Shown here: positions 1-56,127 of the stretch, in pieces
Position numbering within the stretch: the first letter of the stretch is position 1
Layout: each line of letters begins with the position of its first letter
NCBI GenBank assembly: GCA_964371125.1
Contig: CAYJMY010000002.1
Coordinates: 1-56,127, forward strand
Origin: an uncultured Mesorhizobium sp.
GTDB lineage: Bacteria; Pseudomonadota; Alphaproteobacteria; Rhizobiales; Rhizobiaceae
Length of the DNA stretch: 56,127 nucleotides
Direction of reading: 5' to 3'
The notes under the pieces: model-generated
The model's database searches: none
Seen by the model: the letters and a program-made list of their open reading frames with translations, nothing else
What the model was told of the DNA's origin: nothing
Translations under genes and position numbers: made by a program

Positions 1-198
1 GCGCGAGACCGCGGAGATGGCGCAGACATACTCCATGCAGCTGAGTTCCTGCCGGTAGCCCCGGCCCGGCGCCGCAAAGGCGGAGGCCCGGAACCTCGGG
101 GACGACCGTTCACCAGGATGTGACGCTGCGGCAGATGCGACGCCGTGTTATGGCTTGGGGCACGCGCCGACGTGGCGCCGACCCTGGAGACCGACCGA

Positions 199-372
199 AT
201 GCGCCGTCTGATCCTCGCCGCAGCCATGCTCGCCACGGTGTCGGGCGCGACGCTGACCGCGACCGCCGCCTCCGCCGAGGAGACCTGCACCGGCGAGAAC
301 TGCCCGCCGCCGCAGAGTCAGGGCGGCGGCGGCCGCGACTGCGAGAGCAAGAAGGAACAGACCGTCTCCTGA
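199..372 (+). CDS. small secreted hypothetical protein (57 aa, 3 Cys)
   Basis: ATG at 199 follows GGAGA (186-190). MRRLILAAAMLATVSGATLTATAASA is a typical Sec signal peptide ending A-S-A. Mature peptide is EETCTGENCPPPQSQGGGGRDCESKKEQTVS. Confidence 0.7.
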   Translation: MRRLILAAAMLATVSGATLTATAASAEETCTGENCPPPQSQGGGGRDCESKKEQTVS

Positions 373-444
373 CGGTCCAGTCACGGCGAACCGCGAGGCT
401 TTCGACCCGGCGCGCCGGGGGCGATGCCGGTGAAGGTCGGCGTC

Positions 445-2586
445 CTACTTGTGCGGCGCGTCGATCGGCTCGGGATCGTGCGGGGCCGCTCCGTCCGGCC
501 GGGCGAAGCTGATCACCGGTTCCATGCGCGCGAGAACGTCGTCGGAGAGCCAGCACAGGCTGCGGTGGCCCTTGCCGAGATCTTTCAGCGGCGGCAGCTC
601 GGTTTCGCACAGATTGCCCGGCACCAGCGACTTGTAGCGGCAGCGTGTCTGGAACGGGCAGCCCGGCGGCGGGTTCATCGCAGAGGGAATGTCGCCCTCC
701 AGCACGATGTGCTTCTTGACCACGCTGGTGTCGGCGATCGGGATAGCCGAGAGCAACGCCTCGGTATAGGGGTGGTAGGGCGGCGAGAAGATCTGGTCGG
801 TCGTGCCCTGCTCGACGATGTGGCCGAGATACATGACGACGACGCGGTCGGCGATGTAGCGCACCACCGACAGGTCGTGGCTGATGAACAGCATCGTCGT
901 CTTGTTCTGCCGCTGGATGTCCATCAGCAGTTCGGTGACGGCCGCCTGGACCGACACGTCGAGCGCCGACACCGGCTCGTCAGCGACGACCACCCTCGCG
1001 TTGCCGGCGAAGGCGCGGGCGACGCCGATGCGCTGCTTCTGTCCGCCTGAAAGCTGGCGCGGCATGCGGTCGGCGAAGGCGCGCGGCAGCTTGACCAAGT
1101 CGAGCAGCTCCAACATGCGGTTCTGCCGGTCGGCCGCCGTCTTGCCGACCTTGAACTTCTCCAGCGTGCGGATGATCTGCGCGCCGACGCTATGGCTGGG
1201 ATTGAGCGTGTCGAACGGGTTCTGGAAGACCATCTGAATCGACGAGATGGTGTCGACGGAACGCTGCTCGATGCCGATCGACTGGATGTCCTTGTTGCCG
1301 AGGGTAACGCTGCCGGAACTCGCGGTCTCGAGGCCGAGCAGGACCTTGGCCAGGGTCGACTTGCCGCAGCCGGATTCGCCGACGATCGCCACCGTCTCGG
1401 ATTCGCGCGCCTCGAAACTGATCGACTCGTTGGCCTTGACGACGCGACCCTCGCCGCCGCCGAACATGGCGTTGGCCGAGACGCGGTAATATTTCCTGAG
1501 ATCGTCGATCTTCAGTACCGGCGCGCCGGGCTTGACCGGCTCGTTCTTCTTCTTCGCGCCTTCCGGCAATGCCGCCCAGTCGATCTCGTTGAAGCGCACG
1601 CAGCGGCTGAAGTGGTTGTCGTGACCGTCGACCGCGATCATCGGGATCTCGTCGGCGTTACACAGGCCCTCGACGAAGTGCTGGCAGCGCGGACCGAAAT
1701 TGCAGCCCTTCGGCCGTTCGTGCGGCAGCGGCAGCTGGCCGGGAATGGCGACCAGCGGCCGCGAGTTCTTGTCCGCGCCCGGAAGCGGGATCGAGCGGAA
1801 CAGGCCCTGCGTGTAGGGATGGCGCATGCGGTCGAAGACGTCCTTGACCGAGCCGGTCTCCACCGCCTCGCCGGAATACATGACCGTGATGCGGTCGCAG
1901 GTCTCCAGGATCAGGCCGAGATTGTGCGACACGAAAATCATCGACGTGCCGAACTGCTTGCCCAGCCCCTTGACCAGTTCGACGATGCCGGCCTCGACGG
2001 TGACGTCGAGCGCCGTCGTCGGCTCGTCGAGCAGGAGAAGCGCCGGCTTCGACAGGAGCGCCATGGCGATGACGATGCGCTGCTGCTGGCCGCCCGAGAG
2101 CTGGTGCGGATAGGAACGCATCATGCGTTCGGGGTCGGGCAGGCGCACCGCCTTGACCATCTCCAGCGCGCGGCGCCAGGCCTCCTCCTTCGACACCTTG
2201 TCGTGGAGGATCGGCACTTCCGTCAGTTGCTGGCCGACCTTCATCGCCGGATTGAGGCTCGCCATCGGCTCCTGGTAGATCATGGCGATCTCGTTGCCGC
2301 GGATCGAGCGCAGCTCGGCCTCGGACAATTCGCCCATGTCCTTGCCCTTGAACCGGATCCGGCCACCGACAATCTTCCCGCGGTTGCCCATGTCGCGCAT
2401 GATGCCGAGCGACACCGTCGACTTGCCGCAGCCGGATTCGCCGACGATGCCCATCGCTTCGCCGGGCATCACAGTGCACGAGAAGTCCATCACCGCCGGG
2501 ATCTCGCCCCGCCTGGTGAAGAAGGAGATCGACAGGTTGTCGATCTCGAGGATCGGGTCGGCGGTGGTCCTGACGGCTTCGTTCAT
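445..2586 (-). CDS. peptide/nickel-family ABC transporter ATP-binding protein, fused DppD-DppF type (713 aa)
   Basis: Two ABC domains: GESGCGKST twice, LSGGQQQR/LSGGQKQR, LLDEPT/VADEPV, and HPYT plus a Cys-rich tail in each half. Start reassigned to MNEAVRT, just downstream of the permease stop and after GGAG. Confidence 0.93.
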   Translation of the reverse strand: MNEAVRTTADPILEIDNLSISFFTRRGEIPAVMDFSCTVMPGEAMGIVGESGCGKSTVSLGIMRDMGNRGKIVGGRIRFKGKDMGELSEAELRSIRGNEIAMIYQEPMASLNPAMKVGQQLTEVPILHDKVSKEEAWRRALEMVKAVRLPDPERMMRSYPHQLSGGQQQRIVIAMALLSKPALLLLDEPTTALDVTVEAGIVELVKGLGKQFGTSMIFVSHNLGLILETCDRITVMYSGEAVETGSVKDVFDRMRHPYTQGLFRSIPLPGADKNSRPLVAIPGQLPLPHERPKGCNFGPRCQHFVEGLCNADEIPMIAVDGHDNHFSRCVRFNEIDWAALPEGAKKKNEPVKPGAPVLKIDDLRKYYRVSANAMFGGGEGRVVKANESISFEARESETVAIVGESGCGKSTLAKVLLGLETASSGSVTLGNKDIQSIGIEQRSVDTISSIQMVFQNPFDTLNPSHSVGAQIIRTLEKFKVGKTAADRQNRMLELLDLVKLPRAFADRMPRQLSGGQKQRIGVARAFAGNARVVVADEPVSALDVSVQAAVTELLMDIQRQNKTTMLFISHDLSVVRYIADRVVVMYLGHIVEQGTTDQIFSPPYHPYTEALLSAIPIADTSVVKKHIVLEGDIPSAMNPPPGCPFQTRCRYKSLVPGNLCETELPPLKDLGKGHRSLCWLSDDVLARMEPVISFARPDGAAPHDPEPIDAPHK

Positions 2587-2600
2587 CGCGATCTCCGAAC

Positions 2601-3818
2601 TCAGTCTTTCAGCGACTGTTCTCGCAGCGAGTCGGCGAGCAGGTTGAGGCCGAGCACCAGCGACATCAGCGACAGCGCCGGCGTAACGCCCTGCCAGAAG
2701 TAGAGCCTGAGCTGCGCCACCTGGCTGCCGTCCTTGATCGAGGTGCCCCAGTCGGGGCTTTCCGAGCCCATGCCGAGGCCGAAGAAGCCGAGCGTGCCGA
2801 GCAGGATGGTGGTGTAGCCGATGCGTAGGCAGGCATCGACGATCAGCGGCCCGCGGGCATTGGGCAGCATCTCCCACAGCATGATGTACCAGGGCGTCTC
2901 GCCGCGCGTCTGCGCGGCGGCGATGTAGTCGCGCGTCTTGATGTCCATGGCGAGGCCGCGGACGATGCGGAACACGCCCGGCGAGGAAGCGAAGACGACG
3001 GCGACGAAGATGTTGAGCTCGTTCGGCTCGATGCCGAACACGTCGAACACCGGAAGCTGCATGAAGTTCGCCAGCGGCGCCAGCCCGACGTCGCGCAGCT
3101 TGGCGGCGAAGGTGCTGGTGCTCATCAGGTTGAACCAGCCCCAGGCGCCGAGCACGAGGGTCGCGGCGAGATAAGGCACCAGCTTCTCGTTGCGGCCGAC
3201 GAAGCGCGTGTAGAAGAGGGTGCCGAAGAAGGCGATCGGGAACAGGAACAGCACCCCGCCCATCACGTAGGGAATCCAGGTCTCCATGATCCCCGGCGTG
3301 ACCAGGAGGTAGAAGAGCAGGATCACAGGGAAGGCGAGCACGAGGTTGGCAAGGAACGACAGCACGCTGTCGATGCGGCCGCCGAAATAGCCGGCCGGGA
3401 GACCGAGCGTCGCGCCGACCAGCAGCGCGATCATGGTCGCCGCCGGCGCGATGGTGAGCACGATGCGCGCTCCGTGTATCGCCCGGCTGAACACGTCGCG
3501 GGCGAGGTGGTCGCCGCCGAGCAGGAAGACCATGCCGTTGTCGGGGTTGATCGCTCCCGGCAGCGCGTTCTTCATGATCGCCACCTGGACGCGCGGATCG
3601 AGCGGCGCGACGATGTCGGCGAAGATCGCGGCGAAGATCCAGAAGGCGCAGATGAGGACGCCGGCGGTCCCGACATAGGTCTCGAACAGCCGGCCGAACA
3701 GGCCGAGCTGCTTCTTGAAACGCCACACCAGGACGAGCATCACGGCGAGCGCGATCCACACCGGCCACAGGCGCCCGACGATGCCGGCAATGATCCCGAT
3801 CAGTCCTACCGTCTCCAT
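2601..3818 (-). CDS. ABC transporter permease (DppC/OppC-like, extended)
   Basis: Hydrophobic protein with LGGDHLARDVFSR, EAA-like DYIAAAQTRGE, LPNARGP and LGLNLLADSLRE motifs. Confidence 0.92.
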   Translation of the reverse strand: METVGLIGIIAGIVGRLWPVWIALAVMLVLVWRFKKQLGLFGRLFETYVGTAGVLICAFWIFAAIFADIVAPLDPRVQVAIMKNALPGAINPDNGMVFLLGGDHLARDVFSRAIHGARIVLTIAPAATMIALLVGATLGLPAGYFGGRIDSVLSFLANLVLAFPVILLFYLLVTPGIMETWIPYVMGGVLFLFPIAFFGTLFYTRFVGRNEKLVPYLAATLVLGAWGWFNLMSTSTFAAKLRDVGLAPLANFMQLPVFDVFGIEPNELNIFVAVVFASSPGVFRIVRGLAMDIKTRDYIAAAQTRGETPWYIMLWEMLPNARGPLIVDACLRIGYTTILLGTLGFFGLGMGSESPDWGTSIKDGSQVAQLRLYFWQGVTPALSLMSLVLGLNLLADSLREQSLKD

Positions 3819-3827
3819 CCCGGACTC

Positions 3828-4865
3828 CTATGCAACGCGGATGCGCGGGTTGAGGAAGGCGTAGCCGATGTCGGAAATGAGCTGGGTGAGCAGGACGAGC
3901 AGCACCGAGATCAGGCCGCAGGCCAGAACCATGTCGATGTCGTTGTTCGACGCCGCCTGCACGAGCAGCCAGCCGAAGCCCTTGTAGTTGAAGATCGATT
4001 CGACGACGACGACGCCGGTGAGCAGCCACGGGAACTGCAGCATGATCACGGTGAACGGCGCGATCAGCGCGTTGCGCAGCGCATGCTTGACGACGACGCC
4101 GCCGAAGGACAGGCCCTTCAGCCGGGCAGTGCGGATGTATTGCGCCGTCATCACCTCGGCCATCGAGGCGCGGGTCATGCGGGCGATGTAGCCGATGCCG
4201 TAGATCGCCATCGTCATCACCGGCAGGGTGAAGTTGTTGAAGGAGACGCCCTTGGTGATGGCGGTCGCGGCCGAGCCGTTGAGCCAGCCGAGCCAGGAGG
4301 CGAACACGGCGGTGAAGATGACGCCGGAGACGTATTCGGGCGTCGCCGTCGAGGCGATCGAGGCGACCGACAGCGACCGGTCGAGCCGCGATCCTTCGCG
4401 CATGCCGGCGAGCACGCCGATCAGCAGCGAGATCGGCACCATGACGATCATCACCCAGAACATCAGGATGCCGGTCGCCTTGAGCGCCTCGGGAAGCCGC
4501 TTGTTGACGGTGGTGCGGAAGGCGGTGGAACAGCCGAAATCGCCCTGGAGCACGCCGGACAGCTTCGGTTCGGTGGGTTCGTCGCAGTAGCGGAAGCGCG
4601 GCATGACCGCACCGGTGGCCGGGTCGCGCGCCGGTTCCTTCGGCCACACCCCGATCCAGCGCCCGAAGCGGGCCGCGTAGCTGTCGCGGTAACCGTTGCG
4701 CTGCAGCCAGTTCTCGAGGTCCTGGTCGCTGGCGCGCATTTCCGTCTGGAAAATCGCCAGTTTCCTCAGATTCGGCTCGAGATTGACGAACATGAAGACG
4801 ACGACGCTCAGGCAGAGCATCGTCAGCAACATGACGCCCAGCCGTCGCAGAATGAATGTAGCCAT
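3828..4865 (-). CDS. ABC transporter permease (DppB/OppB-like)
   Basis: MATFILRRL start; GDFGCS, YIRTARLKGL, KHALRNAL, VESIFNYKGFG and C-terminal AFLNPRIR motifs. Confidence 0.92.
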   Translation of the reverse strand: MATFILRRLGVMLLTMLCLSVVVFMFVNLEPNLRKLAIFQTEMRASDQDLENWLQRNGYRDSYAARFGRWIGVWPKEPARDPATGAVMPRFRYCDEPTEPKLSGVLQGDFGCSTAFRTTVNKRLPEALKATGILMFWVMIVMVPISLLIGVLAGMREGSRLDRSLSVASIASTATPEYVSGVIFTAVFASWLGWLNGSAATAITKGVSFNNFTLPVMTMAIYGIGYIARMTRASMAEVMTAQYIRTARLKGLSFGGVVVKHALRNALIAPFTVIMLQFPWLLTGVVVVESIFNYKGFGWLLVQAASNNDIDMVLACGLISVLLVLLTQLISDIGYAFLNPRIRVA

Positions 4866-4925
4866 GGCTGCCTGCCCTTCGCCGATGGCGGAACGGGTGG
4901 GTCTCAGTCCCCGCGCCGGAAACAA

Positions 4926-4952
4926 CGCCGGGAGGGTTTTGCCCTCCCGGCG
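4926..4952 (-). terminator. intergenic stem-loop after the substrate-binding protein gene (mRNA stabiliser or attenuator)
   Basis: Perfect 11-bp stem CGCCGGGAGGG/CCCTCCCGGCG with a 5-nt loop between the SBP and first permease genes. No strong U-tract follows. Confidence 0.55.
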
Positions 4953-4962
4953 GCGCGTTGGC

Positions 4963-6627
<1,665 letters not shown>

Positions 6628-6879
6628 TTAGCCGTTACCATCCCGCATCGCGGATGCGATGTCAAAGCTGTGCCGGATGCGGAACCCCGGCAGCAAATCT
6701 GCAATTTTGGGAGACGAACGGTTCGCGCGAATGCGACAATCTTGGCGCAAAAATGGTAACGCGCCACAGAATTGTCAGAATCCGAGACAGCCGCGAGACT
6801 GATGCAATCGCCGCGATCGCGCCAGCGCCACGAAAGGCTCGGTGTCGGACCAGCCGCAGCCGCGCGGCGGCAGCGGCGC

Positions 6880-7980
6880 CTAACCTTCGGATTCCGTGGA
6901 AGGCGGCAGCGGAAGCAGGACGATCTTGCCGACGTGGCTCTTCGACATGAACTCCTGCTGCGCCAGCACGATGTCCTTCAAGGATAGCACGTGTGACACC
7001 AGCGGCCTGATCTCGCCACGCTCGAGATAGGACACGAGATCGGGAAAGACCTGAGGATCCTGCGCCGTGCAGCCGTGGATGGTCAGATCCTTGAGATAGA
7101 GCTTTCGCAGATCGAACTGCACGATCGGACCGGCGATGGCGCCCGACACGCAGCACCGCCCCCTGACCTTCAGGACTTCGAGCAGTTCCCCCCATCGCGG
7201 TCCGCCGACGACATCGATGACGACGTCGATGCTGCCGCTGCCGAGCGCGGCAGGGAGGCTGGCGTCACGGTCGACGCAGCGGTTCGCACCGGCCGCTGTC
7301 ATCGCATCCCATTTGGATTGCGCCGCGACAGCGATGACTTCCGCGCCGCGCCTGCGGGCGAGCTGCACGGCGGCGATGCCGACATTGCCGGACGCACCGG
7401 TGACCAGGACCCTCTCCCCAGCAGCGACCCTGGCGCGGGAAATCAGGTTCTCCGCCGTCGCGAAGGCGCAAGGAACGGCGGCGAGTTCGGCATCGGTCAG
7501 GTCGCATTCGATGCGATAGGTGTCGGCCGCGGGCGCAGTCACGAATTGCGCGAAAGCCCCGTCGCGCTCCGAGCCCAGCCACGGCGTGAAACCGGCCTCG
7601 CTCAACGACAGAAGGCAGCTCTGGACGATCACCCTCTCGCCGATCCGCTTGTCCGCCACACCCGCTCCCACCGCGACGATCTCGCCGCAGACATCGGCGC
7701 CCTGGATGCGCGGAAAGGCGAGTCCACCGCCCGTCCAGTCGCCGTCGTCCGGCTGGCCGGGCATCACTTCGCCGGCCTCCGCCGTTCCCGCCGTAGCCGC
7801 GACCGAGTACCAGCCGATCCGCGTGTTGATGTCGGTGTTGTTGACGCCCGCGGCGCGGATGCGGATGAGGACCTCGCCCGGTCCCGCGACCGGAACCGGT
7901 ACGGATTCGCTGTAGACGAGCCTGTCGTACCCCCCATGTCCGGTGAGCTGGACTGCCGCCATGCGTGTGGGGATTTTCAT
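6880..7980 (-). CDS. medium-chain dehydrogenase/reductase (alcohol dehydrogenase / quinone oxidoreductase-like), 366 aa
   Basis: GPGEVLIRIRAAGVNNTD, PRIQGADVCG, VLVTGASGNVG nucleotide-binding motif and C-terminal HVGKIVL. Start set at MKIPTRM. Confidence 0.88.
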   Translation of the reverse strand: MKIPTRMAAVQLTGHGGYDRLVYSESVPVPVAGPGEVLIRIRAAGVNNTDINTRIGWYSVAATAGTAEAGEVMPGQPDDGDWTGGGLAFPRIQGADVCGEIVAVGAGVADKRIGERVIVQSCLLSLSEAGFTPWLGSERDGAFAQFVTAPAADTYRIECDLTDAELAAVPCAFATAENLISRARVAAGERVLVTGASGNVGIAAVQLARRRGAEVIAVAAQSKWDAMTAAGANRCVDRDASLPAALGSGSIDVVIDVVGGPRWGELLEVLKVRGRCCVSGAIAGPIVQFDLRKLYLKDLTIHGCTAQDPQVFPDLVSYLERGEIRPLVSHVLSLKDIVLAQQEFMSKSHVGKIVLLPLPPSTESEG

Positions 7981-8151
7981 CAGGAGCGATCCATCTGCGC
8001 GCGAACCGGTGCCGCGTAGCGGCGAGGTTGCGGAAGTGTGACCCCGCCCGTGACTACAGGCAAGCCGCCAGTCGCCCGGTGTAGCCGGAAGCGGCCTCTT
8101 TGCCGCGACCTCGCCATGCACCGGACGCCGCCCGCGAGTTGCGGCCGCCGC

Positions 8152-11100
8152 TCAGTACTCCTTCTCGAAGAATATGCCGCCTTTCGCCTTGCCGTCCTCG
8201 CCCGCCTCGCCGCGCAGCTTGACGCCGCGGCCGACGTCCAGGTCGATGGTCGCCTTGCCCGACCCCGCCTTCTCGCCCTTTTCGATGGTCACATAGGTGC
8301 GGTCGTTCAGGTACTTGCCCGCAGAGACCGCGGCGTTGCCCTCGGCGTCGGTCTTCACGTCGAGATCGTCGACGCCGGTCTTGCTGCGCAGCGTCTCGAG
8401 CAGCGAGGTCGGGCCGCCGACACCGGCGATCTGCGCCGCCGCTTCGGCGAGCTGGGCGATCTGCAGCGGCGACAGGTTGGACATCGAGCGGCCGAACACC
8501 AGGCGGGCAAGCACCTCGTCCTCGGGCAGCGACGGAACAGAGGAGAACGAGAATTTCGGATCCGTCGCCGGACCGGTGACCAGGATCGACACGGTGGCGT
8601 CGGAGGCCGTCGTCTCCGCGGCGAGGTCGAGGTACGGCACCAGCGAGCCGGAGAAGCCGAGCGTGCCGCTGGTGAAGTCGAGCCGCCGCCCGAGCAGCGA
8701 CAGCCTGCCGCGGCGCATGGTGAACTGGCCGACCGCCTGCGGCGCGGCCGAGGAACCGGTAAGCCGCAGGGTGCCGCCGAGTTCGGCGTCGAGACCGCGG
8801 CCCTGGACGAAGATCTGCTGCGGCGCGTTGACGGTGACGTCGAGGTTGAGCCCTCCTCCGCCGCCGCCCGCCCCGGCCGGCGTCAATGCCTCCTGCTGGC
8901 TGGTCACGGCCTCGGGCGCGTTCTTGTGCTGGACGCCGAGGGTGGCGAGCGAACCGGGCAGCCGCTCCGGGATGGTGATCACGGTTCGCCCGAGGTTGAC
9001 GGTTCCCGCGAGCGCCGGCGCCGAGACGAGCGGTCCTTTGAGCGTCAGTTCGCCGCCGAGCGTTGCCGTGACGATGCGGCCGTCGGTGTAGCGGCCCTCG
9101 ATGATGCGTAGCGTCAGGTCCGCCGGGAAGCCGGAGCCGGCGTCGATGCCGACCGAACCGCTGGCGGAGATCGTGCCGCCGGTGGAGAGGTTCCCTTTCA
9201 GGCTGCGCATCGTCGCCTTGCCGCCGCCGATGCCGATGTCGGCGGCGAGGTCGGTGACGGCGATGCCCGAGCGCGAATCGACGAAGCGGGCGCCGGACGC
9301 GCGGATATTGCCCGAAACGGCCGGCGCCAGTGCCGGCCCGGCGACGGCGAGCGTGACGTCGGCGGCGCCGGTGAGCGCGAGCCCCTGAGCGGCCAGGCGC
9401 CGGGTGAGGAACGAGAACGGCACCTTGCCGGAGAAGGCGAGATCGAGCGAGGCCGGTCCGCCGAGGCGCACCTTGCCGCCGCCCTGCATGCCGAGCCCGC
9501 CGCCGTCGCCGACATTGGCGGTGAACTCGAGCAAATCGCCGGCATAGGTGCCGGTCGAGCGGATCGACATGGCGCCGAAGCCGGCGTCGCGGGTCTGCGC
9601 GGTCTGCGCGCCGCTCCAGTCGATCTGGTAGCCGACCGTCGGTTGTGCCGCCTTGCCGGTCACGCGGGCGGTGCCGCCGATGGTGCCCGCGGCGCCGAGG
9701 CCCGCGGCAAAGGCGTTGGCGGACGCGGCCGGAAGACCGGAGAAGCGGATGTCCAGCACGAGTTCCGAGCCGGCCGTACCGGAGACGACGACCGAGCCGC
9801 CGCCGACCGACAGCGCGAGATCGTCGAAGACCGCGCTGCCGTTCTCGACGACCACTACGCCGGGGCGCGCCAGGGATGCGGCGATCCCGCTCACCGTCGT
9901 CGAGGCGGAGGACAGCTCGACGGTGGTGCGTGGTCCTTCCACCTGCACGCGGCCGGCGGCGCGCGCCGGCATGCCGTTCACCGTGGCGCCGCCGTTGAAG
10001 CCGGTCCATTCGCCGGCGCGGGTCAGCTTCACGTCGATTTCGACGATGGAAGCGCCGCCGGCACTGACCGACGCGGCCTCGACGCGGCCGGAGACGACGG
10101 GATCGCCGAGATAGTCCGATACGGTGCCCTCGACGGCGAGGTCGCGCGCGGAAAGATCGCCGCGCTTGAATGAAGCGGTGTTCGCGCGAACCGCCAGTTC
10201 GGGAACGCCGTCCGTGCGCGAGAAGCGGATCGTGCCCTCGGCCTTGCCCTCGACGGTCTCGAAGGCGAGCGCGGCGAGCGGCCCGAGATCAGGAAGCGCG
10301 AAGTCGATCTTGCCTACCGGCACGAAGGCATCGTCGAGGACGAGCGAACCGGAGATGCGGTTGTCGCCGAGCGACAGAGCGAGGTCGTCCACCGCGCGCC
10401 GGCCGTCGGTCGTCTTCAGTTCCGCCGAACCGGAGATCGATTGCCCGGCAATGTCACCCTTCAGCGCCACCCGCGCCGCGGGGTTGGCCGGGTCGAACGC
10501 GCCGGAGGCGGTAAGCTCGAGGCCGGTGATGGCGCGGTTGACGGCTTCGATGCGATCGGCGGCTACGGTCAGCGTCACGTCGGGAGCGGATGCCCTGCCC
10601 TTCGCCTCGACGGCGAAGGTGATGGCACCGGTGGCACCCTCGGCGAGGCGGCCGACATCGGCGAGCGCGCCCTTCAGCGTCGCGGCCAGCGTTTCGCCGG
10701 CGAGGTCGACCGAGCCTTCGGCCGTCAGCGGGCCCGACTTCAAGGCGAGCGGCGAGACGGAAAGCGCGCCGGCGGCGTCGCGTGCCATCGTCGCCGTCAG
10801 CGCGACGCGCTCGCCGGCAATACGCTGCGCCGCGACCGGCAGGGCCGACGCGGCGACATCGGCCTCGACGGCAAGGCGCAGCGAACCGTCGCCGCGCGAC
10901 ATCTCGCCGGAAACGTCCGCCCGCAGTGCGGCGCCCGAAAGAGTGCCTTTGGCAATCGTGATCGCGTCTTCGCCAACCGTGGCGGTCGCGCTCGCGGTCA
11001 ATGGTCCGGCAAGGAGAGGCCTGAGAGCTTCCTCGGCGGCTTCGACCGACGCCGCCTTCATGCCGAGTTCGACCGGGCCGGTCAGCGTCGCCACGGCGAA

Positions 11101-12309
11101 ACCGTCGGAATGGAGGGTGGCTTCGACACCGGTGGCGACGTTGCCCGCGGCGGACACCTGCGAAAGGGCCGCGGTGACGTCGACCATCGGCGCGCTGCCG
11201 TCGCCAAAGGCGCGGGCCGTGGCGCGCTCGATCGAGACAGAGACGGCATCAGCCCCGGTTCCCGCGGAGAGCGTCACCGGCGCACCGCGCGCGGCGAGGT
11301 CGAGGGCGAGGTCGCTGCCGCGCTGCGGGTCGATCGAGCCGCTCGCCTGCACGGTCGCCGCGGCCGATTCCAGCGTCGCCCGTTCCACCTCGATGCCGCC
11401 CGCCGCGCCGAGCGCCACGTCGACGTCGAAGACGGTGTCGCCGGAGAGCAAAGGCCGTAGCATCCCGGGGACAAAACGTTCGAAGGAACCCTTGCCCTCG
11501 ACCGCAACGTTGCGCCTGCCGTCGGCCAGGCGGTAGCCGCCCTTCAGCGTCGTCACGATCTCGCCGTCGACGGAAAAGCTGCCCTCGCCCTTCCAGTCGT
11601 CGGCCGGTCCCTTGCCGGTCAGCGAGAACGCCACGGCCGGCGCACCGGGCAGACGCAGCAGGCTGGCGACGACGCCATCCGCCGGTTCCGACCCTTCCAC
11701 GGCGACGTCGAGCACGTCCTCGTCGGGGGCGAAGCGGATCTTCGCCTCGACCGACCCGTCGCGGCCGTCGGTCCGCGCCACCGAAAGATCGAGGTCGACG
11801 TCGAGCGGCGCGGCCCTGGCCGAGAGCGCGCCCCTGGCGGAGAGCCGGGCGATGCCGCCGGCAATCGCCTCGCCGAGCGCGATGTCGGGCAGGTCGATGG
11901 CGCGCACGGCGATGTCGACGGGCAGGCCGCCGCCGCCGTCGCCGCCCTCGGACGCAGGCAGGCGGGCAAGCTCGACGCGCCGGGCGCTGACGCGGTCTGC
12001 ATCGAATGTCGAGGAAAGCAGCGACAGCGGCGACCAGTCGATGGAAACGTCGCGGGCCGCCAACCAGGGTCCGGCGGCATCTTCGAGCACGATATGGCCG
12101 ATAGTCAGACTGCCCGACCAGATCCCGTCGAGGCCACCGATCCGCACCTTGCTCGTCTCCGTGGAGGCGAGGTCGGAGACCAGCCCGGCGAGGTTTTCGC
12201 GGCCCTTTTCGGTCAGCGTGAAGACGAGGATCGCGCCGACGGCGAGCGCCAGCACGAGCACGACGAGGAACCGCAGGACGCGGAAGATTCGCCTGAGGAT
12301 GGCGGCCAC
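8152..12309 (-). CDS. tamB: translocation and assembly module TamB (DUF490)
   Basis: 1385 aa with an N-terminal membrane anchor and a G/A/V-rich beta-taco body. The C-terminus has LPEDEVLARLVFG...AGKYLND...GIFFEKEY. Lies directly downstream of tamA. Confidence 0.92.
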   Translation of the reverse strand: MAAILRRIFRVLRFLVVLVLALAVGAILVFTLTEKGRENLAGLVSDLASTETSKVRIGGLDGIWSGSLTIGHIVLEDAAGPWLAARDVSIDWSPLSLLSSTFDADRVSARRVELARLPASEGGDGGGGLPVDIAVRAIDLPDIALGEAIAGGIARLSARGALSARAAPLDVDLDLSVARTDGRDGSVEAKIRFAPDEDVLDVAVEGSEPADGVVASLLRLPGAPAVAFSLTGKGPADDWKGEGSFSVDGEIVTTLKGGYRLADGRRNVAVEGKGSFERFVPGMLRPLLSGDTVFDVDVALGAAGGIEVERATLESAAATVQASGSIDPQRGSDLALDLAARGAPVTLSAGTGADAVSVSIERATARAFGDGSAPMVDVTAALSQVSAAGNVATGVEATLHSDGFAVATLTGPVELGMKAASVEAAEEALRPLLAGPLTASATATVGEDAITIAKGTLSGAALRADVSGEMSRGDGSLRLAVEADVAASALPVAAQRIAGERVALTATMARDAAGALSVSPLALKSGPLTAEGSVDLAGETLAATLKGALADVGRLAEGATGAITFAVEAKGRASAPDVTLTVAADRIEAVNRAITGLELTASGAFDPANPAARVALKGDIAGQSISGSAELKTTDGRRAVDDLALSLGDNRISGSLVLDDAFVPVGKIDFALPDLGPLAALAFETVEGKAEGTIRFSRTDGVPELAVRANTASFKRGDLSARDLAVEGTVSDYLGDPVVSGRVEAASVSAGGASIVEIDVKLTRAGEWTGFNGGATVNGMPARAAGRVQVEGPRTTVELSSASTTVSGIAASLARPGVVVVENGSAVFDDLALSVGGGSVVVSGTAGSELVLDIRFSGLPAASANAFAAGLGAAGTIGGTARVTGKAAQPTVGYQIDWSGAQTAQTRDAGFGAMSIRSTGTYAGDLLEFTANVGDGGGLGMQGGGKVRLGGPASLDLAFSGKVPFSFLTRRLAAQGLALTGAADVTLAVAGPALAPAVSGNIRASGARFVDSRSGIAVTDLAADIGIGGGKATMRSLKGNLSTGGTISASGSVGIDAGSGFPADLTLRIIEGRYTDGRIVTATLGGELTLKGPLVSAPALAGTVNLGRTVITIPERLPGSLATLGVQHKNAPEAVTSQQEALTPAGAGGGGGGLNLDVTVNAPQQIFVQGRGLDAELGGTLRLTGSSAAPQAVGQFTMRRGRLSLLGRRLDFTSGTLGFSGSLVPYLDLAAETTASDATVSILVTGPATDPKFSFSSVPSLPEDEVLARLVFGRSMSNLSPLQIAQLAEAAAQIAGVGGPTSLLETLRSKTGVDDLDVKTDAEGNAAVSAGKYLNDRTYVTIEKGEKAGSGKATIDLDVGRGVKLRGEAGEDGKAKGGIFFEKEY

Positions 12310-12314
12310 GGTCG

Positions 12315-14237
12315 TCAGAACGCCTGGCCGATGCCGGCATAAATGCCGAATTGCGGGTCGCCGGGATCGCGGTTGAGCGGCACCGCGGCGTCGACGCGCA
12401 GCGGGCCGAACGGGGTCAGGTAGCGTATGCCCACGCCCGCACCCGCCTTGAGGCCGGACAGGCTCGGCGTGGTCGACGCAGAAACCGCGCCGACGTCGAT
12501 GAACGGCACGACGCCGAAGGTGTCGTTGACTGCGATGCGCAGTTCCACCGATCCCTCGACGTAGGAGAGGCCGCCCGTCGGCTTGCCGCCAAGATCCTTC
12601 GGTCCGATGCCCTGGTAGGCATAGCCGCGTACCGAACCGCCGCCACCAACATAGAAGCGCCGGTCGGCCGGAACCGAGGCAAGATCGGCGCCGACGATCG
12701 AGCCCGCCGCAGCCCGCGCGGCGAGGACGAACTTGCCGGCATCGTCGATAGCCCTGTAGGCGGAGGCCTCGCCCTTGAACTTCACGAAGGTCGCACCGTT
12801 CTCGAAATCATGGGTCGGCTCGGCGAAGGCCAGAACGCGGAAGCCGCGTTTCGGGTCCAGCCGGCTGTCCCGGTTGTCGAAGACATACTGCAGCGGAATG
12901 CTGACCAGAAGATGGCGCACGCCCGCAGGATTGAGCGCGTCCTCGACCTTCGACCACTCGACGGCGACCTCGACCGACACCGTGTGCACCTTGGCGAACT
13001 GGTACTCCAGCCCGGACGCCGCCTTGATGGAGAAGCGGTCGTAGGCTTCCGGGTGCTCGAACACGGTGCGCACGTTGGTGTAGAACTTCGAGGCGGGTCC
13101 CAGCACGCCCGGCTTCTCGAACATGACCGCCGCGTTGTAGTTCAGCTTGCCGAACTGGCTGGTATCGCCGATGCGGCTGATCGAGCCCTCGACGCGCAGC
13201 TTCTCGGCCCGGCCGAACAGGTTGCGATGGCCCCAATAGCCCTCGATGCCGAGGCCTTCGGTGTTGGAGATTGTCGCGCCGACGCCGAAATAGCGGTGCT
13301 TGCGTTCGCTGACCTCGACCCTGATCGGGATCGCGCCGGACGCGTCGAGCGCGTCGCCCTCCCTGACGCCGACGCTGGAGAAGACGCCGAGATCGACGAG
13401 CCTCTGCCGCGCCTCCTCGATCTCCGCGGGCGAATAGGTCCGTCCGGGCTCCAGCCCGGCCATCATCGCGACGAAAGCCGGATCGACCGTCTCGGCTCCT
13501 TCCACGGTCGTCTCGCCATAGGCGGCGACCGGACCGGCGGCGACCTCGAGCATGACGTCGAGCGTCCGCGTCTCGTGGTCGGCGACCACGTCGCGGCCGG
13601 AGACCGCGGCCAGCGGACGACCCTCTTCCTTGAGGATGCGCACGATCTCGGATTCCGCCTTGATGATGACGTCCGAGCCGGCCTGCGCTCCGCTTGCGAG
13701 GCCGAACCGCGCCGGATCGAGCCCGGCCGCATCGCCTTCGAGGCGCACCGCGCCGAAGGTGAACACCGAACCCGGATCGACCGAGATCGCCACCGGCACC
13801 GGCTCGCCGGAGAACTGCGCGTCGGGTTCGATCTCGTCGATCGGGCGGCCGGAGATGGTGACCGTGACGACGCCGTCGTAGCGCGCCACGCGGTAGAGCG
13901 CGGCGATCAGCTGCTCGCGGTCGCCGCGCGCCTTGGACATCAGGCCGAGCGAGCCGGAGACGGGACGCGCCTCGTCGGCCACAAGCGAAGAGGCGTCCTC
14001 GAGGATTTCGCGCAGGTCGTCGTCGCCGGCGACCGTCAGCGTAACCGAGTAGCGCAGCGGATCGGCGACGTCGGCCGTGTCATCTTCGGCGCCGAACAGG
14101 GTGATGCCGAACAGTTCGAAGGCGCGGGCGGGTTCGGCGGCGGCGAGACCGAGCGCCAAGAGGCTGCCCGCGGCGAGGCGCGCCAAAGCGCGGCCTGCGG
14201 GCCTTCCTCCCCTGCGCTGCCGGTTCCCGCACATCAT
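12315..14237 (-). CDS. tamA: outer membrane Omp85-family protein TamA
   Basis: Signal peptide, POTRA-like region, RFYVGGGGSVRGY, TPFGPLRVD and terminal YAGIGQAF. Start could be 14237 or 14234. Confidence 0.92.
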   Translation of the reverse strand: MMCGNRQRRGGRPAGRALARLAAGSLLALGLAAAEPARAFELFGITLFGAEDDTADVADPLRYSVTLTVAGDDDLREILEDASSLVADEARPVSGSLGLMSKARGDREQLIAALYRVARYDGVVTVTISGRPIDEIEPDAQFSGEPVPVAISVDPGSVFTFGAVRLEGDAAGLDPARFGLASGAQAGSDVIIKAESEIVRILKEEGRPLAAVSGRDVVADHETRTLDVMLEVAAGPVAAYGETTVEGAETVDPAFVAMMAGLEPGRTYSPAEIEEARQRLVDLGVFSSVGVREGDALDASGAIPIRVEVSERKHRYFGVGATISNTEGLGIEGYWGHRNLFGRAEKLRVEGSISRIGDTSQFGKLNYNAAVMFEKPGVLGPASKFYTNVRTVFEHPEAYDRFSIKAASGLEYQFAKVHTVSVEVAVEWSKVEDALNPAGVRHLLVSIPLQYVFDNRDSRLDPKRGFRVLAFAEPTHDFENGATFVKFKGEASAYRAIDDAGKFVLAARAAAGSIVGADLASVPADRRFYVGGGGSVRGYAYQGIGPKDLGGKPTGGLSYVEGSVELRIAVNDTFGVVPFIDVGAVSASTTPSLSGLKAGAGVGIRYLTPFGPLRVDAAVPLNRDPGDPQFGIYAGIGQAF

Positions 14238-14452
14238 TACGCCAGTCTTACTCCGATCGCTAAAATTGCGCGAACTTATGAACCACCCGTAAAGCGGCCA
14301 CAATCCAGCCGTCACAAATGAAGTCTAGGCGTAGCACTGTCGCCCCAGCCAAGGAAGATTGTACGAGGTCTTTCAGGTGGCCGCGGATCGGTGGCGGGCA
14401 GCGTTGTTGGGGTTGTGACGATCCGTTTTCCGCGGCGGGCGGTGCGCGCGTG

Positions 14453-14481
14453 TTGACAGCGCCGAACCCCTGATCTCAGAT
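14453..14481 (+). promoter_or_regulatory. possible sigma70 promoter for the A2M-pbpC unit
   Basis: Perfect TTGACA at 14453-14458, a 17-nt spacer and a weak -10 (TCAGAT), about 30 nt upstream of the ATG. Confidence 0.35.
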
Positions 14482-14511
14482 CGGTCGATGCAAGGGCGAA
14501 GGAGGAAAACG

Positions 14512-17500
14512 ATGCGTTCGGTTCGTCAGGTGTTCTCGGCGGTTCTGGTCCTGCTTGCGCTTGCCGCCCCGGCGATTGCCGCCGGGGGCCGCGCCATCGA
14601 AACCACCGACAATTCCGACTATTTCGGCTTCGACCTGAGGACGGAACAGAACGTCAGCCTCGACCGCTGCAAGTCGATCTGCCTCGGCGACTCCTCCTGC
14701 CGCGCCTTCACCTACAACACCAAGGCGAAATGGTGCTTCCTCAAGTCCGACTACAACAAGCTGAAGCCCTTCAGCGGCGCCGTGGCCGGCAAGATCGTCA
14801 ACCTCGCCGGCGAGCCCGACATCGGCGCGCCTGGCGAACTCGCTTTCGTCCCGGCATGGATGGTCGAGGAGGCGCGCCTCTATCGCCGCAACCTGACCGC
14901 GGCGACGGTGGCCGACACAGACGGCCTGGCCGGCCTCGTCGCGGCCGGCGACCAGGCGATCGTCTCCGACCCGCGCACGGCGATGGGCAAGTTCGCCGCC
15001 GCCATCGCCATCTCGCCCGACGATGCGGAACTGTGGAACAAGCTCGGCCGCGCCGTTTTCGCGGTGACGCCGGCCAACAGCGTCGAGGCGGGCGAACTGC
15101 AGCGCAACGCCACCGGCGCCGCCTACAACGGCTATCTCCTGTCGCGGTCGACGGCCGTGCGCGCCGAGACGCTGGCGACGCTCGCCGCCGGGCTCGACCG
15201 CCGCGAGATGTTCCGCCCAGCCCTGCAAGCCTATGAAGCGAGCCTCAGCCTGGTGCCCTCGCCTTCGCTGCAGGCGGAATACGAGGACCTGAAGGCGCGC
15301 AAGGGCTTCCGCGTCGTCGAGCATTCGGTCGACGCCGACACGGCCTCGCCGCGTATTTGCGCCCAGTTCTCCGAGGATCTGGTCAAGGTCGGCGTCGACT
15401 ACGCCAATTTCGTCACGGTCGACGACGCCGCGCCGAAGGGCGTCGAGGCCAAGGACCGGCAGATCTGCGTCGAGGGCCTGTCGCACGGCCGGCACTATCG
15501 CGTCGCCTTCCGCCCCGGCCTGCCGGCGGCGATCGGCGAGGTGCTGTCGACCCCGGTCGTGCTGTCCATCTACGTCCAGGATCGCGCCCCGAGCGCCCGC
15601 TTCACCGGCGACAGCTTCGTCCTGCCGGCGACCGCGCGCCGCGGCATCCCGGTGGTGACCATCAACATGGACGTCGCCGACGTGAAACTCTACCGGATCG
15701 GCGACCGCTCGCTCGCCCAGCTTCTCTCCGGCTACCAGTTCCTGCGCCAGCTCGACGGCTACGACCTCTCCTCGATCGCCGACCAGATGGGCGCGCCCGT
15801 CTGGGAGGGCAAGCTCGACATCGCCAACGAGCTGAACAAGGAAGTCACCACCTCCTTCCCGGTCGACGAGGCGCTGCCGCAGCGCAAGCCCGGCGTCTAC
15901 GTGCTCACCGCCGCCCCGGCCGACGACCGCCGCGACACATGGGAATCGCGCGCCACGCAGTGGTTCGTCGTCTCCGACATCGGGCTGTCGACCTATACCG
16001 GCCAGGACGGCCTCAACGTCTTTGCCCGCTCGCTCGGCTCCGCCAAGCAGCTCGCCGGCGTCGAACTGACGCTGCTCGCCCGCAACAACGAGATCCTCGG
16101 CACCGCCACGACCGACGCGGAGGGCCGCGCCAAGTTCGCGCCCGGCCTGTCGCGCGGCGAAGGCGGCATGGTGCCGGCCGTCCTGATGGCCGAGAACGCC
16201 GGAACCGACTTCGTCTTCCTCGACATGACCCGCGCCGGCTTCGACCTGTCCGACCGCGGCGTCGAGGGCCGCGCCGCACCCGGCGCGCTCGACGTCTACG
16301 CCTGGACCGAGCGCGGCATCTACCGCGTCGGCGAGACCGTGCATGTCGCGGCCCTTGCCCGCGACGACGCTGCCAAGGCGGTCGACGGCATGCCGCTGAC
16401 CTTCATCTTCACCCGGCCCGACGGCGTCGAGGACCGCCGCATCGTCAGCGACGGCGCCGCGGCCGGCGGCCATGCCGTCGAGCTGCCGCTCGCCGGCAAC
16501 GCCATGCGCGGCACCTGGCAGGTGGGTATCCACACCGACCCCAAGGAAGCCGCCGTCGCCAGCCAGATGTTCCTGGTCGAGGATTTCGTTCCCGACCGGA
16601 TCGAGTTCGACCTTGCCGCCGACCGCGCCGAGATCGCCGCCGGCGAGCCCGCCAACGTCACCGTCGACGGCCGCTATCTCTACGGCGCGCCGGCCGCCGG
16701 CCTTGCCCTCGAGGGCGAGGTGACGGTGTCGACGGTACGCGAATGGGACGACTTCAAGGGCTACTGGTTCGGCCTTGCCGACGAGCAGGAGGGCGAGGCG
16801 ACGCGCATCCCGCTGTCCAACTTGCCGCTGGTCGGCGAAGACGGCCTCGTCACGTTCCCGGTCGTCGTCGACCAGCTTCCCGCCACGACGCGCTTGCTCA
16901 ACGCCAACGTCACGGTGAGGATGCGCGAGACCGGCGGCCGTGCCGTCGAGCGCAATCTCGACATCGGCATCAGGCCGCAGGGCGACCTGATCGGCCTTGC
17001 CCCGCAGTTCGACGGCGAATCCGTGCCACAGGGCGGAACGGCGGCCTTCAAGCTGATCGCCGTCGACGCCGACGGCAAGCGCAAGGACGCCAAAGGCCTC
17101 GTCTGGTCGCTGGTGCGCATCGAGCGCAACTACCAGTGGTACCGGAACGGCAATTACTGGAACTACGAGCCGGTCACGTTCACCCGCGCCGTGGCCGACG
17201 GCACGATCGACGCCGCCACCGGATCCGAGGCCGAGCTGAAGCTTCCCGTCGACTGGGGCCGCTACCGGCTGGAGATCGAGACCGCGGACCCCGAAGGCCC
17301 GGCGACGAGCTACGAGTTCGACGCCGGCTGGTATGTCTCGGCGAGTTCGACCGAGACACCCGACGCTCTCGAAATCGCTCTCGACAAGGACGTCTATGCG
17401 GCCGGCGACGTCGCCAAGCTGCAGGTATCGCCGCGCTTCGCCGGCGAGCTCCTGGTGACGGTGGGCGCCGAGCGCCTGCTGACGACCGTCTCCGTAACGG

Positions 17501-19974
17501 TTCCGGAAGGCGGCGCCACCGTCGACGTCCCCGTCGGCTCCGACTGGGGCGCCGGCGCCTATGTCACGGCCACGCTCTACCGGCCGGGCGAATCGCGCGA
17601 GTCGCGCATGCCCTCGCGCGCCATCGGCGTGAAGTGGCTGAAGGTCGATCCGGGCGCGAAGAAACTCGCGGTCGCCCTGGCGACGCCGGAAAAGACCGAG
17701 CCGCGCGGCCCGCTGTCGATCCCCGTGACGGTTTCCGGCCTGCCGGCGATGACCGACGCCTACGTCACGGTCGCCGCCGTCGACGTCGGCATCCTCAACC
17801 TGACCAACTACAAGGCGCCCGACCCCGAGGGGTGGTATTTCGGCCAGCGTCGCATGGGCATCGAACTGCGCGACCTCTACGGCCTGCTCATCGACGGATC
17901 GCTCGGTGCGGCCGGCCGGCTGCGCACGGGCGGCGACGGCGCCATGATGGCGACCCAGGGCAACCCGCCCAAGGAAAAGCTCGTCGCCTTCTTCACAGGA
18001 CCGGTGAAGCTCGACGCCGACGGCAAGGCGACGGTGACGTTCGACCTGCCGCAGTTCAACGGCACGGTGCGCGTCATGGTCGTCGCGTGGACGAAGGAAG
18101 CGGTCGGCCACGCCACGTCCGACGTGATCGTGCGCGATCCGATCGTGCTGACGGCGGGGCTGCCTCGCTTCATGGCGCCCGGCGACGAGGCGCAGATGAC
18201 GCTCGACGTCACCAACACCGACGCCCCGGCGGGCAGTTATGCGCTGGCGCTCGAAGGCGCCGGCGGGCTGGAGGCGAACACCGGCGGCCTGCCCGACAGC
18301 CTTGTCCTCGAACCCGGCAAGCGGCAGACCTTGACCATCCCGCTCTCGGCGACGAAGACGGGCGACGCCGGGCTGACGATCACGCTCGCGGGCGCCGACG
18401 GCGTCACCGTCGAGCAGGTGCTCGCGCTGCCCATCCGGCCCGCCGCAATGCCGGTGACGACCCGCTCCGTGGTTTCGCTGCCGGGCAATGGCGGCTCGAT
18501 CACGGTCGACCGCGAATTGCTCGCGGCCAGCCTGATCGAGGGCGCGCAGGTCTCGCTCAGCGTCACGCCAAGCTCGGCGTTCGACGTGGTGTCGCTGCTG
18601 ATGACGCTCGACCGCTACCCCTATGGATGCGCCGAGCAGACCACCAGCCGCGCCCTGCCGCTGCTCTATCTCAGCGAGCTGTCGCGCGACTTCGGCCTGC
18701 CCGACGATCCGGAGGTCAAGGGCCGCATCCAGGAGGCCGTCTACAAGGTCGTCAACTACCAGTCCTCTTCGGGCAGCTTCGGCCTGTGGTCGCCCGGCTA
18801 CGGCGACCTGTGGCTCGACGCCTATGTCACCGACTTCCTGACCCGGGCGCGCGAAAAGGACTACGACGTGCCGCATCGCGCCCTGATGCAGGCTCTTTCC
18901 AACCTGCAGAACGCGATCTCCTACGACGTCGACCTGGAAGGCCGCGGCGGCGAGATCGCCTATGCGCTCTACGTGCTGTCGCGCAACCGCAAGGCGTCGG
19001 TCGGCGACCTACGCTATTATGCGGACACGCAGATCGAGGCATTCACCAGCCCGATGGCGATCGCCCATCTGGCGGCGAGCCTTGCGCTCTACGGCGACAG
19101 CCAGCGCTCGGAACGCGCCTTCGGCGCAGCGCTTTCGCTGGCGCAATCGACGACGGAGGTGGACTACTACCGCTCCGACTACGGCTCGAAGCTGCGCGAC
19201 GGCGCCGCCATGCTGGCGCTCGCCGCCGAGAGCAACCCGATGCCCTCGGTCGTCCCGGCGATGGTGAAATATGTCGCTGCCGAACGCGCCAAGGTGCGCT
19301 GGACGAGCACGCAGGACGAGGCGTGGATGCTGCTCGCCGCCCGCGCGCTGACGGCCGGCAACGCGTCGCTGAATCTCGAGGTCGACGGCGCGGCGCATTC
19401 CGGCGCCTATTCGGCGAAGGTGAGCGGCGAGGAGCTTTCGGCGAAGCCGATCACCGTCGTCAACCGGGGCAAGGACGCGCTGGAGGCCGTGGTCACGGCG
19501 TCGGCGATCCCCAACCAGCCCCTGCCGGCCGGCGGCGACGGCTTCACCATCAAGCGCACCTACTACCGGCTCGACGGCAGCGAGGCCAATGTCAGCGAGG
19601 CGCGACAGAACGAGCGCTACGTCGTCGTGGTCAAGGTCGTCAGCCTCAACGACTGGGGCGCCCGCATCCTGATCAACGATCTCCTGCCTGCCGGCTTCGA
19701 GATCGACAATCCGGGCCTCGTCTCAAGCGCGCAGCTTTCCAGCTTCTCGTGGCTGCCGCAGACGGACGCCGCGCACCTCGAATTCCGCGACGACCGGTTC
19801 GTCGCGGCGTTCAACCGCGACCAGGGCGCGGGCTCCGACCTGACGGTCGCCTACGTCGTGCGCGCGGTGACGCCGGGCGTCTACGTCCACCCGGCGGCAA
19901 GCGTCGAGGACATGTACCGCCCCGAGTTCTCGGCGCGCACGGCGACCGGCATGATGGAGGTGAAGGCCAACTGA
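14512..19974 (+). CDS. bacterial alpha-2-macroglobulin family protein with N-terminal PAN/apple domain
   Basis: GGAGGA RBS before ATG 14512. Thioester motif YPYGCAEQ, TERGIYRVGETV (MG2) and C-terminal VEDMYRPE. N-terminal PAN-like C-x3-C-x5-C...WCFLK. Upstream of pbpC, like yfhM-pbpC. Confidence 0.95.
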   Translation: MRSVRQVFSAVLVLLALAAPAIAAGGRAIETTDNSDYFGFDLRTEQNVSLDRCKSICLGDSSCRAFTYNTKAKWCFLKSDYNKLKPFSGAVAGKIVNLAGEPDIGAPGELAFVPAWMVEEARLYRRNLTAATVADTDGLAGLVAAGDQAIVSDPRTAMGKFAAAIAISPDDAELWNKLGRAVFAVTPANSVEAGELQRNATGAAYNGYLLSRSTAVRAETLATLAAGLDRREMFRPALQAYEASLSLVPSPSLQAEYEDLKARKGFRVVEHSVDADTASPRICAQFSEDLVKVGVDYANFVTVDDAAPKGVEAKDRQICVEGLSHGRHYRVAFRPGLPAAIGEVLSTPVVLSIYVQDRAPSARFTGDSFVLPATARRGIPVVTINMDVADVKLYRIGDRSLAQLLSGYQFLRQLDGYDLSSIADQMGAPVWEGKLDIANELNKEVTTSFPVDEALPQRKPGVYVLTAAPADDRRDTWESRATQWFVVSDIGLSTYTGQDGLNVFARSLGSAKQLAGVELTLLARNNEILGTATTDAEGRAKFAPGLSRGEGGMVPAVLMAENAGTDFVFLDMTRAGFDLSDRGVEGRAAPGALDVYAWTERGIYRVGETVHVAALARDDAAKAVDGMPLTFIFTRPDGVEDRRIVSDGAAAGGHAVELPLAGNAMRGTWQVGIHTDPKEAAVASQMFLVEDFVPDRIEFDLAADRAEIAAGEPANVTVDGRYLYGAPAAGLALEGEVTVSTVREWDDFKGYWFGLADEQEGEATRIPLSNLPLVGEDGLVTFPVVVDQLPATTRLLNANVTVRMRETGGRAVERNLDIGIRPQGDLIGLAPQFDGESVPQGGTAAFKLIAVDADGKRKDAKGLVWSLVRIERNYQWYRNGNYWNYEPVTFTRAVADGTIDAATGSEAELKLPVDWGRYRLEIETADPEGPATSYEFDAGWYVSASSTETPDALEIALDKDVYAAGDVAKLQVSPRFAGELLVTVGAERLLTTVSVTVPEGGATVDVPVGSDWGAGAYVTATLYRPGESRESRMPSRAIGVKWLKVDPGAKKLAVALATPEKTEPRGPLSIPVTVSGLPAMTDAYVTVAAVDVGILNLTNYKAPDPEGWYFGQRRMGIELRDLYGLLIDGSLGAAGRLRTGGDGAMMATQGNPPKEKLVAFFTGPVKLDADGKATVTFDLPQFNGTVRVMVVAWTKEAVGHATSDVIVRDPIVLTAGLPRFMAPGDEAQMTLDVTNTDAPAGSYALALEGAGGLEANTGGLPDSLVLEPGKRQTLTIPLSATKTGDAGLTITLAGADGVTVEQVLALPIRPAAMPVTTRSVVSLPGNGGSITVDRELLAASLIEGAQVSLSVTPSSAFDVVSLLMTLDRYPYGCAEQTTSRALPLLYLSELSRDFGLPDDPEVKGRIQEAVYKVVNYQSSSGSFGLWSPGYGDLWLDAYVTDFLTRAREKDYDVPHRALMQALSNLQNAISYDVDLEGRGGEIAYALYVLSRNRKASVGDLRYYADTQIEAFTSPMAIAHLAASLALYGDSQRSERAFGAALSLAQSTTEVDYYRSDYGSKLRDGAAMLALAAESNPMPSVVPAMVKYVAAERAKVRWTSTQDEAWMLLAARALTAGNASLNLEVDGAAHSGAYSAKVSGEELSAKPITVVNRGKDALEAVVTASAIPNQPLPAGGDGFTIKRTYYRLDGSEANVSEARQNERYVVVVKVVSLNDWGARILINDLLPAGFEIDNPGLVSSAQLSSFSWLPQTDAAHLEFRDDRFVAAFNRDQGAGSDLTVAYVVRAVTPGVYVHPAASVEDMYRPEFSARTATGMMEVKAN

Positions 19975-20008
19975 GCCGGATCGGGCACGAAGGAACGGTG
20001 ACGCGGCC

Positions 20009-22105
20009 ATGAAGCCGTCGGTCAAGCGCGCGATGCGCGCCCTCGCCTGGAGCACCGCCGGACTGGCGGCGCTGGCCGGCGTCTCGGTCGGCGGCTTCGT
20101 CGCGCTCGACCGGGCCTTCCCGCCGCCCCTGCCGGCCAGCCTCACCGTGTCGACCGAGGTCGTCGACCGCGACGGCGCACTCCTGCGCGCCTTCGCCACG
20201 CCCGAGGGCCGCTGGCGCTTCGCCGTCGATCTGGATGCGGTCGACCGGAGCTTCGTCGACATGCTGATCGCCTACGAAGACAAGCGCTTCTGGGACCATG
20301 ACGGCGTCGATCCCGTGGCGCTGGCACGCGCGGCCGTCCAGTTCGCCGGCAACGGCCGCATCGTTTCCGGCGGCTCGACGCTGTCGATGCAGCTCGCCCG
20401 GCTGATCGAGCCGCGCGAGAGCCGCTCCCTCGGCGTCAAGCTGCGCCAGATCTTCCGCGCCGTGCAGATCGAGCGCCGGCTGTCCAAGCGCGAGATCCTC
20501 GAACGCTACCTGACGCTCGCACCCTATGGCGGCAACCTGGAAGGCGTGCGCGCCGCCGCCCTCGCCTATTTCGGCAAGGAACCGCGCCGGCTCACGCTGT
20601 CGGAGGCGGCGCTCCTGGTCGCCCTGCCGCAGTTGCCCGAGCGGCGACGGCCCGACCGCAACCCTGACGGCGCGCGCAAGGCGCGCGACCGCGTGCTCGA
20701 CCGCATGGTGCGCGCCGGGCGGCTCGACGCGGCGGAAGCCGAGCGCGCGGCGACGGAGGAGTTCGTCGCCGCAAGGCGTCCCCTGCCCGCTCTCGCCGCC
20801 CACACCGCGGCGACGGCGCTTGCCAACCGGCCCTTCGCCAACCGCCTGCAGCTCACCATCGACCGCCGCGTCCAGGAGGGGCTCGAGACCGTCGCGCGCG
20901 AGGCCGCGACGAAGCTCGGACCGAAGCTCTCGGTGGCGCTGGTCCTCGCCGACGCCCGCAGCGGCGAGATCCTCGGCGCCGTCGGCTCGGCGGACTACTT
21001 CGACGCCACCCGTTCCGGATGGATCGACATGACGCGCGCCGTGCGCTCGCCGGGCTCGACGCTGAAGCCCTTCATCTACGGCCTCGCCATGGAGGAAGGC
21101 ATGGTCGCCCAGGAGACCATGATCGAGGACCGGCCGGCGGATTTTTCCGGCTACCGGCCGCGCAACTTCGACATGAGCTACCAGGGCGACGTCACCGTCC
21201 GCCAGGCGCTGCAGCTGTCGCTCAACGTGCCGGCGATCCGGCTCCTCGACGGGGTCGGCCCGGCGCGGCTCGCCGCCCGCTTCCGCCAGGCCGGCGTCAG
21301 CCTGCAACTCCCGGCTGGAGAAGCGCCCGGCCTCGCCATCGGCCTCGGCGGCGTCGGCGTCTCGCTGCGCGGCCTCGTCCAGCTCTACACGGGCCTCGCC
21401 AATCGCGGCCGCGCCATCGGCCTCAGCGACGGCAGCGAACCGGCGGGCACCACGGTCGCGCCGGCGGCGACGATGCTCTCCGCGGACGCCACCTGGCAGA
21501 TCGCCGACGTGCTGGCCGGCGTGAAGCCGCCCGAAGGGGCGGCGGCGCGCGGCATCGCCTACAAGACCGGCACCTCCTACGGCTACCGCGACGCCTGGTC
21601 GGTCGGCTACGACGGCCGCCACGTCCTCGGCGTCTGGGTCGGCCGCGCCGACGCCGGCGCTGTGCCGGGCCTGTCCGGCTACACGTCGGCTGCGCCCATC
21701 CTGTTCGAGGCCTTCGCCAAGTCGGGGCTCGCCGCCGTGCCGCTGCCGCGGGCGCCTGCCGGGGTGCGCAAACCCACCCGCGACGAACTGCCCGTGACCA
21801 TGGAACGCTTCGCCCCGCTCGAGGAACGCGTCGCCGCCGCGCCGAGCGAACCGGCGCCGCGCATCGTCTTCCCGCCGGAAGGCGCGCGCGTCGACCTCGG
21901 CGCTGCGGGCGCAGAGGCGACGCCGCTGGTGCTGAAGCTGCAGGGCGGCCGGGCGCCGTTCCGCTGGCTCGCCAACGGCCGGCCGCTGTCCGATCCGGTG
22001 CGCCGGCGCACCGCGACCTGGCAGCCGGACGGCGCCGGCCAGTCGACGCTGACCGTCATCGACGCCGCCGGCCGCGCCGCCAGCGTGCGCGTCTTCGTCG
22101 AATAG
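20009..22105 (+). CDS. pbpC: penicillin-binding protein 1C
   Basis: Transglycosylase motifs EDKRF and GGSTLSMQLAR; transpeptidase motifs STLK, SLN and KTG; C-terminal BiPBP_C-like domain. Follows the A2M gene. Confidence 0.95.
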   Translation: MKPSVKRAMRALAWSTAGLAALAGVSVGGFVALDRAFPPPLPASLTVSTEVVDRDGALLRAFATPEGRWRFAVDLDAVDRSFVDMLIAYEDKRFWDHDGVDPVALARAAVQFAGNGRIVSGGSTLSMQLARLIEPRESRSLGVKLRQIFRAVQIERRLSKREILERYLTLAPYGGNLEGVRAAALAYFGKEPRRLTLSEAALLVALPQLPERRRPDRNPDGARKARDRVLDRMVRAGRLDAAEAERAATEEFVAARRPLPALAAHTAATALANRPFANRLQLTIDRRVQEGLETVAREAATKLGPKLSVALVLADARSGEILGAVGSADYFDATRSGWIDMTRAVRSPGSTLKPFIYGLAMEEGMVAQETMIEDRPADFSGYRPRNFDMSYQGDVTVRQALQLSLNVPAIRLLDGVGPARLAARFRQAGVSLQLPAGEAPGLAIGLGGVGVSLRGLVQLYTGLANRGRAIGLSDGSEPAGTTVAPAATMLSADATWQIADVLAGVKPPEGAAARGIAYKTGTSYGYRDAWSVGYDGRHVLGVWVGRADAGAVPGLSGYTSAAPILFEAFAKSGLAAVPLPRAPAGVRKPTRDELPVTMERFAPLEERVAAAPSEPAPRIVFPPEGARVDLGAAGAEATPLVLKLQGGRAPFRWLANGRPLSDPVRRRTATWQPDGAGQSTLTVIDAAGRAASVRVFVE

Positions 22106-22122
22106 AAGCGCCGGCCGTTCGC

Positions 22123-22890
22123 GTGAAAATTCAACGTGTTGAGCGATCCATCGGAATCAGGACGACAACGCCTTCGCGCGCCGCCGCAGGTCTTTTCGCG
22201 GCGCTCGCCCTGCTTGCCGGGACGCCAGCCGCAGCGCGCGCAGAGGGCCTGCCCGACGGCTTCGTCCGCCTTGCCGAAATCGATTCGTCGATCCGCCAGG
22301 ACATGCGTTACGCCGGCACGGACAATTTCGTCGGCCGCCGGCTCGCCGGCTACGAGGCGCCGGCCTGCATCCTGACCGACAAGGCGGCGAAGGCGCTGGC
22401 GCGGGTGCAGGCGGCGGTGAGCGGCGACGGCTTCGCCCTGGTCGTCTTCGACTGCTACCGGCCCGAACGCGCCGTCGCCGACATGGTGCGCTGGTCGAAG
22501 GCCGGCGGCCCCGCGGACCCGCGCTGGTTTCCCGCCGTGCGCCGCGAACATCTCGTTTCGGCCGGCTACGTCGGCGCCCGCTCGGCGCATTCGCGCGGCT
22601 CGACCGTCGACCTCGCGCTGGTGAAGACGGCCGATGGCGGCGCGGCCGCACCCGACTGCGGGGCGGGCACGGCCGACATGGCCGAGTTCGGCACCGGCTT
22701 CGACTGCTTCGACAGGAAGAGCCGCACGCTGTTTTCACCTCTGCCGCCGGGCGCGGCGGAGAACCGGACGCGACTGGTCAGGGCAATGGCCGCCGAGGGC
22801 TTCGCCAACTATTCGCGGGAGTGGTGGCACTTCACCCTGTCGGGCGAGCCGTACAAGACGCGGTTCGACTTCCCGGTGACCGCCGAATGA
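22123..22890 (+). CDS. ddpX: D-alanyl-D-alanine dipeptidase (M15D, VanX/DdpX family) with signal peptide
   Basis: DMRYAGTDNFVG, FDCYRP, SAHSRGSTVD and EWWH zinc motifs. The in-frame GTG at 22123 is the likely start, but this is uncertain. Confidence 0.87.
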   Translation: MKIQRVERSIGIRTTTPSRAAAGLFAALALLAGTPAAARAEGLPDGFVRLAEIDSSIRQDMRYAGTDNFVGRRLAGYEAPACILTDKAAKALARVQAAVSGDGFALVVFDCYRPERAVADMVRWSKAGGPADPRWFPAVRREHLVSAGYVGARSAHSRGSTVDLALVKTADGGAAAPDCGAGTADMAEFGTGFDCFDRKSRTLFSPLPPGAAENRTRLVRAMAAEGFANYSREWWHFTLSGEPYKTRFDFPVTAE

Positions 22891-22906
22891 ACGGGACCGC
22901 AGTGCG

Positions 22907-24367
22907 TCAGTCGGCGAACACCGGGTAGAGCTCGCTGACCGCCGTATCGCGGTACTTGGCGCCGCGATAGACGTCGCGGATGGTGAGTTCGAGGAAACTG
23001 GTGTCGACCGGCTTGGCGAAGTCGACGCGGCGCGCGCCGCGCACGTCCTGCAGCGTCACCTCGAGCGACGGTCCGGTGGCGGTGGCGACTTCCAACTCGC
23101 GGATGCGCGAATTGGCCGACCAGATGGTCTGGTTCTTGTCGTAGCCGTTGATGATCTCGAAGCCGGCGAGCTTGCGCTGGCGGCCGAAGTGCAGCGTCAC
23201 CGTCTCGCCGATGCCGTCGCCCTCCTCCGCTTCGACCCAGGCCGTGTCGCGGTTGCCGTCGAACATCTTGTCGGGCTCGTAGAAATTGCCCTTCTGCGAC
23301 TTCAGCACGGAAGAGGCGCAGTAGGTGACGCCGAACGGGCCCGGCTGGCAGACGCCGGATTTGGCCGGCGCCGAGCGCACCGCCACGATCGGCTCGGCGC
23401 TGGCAACGGACTGCGGCGCCGCGCACGCGGCCACGGCTCGCTCCTTCGCCAGTTCCGCGTAGAAGCTGTCGGGGAAACGCCGCTGGAACGCCTCGTAGGC
23501 GCCGCAGCTGCCCACCTCGACCGCCTGCTCGTAGGCCTCCTTCTCCACCGAGGCCGAGACGGCGGGCGCCGACGGCGGCGCGGCGGCCAGAGTCAGCTCG
23601 GGGACGAAGGAGAAGCGCCCGGTGAGCGAGGAGGAATCCCACGGCACCTGGTTGCCGCCGGTCCCGGCCATGACCTCGTTGCGTACCTCGATCATCAGGT
23701 CGGAGATCGACTGGCCGGGCCTGTCGATGTGCTTCAGGAGAGCCGTGGTGAAGGGTGAATTGGCACCGGAGCCGTCGGAGGCCACGGCGTCCGGCTGTGT
23801 GGCGAAGGCGATGAAGGTGCCGGAGCCCGACTGGATGCGGCCGAGACCTTTGGACAGCGACACCGCGGCGCGGTTCATCGAGCGCGCCATCTCCTTGGCG
23901 AAGGGATTGTCGCGGCAGGCGTCGAGGAAGACGAGATTGGTGCGGCTGCCGCGCTCGAGCTGCTGCATGATCTGCGACAGCGACACGAGCGAGATGTCGA
24001 TCTCGGCCTCGAACTCGACCATGGCGTCGACCGGCACGAGGTAGTTCTGGCCGTTCACCTGAAGCCCATGCCCGGCGTAGAAGAACAGCGCGACGTCGGC
24101 CTGCTCGGCCGCCCGGCCGAAGCGAATCAGCGATTCCACCAGCTTGCGCCGGTCGAGATCGGTTCCGCCGAAGACCTCGAATCCGAGCTTCTCCAGCCGC
24201 GCCGTCATCGCCTCGGCGTCGTTCTTCGGATTGCGCAGCGGCGTCGTGTGCTCGTAGGCCGAATTGCCGACCACCAGCGCCACCCGGCGCTCCGTGGCCG
24301 TCGCGGCCGCGTTCGCCGCCAAAAGCGCAATCAGCGCTATCGCCAGGACGGCGGAAAAACGGATCAA
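22907..24367 (-). CDS. secreted caspase-family (peptidase C14) protein with C-terminal discoidin / NADase-type glycan-binding-like domain
   Basis: TTG start after GGTGAGGT RBS; signal peptide; RVALVVGNSAY, LRNPKNDA, YAGHG and LDACRDNP (His-Cys dyad). C-terminal ASSVL...FDGNRDTAWVE...GIGE...DTAVSEL. Confidence 0.9.
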   Translation of the reverse strand: MIRFSAVLAIALIALLAANAAATATERRVALVVGNSAYEHTTPLRNPKNDAEAMTARLEKLGFEVFGGTDLDRRKLVESLIRFGRAAEQADVALFFYAGHGLQVNGQNYLVPVDAMVEFEAEIDISLVSLSQIMQQLERGSRTNLVFLDACRDNPFAKEMARSMNRAAVSLSKGLGRIQSGSGTFIAFATQPDAVASDGSGANSPFTTALLKHIDRPGQSISDLMIEVRNEVMAGTGGNQVPWDSSSLTGRFSFVPELTLAAAPPSAPAVSASVEKEAYEQAVEVGSCGAYEAFQRRFPDSFYAELAKERAVAACAAPQSVASAEPIVAVRSAPAKSGVCQPGPFGVTYCASSVLKSQKGNFYEPDKMFDGNRDTAWVEAEEGDGIGETVTLHFGRQRKLAGFEIINGYDKNQTIWSANSRIRELEVATATGPSLEVTLQDVRGARRVDFAKPVDTSFLELTIRDVYRGAKYRDTAVSELYPVFAD

Positions 24368-24487
24368 GGCACCTCACCCCCTGCTGTCTGACCCACGGTC
24401 AACCGATACGGCAGGCGCTCGGGGCAAGTCAAATCACGGCCTTGCGGGGCGGATTGGCCGGCGCAATTCGCCTCGTACCGGCAACTG

Positions 24488-24521
24488 AAACGAAAACGGG
24501 GCCGGACATCGTCCGGCCCCG
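24488..24521 (-). terminator. rho-independent terminator of the small secreted protein gene
   Basis: Stem CGGGGCCGGAC/GTCCGGCCCCG (24497-24521) followed on the minus strand by TTTTCGTTT, about 18 nt after the stop at 24540. Confidence 0.8.
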
Positions 24522-24539
24522 CCAGGAACCTGCCCCCGA

Positions 24540-24872
24540 TCAAGGCACCGGCTGGTAGAAGCAGGGCATCGCGCGCGCCTGGTACTGCGTGGCGGCGCCG
24601 CCGCCGACGAAGATGATCGCCTTGTTCTTGGCGCCGACCCAGTGCGACCACTTGGAGCCGTACTGCGCCTTGACCGCGTTGACCCAAAGGGCCTGCGCCA
24701 CGGCCGGGTTCTGACCGACGGCCATGGAGTAGGTCGCCTTGCAGTCGCCGTCCTGCGGGCCGGTGGCAGCCTTCATCGAAGCGGCCTGTGCGGTCGCGCC
24801 GAGCGCGAGCGCGAGCGCCGCGGCGATACCGAGTCCTGCGAGGCCGAGAACGGCGTTTGACGTCTTGGACAT
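24540..24872 (-). CDS. small secreted hypothetical protein (110 aa, 2 Cys, Trp-rich)
   Basis: GGAGG RBS, signal peptide ending AQA, high-GC3 codon usage and its own terminator. Alternative start at 24878. Confidence 0.8.
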   Translation of the reverse strand: MSKTSNAVLGLAGLGIAAALALALGATAQAASMKAATGPQDGDCKATYSMAVGQNPAVAQALWVNAVKAQYGSKWSHWVGAKNKAIIFVGGGAATQYQARAMPCFYQPVP

Positions 24873-25000
24873 TTTCATTTCCTCCATTCGAAGTGCCGGC
24901 GATTGTCGTGGACAAGCCCGGCGGGGGTTGTGGTCGACGGACCCTGTTGATCCGCCAGTTCAATCGTCAGTTCGACGATGACCCATCTTCGCTGCAGGAG

Positions 25001-25049
25001 TTTTCGGACGTGTTTCGTCCGACGATCGTTTCTATTTCATTTGTTTCCG
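25001..25049 (-). promoter_or_regulatory. GAAA direct-repeat regulatory element, copy 1 (upstream of the small secreted protein gene)
   Basis: Minus strand reads CGGAAACAAATGAAATAGAAACGATCGTCGGACGAAACACGTCCGAAAA and matches the element at 28196-28244. Confidence 0.65.
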
Positions 25050-25062
25050 GATTGGCCGCGAA

Positions 25063-26658
25063 TCAGCCGCGGCGGGGAAACGCCTCGACGACGTCGGCGA
25101 CTTCATCCGCGGTGAACGGCTTCTCCAGGACCGGGCGGCCGGATTCGGCGAGAAAGCGGCCGGAGACCGGTCCCAGCGCGTCGCCGGTGACGAACAGGAT
25201 TCTGTCGACCAGCGCCGGATGATGCGCCTTGAGCCAGCGGAACAGCGCCGGTCCGTCGAAATCGGGCATGCGCAGGTCGCAGACGATGGCGTCGTAGCCG
25301 GCCGGGTCGGCCGCGATCATCGCCTTGCCCTCGTTGCCGCCCGTCGCCATGTCGCAGCGGAAGCCGGCCTTCTCCATCGCGTCGGCGAGGAGCAGCGCGA
25401 TCTCCGGCTCGTCGTCGATGACGATGGCGCGCGGCAGGTCGGACCGGGGCGGAGGGGAGGCTGCGCCGGCGTCGGATTCGGCGACATCCGGGGATGCGCG
25501 GCGGCGTCCGACTGTCGGCAGGCTCAGTTCGAAGGCAGCGCCGACGCCGGATTCGACGAGCGAGAGCACCCCGCCCTGCGCCTCGGCAAGGCCCCGCGAG
25601 ATCGACAGGCCTATGCCGGTGCCGACGCCCTGTGGTTTCGTCGTGAAGAACGGGTCGAAGATGCGCTGCGCGATCTCCGGCGGAATGCCGGTCCCGTTGT
25701 CCGCCACGACGATCCCCAATCTGCCGTCCTTCTCGACCGCGCTGACACGTATCTCGCGGTCGCCTTCGACGGCTTCGAGCGCATGGGTCGCGTTGACCAG
25801 CAGGTTGGTGAGGATGTTCTGGACCTGGTCGGGATCGGCGACGATCTCGGGAAGCCCCGGCGCGATGTCACAGCGCACCACGATGCCGCTGCTCTCGATC
25901 CCGTAGCGCAGCAACTCGATGGCGCTCTCGACGATCGGCAGGGCCTGTACCGCCCGCGTCTCGGCCTTGCGCTGGCGGGCGATCGCCAGGAAGGCGCGAA
26001 CCACGCGGACGCAGCGCTGCGCCGCCGCCTCGATCTTCTCGGTCCGCTCGATCGCGGAGCGGCGCAGGAAGCCCGTCGCGGCCTCCTCGCGCAGCAGCGT
26101 CGACTGACCGAGCACGATGGACAGCGGATTGTTCAGTTCGTGAGCGACGCCCGCAAGCAGCGAGCCGATAGCCGCGAGCTTCTCGCTCTGGTGCAGCGCC
26201 TCGCGCTGCCGCTCGATTTCGGCGACCGCCGCGTGTGCCGAAGAAAGGTCGCGGAGATTGGCGGTGAAATAGCGGCCCTCCGGGAGTACGACCTCGGTGA
26301 TCGCCAGTTCCACCGGGATGATCCGCCCGTCGCGGCAGCGCGCCTCCATCTCGACCCGGCGGCCGAGCACGTGCGGCTCGCGCGTAGCGCGATAGCGCGC
26401 GATGCCGGCTTCATGCGCATCCTGCATATGGTCGGGTACGATGAGGTCGCTGATGCGTCGGCCGACGGCCTCGTCGCGCGGATAGCCGAACGTCTCTTCG
26501 GCGGCGGGGTTTATGGCGACCACCACTCCGCGGTCGTCGACGACGATGACGGCGTCGAGCGCGGACGCCACGACGGCCGCATAGACGGCCGAAAGCTGCT
26601 CCGGCGTCTTCAGCCGGTGAGCTGCCTGGTCATCGGTTGCAGCGGAAAAATCGTTCAC
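25063..26658 (-). CDS. cytoplasmic hybrid sensor histidine kinase with FixL-like heme-PAS domain (PAS-HisKA-HATPase-REC)
   Basis: PAS segment LIVPDHMQDAHEAGIARYRATREPHVLGRRVE...YFTANLRDL resembles FixL heme-PAS. H-box HELNNPL, N-box, DNGTG, FDPFFTTK and GTGIGL. REC motifs IDDE, CDLRMP and KPF. No transmembrane segment. GTG start overlaps the regulator stop. Confidence 0.9.
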   Translation of the reverse strand: MNDFSAATDDQAAHRLKTPEQLSAVYAAVVASALDAVIVVDDRGVVVAINPAAEETFGYPRDEAVGRRISDLIVPDHMQDAHEAGIARYRATREPHVLGRRVEMEARCRDGRIIPVELAITEVVLPEGRYFTANLRDLSSAHAAVAEIERQREALHQSEKLAAIGSLLAGVAHELNNPLSIVLGQSTLLREEAATGFLRRSAIERTEKIEAAAQRCVRVVRAFLAIARQRKAETRAVQALPIVESAIELLRYGIESSGIVVRCDIAPGLPEIVADPDQVQNILTNLLVNATHALEAVEGDREIRVSAVEKDGRLGIVVADNGTGIPPEIAQRIFDPFFTTKPQGVGTGIGLSISRGLAEAQGGVLSLVESGVGAAFELSLPTVGRRRASPDVAESDAGAASPPPRSDLPRAIVIDDEPEIALLLADAMEKAGFRCDMATGGNEGKAMIAADPAGYDAIVCDLRMPDFDGPALFRWLKAHHPALVDRILFVTGDALGPVSGRFLAESGRPVLEKPFTADEVADVVEAFPRRG

Positions 26659-27401
26659 GCCGCCGCTCTCGGCGGCACGTAGATGTAGCCGACGCTGCGT
26701 ACCGTGCGAATGACCTGCGGCTTTGCCGGGTCGACCTCGACCTTCTTGCGGATACGCGTCACCCGGATGTCGATGGAGCGGTCGAAAGGATTGTCGTCGC
26801 GGCCGGGCGCGGTGTCGAGCAGCCTGTCGCGCGACAGGACACGGTTGGGGTTGCGCGCGAACATCGCGAGAAGATCGAATTCGGTCGCGGTCAGGCGGAT
26901 TTCGGTACCGTCCTCGTCGATCAGGATGCGGCGCTCAAGGTCAAGGCACACCTTGCCGAAGCAGACGCGCTTGCCGTTCGCGGCCGGCGCCGGCGCAGCC
27001 GAGGCGTCCGGTCGCGCAGCACCGGTGCGGCGCAGAACGGCGCGCACCCTCGCCTTCAGTTCGCGAAGATCGAAGGGCTTCGTCACGTAGTCGTCCGCGC
27101 CCATCTCCAGCCCGACCACCCGGTCGACGACGCCATCCATGCCGGTCAACATGATGATCGGCGTCCCGGTGGTCGCCCTGAGGCGTCGCGCGATTGAAAA
27201 GCCGTCTTCGCCCGGCAGGGAAACATCCAGAATGACCAGGTCGGCCGGCCCGGAGTTCAGCATGAGGTCCAACTCCGCCGCGCACGAGCAGCGGCTGACC
27301 GCGTAGCCGTCCTTGACGAAGTAGTCGGCGATGATTCCACGGATGTCGGGCTCGTCGTCGACGATCGCGAGCCTGACCGCATTCGAGCGTTGCATCGGCA
27401 T
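26655..27401 (-). CDS. OmpR/PhoB-family response regulator
   Basis: VDDEP, ILDVSLPGEDG, GADDYVTKPF and winged helix DRSIDIRVTRIRKKVE...IRTVRSVGY. Start 27401 (GGAG upstream) or 27395. Confidence 0.93.
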   Translation of the reverse strand: MPMQRSNAVRLAIVDDEPDIRGIIADYFVKDGYAVSRCSCAAELDLMLNSGPADLVILDVSLPGEDGFSIARRLRATTGTPIIMLTGMDGVVDRVVGLEMGADDYVTKPFDLRELKARVRAVLRRTGAARPDASAAPAPAANGKRVCFGKVCLDLERRILIDEDGTEIRLTATEFDLLAMFARNPNRVLSRDRLLDTAPGRDDNPFDRSIDIRVTRIRKKVEVDPAKPQVIRTVRSVGYIYVPPRAAA

Positions 27402-27471
27402 CGCCCTGCTCCAACATTCCCTTCGAGGTTTCACCGTTCGCCGGGGTCATTGTGCGGGGCGCTTCACCCGC

Positions 27472-27510
27472 CTTGACCTTCTCTTTTGATGGAGCATATA
27501 TTTCATGAAA
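27472..27510 (+). promoter_or_regulatory. sigma70-type promoter of tetR with adjacent palindromic operator
   Basis: CTTGAC (27472-27477), 17 nt, then CATATA(T), close to the rhizobial CTTGAC-N17-CTATAT consensus. The perfect palindrome TTTCATGAAA follows at 27501-27510. Confidence 0.6.
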
Positions 27511-27537
27511 ACTGGCTTTGGTCAATGTAGGGGCGAA

Positions 27538-28137
27538 ATGGCCAGACGTTATACCCTTGGAAAACGCGCCGAGGCGAAAGAGCAGACCCGCGACAGGATC
27601 CTGCGGGCGACGATGCAGGTGCATGACGAGAAGGGCGTGGCGCCGACCACCTTCGCCGACGTCGCCGCGCGCGCCGGCGTCGGCCAGGCCACCGTCTCGC
27701 GCTATTTCCCGACCATCGGCGACCTCGTCCAGGCCTGTGGCCAGCACGTCTGGATGGAGATGCGTCCGCCGGTGCCCGACATGGCGAAAGACGTCTTCGC
27801 CGGCGTCGCAGGCCTGGACGCGCGTCTGGAGAAGCTGGTCGAGGAGGTCGACGGCTTCTATGCGCGCGGCGCCCTGCGCCTCGACCTCGCTTCGCGCGAC
27901 CGCGATCTCATCCCCCAACTCGACGGTTTCCTCAACGCCGTCGAGGGCGGCGTCGCCGCCCTCGTCAGGGAAGCCCTCGCCCCGTTCGCGCCCGGCGAGG
28001 AGGCGCTCGAGGTGGCAACCGCGCTGATGGGCTTTCGCGTCTGGCAGTCCTTCCAGCGCACCTCCGTCGCCGGCGGCCGGATGCCCGTTCTGAGGGCCAG
28101 GCTGCTGCGGTGCGCGCTAAAAACGGCCGACGCCTGA
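27538..28137 (+). CDS. TetR/AcrR family transcriptional regulator
   Basis: N-terminal HTH TRDRILRAT...TTFADVAARAGVGQATVSRYFPT. Confidence 0.92.
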   Translation: MARRYTLGKRAEAKEQTRDRILRATMQVHDEKGVAPTTFADVAARAGVGQATVSRYFPTIGDLVQACGQHVWMEMRPPVPDMAKDVFAGVAGLDARLEKLVEEVDGFYARGALRLDLASRDRDLIPQLDGFLNAVEGGVAALVREALAPFAPGEEALEVATALMGFRVWQSFQRTSVAGGRMPVLRARLLRCALKTADA

Positions 28138-28195
28138 GGGCGACGGCAAAACGGCGGATTCGCTCCGGCAGGGTGCCCCCCAGAAGAGCTGCAAT

Positions 28196-28244
28196 CGGAA
28201 ACAATTGAAATCTCCGCGACCCCGCGACGAAATCGACGTGAAAC
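28196..28244 (+). promoter_or_regulatory. GAAA direct-repeat regulatory element, copy 2 (upstream of the globin gene)
   Basis: CGGAAACAATTGAAATCTCCGCGACCCCGCGACGAAATCGACGTGAAAC. It is 15/16 identical to copy 1 at the start, with identically spaced GAAA half-sites. Confidence 0.65.
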
Positions 28245-28287
28245 GGCGCCCCGCCACGGTCCGGCCCCTGACAACAGGAGCACGACC

Positions 28288-28713
28288 ATGACCCCCCACC
28301 AGATTTCGCTCGTCGAAGAGAGTTTTCGCGCCGTCGTCCCGATCCGCGCCACGGCGGCGGAGATTTTCTACCGCCGGCTGTTCACGCTCGATCCAGACTT
28401 GCGCGGCCTTTTCGCCGGAACCGACATGGCCGAACAGGGCCGCAAGCTGATGGCCAGCCTCGCCTTTGTCGTCCAGGGGCTGAGGAGCGCCGAATCCATC
28501 GTCCCGGCGGTCGAGGCGCTTGCCCGGCGGCACGTCGGCTACGGCGTGCGCCACGGCCACTACCGGACAGTCGGGCTGGCCCTCGTCGCCACCCTCGAAG
28601 AAGGCCTCGGCGAAGCCTTCACTACGGAAGTGCGCGAGGCATGGCTCGCTGCCTACGGCCTGCTCTCGGGCGTGATGCTTGCCGCGGCCGGAACCGAAGA
28701 GGCGATGGCCTGA
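28288..28713 (+). CDS. single-domain globin (flavohemoglobin-type globin domain, Vgb/Cgb-like)
   Basis: AGGAG RBS. FYRRLF (B10 Tyr), LF (CD1 Phe), EQGRKL (E7 Gln), LARRHVGYGV (F8 His), HYRTVG and EAWLAAY. No reductase domain. Confidence 0.92.
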   Translation: MTPHQISLVEESFRAVVPIRATAAEIFYRRLFTLDPDLRGLFAGTDMAEQGRKLMASLAFVVQGLRSAESIVPAVEALARRHVGYGVRHGHYRTVGLALVATLEEGLGEAFTTEVREAWLAAYGLLSGVMLAAAGTEEAMA

Positions 28714-28736
28714 TCGTCCCTTCCAATGGCGCAGGC

Positions 28737-29330
28737 TTACCCGCCGTTGACCAGCGCCAGGATCAGGCCGTGGATGTTGCCGCCGTTGCTCATCTCGACA
28801 CTGTCGAAATCGCGGCTTCGCTGGCGCTGGGCGAGCGACAGCGCCGAGAGCCGGCCGGTCAGCTCGGTGCGGATCTTCTTGCAGCCGGGATCGCCTTCGA
28901 CGGTGAGCCCGACCGACTGGGCTTCGATCTCGCGCACCATCTCCTTGATGAAGTCGCCATGAACCCGCTCGTGATCGGCGACTCCGGCGATGAACGTCTC
29001 CCAGTTGCGCCGCACCGGCGCCGGAAGCTCGCCCGACGGTTTCGGCAGCGTGTAGGTGATGATGAGCTTCGGCCGCGCCACGGCGAGCACGCAAGAACTG
29101 CCCTGCGGCTCGTACTTGCGCGACCAGGTCAGCTTGAACGTCGTGTGCGCGATGGCACGGGTGATGCCGAGCTTCGGCCCGCGTTCGCCAATGGAAGCGT
29201 AGAGTTCCGGGCCGCTCCGGCCGCTGATCGCATAGGTCTCGACCTGTTCGACGGCCCGCCACTCGGACCGGGCCGGCGAGGCGGCAAGAAGGAGAAGAAC
29301 GGACATCGCGATGGCGAGACGGACGGGCAT
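28737..29330 (-). CDS. DUF922 family secreted putative Zn-dependent protease
   Basis: Signal peptide, YAISGRSGPELYASI, ITYTLPK, HERVH (HExxH) and QRSRDFD. Confidence 0.82.
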   Translation of the reverse strand: MPVRLAIAMSVLLLLAASPARSEWRAVEQVETYAISGRSGPELYASIGERGPKLGITRAIAHTTFKLTWSRKYEPQGSSCVLAVARPKLIITYTLPKPSGELPAPVRRNWETFIAGVADHERVHGDFIKEMVREIEAQSVGLTVEGDPGCKKIRTELTGRLSALSLAQRQRSRDFDSVEMSNGGNIHGLILALVNGG

Positions 29331-29577
29331 CTCTGGGAAGCTCGGTTGTTCTGTCGACGGGATAGAACCCAGGCGGCACCGAAAGTCAAAGGCGCTGCCG
29401 GGGCGCCGGGCCGATCACGCCCGTTCACGCGCCGGATTGGCGAGGGTCGAGGCGAGACCGGCCGCGTGGTCCTCGGCGACCGCCCGCGCACAGCCGGCCT
29501 CCGTATCATGTTGCGTAGCCACGAAGCATTCGGCTAGCCTGCCCGCACATCCCGAAACCGACAACGGATTCCGTCCC

Positions 29578-30441
29578 ATGTCCGACCCTTCCGCCAAGGC
29601 GCCCGGCATCATCGGCGGGACGCTGCCGCCCGACATGGCGCTCGCCTGTGAGGCCGCCGGCGCCACCAAGGCCGGTCGTGACGCGCTGGCGCTCCTCGTG
29701 CTCGGCGTGCTCGCCGGCGCCTTCATCGCCTTCGGCGCCATGTTCATGACCGTGGTGCTTTCGGGCGCCGGCGACTTGCCCTTCGGCGTCGCCCGGCTGC
29801 TCGCCGGCCTCGTGTTCTCGCTCGGCCTGATCCTGGTCATCGTCGGCGGGGCCGAACTCTTCACCGGCGATTCGCTGATGATCCTCGCCTGCGCCAGCCG
29901 GCGCATCTCGATCGCCGCGCTGGCCCGCACCTGGACGCTCGTCTATATCGGCAATATCGCCGGCGCACTGGGCACGGCGGCTCTGGTCTTCCTCGCCGGC
30001 CAGCATGGCTTCGGAAGCGGCGCCGTCGGCAAGACGGCACTCACAGTCGCCTCCGCCAAGGCGGCGCTGCCCACCGTCCAACTCTTCTTCCTCGCCGTTC
30101 TGTGCAACGTGCTCGTCTGCCTGGCAGTGTGGATGTCGTTCGGGGCACACAGCGCGGCCGACAAGGTCCTGGTAATCGTGCCGCCGGTCGCCGCGTTCGT
30201 CGCGGCCGGTTTCGAGCACTCCATCGCCAATATCTATTTCTTGCCTTACGCGCTGGCGATCAAGGCATTCGCCGGACCTGAATTCTGGGCTGCAATCGGC
30301 CAGGACGCATCGGCCTATGCAGGCCTGACGATACAGGCCGCATTGCACAACATCGCGGTCGCCACGGTCGGTAACCTGATTGGCGGCAGCTTGATGGTCG
30401 GCGCGGTCTACTGGTTCCTGTACCTGCGCCGGCGCTCCTGA
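29578..30441 (+). CDS. formate/nitrite transporter (FNT, FocA/NirC family)
   Basis: AGAFIAFG, GAELFTG, YIGNIAG, LCNVLVCLAVW, GFEHSIAN and GNLIGG signature motifs. Confidence 0.93.
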   Translation: MSDPSAKAPGIIGGTLPPDMALACEAAGATKAGRDALALLVLGVLAGAFIAFGAMFMTVVLSGAGDLPFGVARLLAGLVFSLGLILVIVGGAELFTGDSLMILACASRRISIAALARTWTLVYIGNIAGALGTAALVFLAGQHGFGSGAVGKTALTVASAKAALPTVQLFFLAVLCNVLVCLAVWMSFGAHSAADKVLVIVPPVAAFVAAGFEHSIANIYFLPYALAIKAFAGPEFWAAIGQDASAYAGLTIQAALHNIAVATVGNLIGGSLMVGAVYWFLYLRRRS

Positions 30442-30464
30442 ACCGGGACGCGCCTTCCGCCGCC

Positions 30465-30692
30465 CTACTTCGCGGCGCGGGTCTTCTTCTTCGCCGGCGC
30501 AGGCGGAGCATCCTGCAACGCGCGCTCCTCCATTTCGAGGCGGGCCTTGCGAAGTTTCGCGGTCTTGACCTCACGCGAGGCGGCTTCCGCATCGATGATG
30601 GCGCGGGCGGCGCTGTGGGTTGTCTGCGCCTTTGTCTCCAGCCGGTTCGGCGACGGTTTGAACAAGGCACCTGCAGCTTTGGAATTCTTCAT
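30465..30692 (-). CDS. small basic hypothetical protein downstream of cspA
   Basis: GGAG RBS; 75 aa with REVKTAKLRKARL motif and a Lys-rich tail, a type I recall seeing beside rhizobial csp genes. Confidence 0.72.
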   Translation of the reverse strand: MKNSKAAGALFKPSPNRLETKAQTTHSAARAIIDAEAASREVKTAKLRKARLEMEERALQDAPPAPAKKKTRAAK

Positions 30693-30710
30693 GGGCTACT
30701 CCTGAAGCCG

Positions 30711-30739
30711 AAAGAAGGTCGGGCTTTGGCCCGACCTTC
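30711..30739 (-). terminator. terminator-like hairpin between cspA and the downstream small gene
   Basis: GAAGGTCGGGC/GCCCGACCTTC 11-bp stem followed on the minus strand by a short TTT tract. Confidence 0.65.
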
Positions 30740-30791
30740 CCTCATTTCGTCCGCCGGCGCCAGCGGATTGCTGGCTGCGGGCGTGCACGGA

Positions 30792-31001
30792 CTAGGCCGC
30801 CTGCAGGTTTTCCGCAGCGCTCTTGCCCGAGCGGTTGTCCCTGACGACGTCGAAGGAGAGCTTCTGGCCCTCGACGATGGTGCGCATTCCGGCGCGTTCG
30901 ACGGCGGAGATATGGACGAACACGTCCGTCGCGCCGTCTTCCGGCTGGATGAAGCCGAAGCCTTTGGTATGATTGAAGAACTTTACGGTTCCAGTGGTCA
31001 T
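30792..31001 (-). CDS. cspA: cold-shock protein
   Basis: 69 aa, MTTGTVKFFNHTKGFGFIQPEDGATDVFVHISAVERAG; RNP1 KGFGFI, RNP2 VFVHI; AAAGGA RBS. Confidence 0.96.
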   Translation of the reverse strand: MTTGTVKFFNHTKGFGFIQPEDGATDVFVHISAVERAGMRTIVEGQKLSFDVVRDNRSGKSAAENLQAA

Positions 31002-31173
31002 GACGATTCCTTTCAATCGGTCACGTGAGATCGCTCGCTCCGCAAGCTGCGGAACGGGCAGGTGAAATCGATTTTGAGAGGAGAAGATCGCTGGTGCGCG
31101 TCGCCGCGCTAAACAAAGTTCAGCAAGCAAGATCGATATCAAACACATAGACGCGATCGGTGTTCGAAACAAG
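31002..31173 (-). promoter_or_regulatory. cspA promoter and long 5' UTR (candidate thermoregulatory leader)
   Basis: Minus-strand CTTGTT (31173-31168), 17 nt, CTATGT (31150-31145) implies a leader of about 135 nt. Long leaders are typical of cold-inducible csp genes. Confidence 0.55.
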
Positions 31174-31540
31174 GCGCGCAGCCGGCAGCGGGTCTGCGCA
31201 CCGCTCGCCAGCGAGGTTGGACCTATCAGGGTATCTGGTGCGGAATGTCGATGGAACACCAGGACAAGGCCGAACATCTGCGATACGCGGACCCAGCGTG
31301 CTGCGTTCCCGGAACCGCTCTGCCGATGCTGGCCCAGCGCATTCCCGCGTGAGGATTTGGACGTTTTCCGCCGGGCGCATATTCTCGCGAGGTGAAGGCG
31401 AGACTGTCGAATGCCGCGCAGGCGCACGGTCTTCACCCGCCGGGCGACGATTTCGGATTCACGTTCCTTTTCCTCCGCAGGGTGCGGGTCCATTCTTTCC
31501 CCGCGCCTGCACGGCGGGCGCGAAACAAAGGGAGACGGCG

Positions 31541-33142
31541 ATGAATATCCTGAACATGTCCCGGCGCGGACTGCTCCAGGGCGCGGCTGCGGTCGGCGCA
31601 CTTGCAGTGCTGCCGTTCCCGGTCCTCGCCCAGGAGCCGAAGAAGGGCGGGCGCCTGATCGTCGCCGCCGATTCCGAGCCGCGCAACCTCAATCCGGCGA
31701 TCGTCGCCTCGAACGGCGTCTTCTTCGTCTCCTCGAAGGTCGTCGAGCCGCTCGCCGAGGCATCGTTCGACGGCCTCGAAGGCCGCCTGGCGACCGCCTG
31801 GGAGGGCTCCGACGACGGACTTTCGGTGACCTTCACGCTGCGCGAAGGCGTGACCTGGCATGACGGCAAGCCGTTCACCTCGGCCGACGTCGCCTTCTCG
31901 GCGCTGGAGGTATGGAGGAAGCTGCAGAACCTCGGCCGCGTCGTCTTCAAGGATCTCGAGGCGGTCGACACGCCGGACGAGCGCACCGCCGTTTTCCGCT
32001 TCGCGCGGCCGACGCCGTTCCAGTTGATCCGCAACGCGCTGCCGGCGCTGACGGCGGTCCTGCCCCGTCATCTCTACGAAGGCACCGACATCTCCGCCAA
32101 CCCCGCCAACACCGCCCCGGTCGGCACCGGACCGTTCCGCTTCGCCGAACACAAGGCCGGCGAATACTACCGGCTGGCGCGCAACGAGGTCTACTGGGGC
32201 CAAGGCCTGCCGCATCTCGACGAGATCATCTACCGCGTGCTGCCCGACCGCGCCGCCGCCGCCGGCGCCATCGAGGCCGACGAGGTCCAGCTCGCCGCCT
32301 TTTCGGCGGTGCCGCTCGCCGACCTCGATCGCATCTCCAAGGTTCCCGGCGTCGAGGTGGTGACCACCGGCTACGAGGCGCTGACCTACCAGCTGGTCGT
32401 CGAGATCAACCACCGGCGCAAGGAACTCGCCGACCTCAAAGTCCGCCAGGCGATCGCCCATGCCATCGACAAGAACTTCGTCGTCAGGACGATCTTCCTC
32501 GGCTACGCGGCGGCGGCCACAGGCCCGGTGCCGAAGAACGATCCACAGTTCTACACGGCCGACGTGCCGCAATATGCCTTCGACGTGGCGCGTGCCAACG
32601 CGCTCCTCGACGAGGCCGGCTACGCGCGCGGCGGCGACGGCAAGCGTTTTGCCCTGAAGCTGCTGCCGGCGCCCTACTTCAACGAAACCAAGCAGTTCGG
32701 CGACTATCTGCGCCAGGCGCTGGCCGAGGTCGGCATCGACGCCGGCATCGTCAACAACGACGCCGCCGCGCACCAGAAGGCGGTCTACAGCGACCACGAC
32801 TTCGACATCGCGGTCGCGCCGCCGGTATTCCGCGGCGACCCCGCCATCTCGACGACGATCCTGGTGCAGAGCGGCATTCCCGACGGGGTGCCCTTCTCCA
32901 ACCAGGGCGGCTACGCCAACGCCGAGGTCGACGCGCTGATCGCCAAGGCGGCGGGTACGCTCGACGAAAGGGCCCGCATCGGCCTCTATCACGATTTCCA
33001 GCGCCTGGTCGCCGCCGACCTGCCGCTGATCAACGTCGCCGAATGGGGCTTCACCACGGTGAAGCGCAGTTCGGTCCACAACGTCTCCAACAATCCACGC
33101 TGGGCGGTGTCGAACTGGGCGGACGTTTGGCTCGACGCATGA
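31541..33142 (+). CDS. ABC transporter substrate-binding protein, family 5 (Tat-exported)
   Basis: GGAGA RBS, SRRGLL Tat motif, LREGVTWHDGKPFTSADV, GTGPF and VRQAIAHAID. Confidence 0.93.
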   Translation: MNILNMSRRGLLQGAAAVGALAVLPFPVLAQEPKKGGRLIVAADSEPRNLNPAIVASNGVFFVSSKVVEPLAEASFDGLEGRLATAWEGSDDGLSVTFTLREGVTWHDGKPFTSADVAFSALEVWRKLQNLGRVVFKDLEAVDTPDERTAVFRFARPTPFQLIRNALPALTAVLPRHLYEGTDISANPANTAPVGTGPFRFAEHKAGEYYRLARNEVYWGQGLPHLDEIIYRVLPDRAAAAGAIEADEVQLAAFSAVPLADLDRISKVPGVEVVTTGYEALTYQLVVEINHRRKELADLKVRQAIAHAIDKNFVVRTIFLGYAAAATGPVPKNDPQFYTADVPQYAFDVARANALLDEAGYARGGDGKRFALKLLPAPYFNETKQFGDYLRQALAEVGIDAGIVNNDAAAHQKAVYSDHDFDIAVAPPVFRGDPAISTTILVQSGIPDGVPFSNQGGYANAEVDALIAKAAGTLDERARIGLYHDFQRLVAADLPLINVAEWGFTTVKRSSVHNVSNNPRWAVSNWADVWLDA

Positions 33143-33185
33143 GGCGACGCTTGCGCGGTGCGCGCGGCGGTGATGGACTGACGGC

Positions 33186-34172
33186 GTGAACCGCGCGCTT
33201 CCGCTCCTGCGCCGCCGACTCCTGTCGAGCCTGCCGGTGCTCCTGATCGTCGTCTTCGGCAGCTTCCTCCTCCTTGAGGCGGCGCCGGGCGACGCCGTGG
33301 ACGCCTACCTCGTCTCGATCGGCGGCGACGCCGGGCTGGCCGCCCAACTGCGCCGGGAATGGGGCCTCGACCAGTCCGCCTGGGCGCGCTTCGGAGCCTT
33401 CGCCACGGCGCTCGCCCAAGGCGATCTCGGCTGGTCGGTCGCGTTCTCCCGACCGATCCGCGACGTCATCCTCGAAAGACTGCCCAACACGCTGCTGCTG
33501 ATGGGCACTGCGACGGCGTTGTCCTTCGGCCTCGGCTCACTTCTGGGCATCGTCGCCGGGGCGCGGCCCGGCAGCGTCCGCGACCGGGCGCTCTCGATCG
33601 CCTCGCTCGCGCTCTATGCGGTCCCGGGATTCTGGCTGGGACTGGTGCTGATCGTGGTGTTCGCCATCGAGCTGCGCTGGCTCCCGCTCGGCGGCGTCGA
33701 GACGATCGCCACGACGAAGACAGGGCTCGACCGCGCGCTCGACATCGCCCGCCACCTCGTCCTGCCGGTCGCCGCGCTCGGCATGATCTACCTGGCGCTG
33801 TATCTGAGGGTGATGCGCGCCGGCATGGCCGAGGTCTGGCGCATGGACTTCGTGCTGGCGCTGAAGGCCCGCGGCCTGTCGCGCCGGCGTATCGTGCTGG
33901 CCCATGTCGCGCGCAACGCGCTCCTGCCGCTCGTCACCATGCTCGGCCTGCAGTCGGCGTCGATGCTCGGCGGCAGCGTCGTCATCGAAAGCGTGTTCGC
34001 CGTGCCCGGCATCGGACGCCTCGCCCACGAGGCGGTGGCGGCGCGCGACGTGCCACTCCTGCTCGGCATCATCCTGGCGAGCGCGGTGCTCGTGGTGGCC
34101 GTCAACCTGCTCGTCGACATCGCTTACGCAGCGCTCGACCCGCGCGTCGGCGCCTCGGAGGAACGGGCGTGA
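33186..34172 (+). CDS. ABC transporter permease (DppB-like)
   Basis: APGD, GLDQ, GDLGWS, ERLPNTL, HVARNALLP, IESVFAVPGIG and LDPRV. Confidence 0.92.
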   Translation: MNRALPLLRRRLLSSLPVLLIVVFGSFLLLEAAPGDAVDAYLVSIGGDAGLAAQLRREWGLDQSAWARFGAFATALAQGDLGWSVAFSRPIRDVILERLPNTLLLMGTATALSFGLGSLLGIVAGARPGSVRDRALSIASLALYAVPGFWLGLVLIVVFAIELRWLPLGGVETIATTKTGLDRALDIARHLVLPVAALGMIYLALYLRVMRAGMAEVWRMDFVLALKARGLSRRRIVLAHVARNALLPLVTMLGLQSASMLGGSVVIESVFAVPGIGRLAHEAVAARDVPLLLGIILASAVLVVAVNLLVDIAYAALDPRVGASEERA

Positions 34173-34993
34173 TCCGCCGGCTCCTCACCACGCCCGAAGG
34201 CATCGCCGGGACCGCGATCCTCATTCTTCTCGCGCTCGCAGCGCTGACCGCGCCGTTCCTCTTCCCGCGCGATCCGCTCGCCATCGCCGGGCCGGCGCTC
34301 GTGCCGCCGTTGCAGGATCCGGCACACCTGCTGGGCACCGACCGGCTTGGCCGCGACGTACTCGCCGGACTCGTCCATGGCGCGCGCATGTCGCTCGCAG
34401 TCGGCCTCGCCGCCGCCGCGGCGGCGCTCTTCGTCGGCGCGATCGTCGGCACGGTCGCCGGCTTTGCCGGCGGCTTCGTCGACGAGGCGCTGATGCGGAT
34501 CGCCGAAGCCTTCCAGATCGTGCCCGGCTTTCTCCTCGCGCTCGCCTTCGTCAGCATCGCCGGGCCGTCGCTGCCCGTCGTCGTCGCCGCCATCGCGCTC
34601 GGCGCCTGGACCGGCCCCGCACGGGTGGCGCGCGCCGAAGTCCTGTCGATCCGCGAGCGCGACTACGTCGCGGCGAGCCGCGTCGTCGGCATGCACCCGC
34701 TGGAGATCACGCTCCGCGAGGTGCTGCCCAATGCGCTGCCCCCGGTTCTGGCGCTGTCTTCCGTCATCGTCGCCGGCGCCGTACTCACCGAGGCTGCGCT
34801 CTCCTTCCTCGGCCTCGGCGATCCCAACCGCGTCACCTGGGGCGCCATGATCGCCGAGGGGCGCGTCGTACTGCGCTCCTCGCCCTTCCTGTCGATCATC
34901 CCCGGCGCTGCCCTCGTCGTCGCCGTCGTCGGCGTCTACCTGTTCGGCGAGGGGCTGGTCGAGGCCTCGACCTCGCGCAGGCGGTACCTGTGA
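34169..34993 (+). CDS. ABC transporter permease (DppC-like)
   Basis: GTG overlaps the upstream TGA. HLLGTDRLGRD, DYVAASRVVG, LPNALPP and EAALSFLGLG. Confidence 0.92.
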   Translation: MIRRLLTTPEGIAGTAILILLALAALTAPFLFPRDPLAIAGPALVPPLQDPAHLLGTDRLGRDVLAGLVHGARMSLAVGLAAAAAALFVGAIVGTVAGFAGGFVDEALMRIAEAFQIVPGFLLALAFVSIAGPSLPVVVAAIALGAWTGPARVARAEVLSIRERDYVAASRVVGMHPLEITLREVLPNALPPVLALSSVIVAGAVLTEAALSFLGLGDPNRVTWGAMIAEGRVVLRSSPFLSIIPGAALVVAVVGVYLFGEGLVEASTSRRRYL

Positions 34994-35784
34994 GCCTGCT
35001 CGCCGTCGCCGACCTGTCCGTATTCCACGCCGGCACGGCAGTACCGGCAGTTTCCGGCATCGGCTTCGAGCTTGGCGAGGGCGAGCGCCTCGCCGTCATC
35101 GGCGAGAGCGGGTCGGGCAAGACCACGCTTGCCCGCGCCGTCGCCGGCCTCCTGCCTCCCGCGGCACGCCTCGAAGGCGCGATCCGCTGGCGCGGCAAGG
35201 ATGCGCCGGCGCGCCCAGGAAAGGACATCGGCTACGTCTTCCAGGACCCTTCGGCCAGCCTCGATCCCGTCGCCAGTGTCGGCCGGCAGATCGCGGAAGT
35301 GGTGCGCACGCACGCAGGCCTCGGCTGGCCGGCGGCCTTGGCACGAGCGGCCGAACTGCTTGACCGCGTCCGCCTTCCCGAACCGATCGCCATGCTCGAC
35401 GCATGGCCGCACCAGCTTTCCGGAGGCCAGAAGCAGCGCGTCGCCATCGCCGCGGCTATTGCTGCTCGACCCGCCCTGCTGATCGCCGACGAGGCGACCA
35501 GCGCGCTCGACACCATCGTCCAGGCCGAGATCGTGGCGCTGATCCGCGGCATCGTCGAGGAAGAGCGGATGGCGCTGGTCTTCATCACCCACGACATCGC
35601 GCTCGCCGCGCAACTGGCCGAGCGCATCGCCGTCCTACGTAGCGGCCGCCTGGTCGAGATCGGTTCAGCCGCCGGCGTCGTCGGCGCGGCGGCCGACCCC
35701 TACACGCGCATGCTGATCGAGGCGAGTTCCGACCTAGTCTCGCTGGTCGGCGGCGATGATGCCCGCGAGGCAGCCGCGCCATGA
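34990..35784 (+). CDS. ABC transporter ATP-binding protein (DppD-like)
   Basis: GTGA overlap; GESGSGKTT, LSGGQKQR, IADEAT and ITHD. Confidence 0.92.
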   Translation: MSLLAVADLSVFHAGTAVPAVSGIGFELGEGERLAVIGESGSGKTTLARAVAGLLPPAARLEGAIRWRGKDAPARPGKDIGYVFQDPSASLDPVASVGRQIAEVVRTHAGLGWPAALARAAELLDRVRLPEPIAMLDAWPHQLSGGQKQRVAIAAAIAARPALLIADEATSALDTIVQAEIVALIRGIVEEERMALVFITHDIALAAQLAERIAVLRSGRLVEIGSAAGVVGAAADPYTRMLIEASSDLVSLVGGDDAREAAAP

Positions 35785-36569
35785 GCGAGCCCCTCCTGCG
35801 CATCTCCGGGTTGACCAAGCGCTTCCGGCGCGGGGGAACAATCGTCGACGCCGTCGCCGGCGTATCGCTCGACGTCCACGCTGGCGAGACGCTCGCCCTG
35901 GTCGGTCCGTCGGCAAGCGGCAAGTCGACGCTTGCCCGCCTGATCCTGAGGCTGATCGAGGCCGACGCCGGCTCCGTCCGTTTCGACGGCCTCGACCTGC
36001 TGTCGCTGCGCGGGACGGCGCTGCGTGCTGCACGCGCGCGCCTGCAGATGGTCTTCCAGGATCCGCACGCCGCGTTCAACCCGCGCGCCACGGTCGCCCG
36101 CGTGCTCGCTGACCCGCTGCGCATCCACCGGATCGCCGCCCGTTCGGAGCGGCCGGCCGCGATCGCCCGGCTGCTGGAGAGCGTCGATCTTCCCGCCTCG
36201 TTCGCCGACCGGCCGCTCCACGACCTGTCCGGCGGCCAGCGCCAGCGCGTCGCCATAGCCCGCGCGATCGCCCCGGCGCCAAAACTCGTCGTCCTCGACG
36301 AGGCGGTCTCCGCACTCGACGTCTCGACACGACGCCGCACGCTGGCGCTGCTGGCCGAGTTGCAGAAATCGCGCGGCGTCGCCTATCTCTTCGTCACCCA
36401 CGATCTCGCCGCGGTGCGCCTGATCGCCCATCGCGTCGCGGTGATGGACCGCGGCGCGATCGTCGAGACCGGCTCGGTCCGCGACGTCGTGAAACACCCG
36501 CAATCGACGACGGCGCGGGCCCTCGTCGCCGCACAACCGCGCCTGGCGGCGCGATCGGAGGCGTCATGA
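35781..36569 (+). CDS. ABC transporter ATP-binding protein (DppF-like)
   Basis: ATGA overlap; GPSASGKST, LSGGQRQR, VLDEAV and VTHD. Confidence 0.92.
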   Translation: MSEPLLRISGLTKRFRRGGTIVDAVAGVSLDVHAGETLALVGPSASGKSTLARLILRLIEADAGSVRFDGLDLLSLRGTALRAARARLQMVFQDPHAAFNPRATVARVLADPLRIHRIAARSERPAAIARLLESVDLPASFADRPLHDLSGGQRQRVAIARAIAPAPKLVVLDEAVSALDVSTRRRTLALLAELQKSRGVAYLFVTHDLAAVRLIAHRVAVMDRGAIVETGSVRDVVKHPQSTTARALVAAQPRLAARSEAS

Positions 36570-37069
36570 ACGACGAAAGCCGCATCGAAGCCCTCGCCCG
36601 CGAACTCGAGTCGGCGTTCCGCAACCGGGCGGATCTCTACCGCCTGCTCTTCGACGAACTCGCAGCCGCGTTCGGCGAGGAGAAGGCCGAAACGATCCTT
36701 TCCGCGGCGATCGAGCGACGCGGACGCGAGGTCGCCATGGCGGCCTTCGCCGGTTACGGTCCAAACGACGCGCGCGCCGTCGGCGAAGCCTTCCTCGCCG
36801 TCAGCCCCGACGGCGGGCGCTTGTATCCGACGGAGGTCGAGCGGCAGGCGCATTGCATCGGCTTCCGCGTGCAGCGCTGCCCGTTGAAGGACGCATGGAC
36901 CGATGCCGGCGTCGGCGACGACAGGCTCGCCGTGCTGTGCCGGATCGCCGGCGCGTTCGACCGCGGGCTGTTCGAGGCGACCGGCGTGCGCTTCGAGAAC
37001 ACCACGTGGACGCCCGGCCATGGTAGCGACTGCTGTCACATCCTGCTGACCGATCGGGATGCCCGGTAG
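36566..37069 (+). CDS. L-2-amino-thiazoline-4-carboxylate (ATC) hydrolase-like family protein
   Basis: ATGA overlap. FGEEKAETILSAAIERRG, RCPLKDAW, LCRIAG..D and CC pattern characteristic of the ATC_hydrolase / V4R-like fold family. Confidence 0.72.
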   Translation: MNDESRIEALARELESAFRNRADLYRLLFDELAAAFGEEKAETILSAAIERRGREVAMAAFAGYGPNDARAVGEAFLAVSPDGGRLYPTEVERQAHCIGFRVQRCPLKDAWTDAGVGDDRLAVLCRIAGAFDRGLFEATGVRFENTTWTPGHGSDCCHILLTDRDAR

Positions 37070-37491
37070 CGGTCAAACATCAACCGGACCTGCGGCCTGC
37101 CCCAAAAAAAACAATATTCGGACGGCCAAGACCGAGCAACCGATTGGCTGTTCATCCATTTCAACAACTCGCGGCGCCGGGCACGCCCTCGCGGCCCTTC
37201 ACATGCACGGGTAGTGGAGGGCCTGCACCTTTGGTCGGATTGAGGCGTGGTATGGGTCGAAATCGTCCAGTTCCAGGAGCGGAGCCGAAGGCGGCGTTGA
37301 CCTCCTTCGCGGCGCCGCGACGCGGAAATGGGCGATTCTGGCCCTATCCCTCCGCGACGCGGCAAATCTCGCCTCAGAGTGGTTCTACCCTCCCCTGCAG
37401 TGGTCAACAGCACACCGGCCGTTTCGCCTGCTCAGGGGCAAAATCCGGCTCGCGCCGCGGCCAATCAGATTTTCTTGAGTACAGACCCTAG

Positions 37492-40400
37492 ATGAACGTC
37501 CGGACCGACCCAGAGAGCCTCCGGCTCTCGCCTCCGCCGTTGCCGGCCAAGGCCGACGCCCCGATCCGCTCCACATTCCTCCACGACGAGATGCTGCGCC
37601 GGCTGGGCGAAAACCTGGCGCGTGGCGAATTGAAGCGCATCGAGGGGCTCGAAGCGTTCGACATCTCCAGCCGCATCCGCGAGGACAACGAGAAGATCCT
37701 CGCCGTCTACCGCGCCACCAACGAGGCCCAGCTCCGCGGCGAGACCATCACCCCGGCAGCGCAGTGGCTGCTCGACAACCACTACATGGTCGAGGAAGCC
37801 GTCTACCAGATACGCCGCGACCTGCCGAAGCGCTTCTACCGCCAGTTGCCGACGATCGAGATCGAAAAGGGCGTGCGCGTGCCGCGGGCGCTCGCGCTCG
37901 CCTGGCTTTATGTCGCCCACACCGACAGCGCCGTTTCCGCCACGGGCCTGGAGGCGATCATCGAGGGATTCCAGTCCGTCGAGCCGCTGCGGATCGGCGA
38001 GATCTGGGCGCTGCCGCCTCTGTTGCGGTTCGTTCTCGTCGAGAATCTGCGCCGGCTGGCCCTGCGCGTCGACCGTGCCCGCCAGATGCGGCGCATCGCC
38101 AACAGCCTCGCCGACCGGCTTCTTTCGGCGACGCCATGGGAAGGCGGACCGACCGCGCTCTTATCCGGGTATTCCCAGCACGCGCAGGACAACACCTTCG
38201 CCACCCAGCTCCTGCATCGCCTCCGCGACGGGTCGCTCAGCGCCGGCGCCGCGCTTGCCTGGCTGGAAAGGGAACTGGAAGCCTCCGGCAGCGACGCCGA
38301 GCAGATCATCATCCGCGAGCACCAGACACTTGCCGCTGGAAACGTGACGACCGGCAACATCATCCGCGGCCTCAGAGTTGCGAACGATCTCGACTGGACG
38401 GTCTGGTTCGAGAGGGTCAGCCGCGTCGACCGGCTGTTCCGCGAACGCACCGACTTCGCGCGCCTCGATTTTCAGTCGCGCGACCAGTACCGGACGGCGG
38501 TCGAGGATCTTGCCCGGCGATCGGGAAAGAACGAATACGACGTCGCGCTCCGCGTCATCGAGATGGCCGAGGCCGGCGCGTCCGAAAGCGCAGCGGCCGC
38601 CGACGGGCCGGACGTCGGAACGTTGCTCGTCGGCGCCCGCCGAAGAGAGGTCGAGAAGGATCTTGGATATCGTTCGCCATTCGGTACGCGGCTCTATCGC
38701 AGCTTCCGTAAGGCCGGCTGGGCAGGCATCGCCGTTCCCGCACTCGCCCTTGCCGGACTCCTGCTAGCCGCGCTTGCCAGTGCGCTCGCCGCGGCCGAGG
38801 TACCCGACTGGGGGATCGTCGTTCTTCTCGTCCTCTTCACCCTGCCGGGATTCGAGGGCATGCTGGCGATCTTCAATGCGTCGGTGATGCTCCTGCTCAA
38901 GCCGACGAGCCTGATCGGCTACGAGTTCAAGGACGGCGTTCCGCCCGAGGCACGGACGCTCGTCGTGGTGCCATCGCTGATCTCGTCGCGCGACGAGATC
39001 GAGGAGAGCGTGCGCAATCTGGAGGTGCATTTCCTCGCCAACATGCACGGCGACCTTCATTTCGCATTGCTCTCGGACTGGCCGGACAGCCAGGATGAGC
39101 AGAGCGCGGGCGATCTCGAACTCCTCGAATACGCGCACGCCTGCATCGCAGGCCTTAATGCCGTCTATCCGCGCGCAGAGGCGCCGCGCTTCCACCTGCT
39201 CCACCGGCGCCGGCTCTACAACGAAACCCAGGGCTGCTGGATGGGCTGGGAACGCAAGCGCGGCAAGCTGCACGAGCTCGACCTGCTGCTGCGCGGCGAC
39301 AGCGACACGACGTTCATGCCCTCCGACACGCCGCTGCCGCAGGGCGTCGTCTATGTCATGACGCTCGACGCCGACACGCGCATGACCCGCGACGCGGTGG
39401 CGCGTCTCGTCGGCAAGCTCTGCCACCCGCTGAACCGCCCCGTGCTCGATCCGCTGACCCGGCGCGTCGTTTCCGGCTATGGCATCCTGCAGCCGCGCGT
39501 GACGCCGTCGCTGACGACCGGCGACGAGGCTTCGTTCTTCCAGCGCATCTGTTCGGTCCACCGCGGCATGGACCCATACGTCTTCGCCGTGTCCGACCTC
39601 TATCAGGACGTGTTCGGCGAGGGCAGCTTCACCGGCAAGGGGCTCTACCACGTCGACGCCATGGAGGCGGCGCTCAAGGACCGCATCCGCGAGGACACCG
39701 TGCTCAGCCACGATCTCCTCGAAGGGGCCTACGCGCGTGCCGCCCTGACCACCGATGTCGAACTGGTCGAGGACTACCCGACCCGCTACGCCGTCGACGC
39801 CTCGCGTCAGCACCGCTGGGCGCGCGGCGACTGGCAACTGCTCGGCTACATCCTCGACCCGGCCTCCGGCGTGCCGGCGCTGTCGCGCTGGAAGATGATC
39901 GACAACCTGCGGCGCTCGCTGACCCCTATCTTCTGGACGGCGGCATCGATTGCCGGCTGGACGCTGTTGCCGTTCTCGCTCGCAGCGCAATGGCAGGTAC
40001 TGCTCATCCTCAGCCTGTTCGTCGCGCCGACCTTCGACCTCGTCCGCTCGCTATTCCCCGATTCGCGCGAGACGACGCCGCGGGCGCGGCTGACCGCCTT
40101 CTTCCGCGACATCGCCCAGGGATCCGCGCAGGTAGCTCTGCGCCTCATCCTGATGGGGCACACGGCCTGGATGATGGCCGACGCCATCGCTCGCACGCTG
40201 CACCGCCTTCTCGTCAGCCGCAGGAACCTGCTCGAATGGCGGACCGCCTCGCAGGCCCAGAAGCACGGCGCCAACACGCTGGCCTCCTACTACGGGATGA
40301 TGTGGGGAGCGCTGCCCATCGCCGCAGTCGGCCTCGCCCTTCCGGTCGCGACGGATTCGACTGGCGCCTTCGTCGCATTCATCTTTGCGCTGTTCTGGGC

Positions 40401-43400
40401 AGGCTCGCCCGCATTCGCCTGGTTCGTCAGCATGTCCGCCGAGACCGAAGACCGGCTGCACGTCGCGGCAAGCGACAGCCGGAAGCTGCGCAGCGCAGCC
40501 CGCCGTACTTGGCTCTTCTTCGAGACCTTCGTCGGACCGGAGCACAATTGGCTGCCGCCCGACAATTTCCAGGAAACACCCGAACCGGTCGTCGCGCCGC
40601 GCACATCGCCGACCAACATCGGCGTCTACATGCTGTCGATCGTCTCGGCGCGCGATTTCGGCTGGATCAGTCTCGCCCACGCGATCGAGCGCCTGGACCA
40701 GACGCTCGCCACGATCGAGAAGATGGATCGGCACCGCGGCCATCTCTACAACTGGTACGACACGCGCTCTCTGGAGCCGCTCCATCCGCGTTACATCTCA
40801 AGCGTCGACAGCGGCAACCTCGCCGGCCACCTGATCGCGGTCTCCGCCGCCTGCAACGAGTGGGCGATGGCTCCCGCCGCCTATCTCCAGGGCGACTTCC
40901 ACGGCATCCTCGACGCCGTCGGCATCCTCGAGGAGACGCTCGCTGCCCTGCCCGACGACCGGCGCCAGATCCGCCCGCTCCGCCACCGCCTCGCCGACCG
41001 CATCGCCGGCATGCGCCGCGCCGTCGACATCGTGCGCAACGAACCCGAAACCGCCGCGATCAGAACCATCAACCTCGCCGTGCTGTCCGGCGACATCCGC
41101 AAGCTCGCCTCGGCCATCAATGCCGAGATCGGCTTACCGGCCAGCGAGGACCTGCTGCTCTGGGCCGGAAAGCTGGAGGCGACCTGCGAAGCCCATGTCA
41201 GCGACGCCCATATCGACGAGCGCGGCGTGGAATCGCTCAGGGCGAAGCTGCGCGACGTCCATCGCCGCGCCCGCCTGTTCGCCTTCCAGATGGAATTCGG
41301 CTTCCTGATACGCCGGGACCGCAAGCTGCTGTCGATCGGCTACCGCATCGACGATCACCAACTCGACGAGAGCTGCTACGACCTCCTCGCCTCCGAGGCG
41401 CGGCTGACCAGCCTGTTCGCCATCGCCAAGGGCGACGTGTCGACGGAACACTGGTTCCGGCTCGGCCGGCCGATCGTCGAGATCGGCTTCCGCGGCGCTC
41501 TGGTCTCGTGGTCGGGCTCGATGTTCGAGTACCTGATGCCGCCGCTGGTGATGAAGGAGCCGCAGGGCGGAATTCTCAACCAGACCAACATGCTGGTCAT
41601 CCGCAAGCAGATCGCCTACGGGCGCTCGAAGGGCATTCCCTGGGGCATCTCCGAGGCCGCCTACAACGCCCGCGACCGCCAGATGACCTACCAGTACACC
41701 AATTTCGGCGTGCCCGGTCTCGGCCTGAAACGCGGCCTGGCGCTGAACACGGTGGTCGCACCCTACGCCACGATGCTCGCCTCGCAGTACCTGCCGCGCC
41801 AGTCTGTCGAGAACCTCGAGCGGCTGGAGGCCATCGGCGCTCTCGGCCGCTACGGCTACCATGACGCCATCGACTTCACCCCACAGCGCGTGCCCGAAGG
41901 CCAGCATCACGCCGTCGTGCGCAACTACATGGCCCACCATCAGGGCATGTCGATCGTCGCGGTCGCCAATGTCGTCTTCGAAGGCCGCATGCGCGACCGG
42001 TTCCACAGCGACCCGGTGATCGAGGCGGCCGAACTGCTGCTCCAGGAGAAGGCGCCGCGCGACATCCCGGTCACTTTCGTCGGGTCCGAGACTGACATCG
42101 TCGCCCTGGCCGCGCCGAAAGACGACCACCCCGACAATCGCGTCGTCGACGATCCGGCGTCCGCCCCGCCCGCGGTCAACGTGCTCAGCAACGGCCGCTA
42201 CTCGGTCATGGTGTCGGCGACCGGCTCCGGCTACAGCCGCATCGATGATATCAGCGTCACGCGCTGGCAGCCCGACCTCGCGGAAGACCGTTCGGGTTCT
42301 TTCCTGTTCCTCACCGACACCGAGACCGGCAGGTGGTGGTCGGCGACGGCGGCGCCGAAGGCCGCGCCGGGTGAAGTCGCCCAGACCGTCTTTGCCGACG
42401 ACAAGGCGCATTTCTTCAAAGTAGTCGGCAACCTCCGCTCCGAGGTCGAGGTGATCGTCGCCGACGAGGGACATGGCGAAGGGCGCCGTCTCACGCTGAT
42501 CAACGATGGCCGCGTGGATCGCCATCTCGACGTCACCTCCTTCGCCGAGATCTCGCTCGCCACGGAAGCCGCCGACAGCGCCCATCCCGCCTTCTCGAAA
42601 ATGTTCGTCGAGACCGAGATCGCCCGGCAGAACAGCACGATCTACGCCTGGCGGCGCCCGCGATCGCCCGACGAGCCGGGGGTTGCGCTCGCCCATTTCG
42701 TCAGCGGGGGGGCGTCCCTGACGCGCGAGACCGAGGCGGAAACCGACCGGCGCGCATTCATCGGCAGGGGCCGCACGCTTGCCGACGCGGCGGCGTTCGA
42801 TCCCGACACGCGGCTCTCGGGCACCGCCGGCTGCGTCCTCGACCCGGTCATGGCGCTGCGCTGCCGCGTCCGCGTCCCGGCCGGAAAGAAGGTCTCGCTG
42901 ACGTTCTGGACGCTGGCAGCGCCAACGCGCAAGGAGGTCGAGGACCTCGTCGCCCGCTACGACTACCCCGACAGCTTCCAGCGCCAGGCGATGCTCGCCT
43001 GGACGCGCTCGCAGGTCCAGGTCCGCTACCTCGGCCTCAATCTCGCCGACGCGGCCGGGGTGCAGAAGCTGGCGCGATACCTGGTCTATCCCGGCAGGGC
43101 CGTGCGCGCGCCGGCCGAGGCTATCGCCGCCGGGCTCGGCCGCCAGTCGGCGCTCTGGCCGACGAGTATATCGGGCGACTATCCGATCTTCGCGGTGCGC
43201 ATCGGCGACGTGGTCGACCTGGAGATCGTCGCATCGACGCTGCGCATGCAGGAGTATTTGCGCACCCGCGGGGTCGTGGTGGACCTAGTCATCGTCAACG
43301 AACAGGCCGCCTCCTACGTTCAGGATCTGCAACAGGCGATCGAGAATCTGTGCGAAAACAGCCGCCTGCGCGGCAGGGAGCTCGGGCCGCGCCAGCACAT

Positions 43401-46005
43401 CTTCGCCGTCCGCCGGGATCTCATGGACGAGGCGACCTACCGCACACTGCTCGGCGTCGCCCGGATCGTCTTCCATACCCGCAACGGGCCGATCTCCGAC
43501 CAGATCGAGCGCGCCGAAGCCGCCGAACGAGCGGGTTTGGCGGAGCGTCCGACGTTACCCACCGGAACGGTCGGGCATCGCCGGCACGTCGACAAATCGG
43601 CCGACGGAACCGGCCTCGCCGGATGGAACGGCTATGGCGGCTTCGACCGTGACGGCCGCGACTACGTGGTGCGGCTCGCCGGCGAGCGCACCACGCCGCA
43701 TCCCTGGATCAACGTCGTCGCCAATGCCGAGTTCGGCTTCCACAGCTCCGCCGAGGGCGCCTCCTTCACCTGGAGCCGCAACAGCCGCGATTTCCAGCTG
43801 ACGCCTTGGAGCAACGACCCCGTCACCAACCGGCCCGGCGAGGCGATCTATATCCGCGACCTCGACGGCGGTGGCCTGTTCTCGCCCGTCGCCGGCGTCG
43901 CCCGCGATCCTTCGCTCGTCTACGAGGCGCGCCACGGCCAGGGTTACAGCACCTTCTCCACGCGCCGCGGCGGGCTTGCAGCAGAACTTTGCCAACTCGT
44001 GGATCCCACCGATCCGGTGAAGGTCTCGCGGCTGACGCTGCGCAACGACGGTTCGGAGGCCGTACGGCTCAGGATCTACGCCTATGCCGAGTGGGTCCTC
44101 GGCACAGGCCGCGCGCGGACTGCGCCGACGATCGTGCCCGGTCGCGACGAAGCGACGGGGGCGCTCACCGCGCGCAATCCCTACAGCCTCGAATTCGGCG
44201 AGCGCACCGCCTTCCTCGCCGCCGATGCGCCGCCCCAGTCCTTCACGGCTGACCGTACCGAATTCCTCGGTCGCGGCGGCTCCGTGGAGTGGCCGGCCGC
44301 CGCCCTGGCGGGCGCCGACCTTTCGGGCACCGTCGAAGCCGGGCGAGATCCGTGCGCGGCGATTGCCTGCGACGTCACCGTCCCGGCGGGCGGCGAAAGC
44401 CGGGTTCTGTTCCTTCTCGGCGACGCCGCCTCGGCCGAGGAGGCATCGGCGCTCGTTTCGCGGCATCGGGCGGTCGACTTCGACCGCCGGCTGGAAGCCA
44501 ACGCCCGCGCCTGGGACGATTTCCTCGGCGCGATCCAGGTCGAGACGCCGGACCCGGCGATGAACGCCATGCTGAACCGCTGGCTGCCCTACCAGAGCCT
44601 CGCCTGCCGTATCCGCGCCCGCTCGGCCTTCTACCAGGCGAGCGGCGCCTTCGGCTTCCGGGACCAGCTCCAGGACGCTCTGGCGCTGACGCTCCACGAT
44701 CCGTCGCTGGCGCGGGCGCGCATCCTCGACGCGGCCGCGAGGCAGTTCCCGGAAGGCGACGTCCAGCACTGGTGGCTGCCGCGGACCGGCGCCGGCGTGC
44801 GCACGGCAATCTCCGACGACGTCGTCTGGCTGGCCTTCTGCGCCCACGACTACATCCGCTCGACCGGCGACCGGGCGATTCTCGACGAACAGGTGCCTTT
44901 CATCGAAGGCCCCGCCCTCGCGCCCGGCGAGCACGACGCCTACTTCGTGCCCGACATGTCGGCCAAGTCCGATAGCCTCTACGAGCATTGCGCACGCGCG
45001 CTCGATCTCGCGATATCGCGCACCGGGCCAAATGGCCTGCCGCTGATCCTCGGCGGCGACTGGAACGACGGCATGAACCGGGTCGGCATCGGCGGCCAGG
45101 GTGAAAGTGTGTGGCTCGGCTGGTTCCTGCTGCGCACCCTGGCGGATTTCCTCCCCCACGCCGAGGCGCGCGGCGACGAGGCGAGGACGCGCCGCTGGCG
45201 CAAACGCGAACGCAACCTGAAGGTCGCGGTCGAGGCGAGCGCCTGGGACGGCCAATGGTACCGGCGCGCGACCTACGACGACGGCACGCCGCTCGGCTCG
45301 CGTTCGTCGGACGAGTGCCAGATCGATTCCCTGCCGCAGTCGTGGAGCGTGCTGTCCGACCACGGCGACCCGGCGCGCTCGCGCACGGCCCTCGATTCGG
45401 CGATCGCCGAACTGGTCGCCCCGGATCTGCGGATCGTCCGGCTGTTCACGCCGCCCTTCTCGACCGGCGAGCGCGATCCGGGCTACATCCGCGCCTATCC
45501 CGCCGGCGTACGCGAGAACGGCGGTCAGTATACCCATGCCGCAACCTGGCTGGTCATTGCGCTCGCCCGCACGGGGCGCGCCGACGAGGCCTACCGGCTG
45601 TTCGACATGCTCAATCCGGTCACCCACGCGACCGACGAGAAGGCAGCGGGAATCTATCGCGTCGAGCCCTACGTCGTTGCCGCGGATGTCTATTCGATCG
45701 GCGACAAGGCCGGACGTGGCGGCTGGACCTGGTATACGGGATCGGCCGGCTGGCTTTTCCGCGCCGGTGTCGAAGGCATCCTCGGCATTCGCCGCGATGG
45801 CGGCCGCCTGGAAGTCACCCCTGCGCTTCCGTCCGCCTGGCCGGGCTATTCGGCGACACTGCGTCTCGACGGCAGGACCGTACGCTTGATTGTGCGCCGC
45901 GGGAGAGGCGGGGCCGGTGGAATCACCGTCGACGGACGCCATGTCGATGCGATCCTGATCGACGCGCTGCAGGCCGATAGCGAAATCATGGTCGAGACGG
46001 CATGA
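37492..46005 (+). CDS. ndvB: cyclic beta-1,2-glucan synthase (Cgs/NdvB/ChvB)
   Basis: 2837 aa. WLLDNHY, GWERKRGKL, TLDADT, SHDLLEG, QHRWARGDWQ (GT84), WSGSMFEYLMP, and a C-terminal GH94 phosphorylase region (GFRDQLQD, GDWNDGMN, ENGGQYTH). Confidence 0.97.
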   Translation: MNVRTDPESLRLSPPPLPAKADAPIRSTFLHDEMLRRLGENLARGELKRIEGLEAFDISSRIREDNEKILAVYRATNEAQLRGETITPAAQWLLDNHYMVEEAVYQIRRDLPKRFYRQLPTIEIEKGVRVPRALALAWLYVAHTDSAVSATGLEAIIEGFQSVEPLRIGEIWALPPLLRFVLVENLRRLALRVDRARQMRRIANSLADRLLSATPWEGGPTALLSGYSQHAQDNTFATQLLHRLRDGSLSAGAALAWLERELEASGSDAEQIIIREHQTLAAGNVTTGNIIRGLRVANDLDWTVWFERVSRVDRLFRERTDFARLDFQSRDQYRTAVEDLARRSGKNEYDVALRVIEMAEAGASESAAAADGPDVGTLLVGARRREVEKDLGYRSPFGTRLYRSFRKAGWAGIAVPALALAGLLLAALASALAAAEVPDWGIVVLLVLFTLPGFEGMLAIFNASVMLLLKPTSLIGYEFKDGVPPEARTLVVVPSLISSRDEIEESVRNLEVHFLANMHGDLHFALLSDWPDSQDEQSAGDLELLEYAHACIAGLNAVYPRAEAPRFHLLHRRRLYNETQGCWMGWERKRGKLHELDLLLRGDSDTTFMPSDTPLPQGVVYVMTLDADTRMTRDAVARLVGKLCHPLNRPVLDPLTRRVVSGYGILQPRVTPSLTTGDEASFFQRICSVHRGMDPYVFAVSDLYQDVFGEGSFTGKGLYHVDAMEAALKDRIREDTVLSHDLLEGAYARAALTTDVELVEDYPTRYAVDASRQHRWARGDWQLLGYILDPASGVPALSRWKMIDNLRRSLTPIFWTAASIAGWTLLPFSLAAQWQVLLILSLFVAPTFDLVRSLFPDSRETTPRARLTAFFRDIAQGSAQVALRLILMGHTAWMMADAIARTLHRLLVSRRNLLEWRTASQAQKHGANTLASYYGMMWGALPIAAVGLALPVATDSTGAFVAFIFALFWAGSPAFAWFVSMSAETEDRLHVAASDSRKLRSAARRTWLFFETFVGPEHNWLPPDNFQETPEPVVAPRTSPTNIGVYMLSIVSARDFGWISLAHAIERLDQTLATIEKMDRHRGHLYNWYDTRSLEPLHPRYISSVDSGNLAGHLIAVSAACNEWAMAPAAYLQGDFHGILDAVGILEETLAALPDDRRQIRPLRHRLADRIAGMRRAVDIVRNEPETAAIRTINLAVLSGDIRKLASAINAEIGLPASEDLLLWAGKLEATCEAHVSDAHIDERGVESLRAKLRDVHRRARLFAFQMEFGFLIRRDRKLLSIGYRIDDHQLDESCYDLLASEARLTSLFAIAKGDVSTEHWFRLGRPIVEIGFRGALVSWSGSMFEYLMPPLVMKEPQGGILNQTNMLVIRKQIAYGRSKGIPWGISEAAYNARDRQMTYQYTNFGVPGLGLKRGLALNTVVAPYATMLASQYLPRQSVENLERLEAIGALGRYGYHDAIDFTPQRVPEGQHHAVVRNYMAHHQGMSIVAVANVVFEGRMRDRFHSDPVIEAAELLLQEKAPRDIPVTFVGSETDIVALAAPKDDHPDNRVVDDPASAPPAVNVLSNGRYSVMVSATGSGYSRIDDISVTRWQPDLAEDRSGSFLFLTDTETGRWWSATAAPKAAPGEVAQTVFADDKAHFFKVVGNLRSEVEVIVADEGHGEGRRLTLINDGRVDRHLDVTSFAEISLATEAADSAHPAFSKMFVETEIARQNSTIYAWRRPRSPDEPGVALAHFVSGGASLTRETEAETDRRAFIGRGRTLADAAAFDPDTRLSGTAGCVLDPVMALRCRVRVPAGKKVSLTFWTLAAPTRKEVEDLVARYDYPDSFQRQAMLAWTRSQVQVRYLGLNLADAAGVQKLARYLVYPGRAVRAPAEAIAAGLGRQSALWPTSISGDYPIFAVRIGDVVDLEIVASTLRMQEYLRTRGVVVDLVIVNEQAASYVQDLQQAIENLCENSRLRGRELGPRQHIFAVRRDLMDEATYRTLLGVARIVFHTRNGPISDQIERAEAAERAGLAERPTLPTGTVGHRRHVDKSADGTGLAGWNGYGGFDRDGRDYVVRLAGERTTPHPWINVVANAEFGFHSSAEGASFTWSRNSRDFQLTPWSNDPVTNRPGEAIYIRDLDGGGLFSPVAGVARDPSLVYEARHGQGYSTFSTRRGGLAAELCQLVDPTDPVKVSRLTLRNDGSEAVRLRIYAYAEWVLGTGRARTAPTIVPGRDEATGALTARNPYSLEFGERTAFLAADAPPQSFTADRTEFLGRGGSVEWPAAALAGADLSGTVEAGRDPCAAIACDVTVPAGGESRVLFLLGDAASAEEASALVSRHRAVDFDRRLEANARAWDDFLGAIQVETPDPAMNAMLNRWLPYQSLACRIRARSAFYQASGAFGFRDQLQDALALTLHDPSLARARILDAAARQFPEGDVQHWWLPRTGAGVRTAISDDVVWLAFCAHDYIRSTGDRAILDEQVPFIEGPALAPGEHDAYFVPDMSAKSDSLYEHCARALDLAISRTGPNGLPLILGGDWNDGMNRVGIGGQGESVWLGWFLLRTLADFLPHAEARGDEARTRRWRKRERNLKVAVEASAWDGQWYRRATYDDGTPLGSRSSDECQIDSLPQSWSVLSDHGDPARSRTALDSAIAELVAPDLRIVRLFTPPFSTGERDPGYIRAYPAGVRENGGQYTHAATWLVIALARTGRADEAYRLFDMLNPVTHATDEKAAGIYRVEPYVVAADVYSIGDKAGRGGWTWYTGSAGWLFRAGVEGILGIRRDGGRLEVTPALPSAWPGYSATLRLDGRTVRLIVRRGRGGAGGITVDGRHVDAILIDALQADSEIMVETA

Positions 46006-46203
46006 GAAACCATGGACGCGGTCACAAGATCGCCATTTTCTCCTAGATTTCAGTCTCTTATTCGATCACGCGACATTTCCGCCCGATAACGACATTTGTC
46101 CTGCTTTCCGGAACGGAACGCAATCCGCGGGCATTGTCCCCCGATGCGCAAACTCGTATTCAGCGATGGTGCGGCGCACAAACCGAAGTCACAAGGTAAC
46201 GAC

Positions 46204-47976
46204 GTGTCTCTGTTGCAGATCTACTGGAGAGCGCTGAGCTACCTCGCCGCGGAGAGGCGTAAAGTCGCCGTCATCTGCGCCGCCAATGTCGGCCTCGCCG
46301 CCGTGGCCATCGCCGAGCCGGTGCTGTTCGGCCGCATCATCGACGCGATCTCCGAAAAGCGCGACGTCGTGCCGACGCTGGCGCTCTGGGCCGGCATCGG
46401 CGCGTTCAACATCGTCGCTTATGTCCTGATCGCGCGCGGCGCGGATCGACTCGCCCACGGTCGGCGTGCCGAGGTCCTCGCCGAATCGTTCGAGAAGGTC
46501 ATCACCATGCCGCTGGCGTGGCACCACCAACGCGGCACCTCGAACAGCCTTCACACGCTGCTGCGCGCGGTGGAAAGCCTTTTCGGCCTCTGGCTGGAGT
46601 TCATGCGCCAGCACCTTACGACCGCGGTTGCGCTTTTCCTGCTCGTGCCAACAGCCTTGACGCTCGACGTCCGCATGTCGCTCGTACTGGTCGCGCTCGG
46701 CGCCGTCTACCTGTGGATCGGTCGCGTCGTCATGCGCAAGACGAAGGACGGCCAGGCGTCGGTGGAGGCCCACTATCACCGGGTGTTCTCCCATGTGAGC
46801 GACTCGGTCAGCAATGTTTCCGTGCTGCAGAGCTACAACCGCATCGCCGAGGAGAAGCGCGCCCTCGAGGCCTATACGCGCGAGCTCCTCGCTGCGCAGT
46901 TCCCGGTGCTCGACTGGTGGGCGCTGGCAGCCGCCCTGCACCGCCTGGCTTCGACCATTTCGATGATGGTGGTGCTGCTGATTGGAGCGCTGCTGGTGCT
47001 CCGCGGCGAACTCCGGATCGGCGACATCGTCGCCTTCACCGGCTTTGCAACCCTGCTGATCAGCCGGCTCGACCAGATCTCGGCCTTCGCCAACCAGGTC
47101 TTCGAGGCACGCGCGAAGCTCGTCGACTTCTACGCCCTCGAGAACGCGGTGGCCGACCGCCTGGAGCCGGACGGGGCGCGCGACCTCGGCGGGGTCACCG
47201 GATACGTCCGCTTCGAGAACGTCGGCTTCTCCTTCCACAACGCCGGCCGCGGCGTCGAGGACGTCTCATTCGAAGTAGGCGCCGGACAGACGGTCGCGAT
47301 CGTCGGTCCCACGGGCGCAGGCAAGACGACATTGGTCAACCTACTCCAGCGCGTCTACGACCCGCAGCAGGGACGGATCCTCATCGACGGCATCGACACC
47401 AGGACGGTGACGCGCCGATCGCTGCGTCATTCGATCGCGACCGTCTTCCAGGACGCCGGGCTGTTCAACCGCACCATCGGCGACAACATCCGCATCGGCC
47501 GCGCCGACGCCAGCCAGGACGACATCCATGCCGCTGCCGATGCCGCAGCGGCGCTCGATTTCATCCTCGCCCGGGATACGGGCTACGAAACGCTGGTCGG
47601 GGAACGCGGGGCGCAACTTTCCGGCGGAGAGCGCCAGCGCATCGCGATCGCACGCGCGATCCTGAAGGACGCGCCCATCCTCGTCCTTGACGAGGCGACC
47701 AGCGCGCTCGATGTCGAAACCGAAAGCCGCGTGAAGGATGCGATCGAGCGCCTGCGCGCCAACCGCACGACCTTCATCATCGCCCACCGCCTGACCACCG
47801 TCAGGAGCGCCGACCTGATCGTTTTCCTCGACCAGGGACGCGTCGTCGAGAGCGGCGGTTTCGCCGAGCTGAGCGCCAGCAACGGCCGCTTCGCCGCGCT
47901 GCTCAGGGCCGGCGGCCTGCTCGACGACGACGAGGTCCGCAGGACCGCAAGAGTTGCAGTGCGCGAAGTCGCCTGA
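46204..47976 (+). CDS. ndvA: cyclic beta-1,2-glucan ABC exporter (NdvA/ChvA/Cgt)
   Basis: GTG start MSLLQIYWRAL; ADRLAHGRR, WLEFMRQHL, QFPVLDWWALA, GPTGAGKTT and LSGGERQR. Directly after ndvB. Confidence 0.95.
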   Translation: MSLLQIYWRALSYLAAERRKVAVICAANVGLAAVAIAEPVLFGRIIDAISEKRDVVPTLALWAGIGAFNIVAYVLIARGADRLAHGRRAEVLAESFEKVITMPLAWHHQRGTSNSLHTLLRAVESLFGLWLEFMRQHLTTAVALFLLVPTALTLDVRMSLVLVALGAVYLWIGRVVMRKTKDGQASVEAHYHRVFSHVSDSVSNVSVLQSYNRIAEEKRALEAYTRELLAAQFPVLDWWALAAALHRLASTISMMVVLLIGALLVLRGELRIGDIVAFTGFATLLISRLDQISAFANQVFEARAKLVDFYALENAVADRLEPDGARDLGGVTGYVRFENVGFSFHNAGRGVEDVSFEVGAGQTVAIVGPTGAGKTTLVNLLQRVYDPQQGRILIDGIDTRTVTRRSLRHSIATVFQDAGLFNRTIGDNIRIGRADASQDDIHAAADAAAALDFILARDTGYETLVGERGAQLSGGERQRIAIARAILKDAPILVLDEATSALDVETESRVKDAIERLRANRTTFIIAHRLTTVRSADLIVFLDQGRVVESGGFAELSASNGRFAALLRAGGLLDDDEVRRTARVAVREVA

Positions 47977-48222
47977 CCGCCCGAAGAGCTTCCACGCCGT
48001 GCTAGCGGCCTGAATCCGCCGGTCCAAGGCCGGCCCGGAATTCACATAATTTTTCAGCATGTTACGAGACAGCCCCGGAGCACGGGAAAAAGTGTCGCAG
48101 GCGCAACGCAGGGAACGAATTCGCCCGTCCGCCCTTCTCCTTCCACAATTCGCCGGCTAGGCAATCTCCACGCCGTGTGACAGTAGGATGACAATTTGCC
48201 GGCGCAGTGAGAGGGTGTCTTC

Positions 48223-50154
48223 TTGGCGACTTTCGCCGACCATATCGGACCGACGCCGGACGCTTCCGAGACGCGGAACTCCGCAAGCGCGCTGAAGACG
48301 GCAATGCTCCGCGCCTTGCTCTCGCTCGGCGGCACGGCGCTCGCCGCTACCCTGCTCGCCTTCGCCATCGAGGCCCTGGCGCGCGGTTCCGGCCGCGCGG
48401 CATTCGATTTCTTCGCCGGGCTGCAACGCCCGGCATGGACGACGGCCTTCATCCTGGCAGTGGCCATGGTGGCCGTGGACGCCGCGCTCGGCCGCCGGCA
48501 CAGATCCTTCCTCCTCCTCGCGCCGCCCCTGCTCGCGCTGGCATGGATCGGCAGCCAGAAGGCCGTCTATCTCGGTGACCCGCTCTACCCGACGGATTTC
48601 CTCTACTATCGCCAGATCGTCGAATTGATGCCTCTTCTGGCGCGCGACCGCCCGTTGACGGTCGTCGCCATGGTCGCCGCGACGCTCGGCAGTCTGGCGC
48701 TGCTCGTCTGCGGCTGGCGGCTCGCCGCCCGGCATTGCGGACGTCTCGGCCTCGGCGCGCGGATGGCGCGGTTCGCCGTCGCGCTGCCGGTGCTCGCCTT
48801 CTTCGTCTCGATCATGGACTACCGCGCCTTCTCGTGGACCCGAGACCGGCTCGACGTCATCCCGAGGATGTGGGACCAGAAGGACAACTACGCATCGAAC
48901 GGCTTCGTCCTGGCCTTCGCGCTCAACCTGCCGATGGCGACGGTCGCTGCGCCGTCCGGCTACTCGGCCGAGGCGATCGAGCGCATCGCGGCGCAGAGCG
49001 GGACGGTGCCGGCCGCGGCCGGAGAACGCCCAGACGTCGTCATCGTCATGAGCGAGTCGTTCTGGGATCCGACACGGCTGCCGGGCGTGGCGATCACGCC
49101 CGATCCGATCCCGACGGCGCGGTCGCTTCGTTCGGGCGAAGTCTTCTCGCCGGAGTTCGGCGGCATGACCGCCAATGTCGAGTTCGAGGCGCTGACCGGC
49201 TTCTCCAACGCCTTCCTGCCCTATGGCAGCATTCCCTACCAGCAGTACGTCCGCACCAGCATCCCTTCCCTCGCCAGCTTCTTCCGCGACCAGGGCTACG
49301 CCACCACCGCGCTCCACCCGTTCCAGGGATGGTTCTGGAACCGGTCGGTCGTCTACGACGCCTTGGGTTTCGAGCGCTTCCTTTCGGAGGAGAACCTGCC
49401 GGCGCTGGAGAAGCGCGGACCGCTCGCCTCGGACGCCGCGATGACCGAGGAAATCATCCGCCGCGCCGACGCCGAGGAGAAGCCGGTCTTCCTCTTCGCC
49501 GTCAGCCTGCAGGGCCACGGGCCGTACGAGCCGAACCGCTACAAGGACGCAAGGCATGCGGTTTCCGCGCCGGGTCTCAAGGACAGGGCGCGGGATTCGG
49601 TCCTCAGCTTCTCGGAAGGCGCGGCAGACGCGGACAAGGGGCTGGCGAGGCTCGTCGAATGGGCGAAGGGACGCAGCCGCCCGACCGTGATCGCCTTCTT
49701 CGGCGACCACCTGCCGCCGCTCGGCGAAGCCTATGTCCAGTCGGGCTATATGAAGGAGCCGGTCGCCTCGCGCCGCGCACCGCTTGCGCAGATGAAAGCC
49801 GAGCACGAAACGCCGCTGGTGATCTGGTCGAACCGCGGCGGCCCGCGAACCGACGTCGGCACGATCAGCCCGGCCTTCCTGCCGCTCGAAGTCCTCGAAG
49901 CCGCCGGCATGGAGCATCCCTACTACACGGGCTTCCTCCGGCAGGTGCGCGACAGGTTCCCGGTCGTCGACCGCCACGTTCTCGTCGACGGCGTCGGCGA
50001 AGCACAGGCCGATTGGGCCAGGGCCGGCGCGGTCGACCCGATCGTGCAAGACTTCCGGCTGCTGCAGTACGACGTGATGTTCGGCGACCGGCACGCTATC
50101 GGCCGCTTCTTCCCCGAAGACGAAGGCAGCCCGGACGTTGCGCTGGTCCGCTGA
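48223..50154 (+). CDS. LTA synthase / alkaline phosphatase-superfamily membrane protein, candidate glucan phosphoglycerol transferase
   Basis: About 5 N-terminal TM helices; MSESF, FGGMTANVEFE (catalytic Thr position), HPF, HGPY and GDH. TTG start is uncertain. Confidence 0.85.
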   Translation: MATFADHIGPTPDASETRNSASALKTAMLRALLSLGGTALAATLLAFAIEALARGSGRAAFDFFAGLQRPAWTTAFILAVAMVAVDAALGRRHRSFLLLAPPLLALAWIGSQKAVYLGDPLYPTDFLYYRQIVELMPLLARDRPLTVVAMVAATLGSLALLVCGWRLAARHCGRLGLGARMARFAVALPVLAFFVSIMDYRAFSWTRDRLDVIPRMWDQKDNYASNGFVLAFALNLPMATVAAPSGYSAEAIERIAAQSGTVPAAAGERPDVVIVMSESFWDPTRLPGVAITPDPIPTARSLRSGEVFSPEFGGMTANVEFEALTGFSNAFLPYGSIPYQQYVRTSIPSLASFFRDQGYATTALHPFQGWFWNRSVVYDALGFERFLSEENLPALEKRGPLASDAAMTEEIIRRADAEEKPVFLFAVSLQGHGPYEPNRYKDARHAVSAPGLKDRARDSVLSFSEGAADADKGLARLVEWAKGRSRPTVIAFFGDHLPPLGEAYVQSGYMKEPVASRRAPLAQMKAEHETPLVIWSNRGGPRTDVGTISPAFLPLEVLEAAGMEHPYYTGFLRQVRDRFPVVDRHVLVDGVGEAQADWARAGAVDPIVQDFRLLQYDVMFGDRHAIGRFFPEDEGSPDVALVR

Positions 50155-50166
50155 CGAGGCTTCCGG

Positions 50167-51198
50167 CTACTGCCGGTGCGCCCCGCCGAAGCCGGTGAGG
50201 AACGACGTCAGGTTGACCGAAAGCTCCTCGCTGAGATAGCCGCCTTCCTGGACGATGACGGTGGGCAGGTGCAGCCTGGCGATCGCTTCAGCGATGCGGG
50301 CAAAGCCCGGCGTCGTGACGCTGAGGCCGCCGAACGGATCGCTCTCGTGCGCGTCGAGGCCAAGCGCGATCACCAGCGCTTCCGGCGCGAAGGCGCGGAT
50401 GCGCCGCAATGCCGTGCCCAATGCCTCGAGGAACTGCGCGTCGCCGCTCTTCCGCGGCAGCGGCAGGTTGAAGTTATAGCCGAGGCCCGGCCCCTCGCCG
50501 CGCTCGTCGGCATGACCCCAGAAGAACGGATAGAAGCGCACCGGATCGGCGTGGATCGACACCGTCAGCACGTCCGGACGGGCATAGAAGATGCCCTGCG
50601 TGCCGTTGCCGTGATGCAGGTCGACGTCGAGGATGGCGACGCGCGCTGCAGTCCGGCGCAGGATCTGCGCGGCGACGGCGGTATTGTTGACGAAGCAGAA
50701 GCCGCCGGCGACGTCGGCGAAGGCGTGGTGTCCCGGCGGGCGGCAGAGCGCGTAGGCAGCAGGCGCCCCGGCGGCGACTGCGCCCGCCGCCTCGACCGCG
50801 CTCATCGCGCTCCAGTAGACGCTCTCCCAGGTCTCGGCCGAGATCGGGCAGCCGGTGTCGGCCATGTGGTAGCCGGCCTGGCCGACGGCCGACGCCGGAT
50901 AGGCGCCGTCGCGGGCCAGCGGGTGGATGTTGGGGATCACCTCTTCCGACGCGCCTTCGATGCGCCGCCAGCGCTGGTAGATGTGCTGGAGGAAGTCGAG
51001 ATATTCGGGCGTGTGCACCGCCGCGATCGGGCCGAGGCCGTGGTCGCGCGGCCGCTCGATGGCCAGGCCCGCCGCGCGGGCGCCTTCGAGCAGGCGTTCG
51101 GCACGCGCCGGCTGCTCCGGATTGGGCTGCGGCGCGCCGCTCGACAGGAACATCTTCGGGTCGTGCAGCTTCTGTTCGGGAGCGAAAAAGGCTTTCAC
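50167..51198 (-). CDS. histone deacetylase family protein (acetylpolyamine amidohydrolase-like)
   Basis: GTG start overlaps the GNAT stop. PEQPAR, RPPGHHA, GFCFVNN, LDVDLHHGNGTQ, LGLDAH and QEGGY. Confidence 0.92.
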   Translation of the reverse strand: MKAFFAPEQKLHDPKMFLSSGAPQPNPEQPARAERLLEGARAAGLAIERPRDHGLGPIAAVHTPEYLDFLQHIYQRWRRIEGASEEVIPNIHPLARDGAYPASAVGQAGYHMADTGCPISAETWESVYWSAMSAVEAAGAVAAGAPAAYALCRPPGHHAFADVAGGFCFVNNTAVAAQILRRTAARVAILDVDLHHGNGTQGIFYARPDVLTVSIHADPVRFYPFFWGHADERGEGPGLGYNFNLPLPRKSGDAQFLEALGTALRRIRAFAPEALVIALGLDAHESDPFGGLSVTTPGFARIAEAIARLHLPTVIVQEGGYLSEELSVNLTSFLTGFGGAHRQ

Positions 51199-51728
51199 GG
51201 CTGGTCTCCAGGAACTCGTGCGCCTTCTGACGGCCCCGCCTCGGCGAGGCGCTGGAACGCGTCGCCATAGGCCGCGTAGATGAGGTCGTCGTCGACGTGC
51301 TTCAGGCCGAGGCGCTGGTAGAAACGCCCGGCGTTCGGATTGCCGATGTCGACGGCAAGCCGCATATAGACGCCGCCACGCGCGTACGTGATTGCCGCAA
51401 CCCGGCGCAGCAGCCTTTCGCCGACGCGGGCGCCGCGAAACCGCTCGTCGACGAAGAGGTCCTGCACGTAGACGCCCGGCCGGCCGATGAAGGTGGAGAA
51501 GGAACGGAAGTAGATGCACACGCCCGCCGGCCTGCCGCCGATCTCGGCGATCAGGCATTCGAACATCGGATCGGCGCCGAAACCGTAGCGGCGTATGTCC
51601 TCGGCAGTACTCGTCACCTTTTCCGGGATGCCTACATGGTGCCCGAGCCGGCGTACCGCCTGGACGATGGTCTCGGCATCCGCTTCCGTGGCCGGACGGA
51701 TGACGAGGTCGTCGGCGGGCCGCTCCAT
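51195..51728 (-). CDS. GNAT family N-acetyltransferase (SSAT / diamine acetyltransferase-like)
   Basis: IRPATEAD, FSTFIGRPGVYVQDLFVDERFRGARVG and NPNAGRFYQRLG. Confidence 0.9.
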   Translation of the reverse strand: MERPADDLVIRPATEADAETIVQAVRRLGHHVGIPEKVTSTAEDIRRYGFGADPMFECLIAEIGGRPAGVCIYFRSFSTFIGRPGVYVQDLFVDERFRGARVGERLLRRVAAITYARGGVYMRLAVDIGNPNAGRFYQRLGLKHVDDDLIYAAYGDAFQRLAEAGPSEGARVPGDQP

Positions 51729-51735
51729 GGTCGAG

Positions 51736-53124
51736 CTAGCCCGCGACCGGCAGGTCGCGTTCGCGCGCCAGCACTTCCAGCGCGTCGCCGAGGATGGCGA
51801 CCATCTCGCCGACCTGCTCGCGGGTGATGATCAGCGGCGGCGCCAGGATGATGTTGTCGCCTTCGATGCCGTCGCCGCGGATGCGTCGCGAGTAGACGAT
51901 CAAGCCGCGCTCGTAGCAGAGGTCGAGCAGGCGCTGGTTGGTCGCCTTGGCCTTGGGCAGCGGCTGGAAGGTCACGGCGTCGGCGACGAGGTCGGCGCCG
52001 ATCAGGAGACCCTTGCCGCGCACGCCGGCGATGAAGGGGAAGCGCCGCGACAGGCCTTCGAGTTCGGCCTTTAGCAGTTCGCCCATTGCCGCGGCGTTCT
52101 CCACCGCGCCAAGCCGGTCGATCTCCTTCAGCACGGCAAGGCCGGCGGCCGCCGACAGTGGGTTGCCGGCATAGGTGTAGCCGTGCTGGAAGCCGCCCGA
52201 ATCGAGCACCGGTTTCACCAGCCGCCGCGATGCGGCCATGGCGCCGAGCGGCGAATAGCCCGAACCGATACCCTTTGACAGGGTGATGATGTCGGGCCGG
52301 CAATTCCAGTGGTCGCCTCCGAGGAAGCGCCCGGTGCGGCCGATGCCGGTCATCACCTCGTCGTGGATCAGGAGGACGCCGTAGCGGTCGCAGATCTCGC
52401 GGATGCGCGGGAAGTAACTGTCGGGTGGCACCAGGGCCGCGGTCGCCGCGCCGCCAATCGGCTCCATGATGAAGGCGAGAACGCTTTCGGGTCCCTCGGC
52501 GAGGATCTTCTCCTCCAGCATGTCGGCGTAGCGCAGGCCGCGCTGCTCCATCGTCAAATTGTCGCGGTCGCGATAGGCCGTGGGCGCGGGCACGGTGGGC
52601 ATCTCGCGGATCTGCGGCGCGAAGGTCTCCGTCAGAGCGAGGTCGCCGGTTACCGAAAGGGCGCCGATCGTGCCGCCGTGATAGGACGGGAAGCGGCCGA
52701 TGATCTTCCAGCGCTTCGCCTGGCCGGTGACGACCGCCCACTGGCGGGCGAGCTTGACGGCGGATTCGACCGCCTCCGAACCGCCGGATACGAAGAAAAT
52801 CCGATCGAGGTCGCCCGGCATCTTCGACGCGACGAGCGTCGCCAGTTCCTCGGCCGGTTCGTTCTCGAAATGCAGTCGGTAGGCGAAGGTGACGCGGTCG
52901 AGCTGCCGCTTCATCGCATCGATGACGTTGCGGTTGCCGTGGCCGACATTGACCACCATGGCGCCGCTCGACCCGTCGATGAAGCGCCTGCCGTCCTTGG
53001 TCCAGAGGTAGATCCCCTCGGCGCGGTCGACGAGCGGCCGGCGCAGCCGGGTGAGATAGAACAGGTTGGACGGCCGGTGGTCTTCGGCACCGGCGGCGGC
53101 GCCTCTCTGCTGGATGGTCATCAT
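51736..53124 (-). CDS. class III PLP-dependent aminotransferase
   Basis: RAEGIYLW, SGGSEAVE, SYHG, MEPIGG, DEVMTG, LSKG (PLP Lys) and HGYTY. ATGA overlap with the upstream gene. Confidence 0.93.
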   Translation of the reverse strand: MMTIQQRGAAAGAEDHRPSNLFYLTRLRRPLVDRAEGIYLWTKDGRRFIDGSSGAMVVNVGHGNRNVIDAMKRQLDRVTFAYRLHFENEPAEELATLVASKMPGDLDRIFFVSGGSEAVESAVKLARQWAVVTGQAKRWKIIGRFPSYHGGTIGALSVTGDLALTETFAPQIREMPTVPAPTAYRDRDNLTMEQRGLRYADMLEEKILAEGPESVLAFIMEPIGGAATAALVPPDSYFPRIREICDRYGVLLIHDEVMTGIGRTGRFLGGDHWNCRPDIITLSKGIGSGYSPLGAMAASRRLVKPVLDSGGFQHGYTYAGNPLSAAAGLAVLKEIDRLGAVENAAAMGELLKAELEGLSRRFPFIAGVRGKGLLIGADLVADAVTFQPLPKAKATNQRLLDLCYERGLIVYSRRIRGDGIEGDNIILAPPLIITREQVGEMVAILGDALEVLARERDLPVAG

Positions 53125-54779
53125 TCCCCCCTCGCCACGGCGCCGAGATAGCGGCCGAGCACGTTGTTCGTTACCGTTTCCACCATCGGATCACGGCGCA
53201 GCAGGCCGGCGACCCACTCGCAGCTTCCGGCGTGGAACACCTCGCCCTTGCCGCGCGGGAAATTGACGATCATGCCGTTGCCGCGCTTCACCTTTTCGAG
53301 GTTCTCGTCCGACGGCGTGCCATAGAGCGTCTCCGCGGTGAAGCGCCCGTCCTCATCGCCGAAGAACTGCTCCTCGGGCGGAATGTGCGGGGCGTCCTCG
53401 ACCTGGGCGGCGAGCCCAAGCGCGAGCACGGTGATGCCCTCGGGCGGCGATCCTTCGCCGGTCGGCTCCGGCAGGCCGCGCCGCATCGTGTAGTCGAGGC
53501 CGTCGACTTCGTAGCCGAAGACGTGGCTCTCGCCGCCGAGTACGTCGCCATAGGACAGGCCGGTGCCGGCGAAGGCCCAGTGTTCGGGGCGATAGACGGG
53601 GAAGCCGCGCGTGCCGCGCGGCGCGCAGCCGCCCCATCCGGCATAGACGCCGCTGGTGGCGTTGAGCCCGAAGGTCCGCGCTCCCGGCCGCCCGATCTCC
53701 GGAGCCTCCCACGAATTGGTCGCCCGGGTGACGTCTCCGGAGCGGTAGACCGGGTCCTCGGCGCGGGCGCGGTACTTGTAGCAAAGCTGCCGGCGCCCCT
53801 CATCCTCCAGCCTCGTCTGCCACATGAAGTTGCCGGCGAAGCGCGCCGCGTGGCCGCCGCGCTCGACATAGTTGTCGACCGCGTCGCGCATCTCCCAGGT
53901 CCAGTACTCGTCATGGCCGACGAATGCCGCGCAGTCATAGTCGTCGAGCAGACCGGGGACGAAATGCAGGTCGTGCTGGCTGGCGAGGTCGACGTCGTAG
54001 CCTTCGAGTTCGGCCCAACGGAAGAAGTGGCTATCGTAGCTCGCCCAGCCGGCGGAGGCGTACTTCTTCGAATGGCCGGTGGCGTAGGCCCATTCCATGT
54101 GCGGATAGCGCGGTATGGCCAGCGGCGGCAGCGCCACCTCGAGCGGCACGCGCGGCGCCTCGCGCGGCAGGACGACGAAGCCGCGGCACCATGGCCTTTG
54201 CGTCGAGACGATCGGCGAATACTGGTCGCGGTTCGGCCCGGTGATGCCCTGGTAGTGGTTCGATCCGCCCCAGGTGTTGTAGGCGAGCCAGGTGCCCGTC
54301 GCCGCGACCTGGAGGATGCGCCCCGGCTTGCGCCCGGGCGCAGGCCGCACGATGAACAGGTGATGGCAGAGGATCGGCGCCCCGTCGCGGCCCTCGGCGG
54401 TCAGGGTGACGCGGTAGGCGCCCGAGCGCCAGTCGTCGGGCACGCGGAACTCGAACGCCGGCTGCCAGCCGCATCCCTCGACCGAGCACTGGTCGGGCGT
54501 CTCCTGCCAGCGTGCGGCTATATCGGACCGCGACATGACCGGGGTTTCGCCGGCGCCGTCGCGCAGGATGTCGAGGCTGAAGACGGGCGCGCTCGAACTG
54601 ACGAACAGCGTCACCGTCTCGCCCGGCGCATAGGAGAAGCGGTCGGAATAGCACCAGATCTCGCCGCGCTCGCCGTCCATGCCGGGATATTCGTAGTAGT
54701 GGCCGCGGACCGCCTCGCGGCGCTGCTCGTGGGTGAGACCGAAGTCGGGGAATTCGTGTGGAAGGCCTGGCGCGGACAT
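53121..54779 (-). CDS. N,N-dimethylformamidase beta-subunit-like protein
   Basis: YSDRFSYAPGETV, VPDDWRSGAY, TWLAYNTWGG, STQRP, GHDEYWTWEMRD, FAGNF, GYEVD and GEVFHAGSCEW. Confidence 0.82.
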   Translation of the reverse strand: MSAPGLPHEFPDFGLTHEQRREAVRGHYYEYPGMDGERGEIWCYSDRFSYAPGETVTLFVSSSAPVFSLDILRDGAGETPVMSRSDIAARWQETPDQCSVEGCGWQPAFEFRVPDDWRSGAYRVTLTAEGRDGAPILCHHLFIVRPAPGRKPGRILQVAATGTWLAYNTWGGSNHYQGITGPNRDQYSPIVSTQRPWCRGFVVLPREAPRVPLEVALPPLAIPRYPHMEWAYATGHSKKYASAGWASYDSHFFRWAELEGYDVDLASQHDLHFVPGLLDDYDCAAFVGHDEYWTWEMRDAVDNYVERGGHAARFAGNFMWQTRLEDEGRRQLCYKYRARAEDPVYRSGDVTRATNSWEAPEIGRPGARTFGLNATSGVYAGWGGCAPRGTRGFPVYRPEHWAFAGTGLSYGDVLGGESHVFGYEVDGLDYTMRRGLPEPTGEGSPPEGITVLALGLAAQVEDAPHIPPEEQFFGDEDGRFTAETLYGTPSDENLEKVKRGNGMIVNFPRGKGEVFHAGSCEWVAGLLRRDPMVETVTNNVLGRYLGAVARGE

Positions 54780-54871
54780 GTGGAAGGACCCGTTTTCGCC
54801 GACACGATAAGCACTGCCGGCCGCGCCGACGCAAGCGGCTTCACGGCAAGATTGGACTGGGCCAGACCCTG

Positions 54872-55456
54872 TCAGCGCGGGTACAGCGTCAGGATGGCGA
54901 TGGTGACGGCTTGGCAGGGGCGCGCCGCGTGGAGGACCGCCCTTTCGCCGCCGACGACAACCACGGCGTCGCGGCGCCCGAGCGCAACCGGTTCACCGTC
55001 GCGTTCCAGGGTGAGGCCGTCTCCATCGGCGAGGACAACAGTGACACCGCCGGCGGAAACAAGGTCCAGTTCTCCCGACACTTCGAGAAGTTCCAGCTTA
55101 CTTTGGCAGACGCCGCGGCGCGTCATGACGTTGAGGTCGGTGATCGGTCCGGCCTCGAGCCGCGCTGATGCCGGGACGTCGGCCGGGAATGCCAATACTG
55201 CGTGCGGCCGCGCTAGGTGGACCGACCCTTGTCCCTCCACCGCGAGGTGCAGCCCCTTGCCGTCGAGCAACATGAGCGTGCGGTCGATGCCGGGAAACAG
55301 CGAGAACGGCCCGTCGCTCTCCACCCGTGCCATCGATATGCGCCAGGCGAAGTCATCCAGCCCCGCCCCGGGCGGAAAGACGGCGATCTCGGTCGTCAAT
55401 CCGCCGCCGTTCTTCCACGGCATGCGGCGATGTTCGGCAGCGCGGAGGAGGTGCAT
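54872..55456 (-). CDS. hutD: HutD/Ves family protein
   Basis: MPWKNGGGLTTEI, WRISMA, GPFSLFPGIDR and DLNVMTRR; directly downstream of hutU. Confidence 0.93.
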   Translation of the reverse strand: MHLLRAAEHRRMPWKNGGGLTTEIAVFPPGAGLDDFAWRISMARVESDGPFSLFPGIDRTLMLLDGKGLHLAVEGQGSVHLARPHAVLAFPADVPASARLEAGPITDLNVMTRRGVCQSKLELLEVSGELDLVSAGGVTVVLADGDGLTLERDGEPVALGRRDAVVVVGGERAVLHAARPCQAVTIAILTLYPR

Positions 55457-55469
55457 GTGGCCAGCCTCC

Positions 55470-56127
55470 TCACCCCAGTATCCCCGGCAGGTTCAGCCCG
55501 TGCTCGCGGGCGCAGTCGAGGGCGATGTCGTAGCCGGCGTCGGCATGGCGCATGACGCCCGTCGCCGGGTCGTTCCACAGGACGCGCTCGACGCGCTTCT
55601 GCGCTTCCGGCGTGCCGTCGCAGACCACCACCATGCCTGAATGCTGCGAGAAGCCCATGCCGACGCCGCCGCCATGATGCAGCGACACCCAAGTCGCGCC
55701 CGAGGCGCAGTTGAGCAGCGCGTTGAGCAGCGGCCAGTCGGAGACGGCGTCGGAGCCGTCCTTCATCGCCTCGGTCTCGCGGTTCGGCGAGGCGACCGAG
55801 CCGGAATCGAGATGGTCGCGGCCGATCACGATCGGCGCCTTCAGTTCACCCTTCGCCACCATCTCGTTGAAGGCGAGGCCCGCCTTGTGGCGGTCGCCGA
55901 GCCCGATCCAGCAGATGCGCGCCGGCAGTCCCTGGAAGGCGATGCGCTCCTGCGCCATGTCGAGCCAGCGGTGCAGGTGCTCGTTCTCCGGGAAGAGCTC
56001 CTTCATCTTCGCGTCGGTCCTGCGGATGTCTTCCGGGTCGCCGGAAAGCGCCGCCCAGCGGAACGGGCCGATGCCGCGGCAGAACAGCGGGCGGATATAG
56101 GCCGGCACGAAGCCCGGGAAGTCGAAG
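55470..56127 (-). CDS. hutU: urocanate hydratase, 3' portion (5' end lies beyond the window)
   Basis: [55 protein letters not shown] and [14 protein letters not shown]. Confidence 0.97.

Follow-up and report, generated by a model that had tools for sequence, protein, structure and literature searches.

The window analysed here, a stretch of 56,127 nucleotides, contains a kinase and response regulator pair flanked by two genes that are predicted to be its targets. The kinase gene (25063..26658, minus strand) codes for a hybrid protein of the order PAS-HisKA-HATPase-REC, in which His173 and Asp461 are present. The best PDB matches of its PAS domain are the heme domains of FixL and DosP, and the proximal His82 aligns with the FixL His; two Arg residues lie near the position of the distal Arg of the FixL FG loop, neither of them in register. 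The response regulator gene (26655..27401, minus strand) codes for an OmpR/PhoB-family protein with a receiver domain (PF00072), a phospho-acceptor Asp59 and a winged-helix domain (PF00486), whose recognition helix carries the Arg that is typical of its clade. A pair of overlapping, putative divergent sigma70-like promoters with TTGACC on each strand (27473..27525) separates this gene from a TetR-family regulator gene (27538..28137, plus strand), which is found only in the closest orthologous loci, and the palindrome TTTCATGAAA at 27501-27510 is a candidate TetR operator. Predicted target 2 (28288..28713, plus strand) is a single-domain globin of the flavohaemoglobin-like type. Predicted target 1 (24540..24872, minus strand; the start may be at 24878) codes for a 110-aa protein in which two Cys are invariant and the hydrophobic N-terminus is likely a signal peptide. 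It was assigned to no Pfam or NCBIfam family, its predicted structure is poor (mean pLDDT 53.5, pTM 0.39), and a terminator-like hairpin lies past the gene (24495..24523, minus strand).

The first-pass annotation had described matching elements of about 48 bp upstream of the two flanking genes, and both copies were confirmed letter for letter. Their first 16 bp agree at 15 of 16 positions, and the GAAA half-sites start at 25047, 25038, 25016 and 25005 on the minus strand (element A) and at 28198, 28207, 28229 and 28240 on the plus strand (element B), with the same 9, 22 and 11 bp spacing. The element extends beyond this box and includes a -10-like hexamer (+57 to +62); its full order is GAAACAWWYGAAAY (half-sites 0 and +9), then the pair at +31 and +42, 10 bp, and the hexamer. 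Element A thus comprises the distal box GAAACAAATGAAAT (25034..25047, minus strand, 9-bp period), the proximal pair (25001..25016, minus strand, 11-bp period) and the hexamer GAAGAT (24985..24990, minus strand), and begins 16 bp past the kinase stop; as no terminator lies in between, read-through from the kinase gene could also supply target 1. Element B, as judged from its sequence and from family conservation, comprises the distal box GAAACAATTGAAAT (28198..28211), the proximal pair (28229..28244) and the hexamer CACGGT (28255..28260), all on the plus strand. The hexamers of the window are poor, with a match only at A2 and T6, and are called because A at +58 and T at +62 are conserved in the family. 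A scan for consensus sigma70 promoters detected neither element, as expected from their lack of a -35. The central CGA (+19 to +21), formerly counted as part of the element, is not conserved among 45 family copies, nor is a fifth half-site, which was looked for at +20 among the family copies.

In the 5,050,449 bases of the genome, read on both strands, the pattern GAAA-N5-GAAA-N18-GAAA-N7-GAAA occurs only as elements A and B, and a search of the 5.05-Mb genome for the 16-mer with up to two mismatches again returned only these; since the pattern was read off these two sites, the count indicates uniqueness and not significance. Taken alone, the local pair does not stand out, ranking only 9th of 425 inverted pairs found in 10 kb by a generic repeat finder; its significance comes from conservation at other loci.

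Sequence comparison showed that the layout is conserved: four half-sites of the YGAAAY type stand at 0, +9, +31 and +42, and a hexamer of the form nAnnnT follows at +57. The family copies are oriented toward a downstream gene, chosen by a rough heuristic that picked wrong frames in some cases. At positions outside the selection, the 45 seed copies have G at +31 in 37, A at +32 in 31, A at +58 in 37 and T at +62 in 28, compared with flank frequencies of 0.17-0.29. When copies were selected on the distal box only, 54 matches were obtained in 32 of the 45 loci, with GAxA at +41/42 in 36 of them (0 and 2 in shifted controls) and nAnnnT at +56/57 in 32 (0-4 in controls). Half-sites and spacing are kept across classes while the spacers differ. 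Three orthologous loci (L102, L133 and L134) keep both copies, and four others (L128-L130 and L136) also keep the target-1 copy; on the other hand, the globin-side copies of L133 and L134 have no nAnnnT in register. Among 20 pattern matches in new genomes, A is present in 14 and both A and T in only 6. A kinase and regulator lie within ~7 kb at only 4 of 19 match loci in these genomes; six others are in genomes with such a system elsewhere and nine are unexplained, compared with 6 control matches. A phylum-wide pattern search of 401 genomes matched 11 times, in 10 genomes, against 6 control matches, and so showed no enrichment in that sample; two of the 11 matches are those of this genome and one was known before. 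The beta-proteobacterial examples come from targeted loci and not from this search. Elements A and B are the local representatives of a motif of fixed geometry that accompanies one OmpR-type regulator group in many proteobacteria.

The motif follows a single clade of these regulators. A quick tree of 131 regulators separated 53 of them at SH-aLRT 99 from 78 others, which include VirG, FxkR and TorR-like proteins, and the split stayed at 98 when the recognition helix was removed (67-row FastTree/quick tree). The recognition-helix Arg is present in 52 of the 53 clade regulators and in none of the 78 others. The element was found at 31 of 41 clade loci versus 8 of 76 other loci, a count that is not independent of matrix training and that, like all counts here, is inflated by kinship; the remaining 10 clade loci have no match of 25 bits. 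The training set also included orthologues of one paralogous locus (C91). At 12 held-out plasmid loci, the element was present at all five loci with the Arg (11 copies at 30-52 bits) and at none of the seven others, none of which exceeded 17 bits. A related 11-bp version also occurs at seven Mesorhizobium loci whose regulator lacks the Arg, which is therefore not required for GAAAC half-sites.

The genome itself contains paralogous systems. Six matches reach at least 25 bits, two in the window (contig C2), three on contig C91 and one on contig C32; the next-best match scores 17.6 bits and the maximum in the reversed genome is 15.0. The Arg occurs in five of the 14 OmpR-type matches in the genome, two each on C91 and C32 and one on C2, so that the three loci with the six best matches hold all five Arg regulators. 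The proposed check by matrix scan of genome and orthologous loci thus came out in favour of the motif, which is kept in orthologues and has its top genome matches beside Arg regulators. Each locus has its own distal box: the 9-bp GAAACA version in the window, a 9-bp GACACA version on C91, where the GACACAAT-type box is shared with the orthologue L109, and an 11-bp version on C32, shared with L104, L105 and L107. No matrix match of at least 14 bits lies upstream of the window regulator that would suggest autoregulation via the element.

The exact motif GAAACAATTGAAAC was not found in a literature search, and searches combining globin, OmpR, hybrid kinase, heme and PAS, DUF1127 and OmpR, or GAAACA, OmpR and Alphaproteobacteria yielded no description of this system. 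The box had at first gone unrecognised and had been set apart from the K-box, GTTACA-N4-GTTACA; that distinction stands, the best K-box match in the element being just 7/12, yet the box has a precedent. The distal box fits the vir-box pattern RTTDCAWWTGHAAY (PMC11351099) at 12 of 14 positions (element A), with both misses in the left arm, which is inverted (RTTDCA) in the vir box and direct (GAAACA) in the element. VirA/VirG of Agrobacterium Ti plasmids likewise combines an OmpR-family regulator with a hybrid kinase. In a comparison of box-to-start geometry made in this analysis, the vir box starts 56-57 bp ahead of a -10-like hexamer in virA, in virB and at a site upstream of virK. The measured starts of virB1 and virC1, as given in rows of PMC3738593, lie 69 and 71 bp from the vir-box starts, and the predicted +69 start of the elements equals the former and is near the latter; in those rows the geometry agrees in only two of five promoters, with virD1 at +78, tzs at +59 and the virA start listed upstream of the box. 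The window system differs in its cytoplasmic PAS sensor and its lack of vir genes, and VirG has Leu where the window regulator has the helix Arg. The best Ti promoter reaches only 21 bits with the element matrix. The window regulator was rejected as a VirG orthologue, with a score of 177 against the VirG cut-off of 344 and a position outside the VirG branch in trees.

A further similar system is hFixL-FxkR of Rhizobium, in which a hybrid kinase with a His-bearing FixL-type PAS is paired with an OmpR-type regulator (47% identical) and the upstream box lies near -62 (PMC7888657). However, the K-box (-77 to -62) has a 10-bp period, unlike the 9-bp distal box, FxkR, with Gln in place of the helix Arg, falls outside the Arg clade, and its main target is fixK, whereas the window locus has no Crp/Fnr gene. 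The window regulator does not group with FxkR and no fixK-type target gene is present in the locus, and this assignment was rejected as well. FixL/FixJ shares the heme-PAS-type sensor (PDB 1y28, E 2e-18), but the window kinase carries a receiver domain, is paired with an OmpR-type partner and reaches a score of 188, the FixL cut-off being 850. The proximal pair is placed like a pho box: pho boxes sit 10 bp upstream of the -10 and their 11-bp tandem half-sites replace the -35, with more dimers upstream (PMC1906773; see also PMC11825685). The half-site is different, however, and the distal pair has a 9-bp period after a 22-bp gap instead of continued 11-bp steps.

Taken together, elements A and B are likely sigma70 promoters activated by the adjacent OmpR-type regulator once it is phosphorylated by the FixL-like, predicted heme-binding kinase, which would induce both the globin and the small, probably secreted protein; we put the probability of this reading, which rests on sequence comparison, at about 0.8. 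The distal box (about -69 to -56), which is strongly conserved, would be bound by one regulator dimer, and the weaker 11-bp pair (about -38 to -23) by another, which would replace the -35 in the way PhoB does. The tandem +31/+42 half-sites ~10 bp before the hexamer at +57 fit this OmpR/PhoB-type activation, a familiar class of mechanism. Transcription is predicted to start ~7 nt past the hexamer, from the family layout and the virB1 analogy, hence near 28267 (plus strand) toward the globin and near 24978 (minus strand) toward target 1. The role of TetR would be to adjust regulator and kinase levels via the divergent promoter, without reading the elements. More tentatively, the kinase would respond to a heme ligand, with a fall in oxygen, by analogy with FixL, slightly more probable than not; a non-heme signal is less likely, and NO or CO slightly less likely again. 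A globin gene is present at 9 of the 47 family loci examined, with a His-bearing PAS at 8 of these 9 and at 10 of the 38 loci without globin. As targets elsewhere are diverse, the element is a family promoter layout and not an oxygen-specific box. The first-pass proposal that the adjacent regulator controls both genes is supported, as the element follows the regulator clade across taxa and among the paralogues of the genome, but in place of a lone box for a small local regulon the comparison points to a whole promoter layout with varied targets family-wide.

The elements might instead be read mainly by a same-clade paralogue (two on C91, two on C32), or all five regulators might engage in cross-talk, since the helix Arg and related elements are common to all five and copies remote from any kinase occur in other genomes. 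We regard this as improbable, because every locus has its own box version that is kept in its orthologues, and because the relatives G001 and G003 have a C32-type system but no match to the whole window locus. TGAAAT-N16-CGAA is present in both window copies and resembles the RpoE7 promoters TGTAAC-N16/17-CGAA listed in Table 1 of PMC6180224, so that the elements could be taken for ECF-sigma promoters with a -35 TGAAAT and a -10 CGAA 16 nt later. Such promoters would place the +42 site and the +57 hexamer inside the transcript, and only 13 of 54 family copies have CG[AT] at the -10 position, with CGT in 0/54; 22 of the 54 have C at +30, where the background is 0.34, and the four held-out Arg loci with annotation list no sigma-factor gene within 6 kb, all of which makes this explanation very improbable.

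Binding by the neighbouring TetR protein, with the elements as operators, is less probable again: tetR does belong to the locus, and TGAAAT, the right arm of the distal box, is similar to one half of the palindrome that lies between the regulator and tetR genes, but the element is a direct repeat, a tetR homologue is found in only nine of the loci compared, all of them the window or its close orthologues, and ~30 other loci have the element without one. That the two copies are a remnant of local duplication or a functionless chance similarity might be suggested by their mere 70% identity over 37 nt and their place among 425 inverted pairs in 10 kb. We consider this the most remote explanation in view of half-sites and spacing that are kept while spacers differ, and of the held-out and own-genome tests.

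Activation by the adjacent regulator may be one case of a wider design. It is conceivable, though doubtful, that an unnamed, widespread OmpR-type clade with PAS hybrid kinase partners and the helix Arg shares one promoter layout, in which paralogues are insulated from one another by the geometry of the distal box and by its left arm. The K-box, with its 10-bp period, and the vir box, with its inverted arm, would then be other settings of this design. A direct repeat with a 9-bp period is on the short side for OmpR-type dimers in tandem, which also counts against the main reading; under the wider design such a repeat would require dimers to be arranged in a non-standard way, and clade-wide regulons would become readable from sequence. 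Three paralogous systems with three box versions in one genome constitute a natural test of how cross-talk is avoided. For this group of two-component systems, the analysis offers a binding site that can be tested, a layout for the promoter and a protein marker of one residue, with which family targets would become predictable, namely globins, DUF1127 proteins, alpha/beta hydrolases, GNAT acetyltransferases, AurF-like proteins and often the kinase itself. At the locus itself, the prediction is a compact module for gas sensing, which would control a single-domain globin and link an uncharacterised small protein to it.

On the minus strand, an OmpR-type regulator gene (26655-27401) and that of a PAS-HisKA-HATPase-receiver kinase (25063-26658) are followed by element A (25001-25047) and by the predicted target 1 (24540-24872). 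This protein of 110 residues is hydrophobic at its N-terminus and matched no family; the database has 18 relatives, and two Cys are invariant across 15 aligned sequences. On the plus strand, tetR precedes element B (28198-28244) and the gene of a single-domain globin of the flavohaemoglobin-like type (28288-28713). Among solved structures, the kinase PAS domain lies closest to FixL (E 2e-18) and DosP; its proximal His aligns with theirs and the distal Arg is out of register. At 27473-27525, divergent, overlapping TTGACC -35 elements flank a TTTCATGAAA palindrome (two genome copies); five orthologues have the -35 hexamers unchanged and largely retain the palindrome, a candidate operator through which TetR would control its own gene and the regulator-kinase operon. 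The same window also encodes a 486-aa protein that combines a caspase-like domain with a C-terminal domain of the F5/8 type (22907-24367, minus strand), and ORFs of 1828 and 698 aa (14488-22105, plus strand) that resemble an alpha-2-macroglobulin/PbpC pair.

The first-pass annotation had reported 15/16 agreement over the first 16 bp of the two elements and four GAAA half-sites at a common spacing of 9, 22 and 11 bp, and both observations were borne out on reading the two copies. In the 5,050,449-base genome, elements A and B are the two occurrences of the four-site pattern; the count indicates uniqueness only, since the pattern was derived from these copies. A generic repeat search did not single out the pair. 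The case for the elements rests on comparison. Of the loci compared, 80 surround regulator relatives, 45 come from related genomes and 13 surround target-1 relatives. Upstream of orthologues, where the annotation had proposed to look, both copies are retained in L102, L133 and L134, and similar elements adjoin related kinase-regulator pairs in alpha- and beta-proteobacteria. Upstream of the target-1 orthologues in L129, L130, L133 and L134, the distal box is preceded at 11-12 bp by an additional GAAAC half-site, which is degenerate in the window. A fixed pattern gave 28 matches in 20 of 401 genomes of the window's class, versus 6 for the reversed pattern; two were the window's, six came from loci that had shaped the pattern and 20 were new. 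The new matches fall in 19 loci, of which four have a kinase and regulator within ~7 kb, six belong to genomes that have a system of this kind at another place, and nine, a number near the 6 of the control, are unexplained. The pattern was not enriched in a phylum-wide genome sample.

Judged from the aligned copies, the element is a whole promoter layout, in which the distal box GAAACAWWYGAAAY is followed after 22 bp by a weaker pair with 11-bp spacing and, after another 10 bp, by a hexamer that shares its A and T with the sigma70 -10. Among 45 copies selected by the distal box together with the +41/42 site (counted from the element start), conservation outside the selected positions was found at G+31 (37/45), A+32 (31/45), A+58 (37/45) and T+62 (28/45). 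Selection by the distal box alone gave 54 matches in 32/45 loci, with GAxA at +41/42 in 36/54 (shifted controls, 0 and 2) and nAnnnT at +56/57 in 32/54 (controls, 0 to 4); both sets contain the window or its close kin, so that these counts overstate independence. The incomplete T fits the low share of -7T in alphaproteobacterial promoters, put at only 30-43% in PMC7703639. Both hexamers in the window (GAAGAT and CACGGT) are weak, and in two orthologous globin-gene copies the hexamer signature was not in register.

In a quick tree of 131 regulators, 53 including the window's separated from 78 including VirG, FxkR and TorR-like proteins (SH-aLRT 99). After removal of the recognition helix and of 64 rows (near-duplicates, long branches, redundant outgroup members), the 36 remaining group members still clustered at 98. 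One recognition-helix position is Arg in 52/53 of this group versus 0/78 of the others. Some RstA-type regulators also have Arg there, so that the residue may mark more than this clade alone. Elements scoring at least 25 bits with the matrix built from element copies were found in 31/41 loci of the Arg group versus 8/76 of the second, the eight being one Vibrio hit and seven loci of Mesorhizobium that have an 11-bp version. Mesorhizobium loci with a non-Arg regulator (L019, L025, L030, L034, L038, L047, L058 and L064) carry GAAAC-N6-GAAAC upstream of the regulator; together with a proximal part of similar layout, it stands ahead of a small protein that is likely exported. When 12 further plasmid loci, drawn from 40 listed, were held out, the element was present in 5/5 with Arg (11 copies, 30-52 bits), while 0/7 without Arg exceeded 17 bits. 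Three Arg-clade loci (L009:3225-3250, L013:2838, L022:3898-3920) contain GATACA 9-bp repeats below the score threshold, possibly a further box version.

The genome scan that the annotation had proposed, done with this matrix, gave as its six best matches the two in the window, three on contig C91 and one on contig C32; the next best scored 17.6 bits and the reversed-genome maximum was 15.0. The training set included C91 orthologues but not the C32 type. Five of the 14 OmpR-type matches in the genome have the Arg, and they lie on exactly the contigs of the six elements. The paralogous system on C91 (~2000-9500) pairs two Arg regulators with a kinase of 1448 aa and has three GACACAAT/GCCACAAT-type elements. 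In its orthologue L109 the elements stand upstream of the kinase, of a gene for cation efflux and of a small protein. A third system on C32 (~360-5050) has a PAS with Tyr in place of His, and its distal box, with 11-bp spacing, precedes a gene whose L104 orthologue is an L,D-transpeptidase (YkuD). The three box versions in one genome, each retained in orthologues, raise the tentative idea that distal-box geometry might insulate the systems.

Elements A and B are probably regulator-dependent promoters (probability about 0.82). Most likely the kinase would phosphorylate the adjacent OmpR-type regulator, one dimer of which would bind the distal box and a second the proximal pair over the -35 region, both together recruiting sigma70 polymerase to predicted starts near 28267 and 24978. 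By analogy with FixL, low oxygen is slightly favoured as the signal to the kinase. That a paralogous regulator reads the elements instead is unlikely. ECF sigma promoters are a still weaker candidate: the window copies are similar to the RpoE7 promoters in PMC6180224, but this resemblance is not seen across the family of copies. Binding by TetR is marginally less probable again, its gene being absent at most loci bearing the element, and chance similarity is scarcely credible.

The proposed regulator-dependent mechanism has parallels in pho boxes, which sit 10 bp upstream of the -10 (PMC1906773), and in PhoP dimers, which stack over the -35 (PMC11825685). Compared with the vir-box pattern of PMC11351099 (half-site from PMC10432156), the distal box agrees at 12/14, and both misses convert the inverted left arm to a direct repeat; the window's regulator falls below the VirG cut-off. 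On the C58 Ti plasmid, the measured virB1 and virC1 starts (PMC3738593) lie 69 and 71 bp downstream of the box start, but the distance is 78 bp for virD1 and 59 bp for tzs, and for virA the start given there comes upstream of the box. The K-box (PMC4999443 and PMC7888657), which has a 10-bp period in pRL9, is matched at 7/12, in keeping with the annotation's view that the element differs from it. These comparisons indicate that the element would work like a PhoB/VirG-type promoter and belongs to neither the VirG nor the FxkR system. Within the mostly open literature searched, the exact motif was in 0 papers and the listings by topic described no such system; an earlier description, in subscription journals, supplements or curated regulon databases, is possible.

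Pfam scans of 45 downstream ORFs, chosen by heuristic, identified PAS kinases or kinase-like proteins (5), DUF1127 proteins (4), alpha/beta hydrolases (4), GNAT proteins (3), AurF-like proteins (2) and single others, with no Pfam match for 16. In L124, glutamine synthetase and ammonium transporter genes are each preceded by an element (8262 and 9889), which suggests recruitment into nitrogen control in that genome. In Novosphingobium pentaromativorans (L166:107), an element lies upstream of a gene run comprising two oxidoreductases, a group 1 truncated haemoglobin, an adenylate cyclase, the kinase and the regulator. A globin gene is present in 9/47 family loci examined, and a His-bearing PAS kinase in 8/9 of these versus 10/38 without globin, few lineages being represented. 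The element thus marks the regulator family, and the gas-to-globin link is a feature of only part of that family.

Follow-up and report, generated by a model that had tools for sequence, protein, structure and literature searches.

Gene organization of the locus

The window, a stretch of 56,127 nt from an uncultured Mesorhizobium sp. (assembly GCA_964371125.1, contig CAYJMY010000002.1), contains a run of four genes on the minus strand. From its upstream end, the run encodes a 552-residue amidohydrolase with the fold of dimethylformamidase (DMFase) (53121–54779; PF20254, DMFA2_C, E 2e-71), a 462-residue class III PLP transaminase (51736–53124; PF00202, Aminotran_3, E 3e-91), a 177-residue SSAT/thialysine-type GNAT (51195–51728; PF00583, Acetyltransf_1, E 1e-11) and a 343-residue zinc-dependent HDAC/APAH-type deacetylase with a GTG start codon (50167–51198; PF00850, Hist_deacetyl, E 3e-75). 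The genes are tightly coupled, as the first-pass annotation had described, by an ATGA overlap at 53121–53124, a 7-base gap and a GTGA overlap at 51195–51198. Of the 80 loci returned, 63 contained all four genes side by side in this order, indicating that their grouping is not due to chance.

Directly upstream on the same strand lie hutD (54872–55456) and a hutU cut by the end of the window (55470–56126), neither of which was mentioned in the first-pass annotation. Between the hut genes and the four-gene run are 92 bases, in which no terminator-like site was found; a promoter scan likewise found no site, and a search for RNA runs listed none. This arrangement, which recurs in two genomes of the same genus (G001 and G002), would fit an extension of histidine utilization to histamine, methylhistidines or carnosine. 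However, hutU adjoined the cluster in only one of the 80 loci, and other copies of the cluster come with a LysR regulator and an importer of their own. We therefore rejected this very improbable reading on the basis of conservation: that hut genes lie upstream here is a local accident. The histamine and methylhistidine substrates suggested initially are unsupported, the link to hut being limited to close relatives.

Conservation and variation of the cluster

The four genes of the window are a shortened copy, or trimmed core, of a conserved alphaproteobacterial catabolic cluster. The cluster importer is nearest to binders of basic and polar amino acids; some distant copies carry a polyamine-type importer. 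In 47 of the 63 four-gene loci, the operon also includes an enzyme for the cleavage of beta-keto acids (BKACE; PF05853). The original proposal of acetyl protection, transamination and deprotection, with an amide hydrolase acting upstream, fits the evidence but missed this cleavage, the defining step of the pathway, which would fall after transamination and before deprotection.

The four-gene copy in the window has no BKACE, and none of the cluster type was found in the source genome (91.6% complete), whose three BKACE paralogues (57–61%) are encoded elsewhere and form a separate branch. Nine of ten other genomes with BKACE-less loci contained only paralogues of 59–63%; the remaining one had a 68% match. 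The source genome also contained no match above 35% to the cluster LysR or binding protein. The window copy may therefore be partly decayed.

Some loci carry replacements that have the same chemistry. CoA-transferase A/B, thiolase and ArgE genes are present in locus L131 and in S. medicae SU277, and CoA-transferase and ArgE genes in loci L132 and L168, ArgE taking the place of the HDAC-type deacetylase in these variants. In SU277, an enzyme from the beta-transaminase family occupies the transaminase slot (2YKU, E 1.6e-129; 4AO9, E 4.6e-122); in L131 and L132, the hydrolase slot contains a creatininase-family gene. Because cleavage of a beta-keto acid is encoded, either as BKACE or as CoA-transferase and thiolase, the transaminated amine should be the beta-amine.

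Other copies lack components. A Shinella locus contains the same importer, transaminase, BKACE, GNAT and HDAC without a DMFase-like gene, and in five genomes with the cluster core nothing matched the DMFase-like protein. Four genomes (G498, G732, G631 and G822) encode the importer, DMFase-like protein, transaminase and BKACE; no HDAC or GNAT orthologue was found in them, and acetyl protection is therefore not a constant requirement.

A proposed route from beta-lysine to GABA

From the observed identities, order, conservation and part swaps of these genes, we infer the substrate of every step. The cluster probably encodes the aerobic catabolism of beta-lysine and N6-acetyl-beta-lysine to 4-aminobutyrate (GABA). 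In this route, the GNAT would acetylate the terminal amine of beta-lysine (3,6-diaminohexanoate), preventing ring closure of the later 3-keto acid. The class III transaminase would then convert the C3 amine to a ketone, yielding 6-acetamido-3-oxohexanoate, from which BKACE would generate 4-acetamidobutyryl–CoA. In the window copy, which lacks this enzyme, the step would likely depend on a paralogue or on a CoA-transferase and thiolase encoded elsewhere in the genome. Finally, the HDAC-type enzyme and a thioesterase would release GABA, acetate and CoA. Several groups of the BKACE family have been tested with 6-acetamido-beta-ketohexanoate as a substrate (PMC4922564, Table S1).

The GNAT resembles SSATs, its best solved relative being 12JC, named a thialysine acetyltransferase (E 6e-22), and gave no BLAST match to AblB. 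It is likely to be the beta-lysine N6-acetyltransferase. The deacetylase resembles acetylpolyamine amidohydrolases, with 3MEN as its best solved relative (E 5e-109), and retains intact RPPGHH, DVDLHHGNG and QEGGY motifs; its likely substrate is 4-acetamidobutyryl–CoA or 4-acetamidobutyrate. These two resemblances, together with the polyamine-type importer of some distant copies, are also what would be expected of ordinary acetylation and deacetylation of polyamines or diamines accompanied by an omega-transaminase. Such a function would leave unexplained the BKACE or the CoA-transferase and thiolase, as both need a beta-keto acid. Moreover, contig C39 already has a separate APAH-like gene (43%), located next to a polyamine-type importer. 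A polyamine function is thus scarcely credible.

Comparison with characterized and uncharacterized systems

The statement in the first-pass annotation that no described pathway has this gene set is probably wrong with respect to the chemistry, because the predicted enzymes match the aerobic degradation of L-beta-lysine that Barker and co-workers reportedly described in Pseudomonas B4 (EC 2.6.1.65, EC 3.5.1.51). The two would share one set of activities, in one implied sequence of steps running from an N6-acetyltransferase through a transaminase, beta-keto acid cleavage and a deacetylase to a thioesterase. The B4 deacetylase is said to have subunits of about 36.5 kDa, close to the 36.8 kDa of the window enzyme, a weak point inasmuch as all such enzymes are of this size. 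The systems differ in that the B4 route is not known to include a counterpart of the DMFase-fold hydrolase, and in that the cleavage enzyme is missing from the window copy. The N6-acetyl-beta-lysine transaminase and the 4-acetamidobutyryl–CoA deacetylase were reportedly purified decades ago without sequences; the cluster offers candidate genes for both activities. A search that covered few subscription journals found no paper dealing with the cluster or with the B4 pathway, and none assigning the cluster genes to it; passages of PMC3149608 and PMC7241714 contain nothing on the aerobic pathway. If correct, our assignment would give genes to a beta-lysine pathway known only from old enzymology. 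It would also name the sink into which beta-lysine and N6-acetyl-beta-lysine drain aerobically; the latter is an osmolyte widespread among methanogens (PMC9049628).

A related set of genes occurs in the Bacillus yodT...yodP-kamA (ablB-ablA) operon, which includes a homologous transaminase, a beta-lysine acetyltransferase, and CoA-transferase and ArgE genes like those of L131, L132 and SU277. In Bacillus velezensis AP3, the homologous transaminase, CoA-transferase A/B, an ArgE-type peptidase, ablB and ablA form one run; in Brevibacillus, the transaminase, CoA-transferase A/B and ArgE-type peptidase genes are together, with ablB nearby. The CoA-transferases (48–49%) and ArgE (35%) of L131 match their Bacillus counterparts. 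The products of yodP-kamA make N-epsilon-acetyl-beta-lysine (PMC9049628). By contrast with the window system, Bacillus makes its own beta-lysine via KamA, and its GNAT and deacetylase belong to different families; the source genome (91.6% complete) had no match at E 1e-15 to AblB or to AblA, a lysine 2,3-aminomutase. The comparison suggests a possible function for the Bacillus YodT operon, YodT itself having been described as uncharacterized and possibly biotin-related (PMC6522883).

The window transaminase, with Lys284 in an LSKG motif, is 39% identical to the transaminase of the Bacillus ablB-ablA operon. Its best NCBIfam model was PRK06917, at 437.6 bits, which is below the curated cut-off of 535; the Bacillus enzyme scored 766.8 bits. 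When the Bacillus transaminase was searched against the source genome, the window gene was the best match (E 1.5e-83), followed by one at 3e-48. In a FastTree phylogeny of 95 rows, however, the window enzyme was not sister to the Bacillus enzymes, the two having only the broad subfamily in common. Orthology with YodT, which we had considered, was accordingly set aside. The window enzyme is likely an N6-acetyl-beta-lysine transaminase.

The same chemistry could serve a different beta-amino acid that carries a distal amine, such as beta-ornithine, beta-homolysine, hydroxy- or methyl-beta-lysine, or a product of beta-arginine. All of the genomic arguments fix the chemistry and none fixes the chain length; BKACEs are promiscuous (PMC4922564); and orthology of the Bacillus transaminase is unproven by the tree. 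On the other hand, the sole link to a named metabolite is to beta-lysine, through ablA and ablB in the Bacillus operon and two KamA-like genes on a Rhizobium plasmid, at a distance of 10–20 kb from its copy of the cluster. In addition, ring closure that requires protection is expected on chemical grounds for C6–C7 chains. Another such beta-amino acid is unlikely to be the substrate, though this is the strongest competing reading.

The DMFase-fold protein

A predicted model of the DMFase-like protein (mean pLDDT 65) matched 8I59, 8HUY, 8I5A, 6LVB and 6LVD with Z scores of 23.9–24.9 and RMSDs of 3.2–3.4 over 395–413 aligned residues; the next unrelated row had a Z score of 14. The predicted enzyme thus appears to have the fold of domains I and III of the dimethylformamidase family and is as close in fold to the Paracoccus dimethylformamidase (6LVB) as to the N-acetyl-(R)-beta-phenylalanine acylase (8HUY, 8I5A), with only 23–24% identity. 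It is some 220 residues shorter than DMFase (552 versus 775 residues), whose middle domain it lacks, the alignment skipping approximately residues 41–324. An ESM Atlas search with a homologue (P0042) returned DMFA2_C clusters only. No small-subunit gene is adjacent at this locus, the neighbours being hutD and the transaminase gene.

DMFase residues Tyr399, His519, Glu521 and Asn547 aligned with Tyr167, His289, Glu291 and Asn317 of the window protein (HMMER), whereas the pairing of Tyr176 with DMFase Tyr440 comes solely from inspecting the motif. All five window residues were invariant in 120 of 120 homologues, consistent with a predicted 2-Tyr-1-Glu iron site and catalytic histidine. The protein is likely an accessory N-acyl-beta-amino-acid hydrolase that frees the beta-amine of an acylated precursor. 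Within the beta-lysine route, there is roughly an even chance that it acts first, either deacylating the beta-amine or hydrolysing an amide of beta-lysine, which would let conjugated forms of beta-lysine enter. Such a role would indicate a class of natural substrate for the dimethylformamidase family, which was founded on an enzyme that acts on a man-made solvent. We lowered our estimate of its acting as an exit deacetylase on 4-acetamidobutyrate or pyrrolidinone, now somewhat doubtful within the same model. G128 has no HDAC match but carries an ArgE gene within its locus, G498 and G732 have ArgE matches of 58–59% elsewhere in the genome, and G823 had neither HDAC nor ArgE at the thresholds used.

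Ectoine catabolism, encoded by EutD/DoeA, EutE/DoeB and DoeD together with DoeC, likewise applies a hydrolase, a deacetylase and a class III transaminase to an acetylated diamino acid. It has neither beta-keto acid cleavage nor a protective GNAT, and the hydrolase and deacetylase of the window are from other families. By analogy, a cyclic amidine or an N-acyl beta-amino acid might be imported, with the DMFase-like enzyme as the main entry and GNAT and HDAC as secondary. The four genomes without GNAT or HDAC orthologues and the creatininase-family gene in the hydrolase slot are consistent with such a route, as are two Rhizobium plasmids on which an EutD/DoeA-like hydrolase (399–411 bits; cut-off 613) comes after a DMFase-like homologue of 68–69%. 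Against this, the Shinella locus and the five core genomes dispense with the DMFase-like protein, and the neighbours resembling EutD sit in another context, that of RpiR. We judge this analogy improbable as an account of the cluster.

Returning to beta-lysine, a broader and rather unlikely extension is that a natural role of DMFase-fold iron enzymes is to deacylate N3-acylated beta-lysine. A single modular pathway would then span rhizobia and the sporulation genes of Bacillus, having been reassembled with transaminases of at least three families and with cleavage enzymes and deacetylases of two families each. Soil and marine alphaproteobacteria might accordingly use capped beta-lysine as food, for example what is left of streptothricins inactivated by acetylation, or a rearranged archaeal osmolyte.

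Finally, five genomes with DMFase-like, BKACE and HDAC genes contained no orthologue of the cluster transaminase (0 of 5), which suggested that the DMFase-like enzyme might replace it. This is not needed: all five carry a GNAT match of 45–57% and a second type of transaminase, which one genome has inside the locus and the other four have elsewhere.

Gene organization and conservation of the cluster

Four genes on the minus strand agree with the first-pass annotation in both overlaps and family assignment. The genes encode a DMFase-like protein (53121-54779), a class III transaminase (51736-53124), a GNAT acetyltransferase (51195-51728) and an HDAC-type deacetylase (50167-51198). The window is an entire contig from a 5.05-Mb genome, 91.6% complete, which holds one close copy of each gene.

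Species genomes were scanned with the DMFase-like protein, and the best 80 of at least 586 confirmed relatives were taken as loci. Most were from Mesorhizobium, Ensifer and other Hyphomicrobiales; the counts are skewed to near kin and some loci are cut at contig ends. Using identity cut-offs of our choosing (transaminase 55%, GNAT 36%, HDAC 60% and BKACE, an enzyme that cleaves beta-keto acids, 55%), all four genes occurred together in 63 of these best 80 loci. BKACE was encoded in 58 of the 80, and in 47 of the 63 four-gene loci its gene lay between those of the transaminase and GNAT; 16 four-gene loci lacked it, as does the window. Other neighbours among the 80 loci were LysR (36), a binding protein (29), a thioesterase (26) and hutU (1). 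Transaminase matches with E of 1e-120 or better were present in 19 of 400 genomes drawn from the phylum; none of the 19 lay outside the window's class, and identity was ≥58% in 18. DMFase-like matches at E 1e-100 occurred in 13 of 400 genomes drawn from the class; four had 68-72% identity and were in the cluster. Overall, the gene cluster is real and conserved, and is probably a catabolic operon.

Some loci carried inserted genes: an O-methyltransferase gene after the DMFase-like gene in L024 (11750-12736), with similar-sized genes in L028 and L065, and a 2-thiouracil desulfurase-family gene before GNAT in L020, L025, L061 and L085.

Upstream of the four genes, on the same strand, are hutD and the cut 3' part of hutU (54872-56126). 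In genomes G001 and G002 (loci L139 and L141), a complete hut run directly precedes the four genes and leaves no room for a regulator; the cluster in this genus may therefore be transcribed from the hut promoter. Downstream, 37492-50154 (+) encodes an apparent cyclic beta-1,2-glucan synthase (2837 aa, by eye), the glucan exporter ChvA (TIGR01192) and a sulfatase-domain membrane protein, which may decorate the glucan and whose gene is convergent with the four-gene run, 12 bases away. Further off, 1814-aa and 698-aa genes (14530-22105, (+)) resemble, by eye only, an alpha-2-macroglobulin/penicillin-binding protein 1C pair.

Chemistry of the route

In L131 and the S. medicae SU277 plasmid, the BKACE slot held a 3-oxoacid CoA-transferase together with a thiolase, and the HDAC slot an ArgE-type deacylase. 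L132 and L168 combined CoA-transferase with ArgE, and L128 and L069 BKACE with ArgE. The SU277 transaminase is unrelated to the window enzyme (27%) and groups with solved beta-transaminases (2YKU, E 1.6e-129); a third transaminase type was carried by five genomes without the window's type. Because unrelated parts interchange in the same slots, a route comprising removal of a beta-amine, cleavage of the resulting beta-keto acid, and addition then removal of an N-acetyl group is well supported. BKACE cleavage uses a beta-keto acid and acetyl-CoA (PMC4922564).

In L168, the transaminase gene (8892-10367) is split by a stop; the cluster there has CoA-transferase and ArgE, with the DMFase-like gene elsewhere in the genome. 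Copies without the DMFase-like gene in L133, L134 and L166 carry a polyamine-type importer and an FAD oxidoreductase, L134 also a RidA-family gene; this variant may serve the opposite enantiomer.

Beta-lysine as the probable substrate

The substrate is probably beta-lysine. The gene set agrees with the route by which Pseudomonas B4 reportedly degrades beta-lysine aerobically.

Searching plasmid records with the transaminase (E 1e-80) returned 208 records, of which the 60 best and 60 spread rows were viewed. A Bacillus velezensis record was annotated, in order, as transaminase, CoA-transferase A and B, peptidase, ablB (beta-lysine N-acetyltransferase) and ablA (lysine 2,3-aminomutase). Brevibacillus had the first four genes of this run, with ablB two genes off; the context of a third match, in B. 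mycoides, was unrelated. The B. velezensis transaminase is 39% identical to the window enzyme, its best match in the window's genome, and L131 and Bacillus share 48-49% identity in the CoA-transferases and 35% in ArgE. PRK06917 was the top NCBIfam match of the window transaminase, but below cut-off; among 14 control genomes, this model matches in B. subtilis. PMC6522883 places yodT and kamA of B. subtilis among the SigE genes, at locus numbers that differ by five, and gives 3I4J as the structure nearest to YodT; 3I4J is also the top structure for the window transaminase. N-epsilon-acetyl-beta-lysine is made by yodP-kamA (PMC9049628), and BKACEs of several groups cleave 6-acetamido-beta-ketohexanoate (PMC4922564, Table S1, with machine-read columns that may be shifted). 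The window GNAT is closest to a thialysine acetyltransferase. On a Rhizobium sp. CB3171 plasmid (L178), two KamA-like radical SAM genes (5691-6848 and 14538-15812; 33-35% to AblA) lie 10-20 kb from the transaminase, a short BKACE remnant, GNAT and HDAC, in a copy without the DMFase-like gene; with transposase genes between or near, this proximity may be chance.

Other observations weigh against beta-lysine. In a tree of 95 transaminases (FastTree, no bootstrap), including 66 of 150 representatives selected by length from the first 79, the cluster enzymes formed their own clade (support 100) and the Bacillus enzymes another, within one broad subfamily. The window GNAT did not match AblB. Four genomes with the importer, DMFase-like gene, transaminase and BKACE had only 48-50% HDAC paralogues and GNAT matches of at most 32-34%; in a fifth, G636, HDAC was encoded outside the locus (72%) and GNAT had no match. 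This pattern would fit import of the ready-acetylated osmolyte, and also a different substrate. Cluster-type BKACE, LysR and binding protein were not found in the window's 91.6% complete genome, where the three BKACEs encoded elsewhere, or the thiolases and two pairs of CoA-transferases, might stand in for the BKACE.

Among the literature searched, no paper dealt with this cluster. A 2015 transaminase review reportedly already guessed, for YodT of B. subtilis, the activity proposed here. PMC11961710 assigns uncharged beta-keto acids to BKACE15, which is closely related to the cluster BKACE. NetSyn section 14 names several BKACE contexts, none of them this cluster, which its supplements may list.

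The DMFase-like protein

A structure model built from 28 sequences (mean pLDDT 65) was as similar to N-acetyl-(R)-beta-phenylalanine acylase as to DMFase (Z 23.9-24.9), and a profile search concurred (E about 4e-16 for both). DMFase residues Y399, H519, E521 and N547, named in PMC7686228, align to Y167, H289, E291 and N317; Y176 is a candidate counterpart of DMFase Y440. All five residues were invariant in 120 of 120 homologues. The middle domain of DMFase is missing from the window protein.

The gene was missing from a Shinella locus with the same importer and from all five core-bearing genomes searched; the protein is therefore dispensable for the core. Two of those five carried a creatininase-family (creatininase/MftE) amidohydrolase gene in the transporter operon (L131, 12410-13201; L132, 6098-6886, the CoA-transferase variant). 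Since several arrangements have the DMFase-like gene directly behind the importer, and most loci with it also carry another deacetylase, we favour a role at entry, in which an N-acyl form would be hydrolysed to release the beta-amine; action at exit is less likely.

More distant homologues (43-57%) occurred in unrelated contexts. Homologues at 68-69% in L105 and L106 (Rhizobium plasmids) and L062 (Leeia) accompanied an RpiR regulator, other transaminases, an EutD-like hydrolase, an aldehyde dehydrogenase and a CoA-transferase, in Leeia also a thiolase; this context may represent a related pathway that acts on a different beta-amino acid. In L100, L103 and L202, 51-54% homologues were paired, behind a regulator gene, with an 815-826-aa gene annotated as a CoA-transferase in the two plasmid records.
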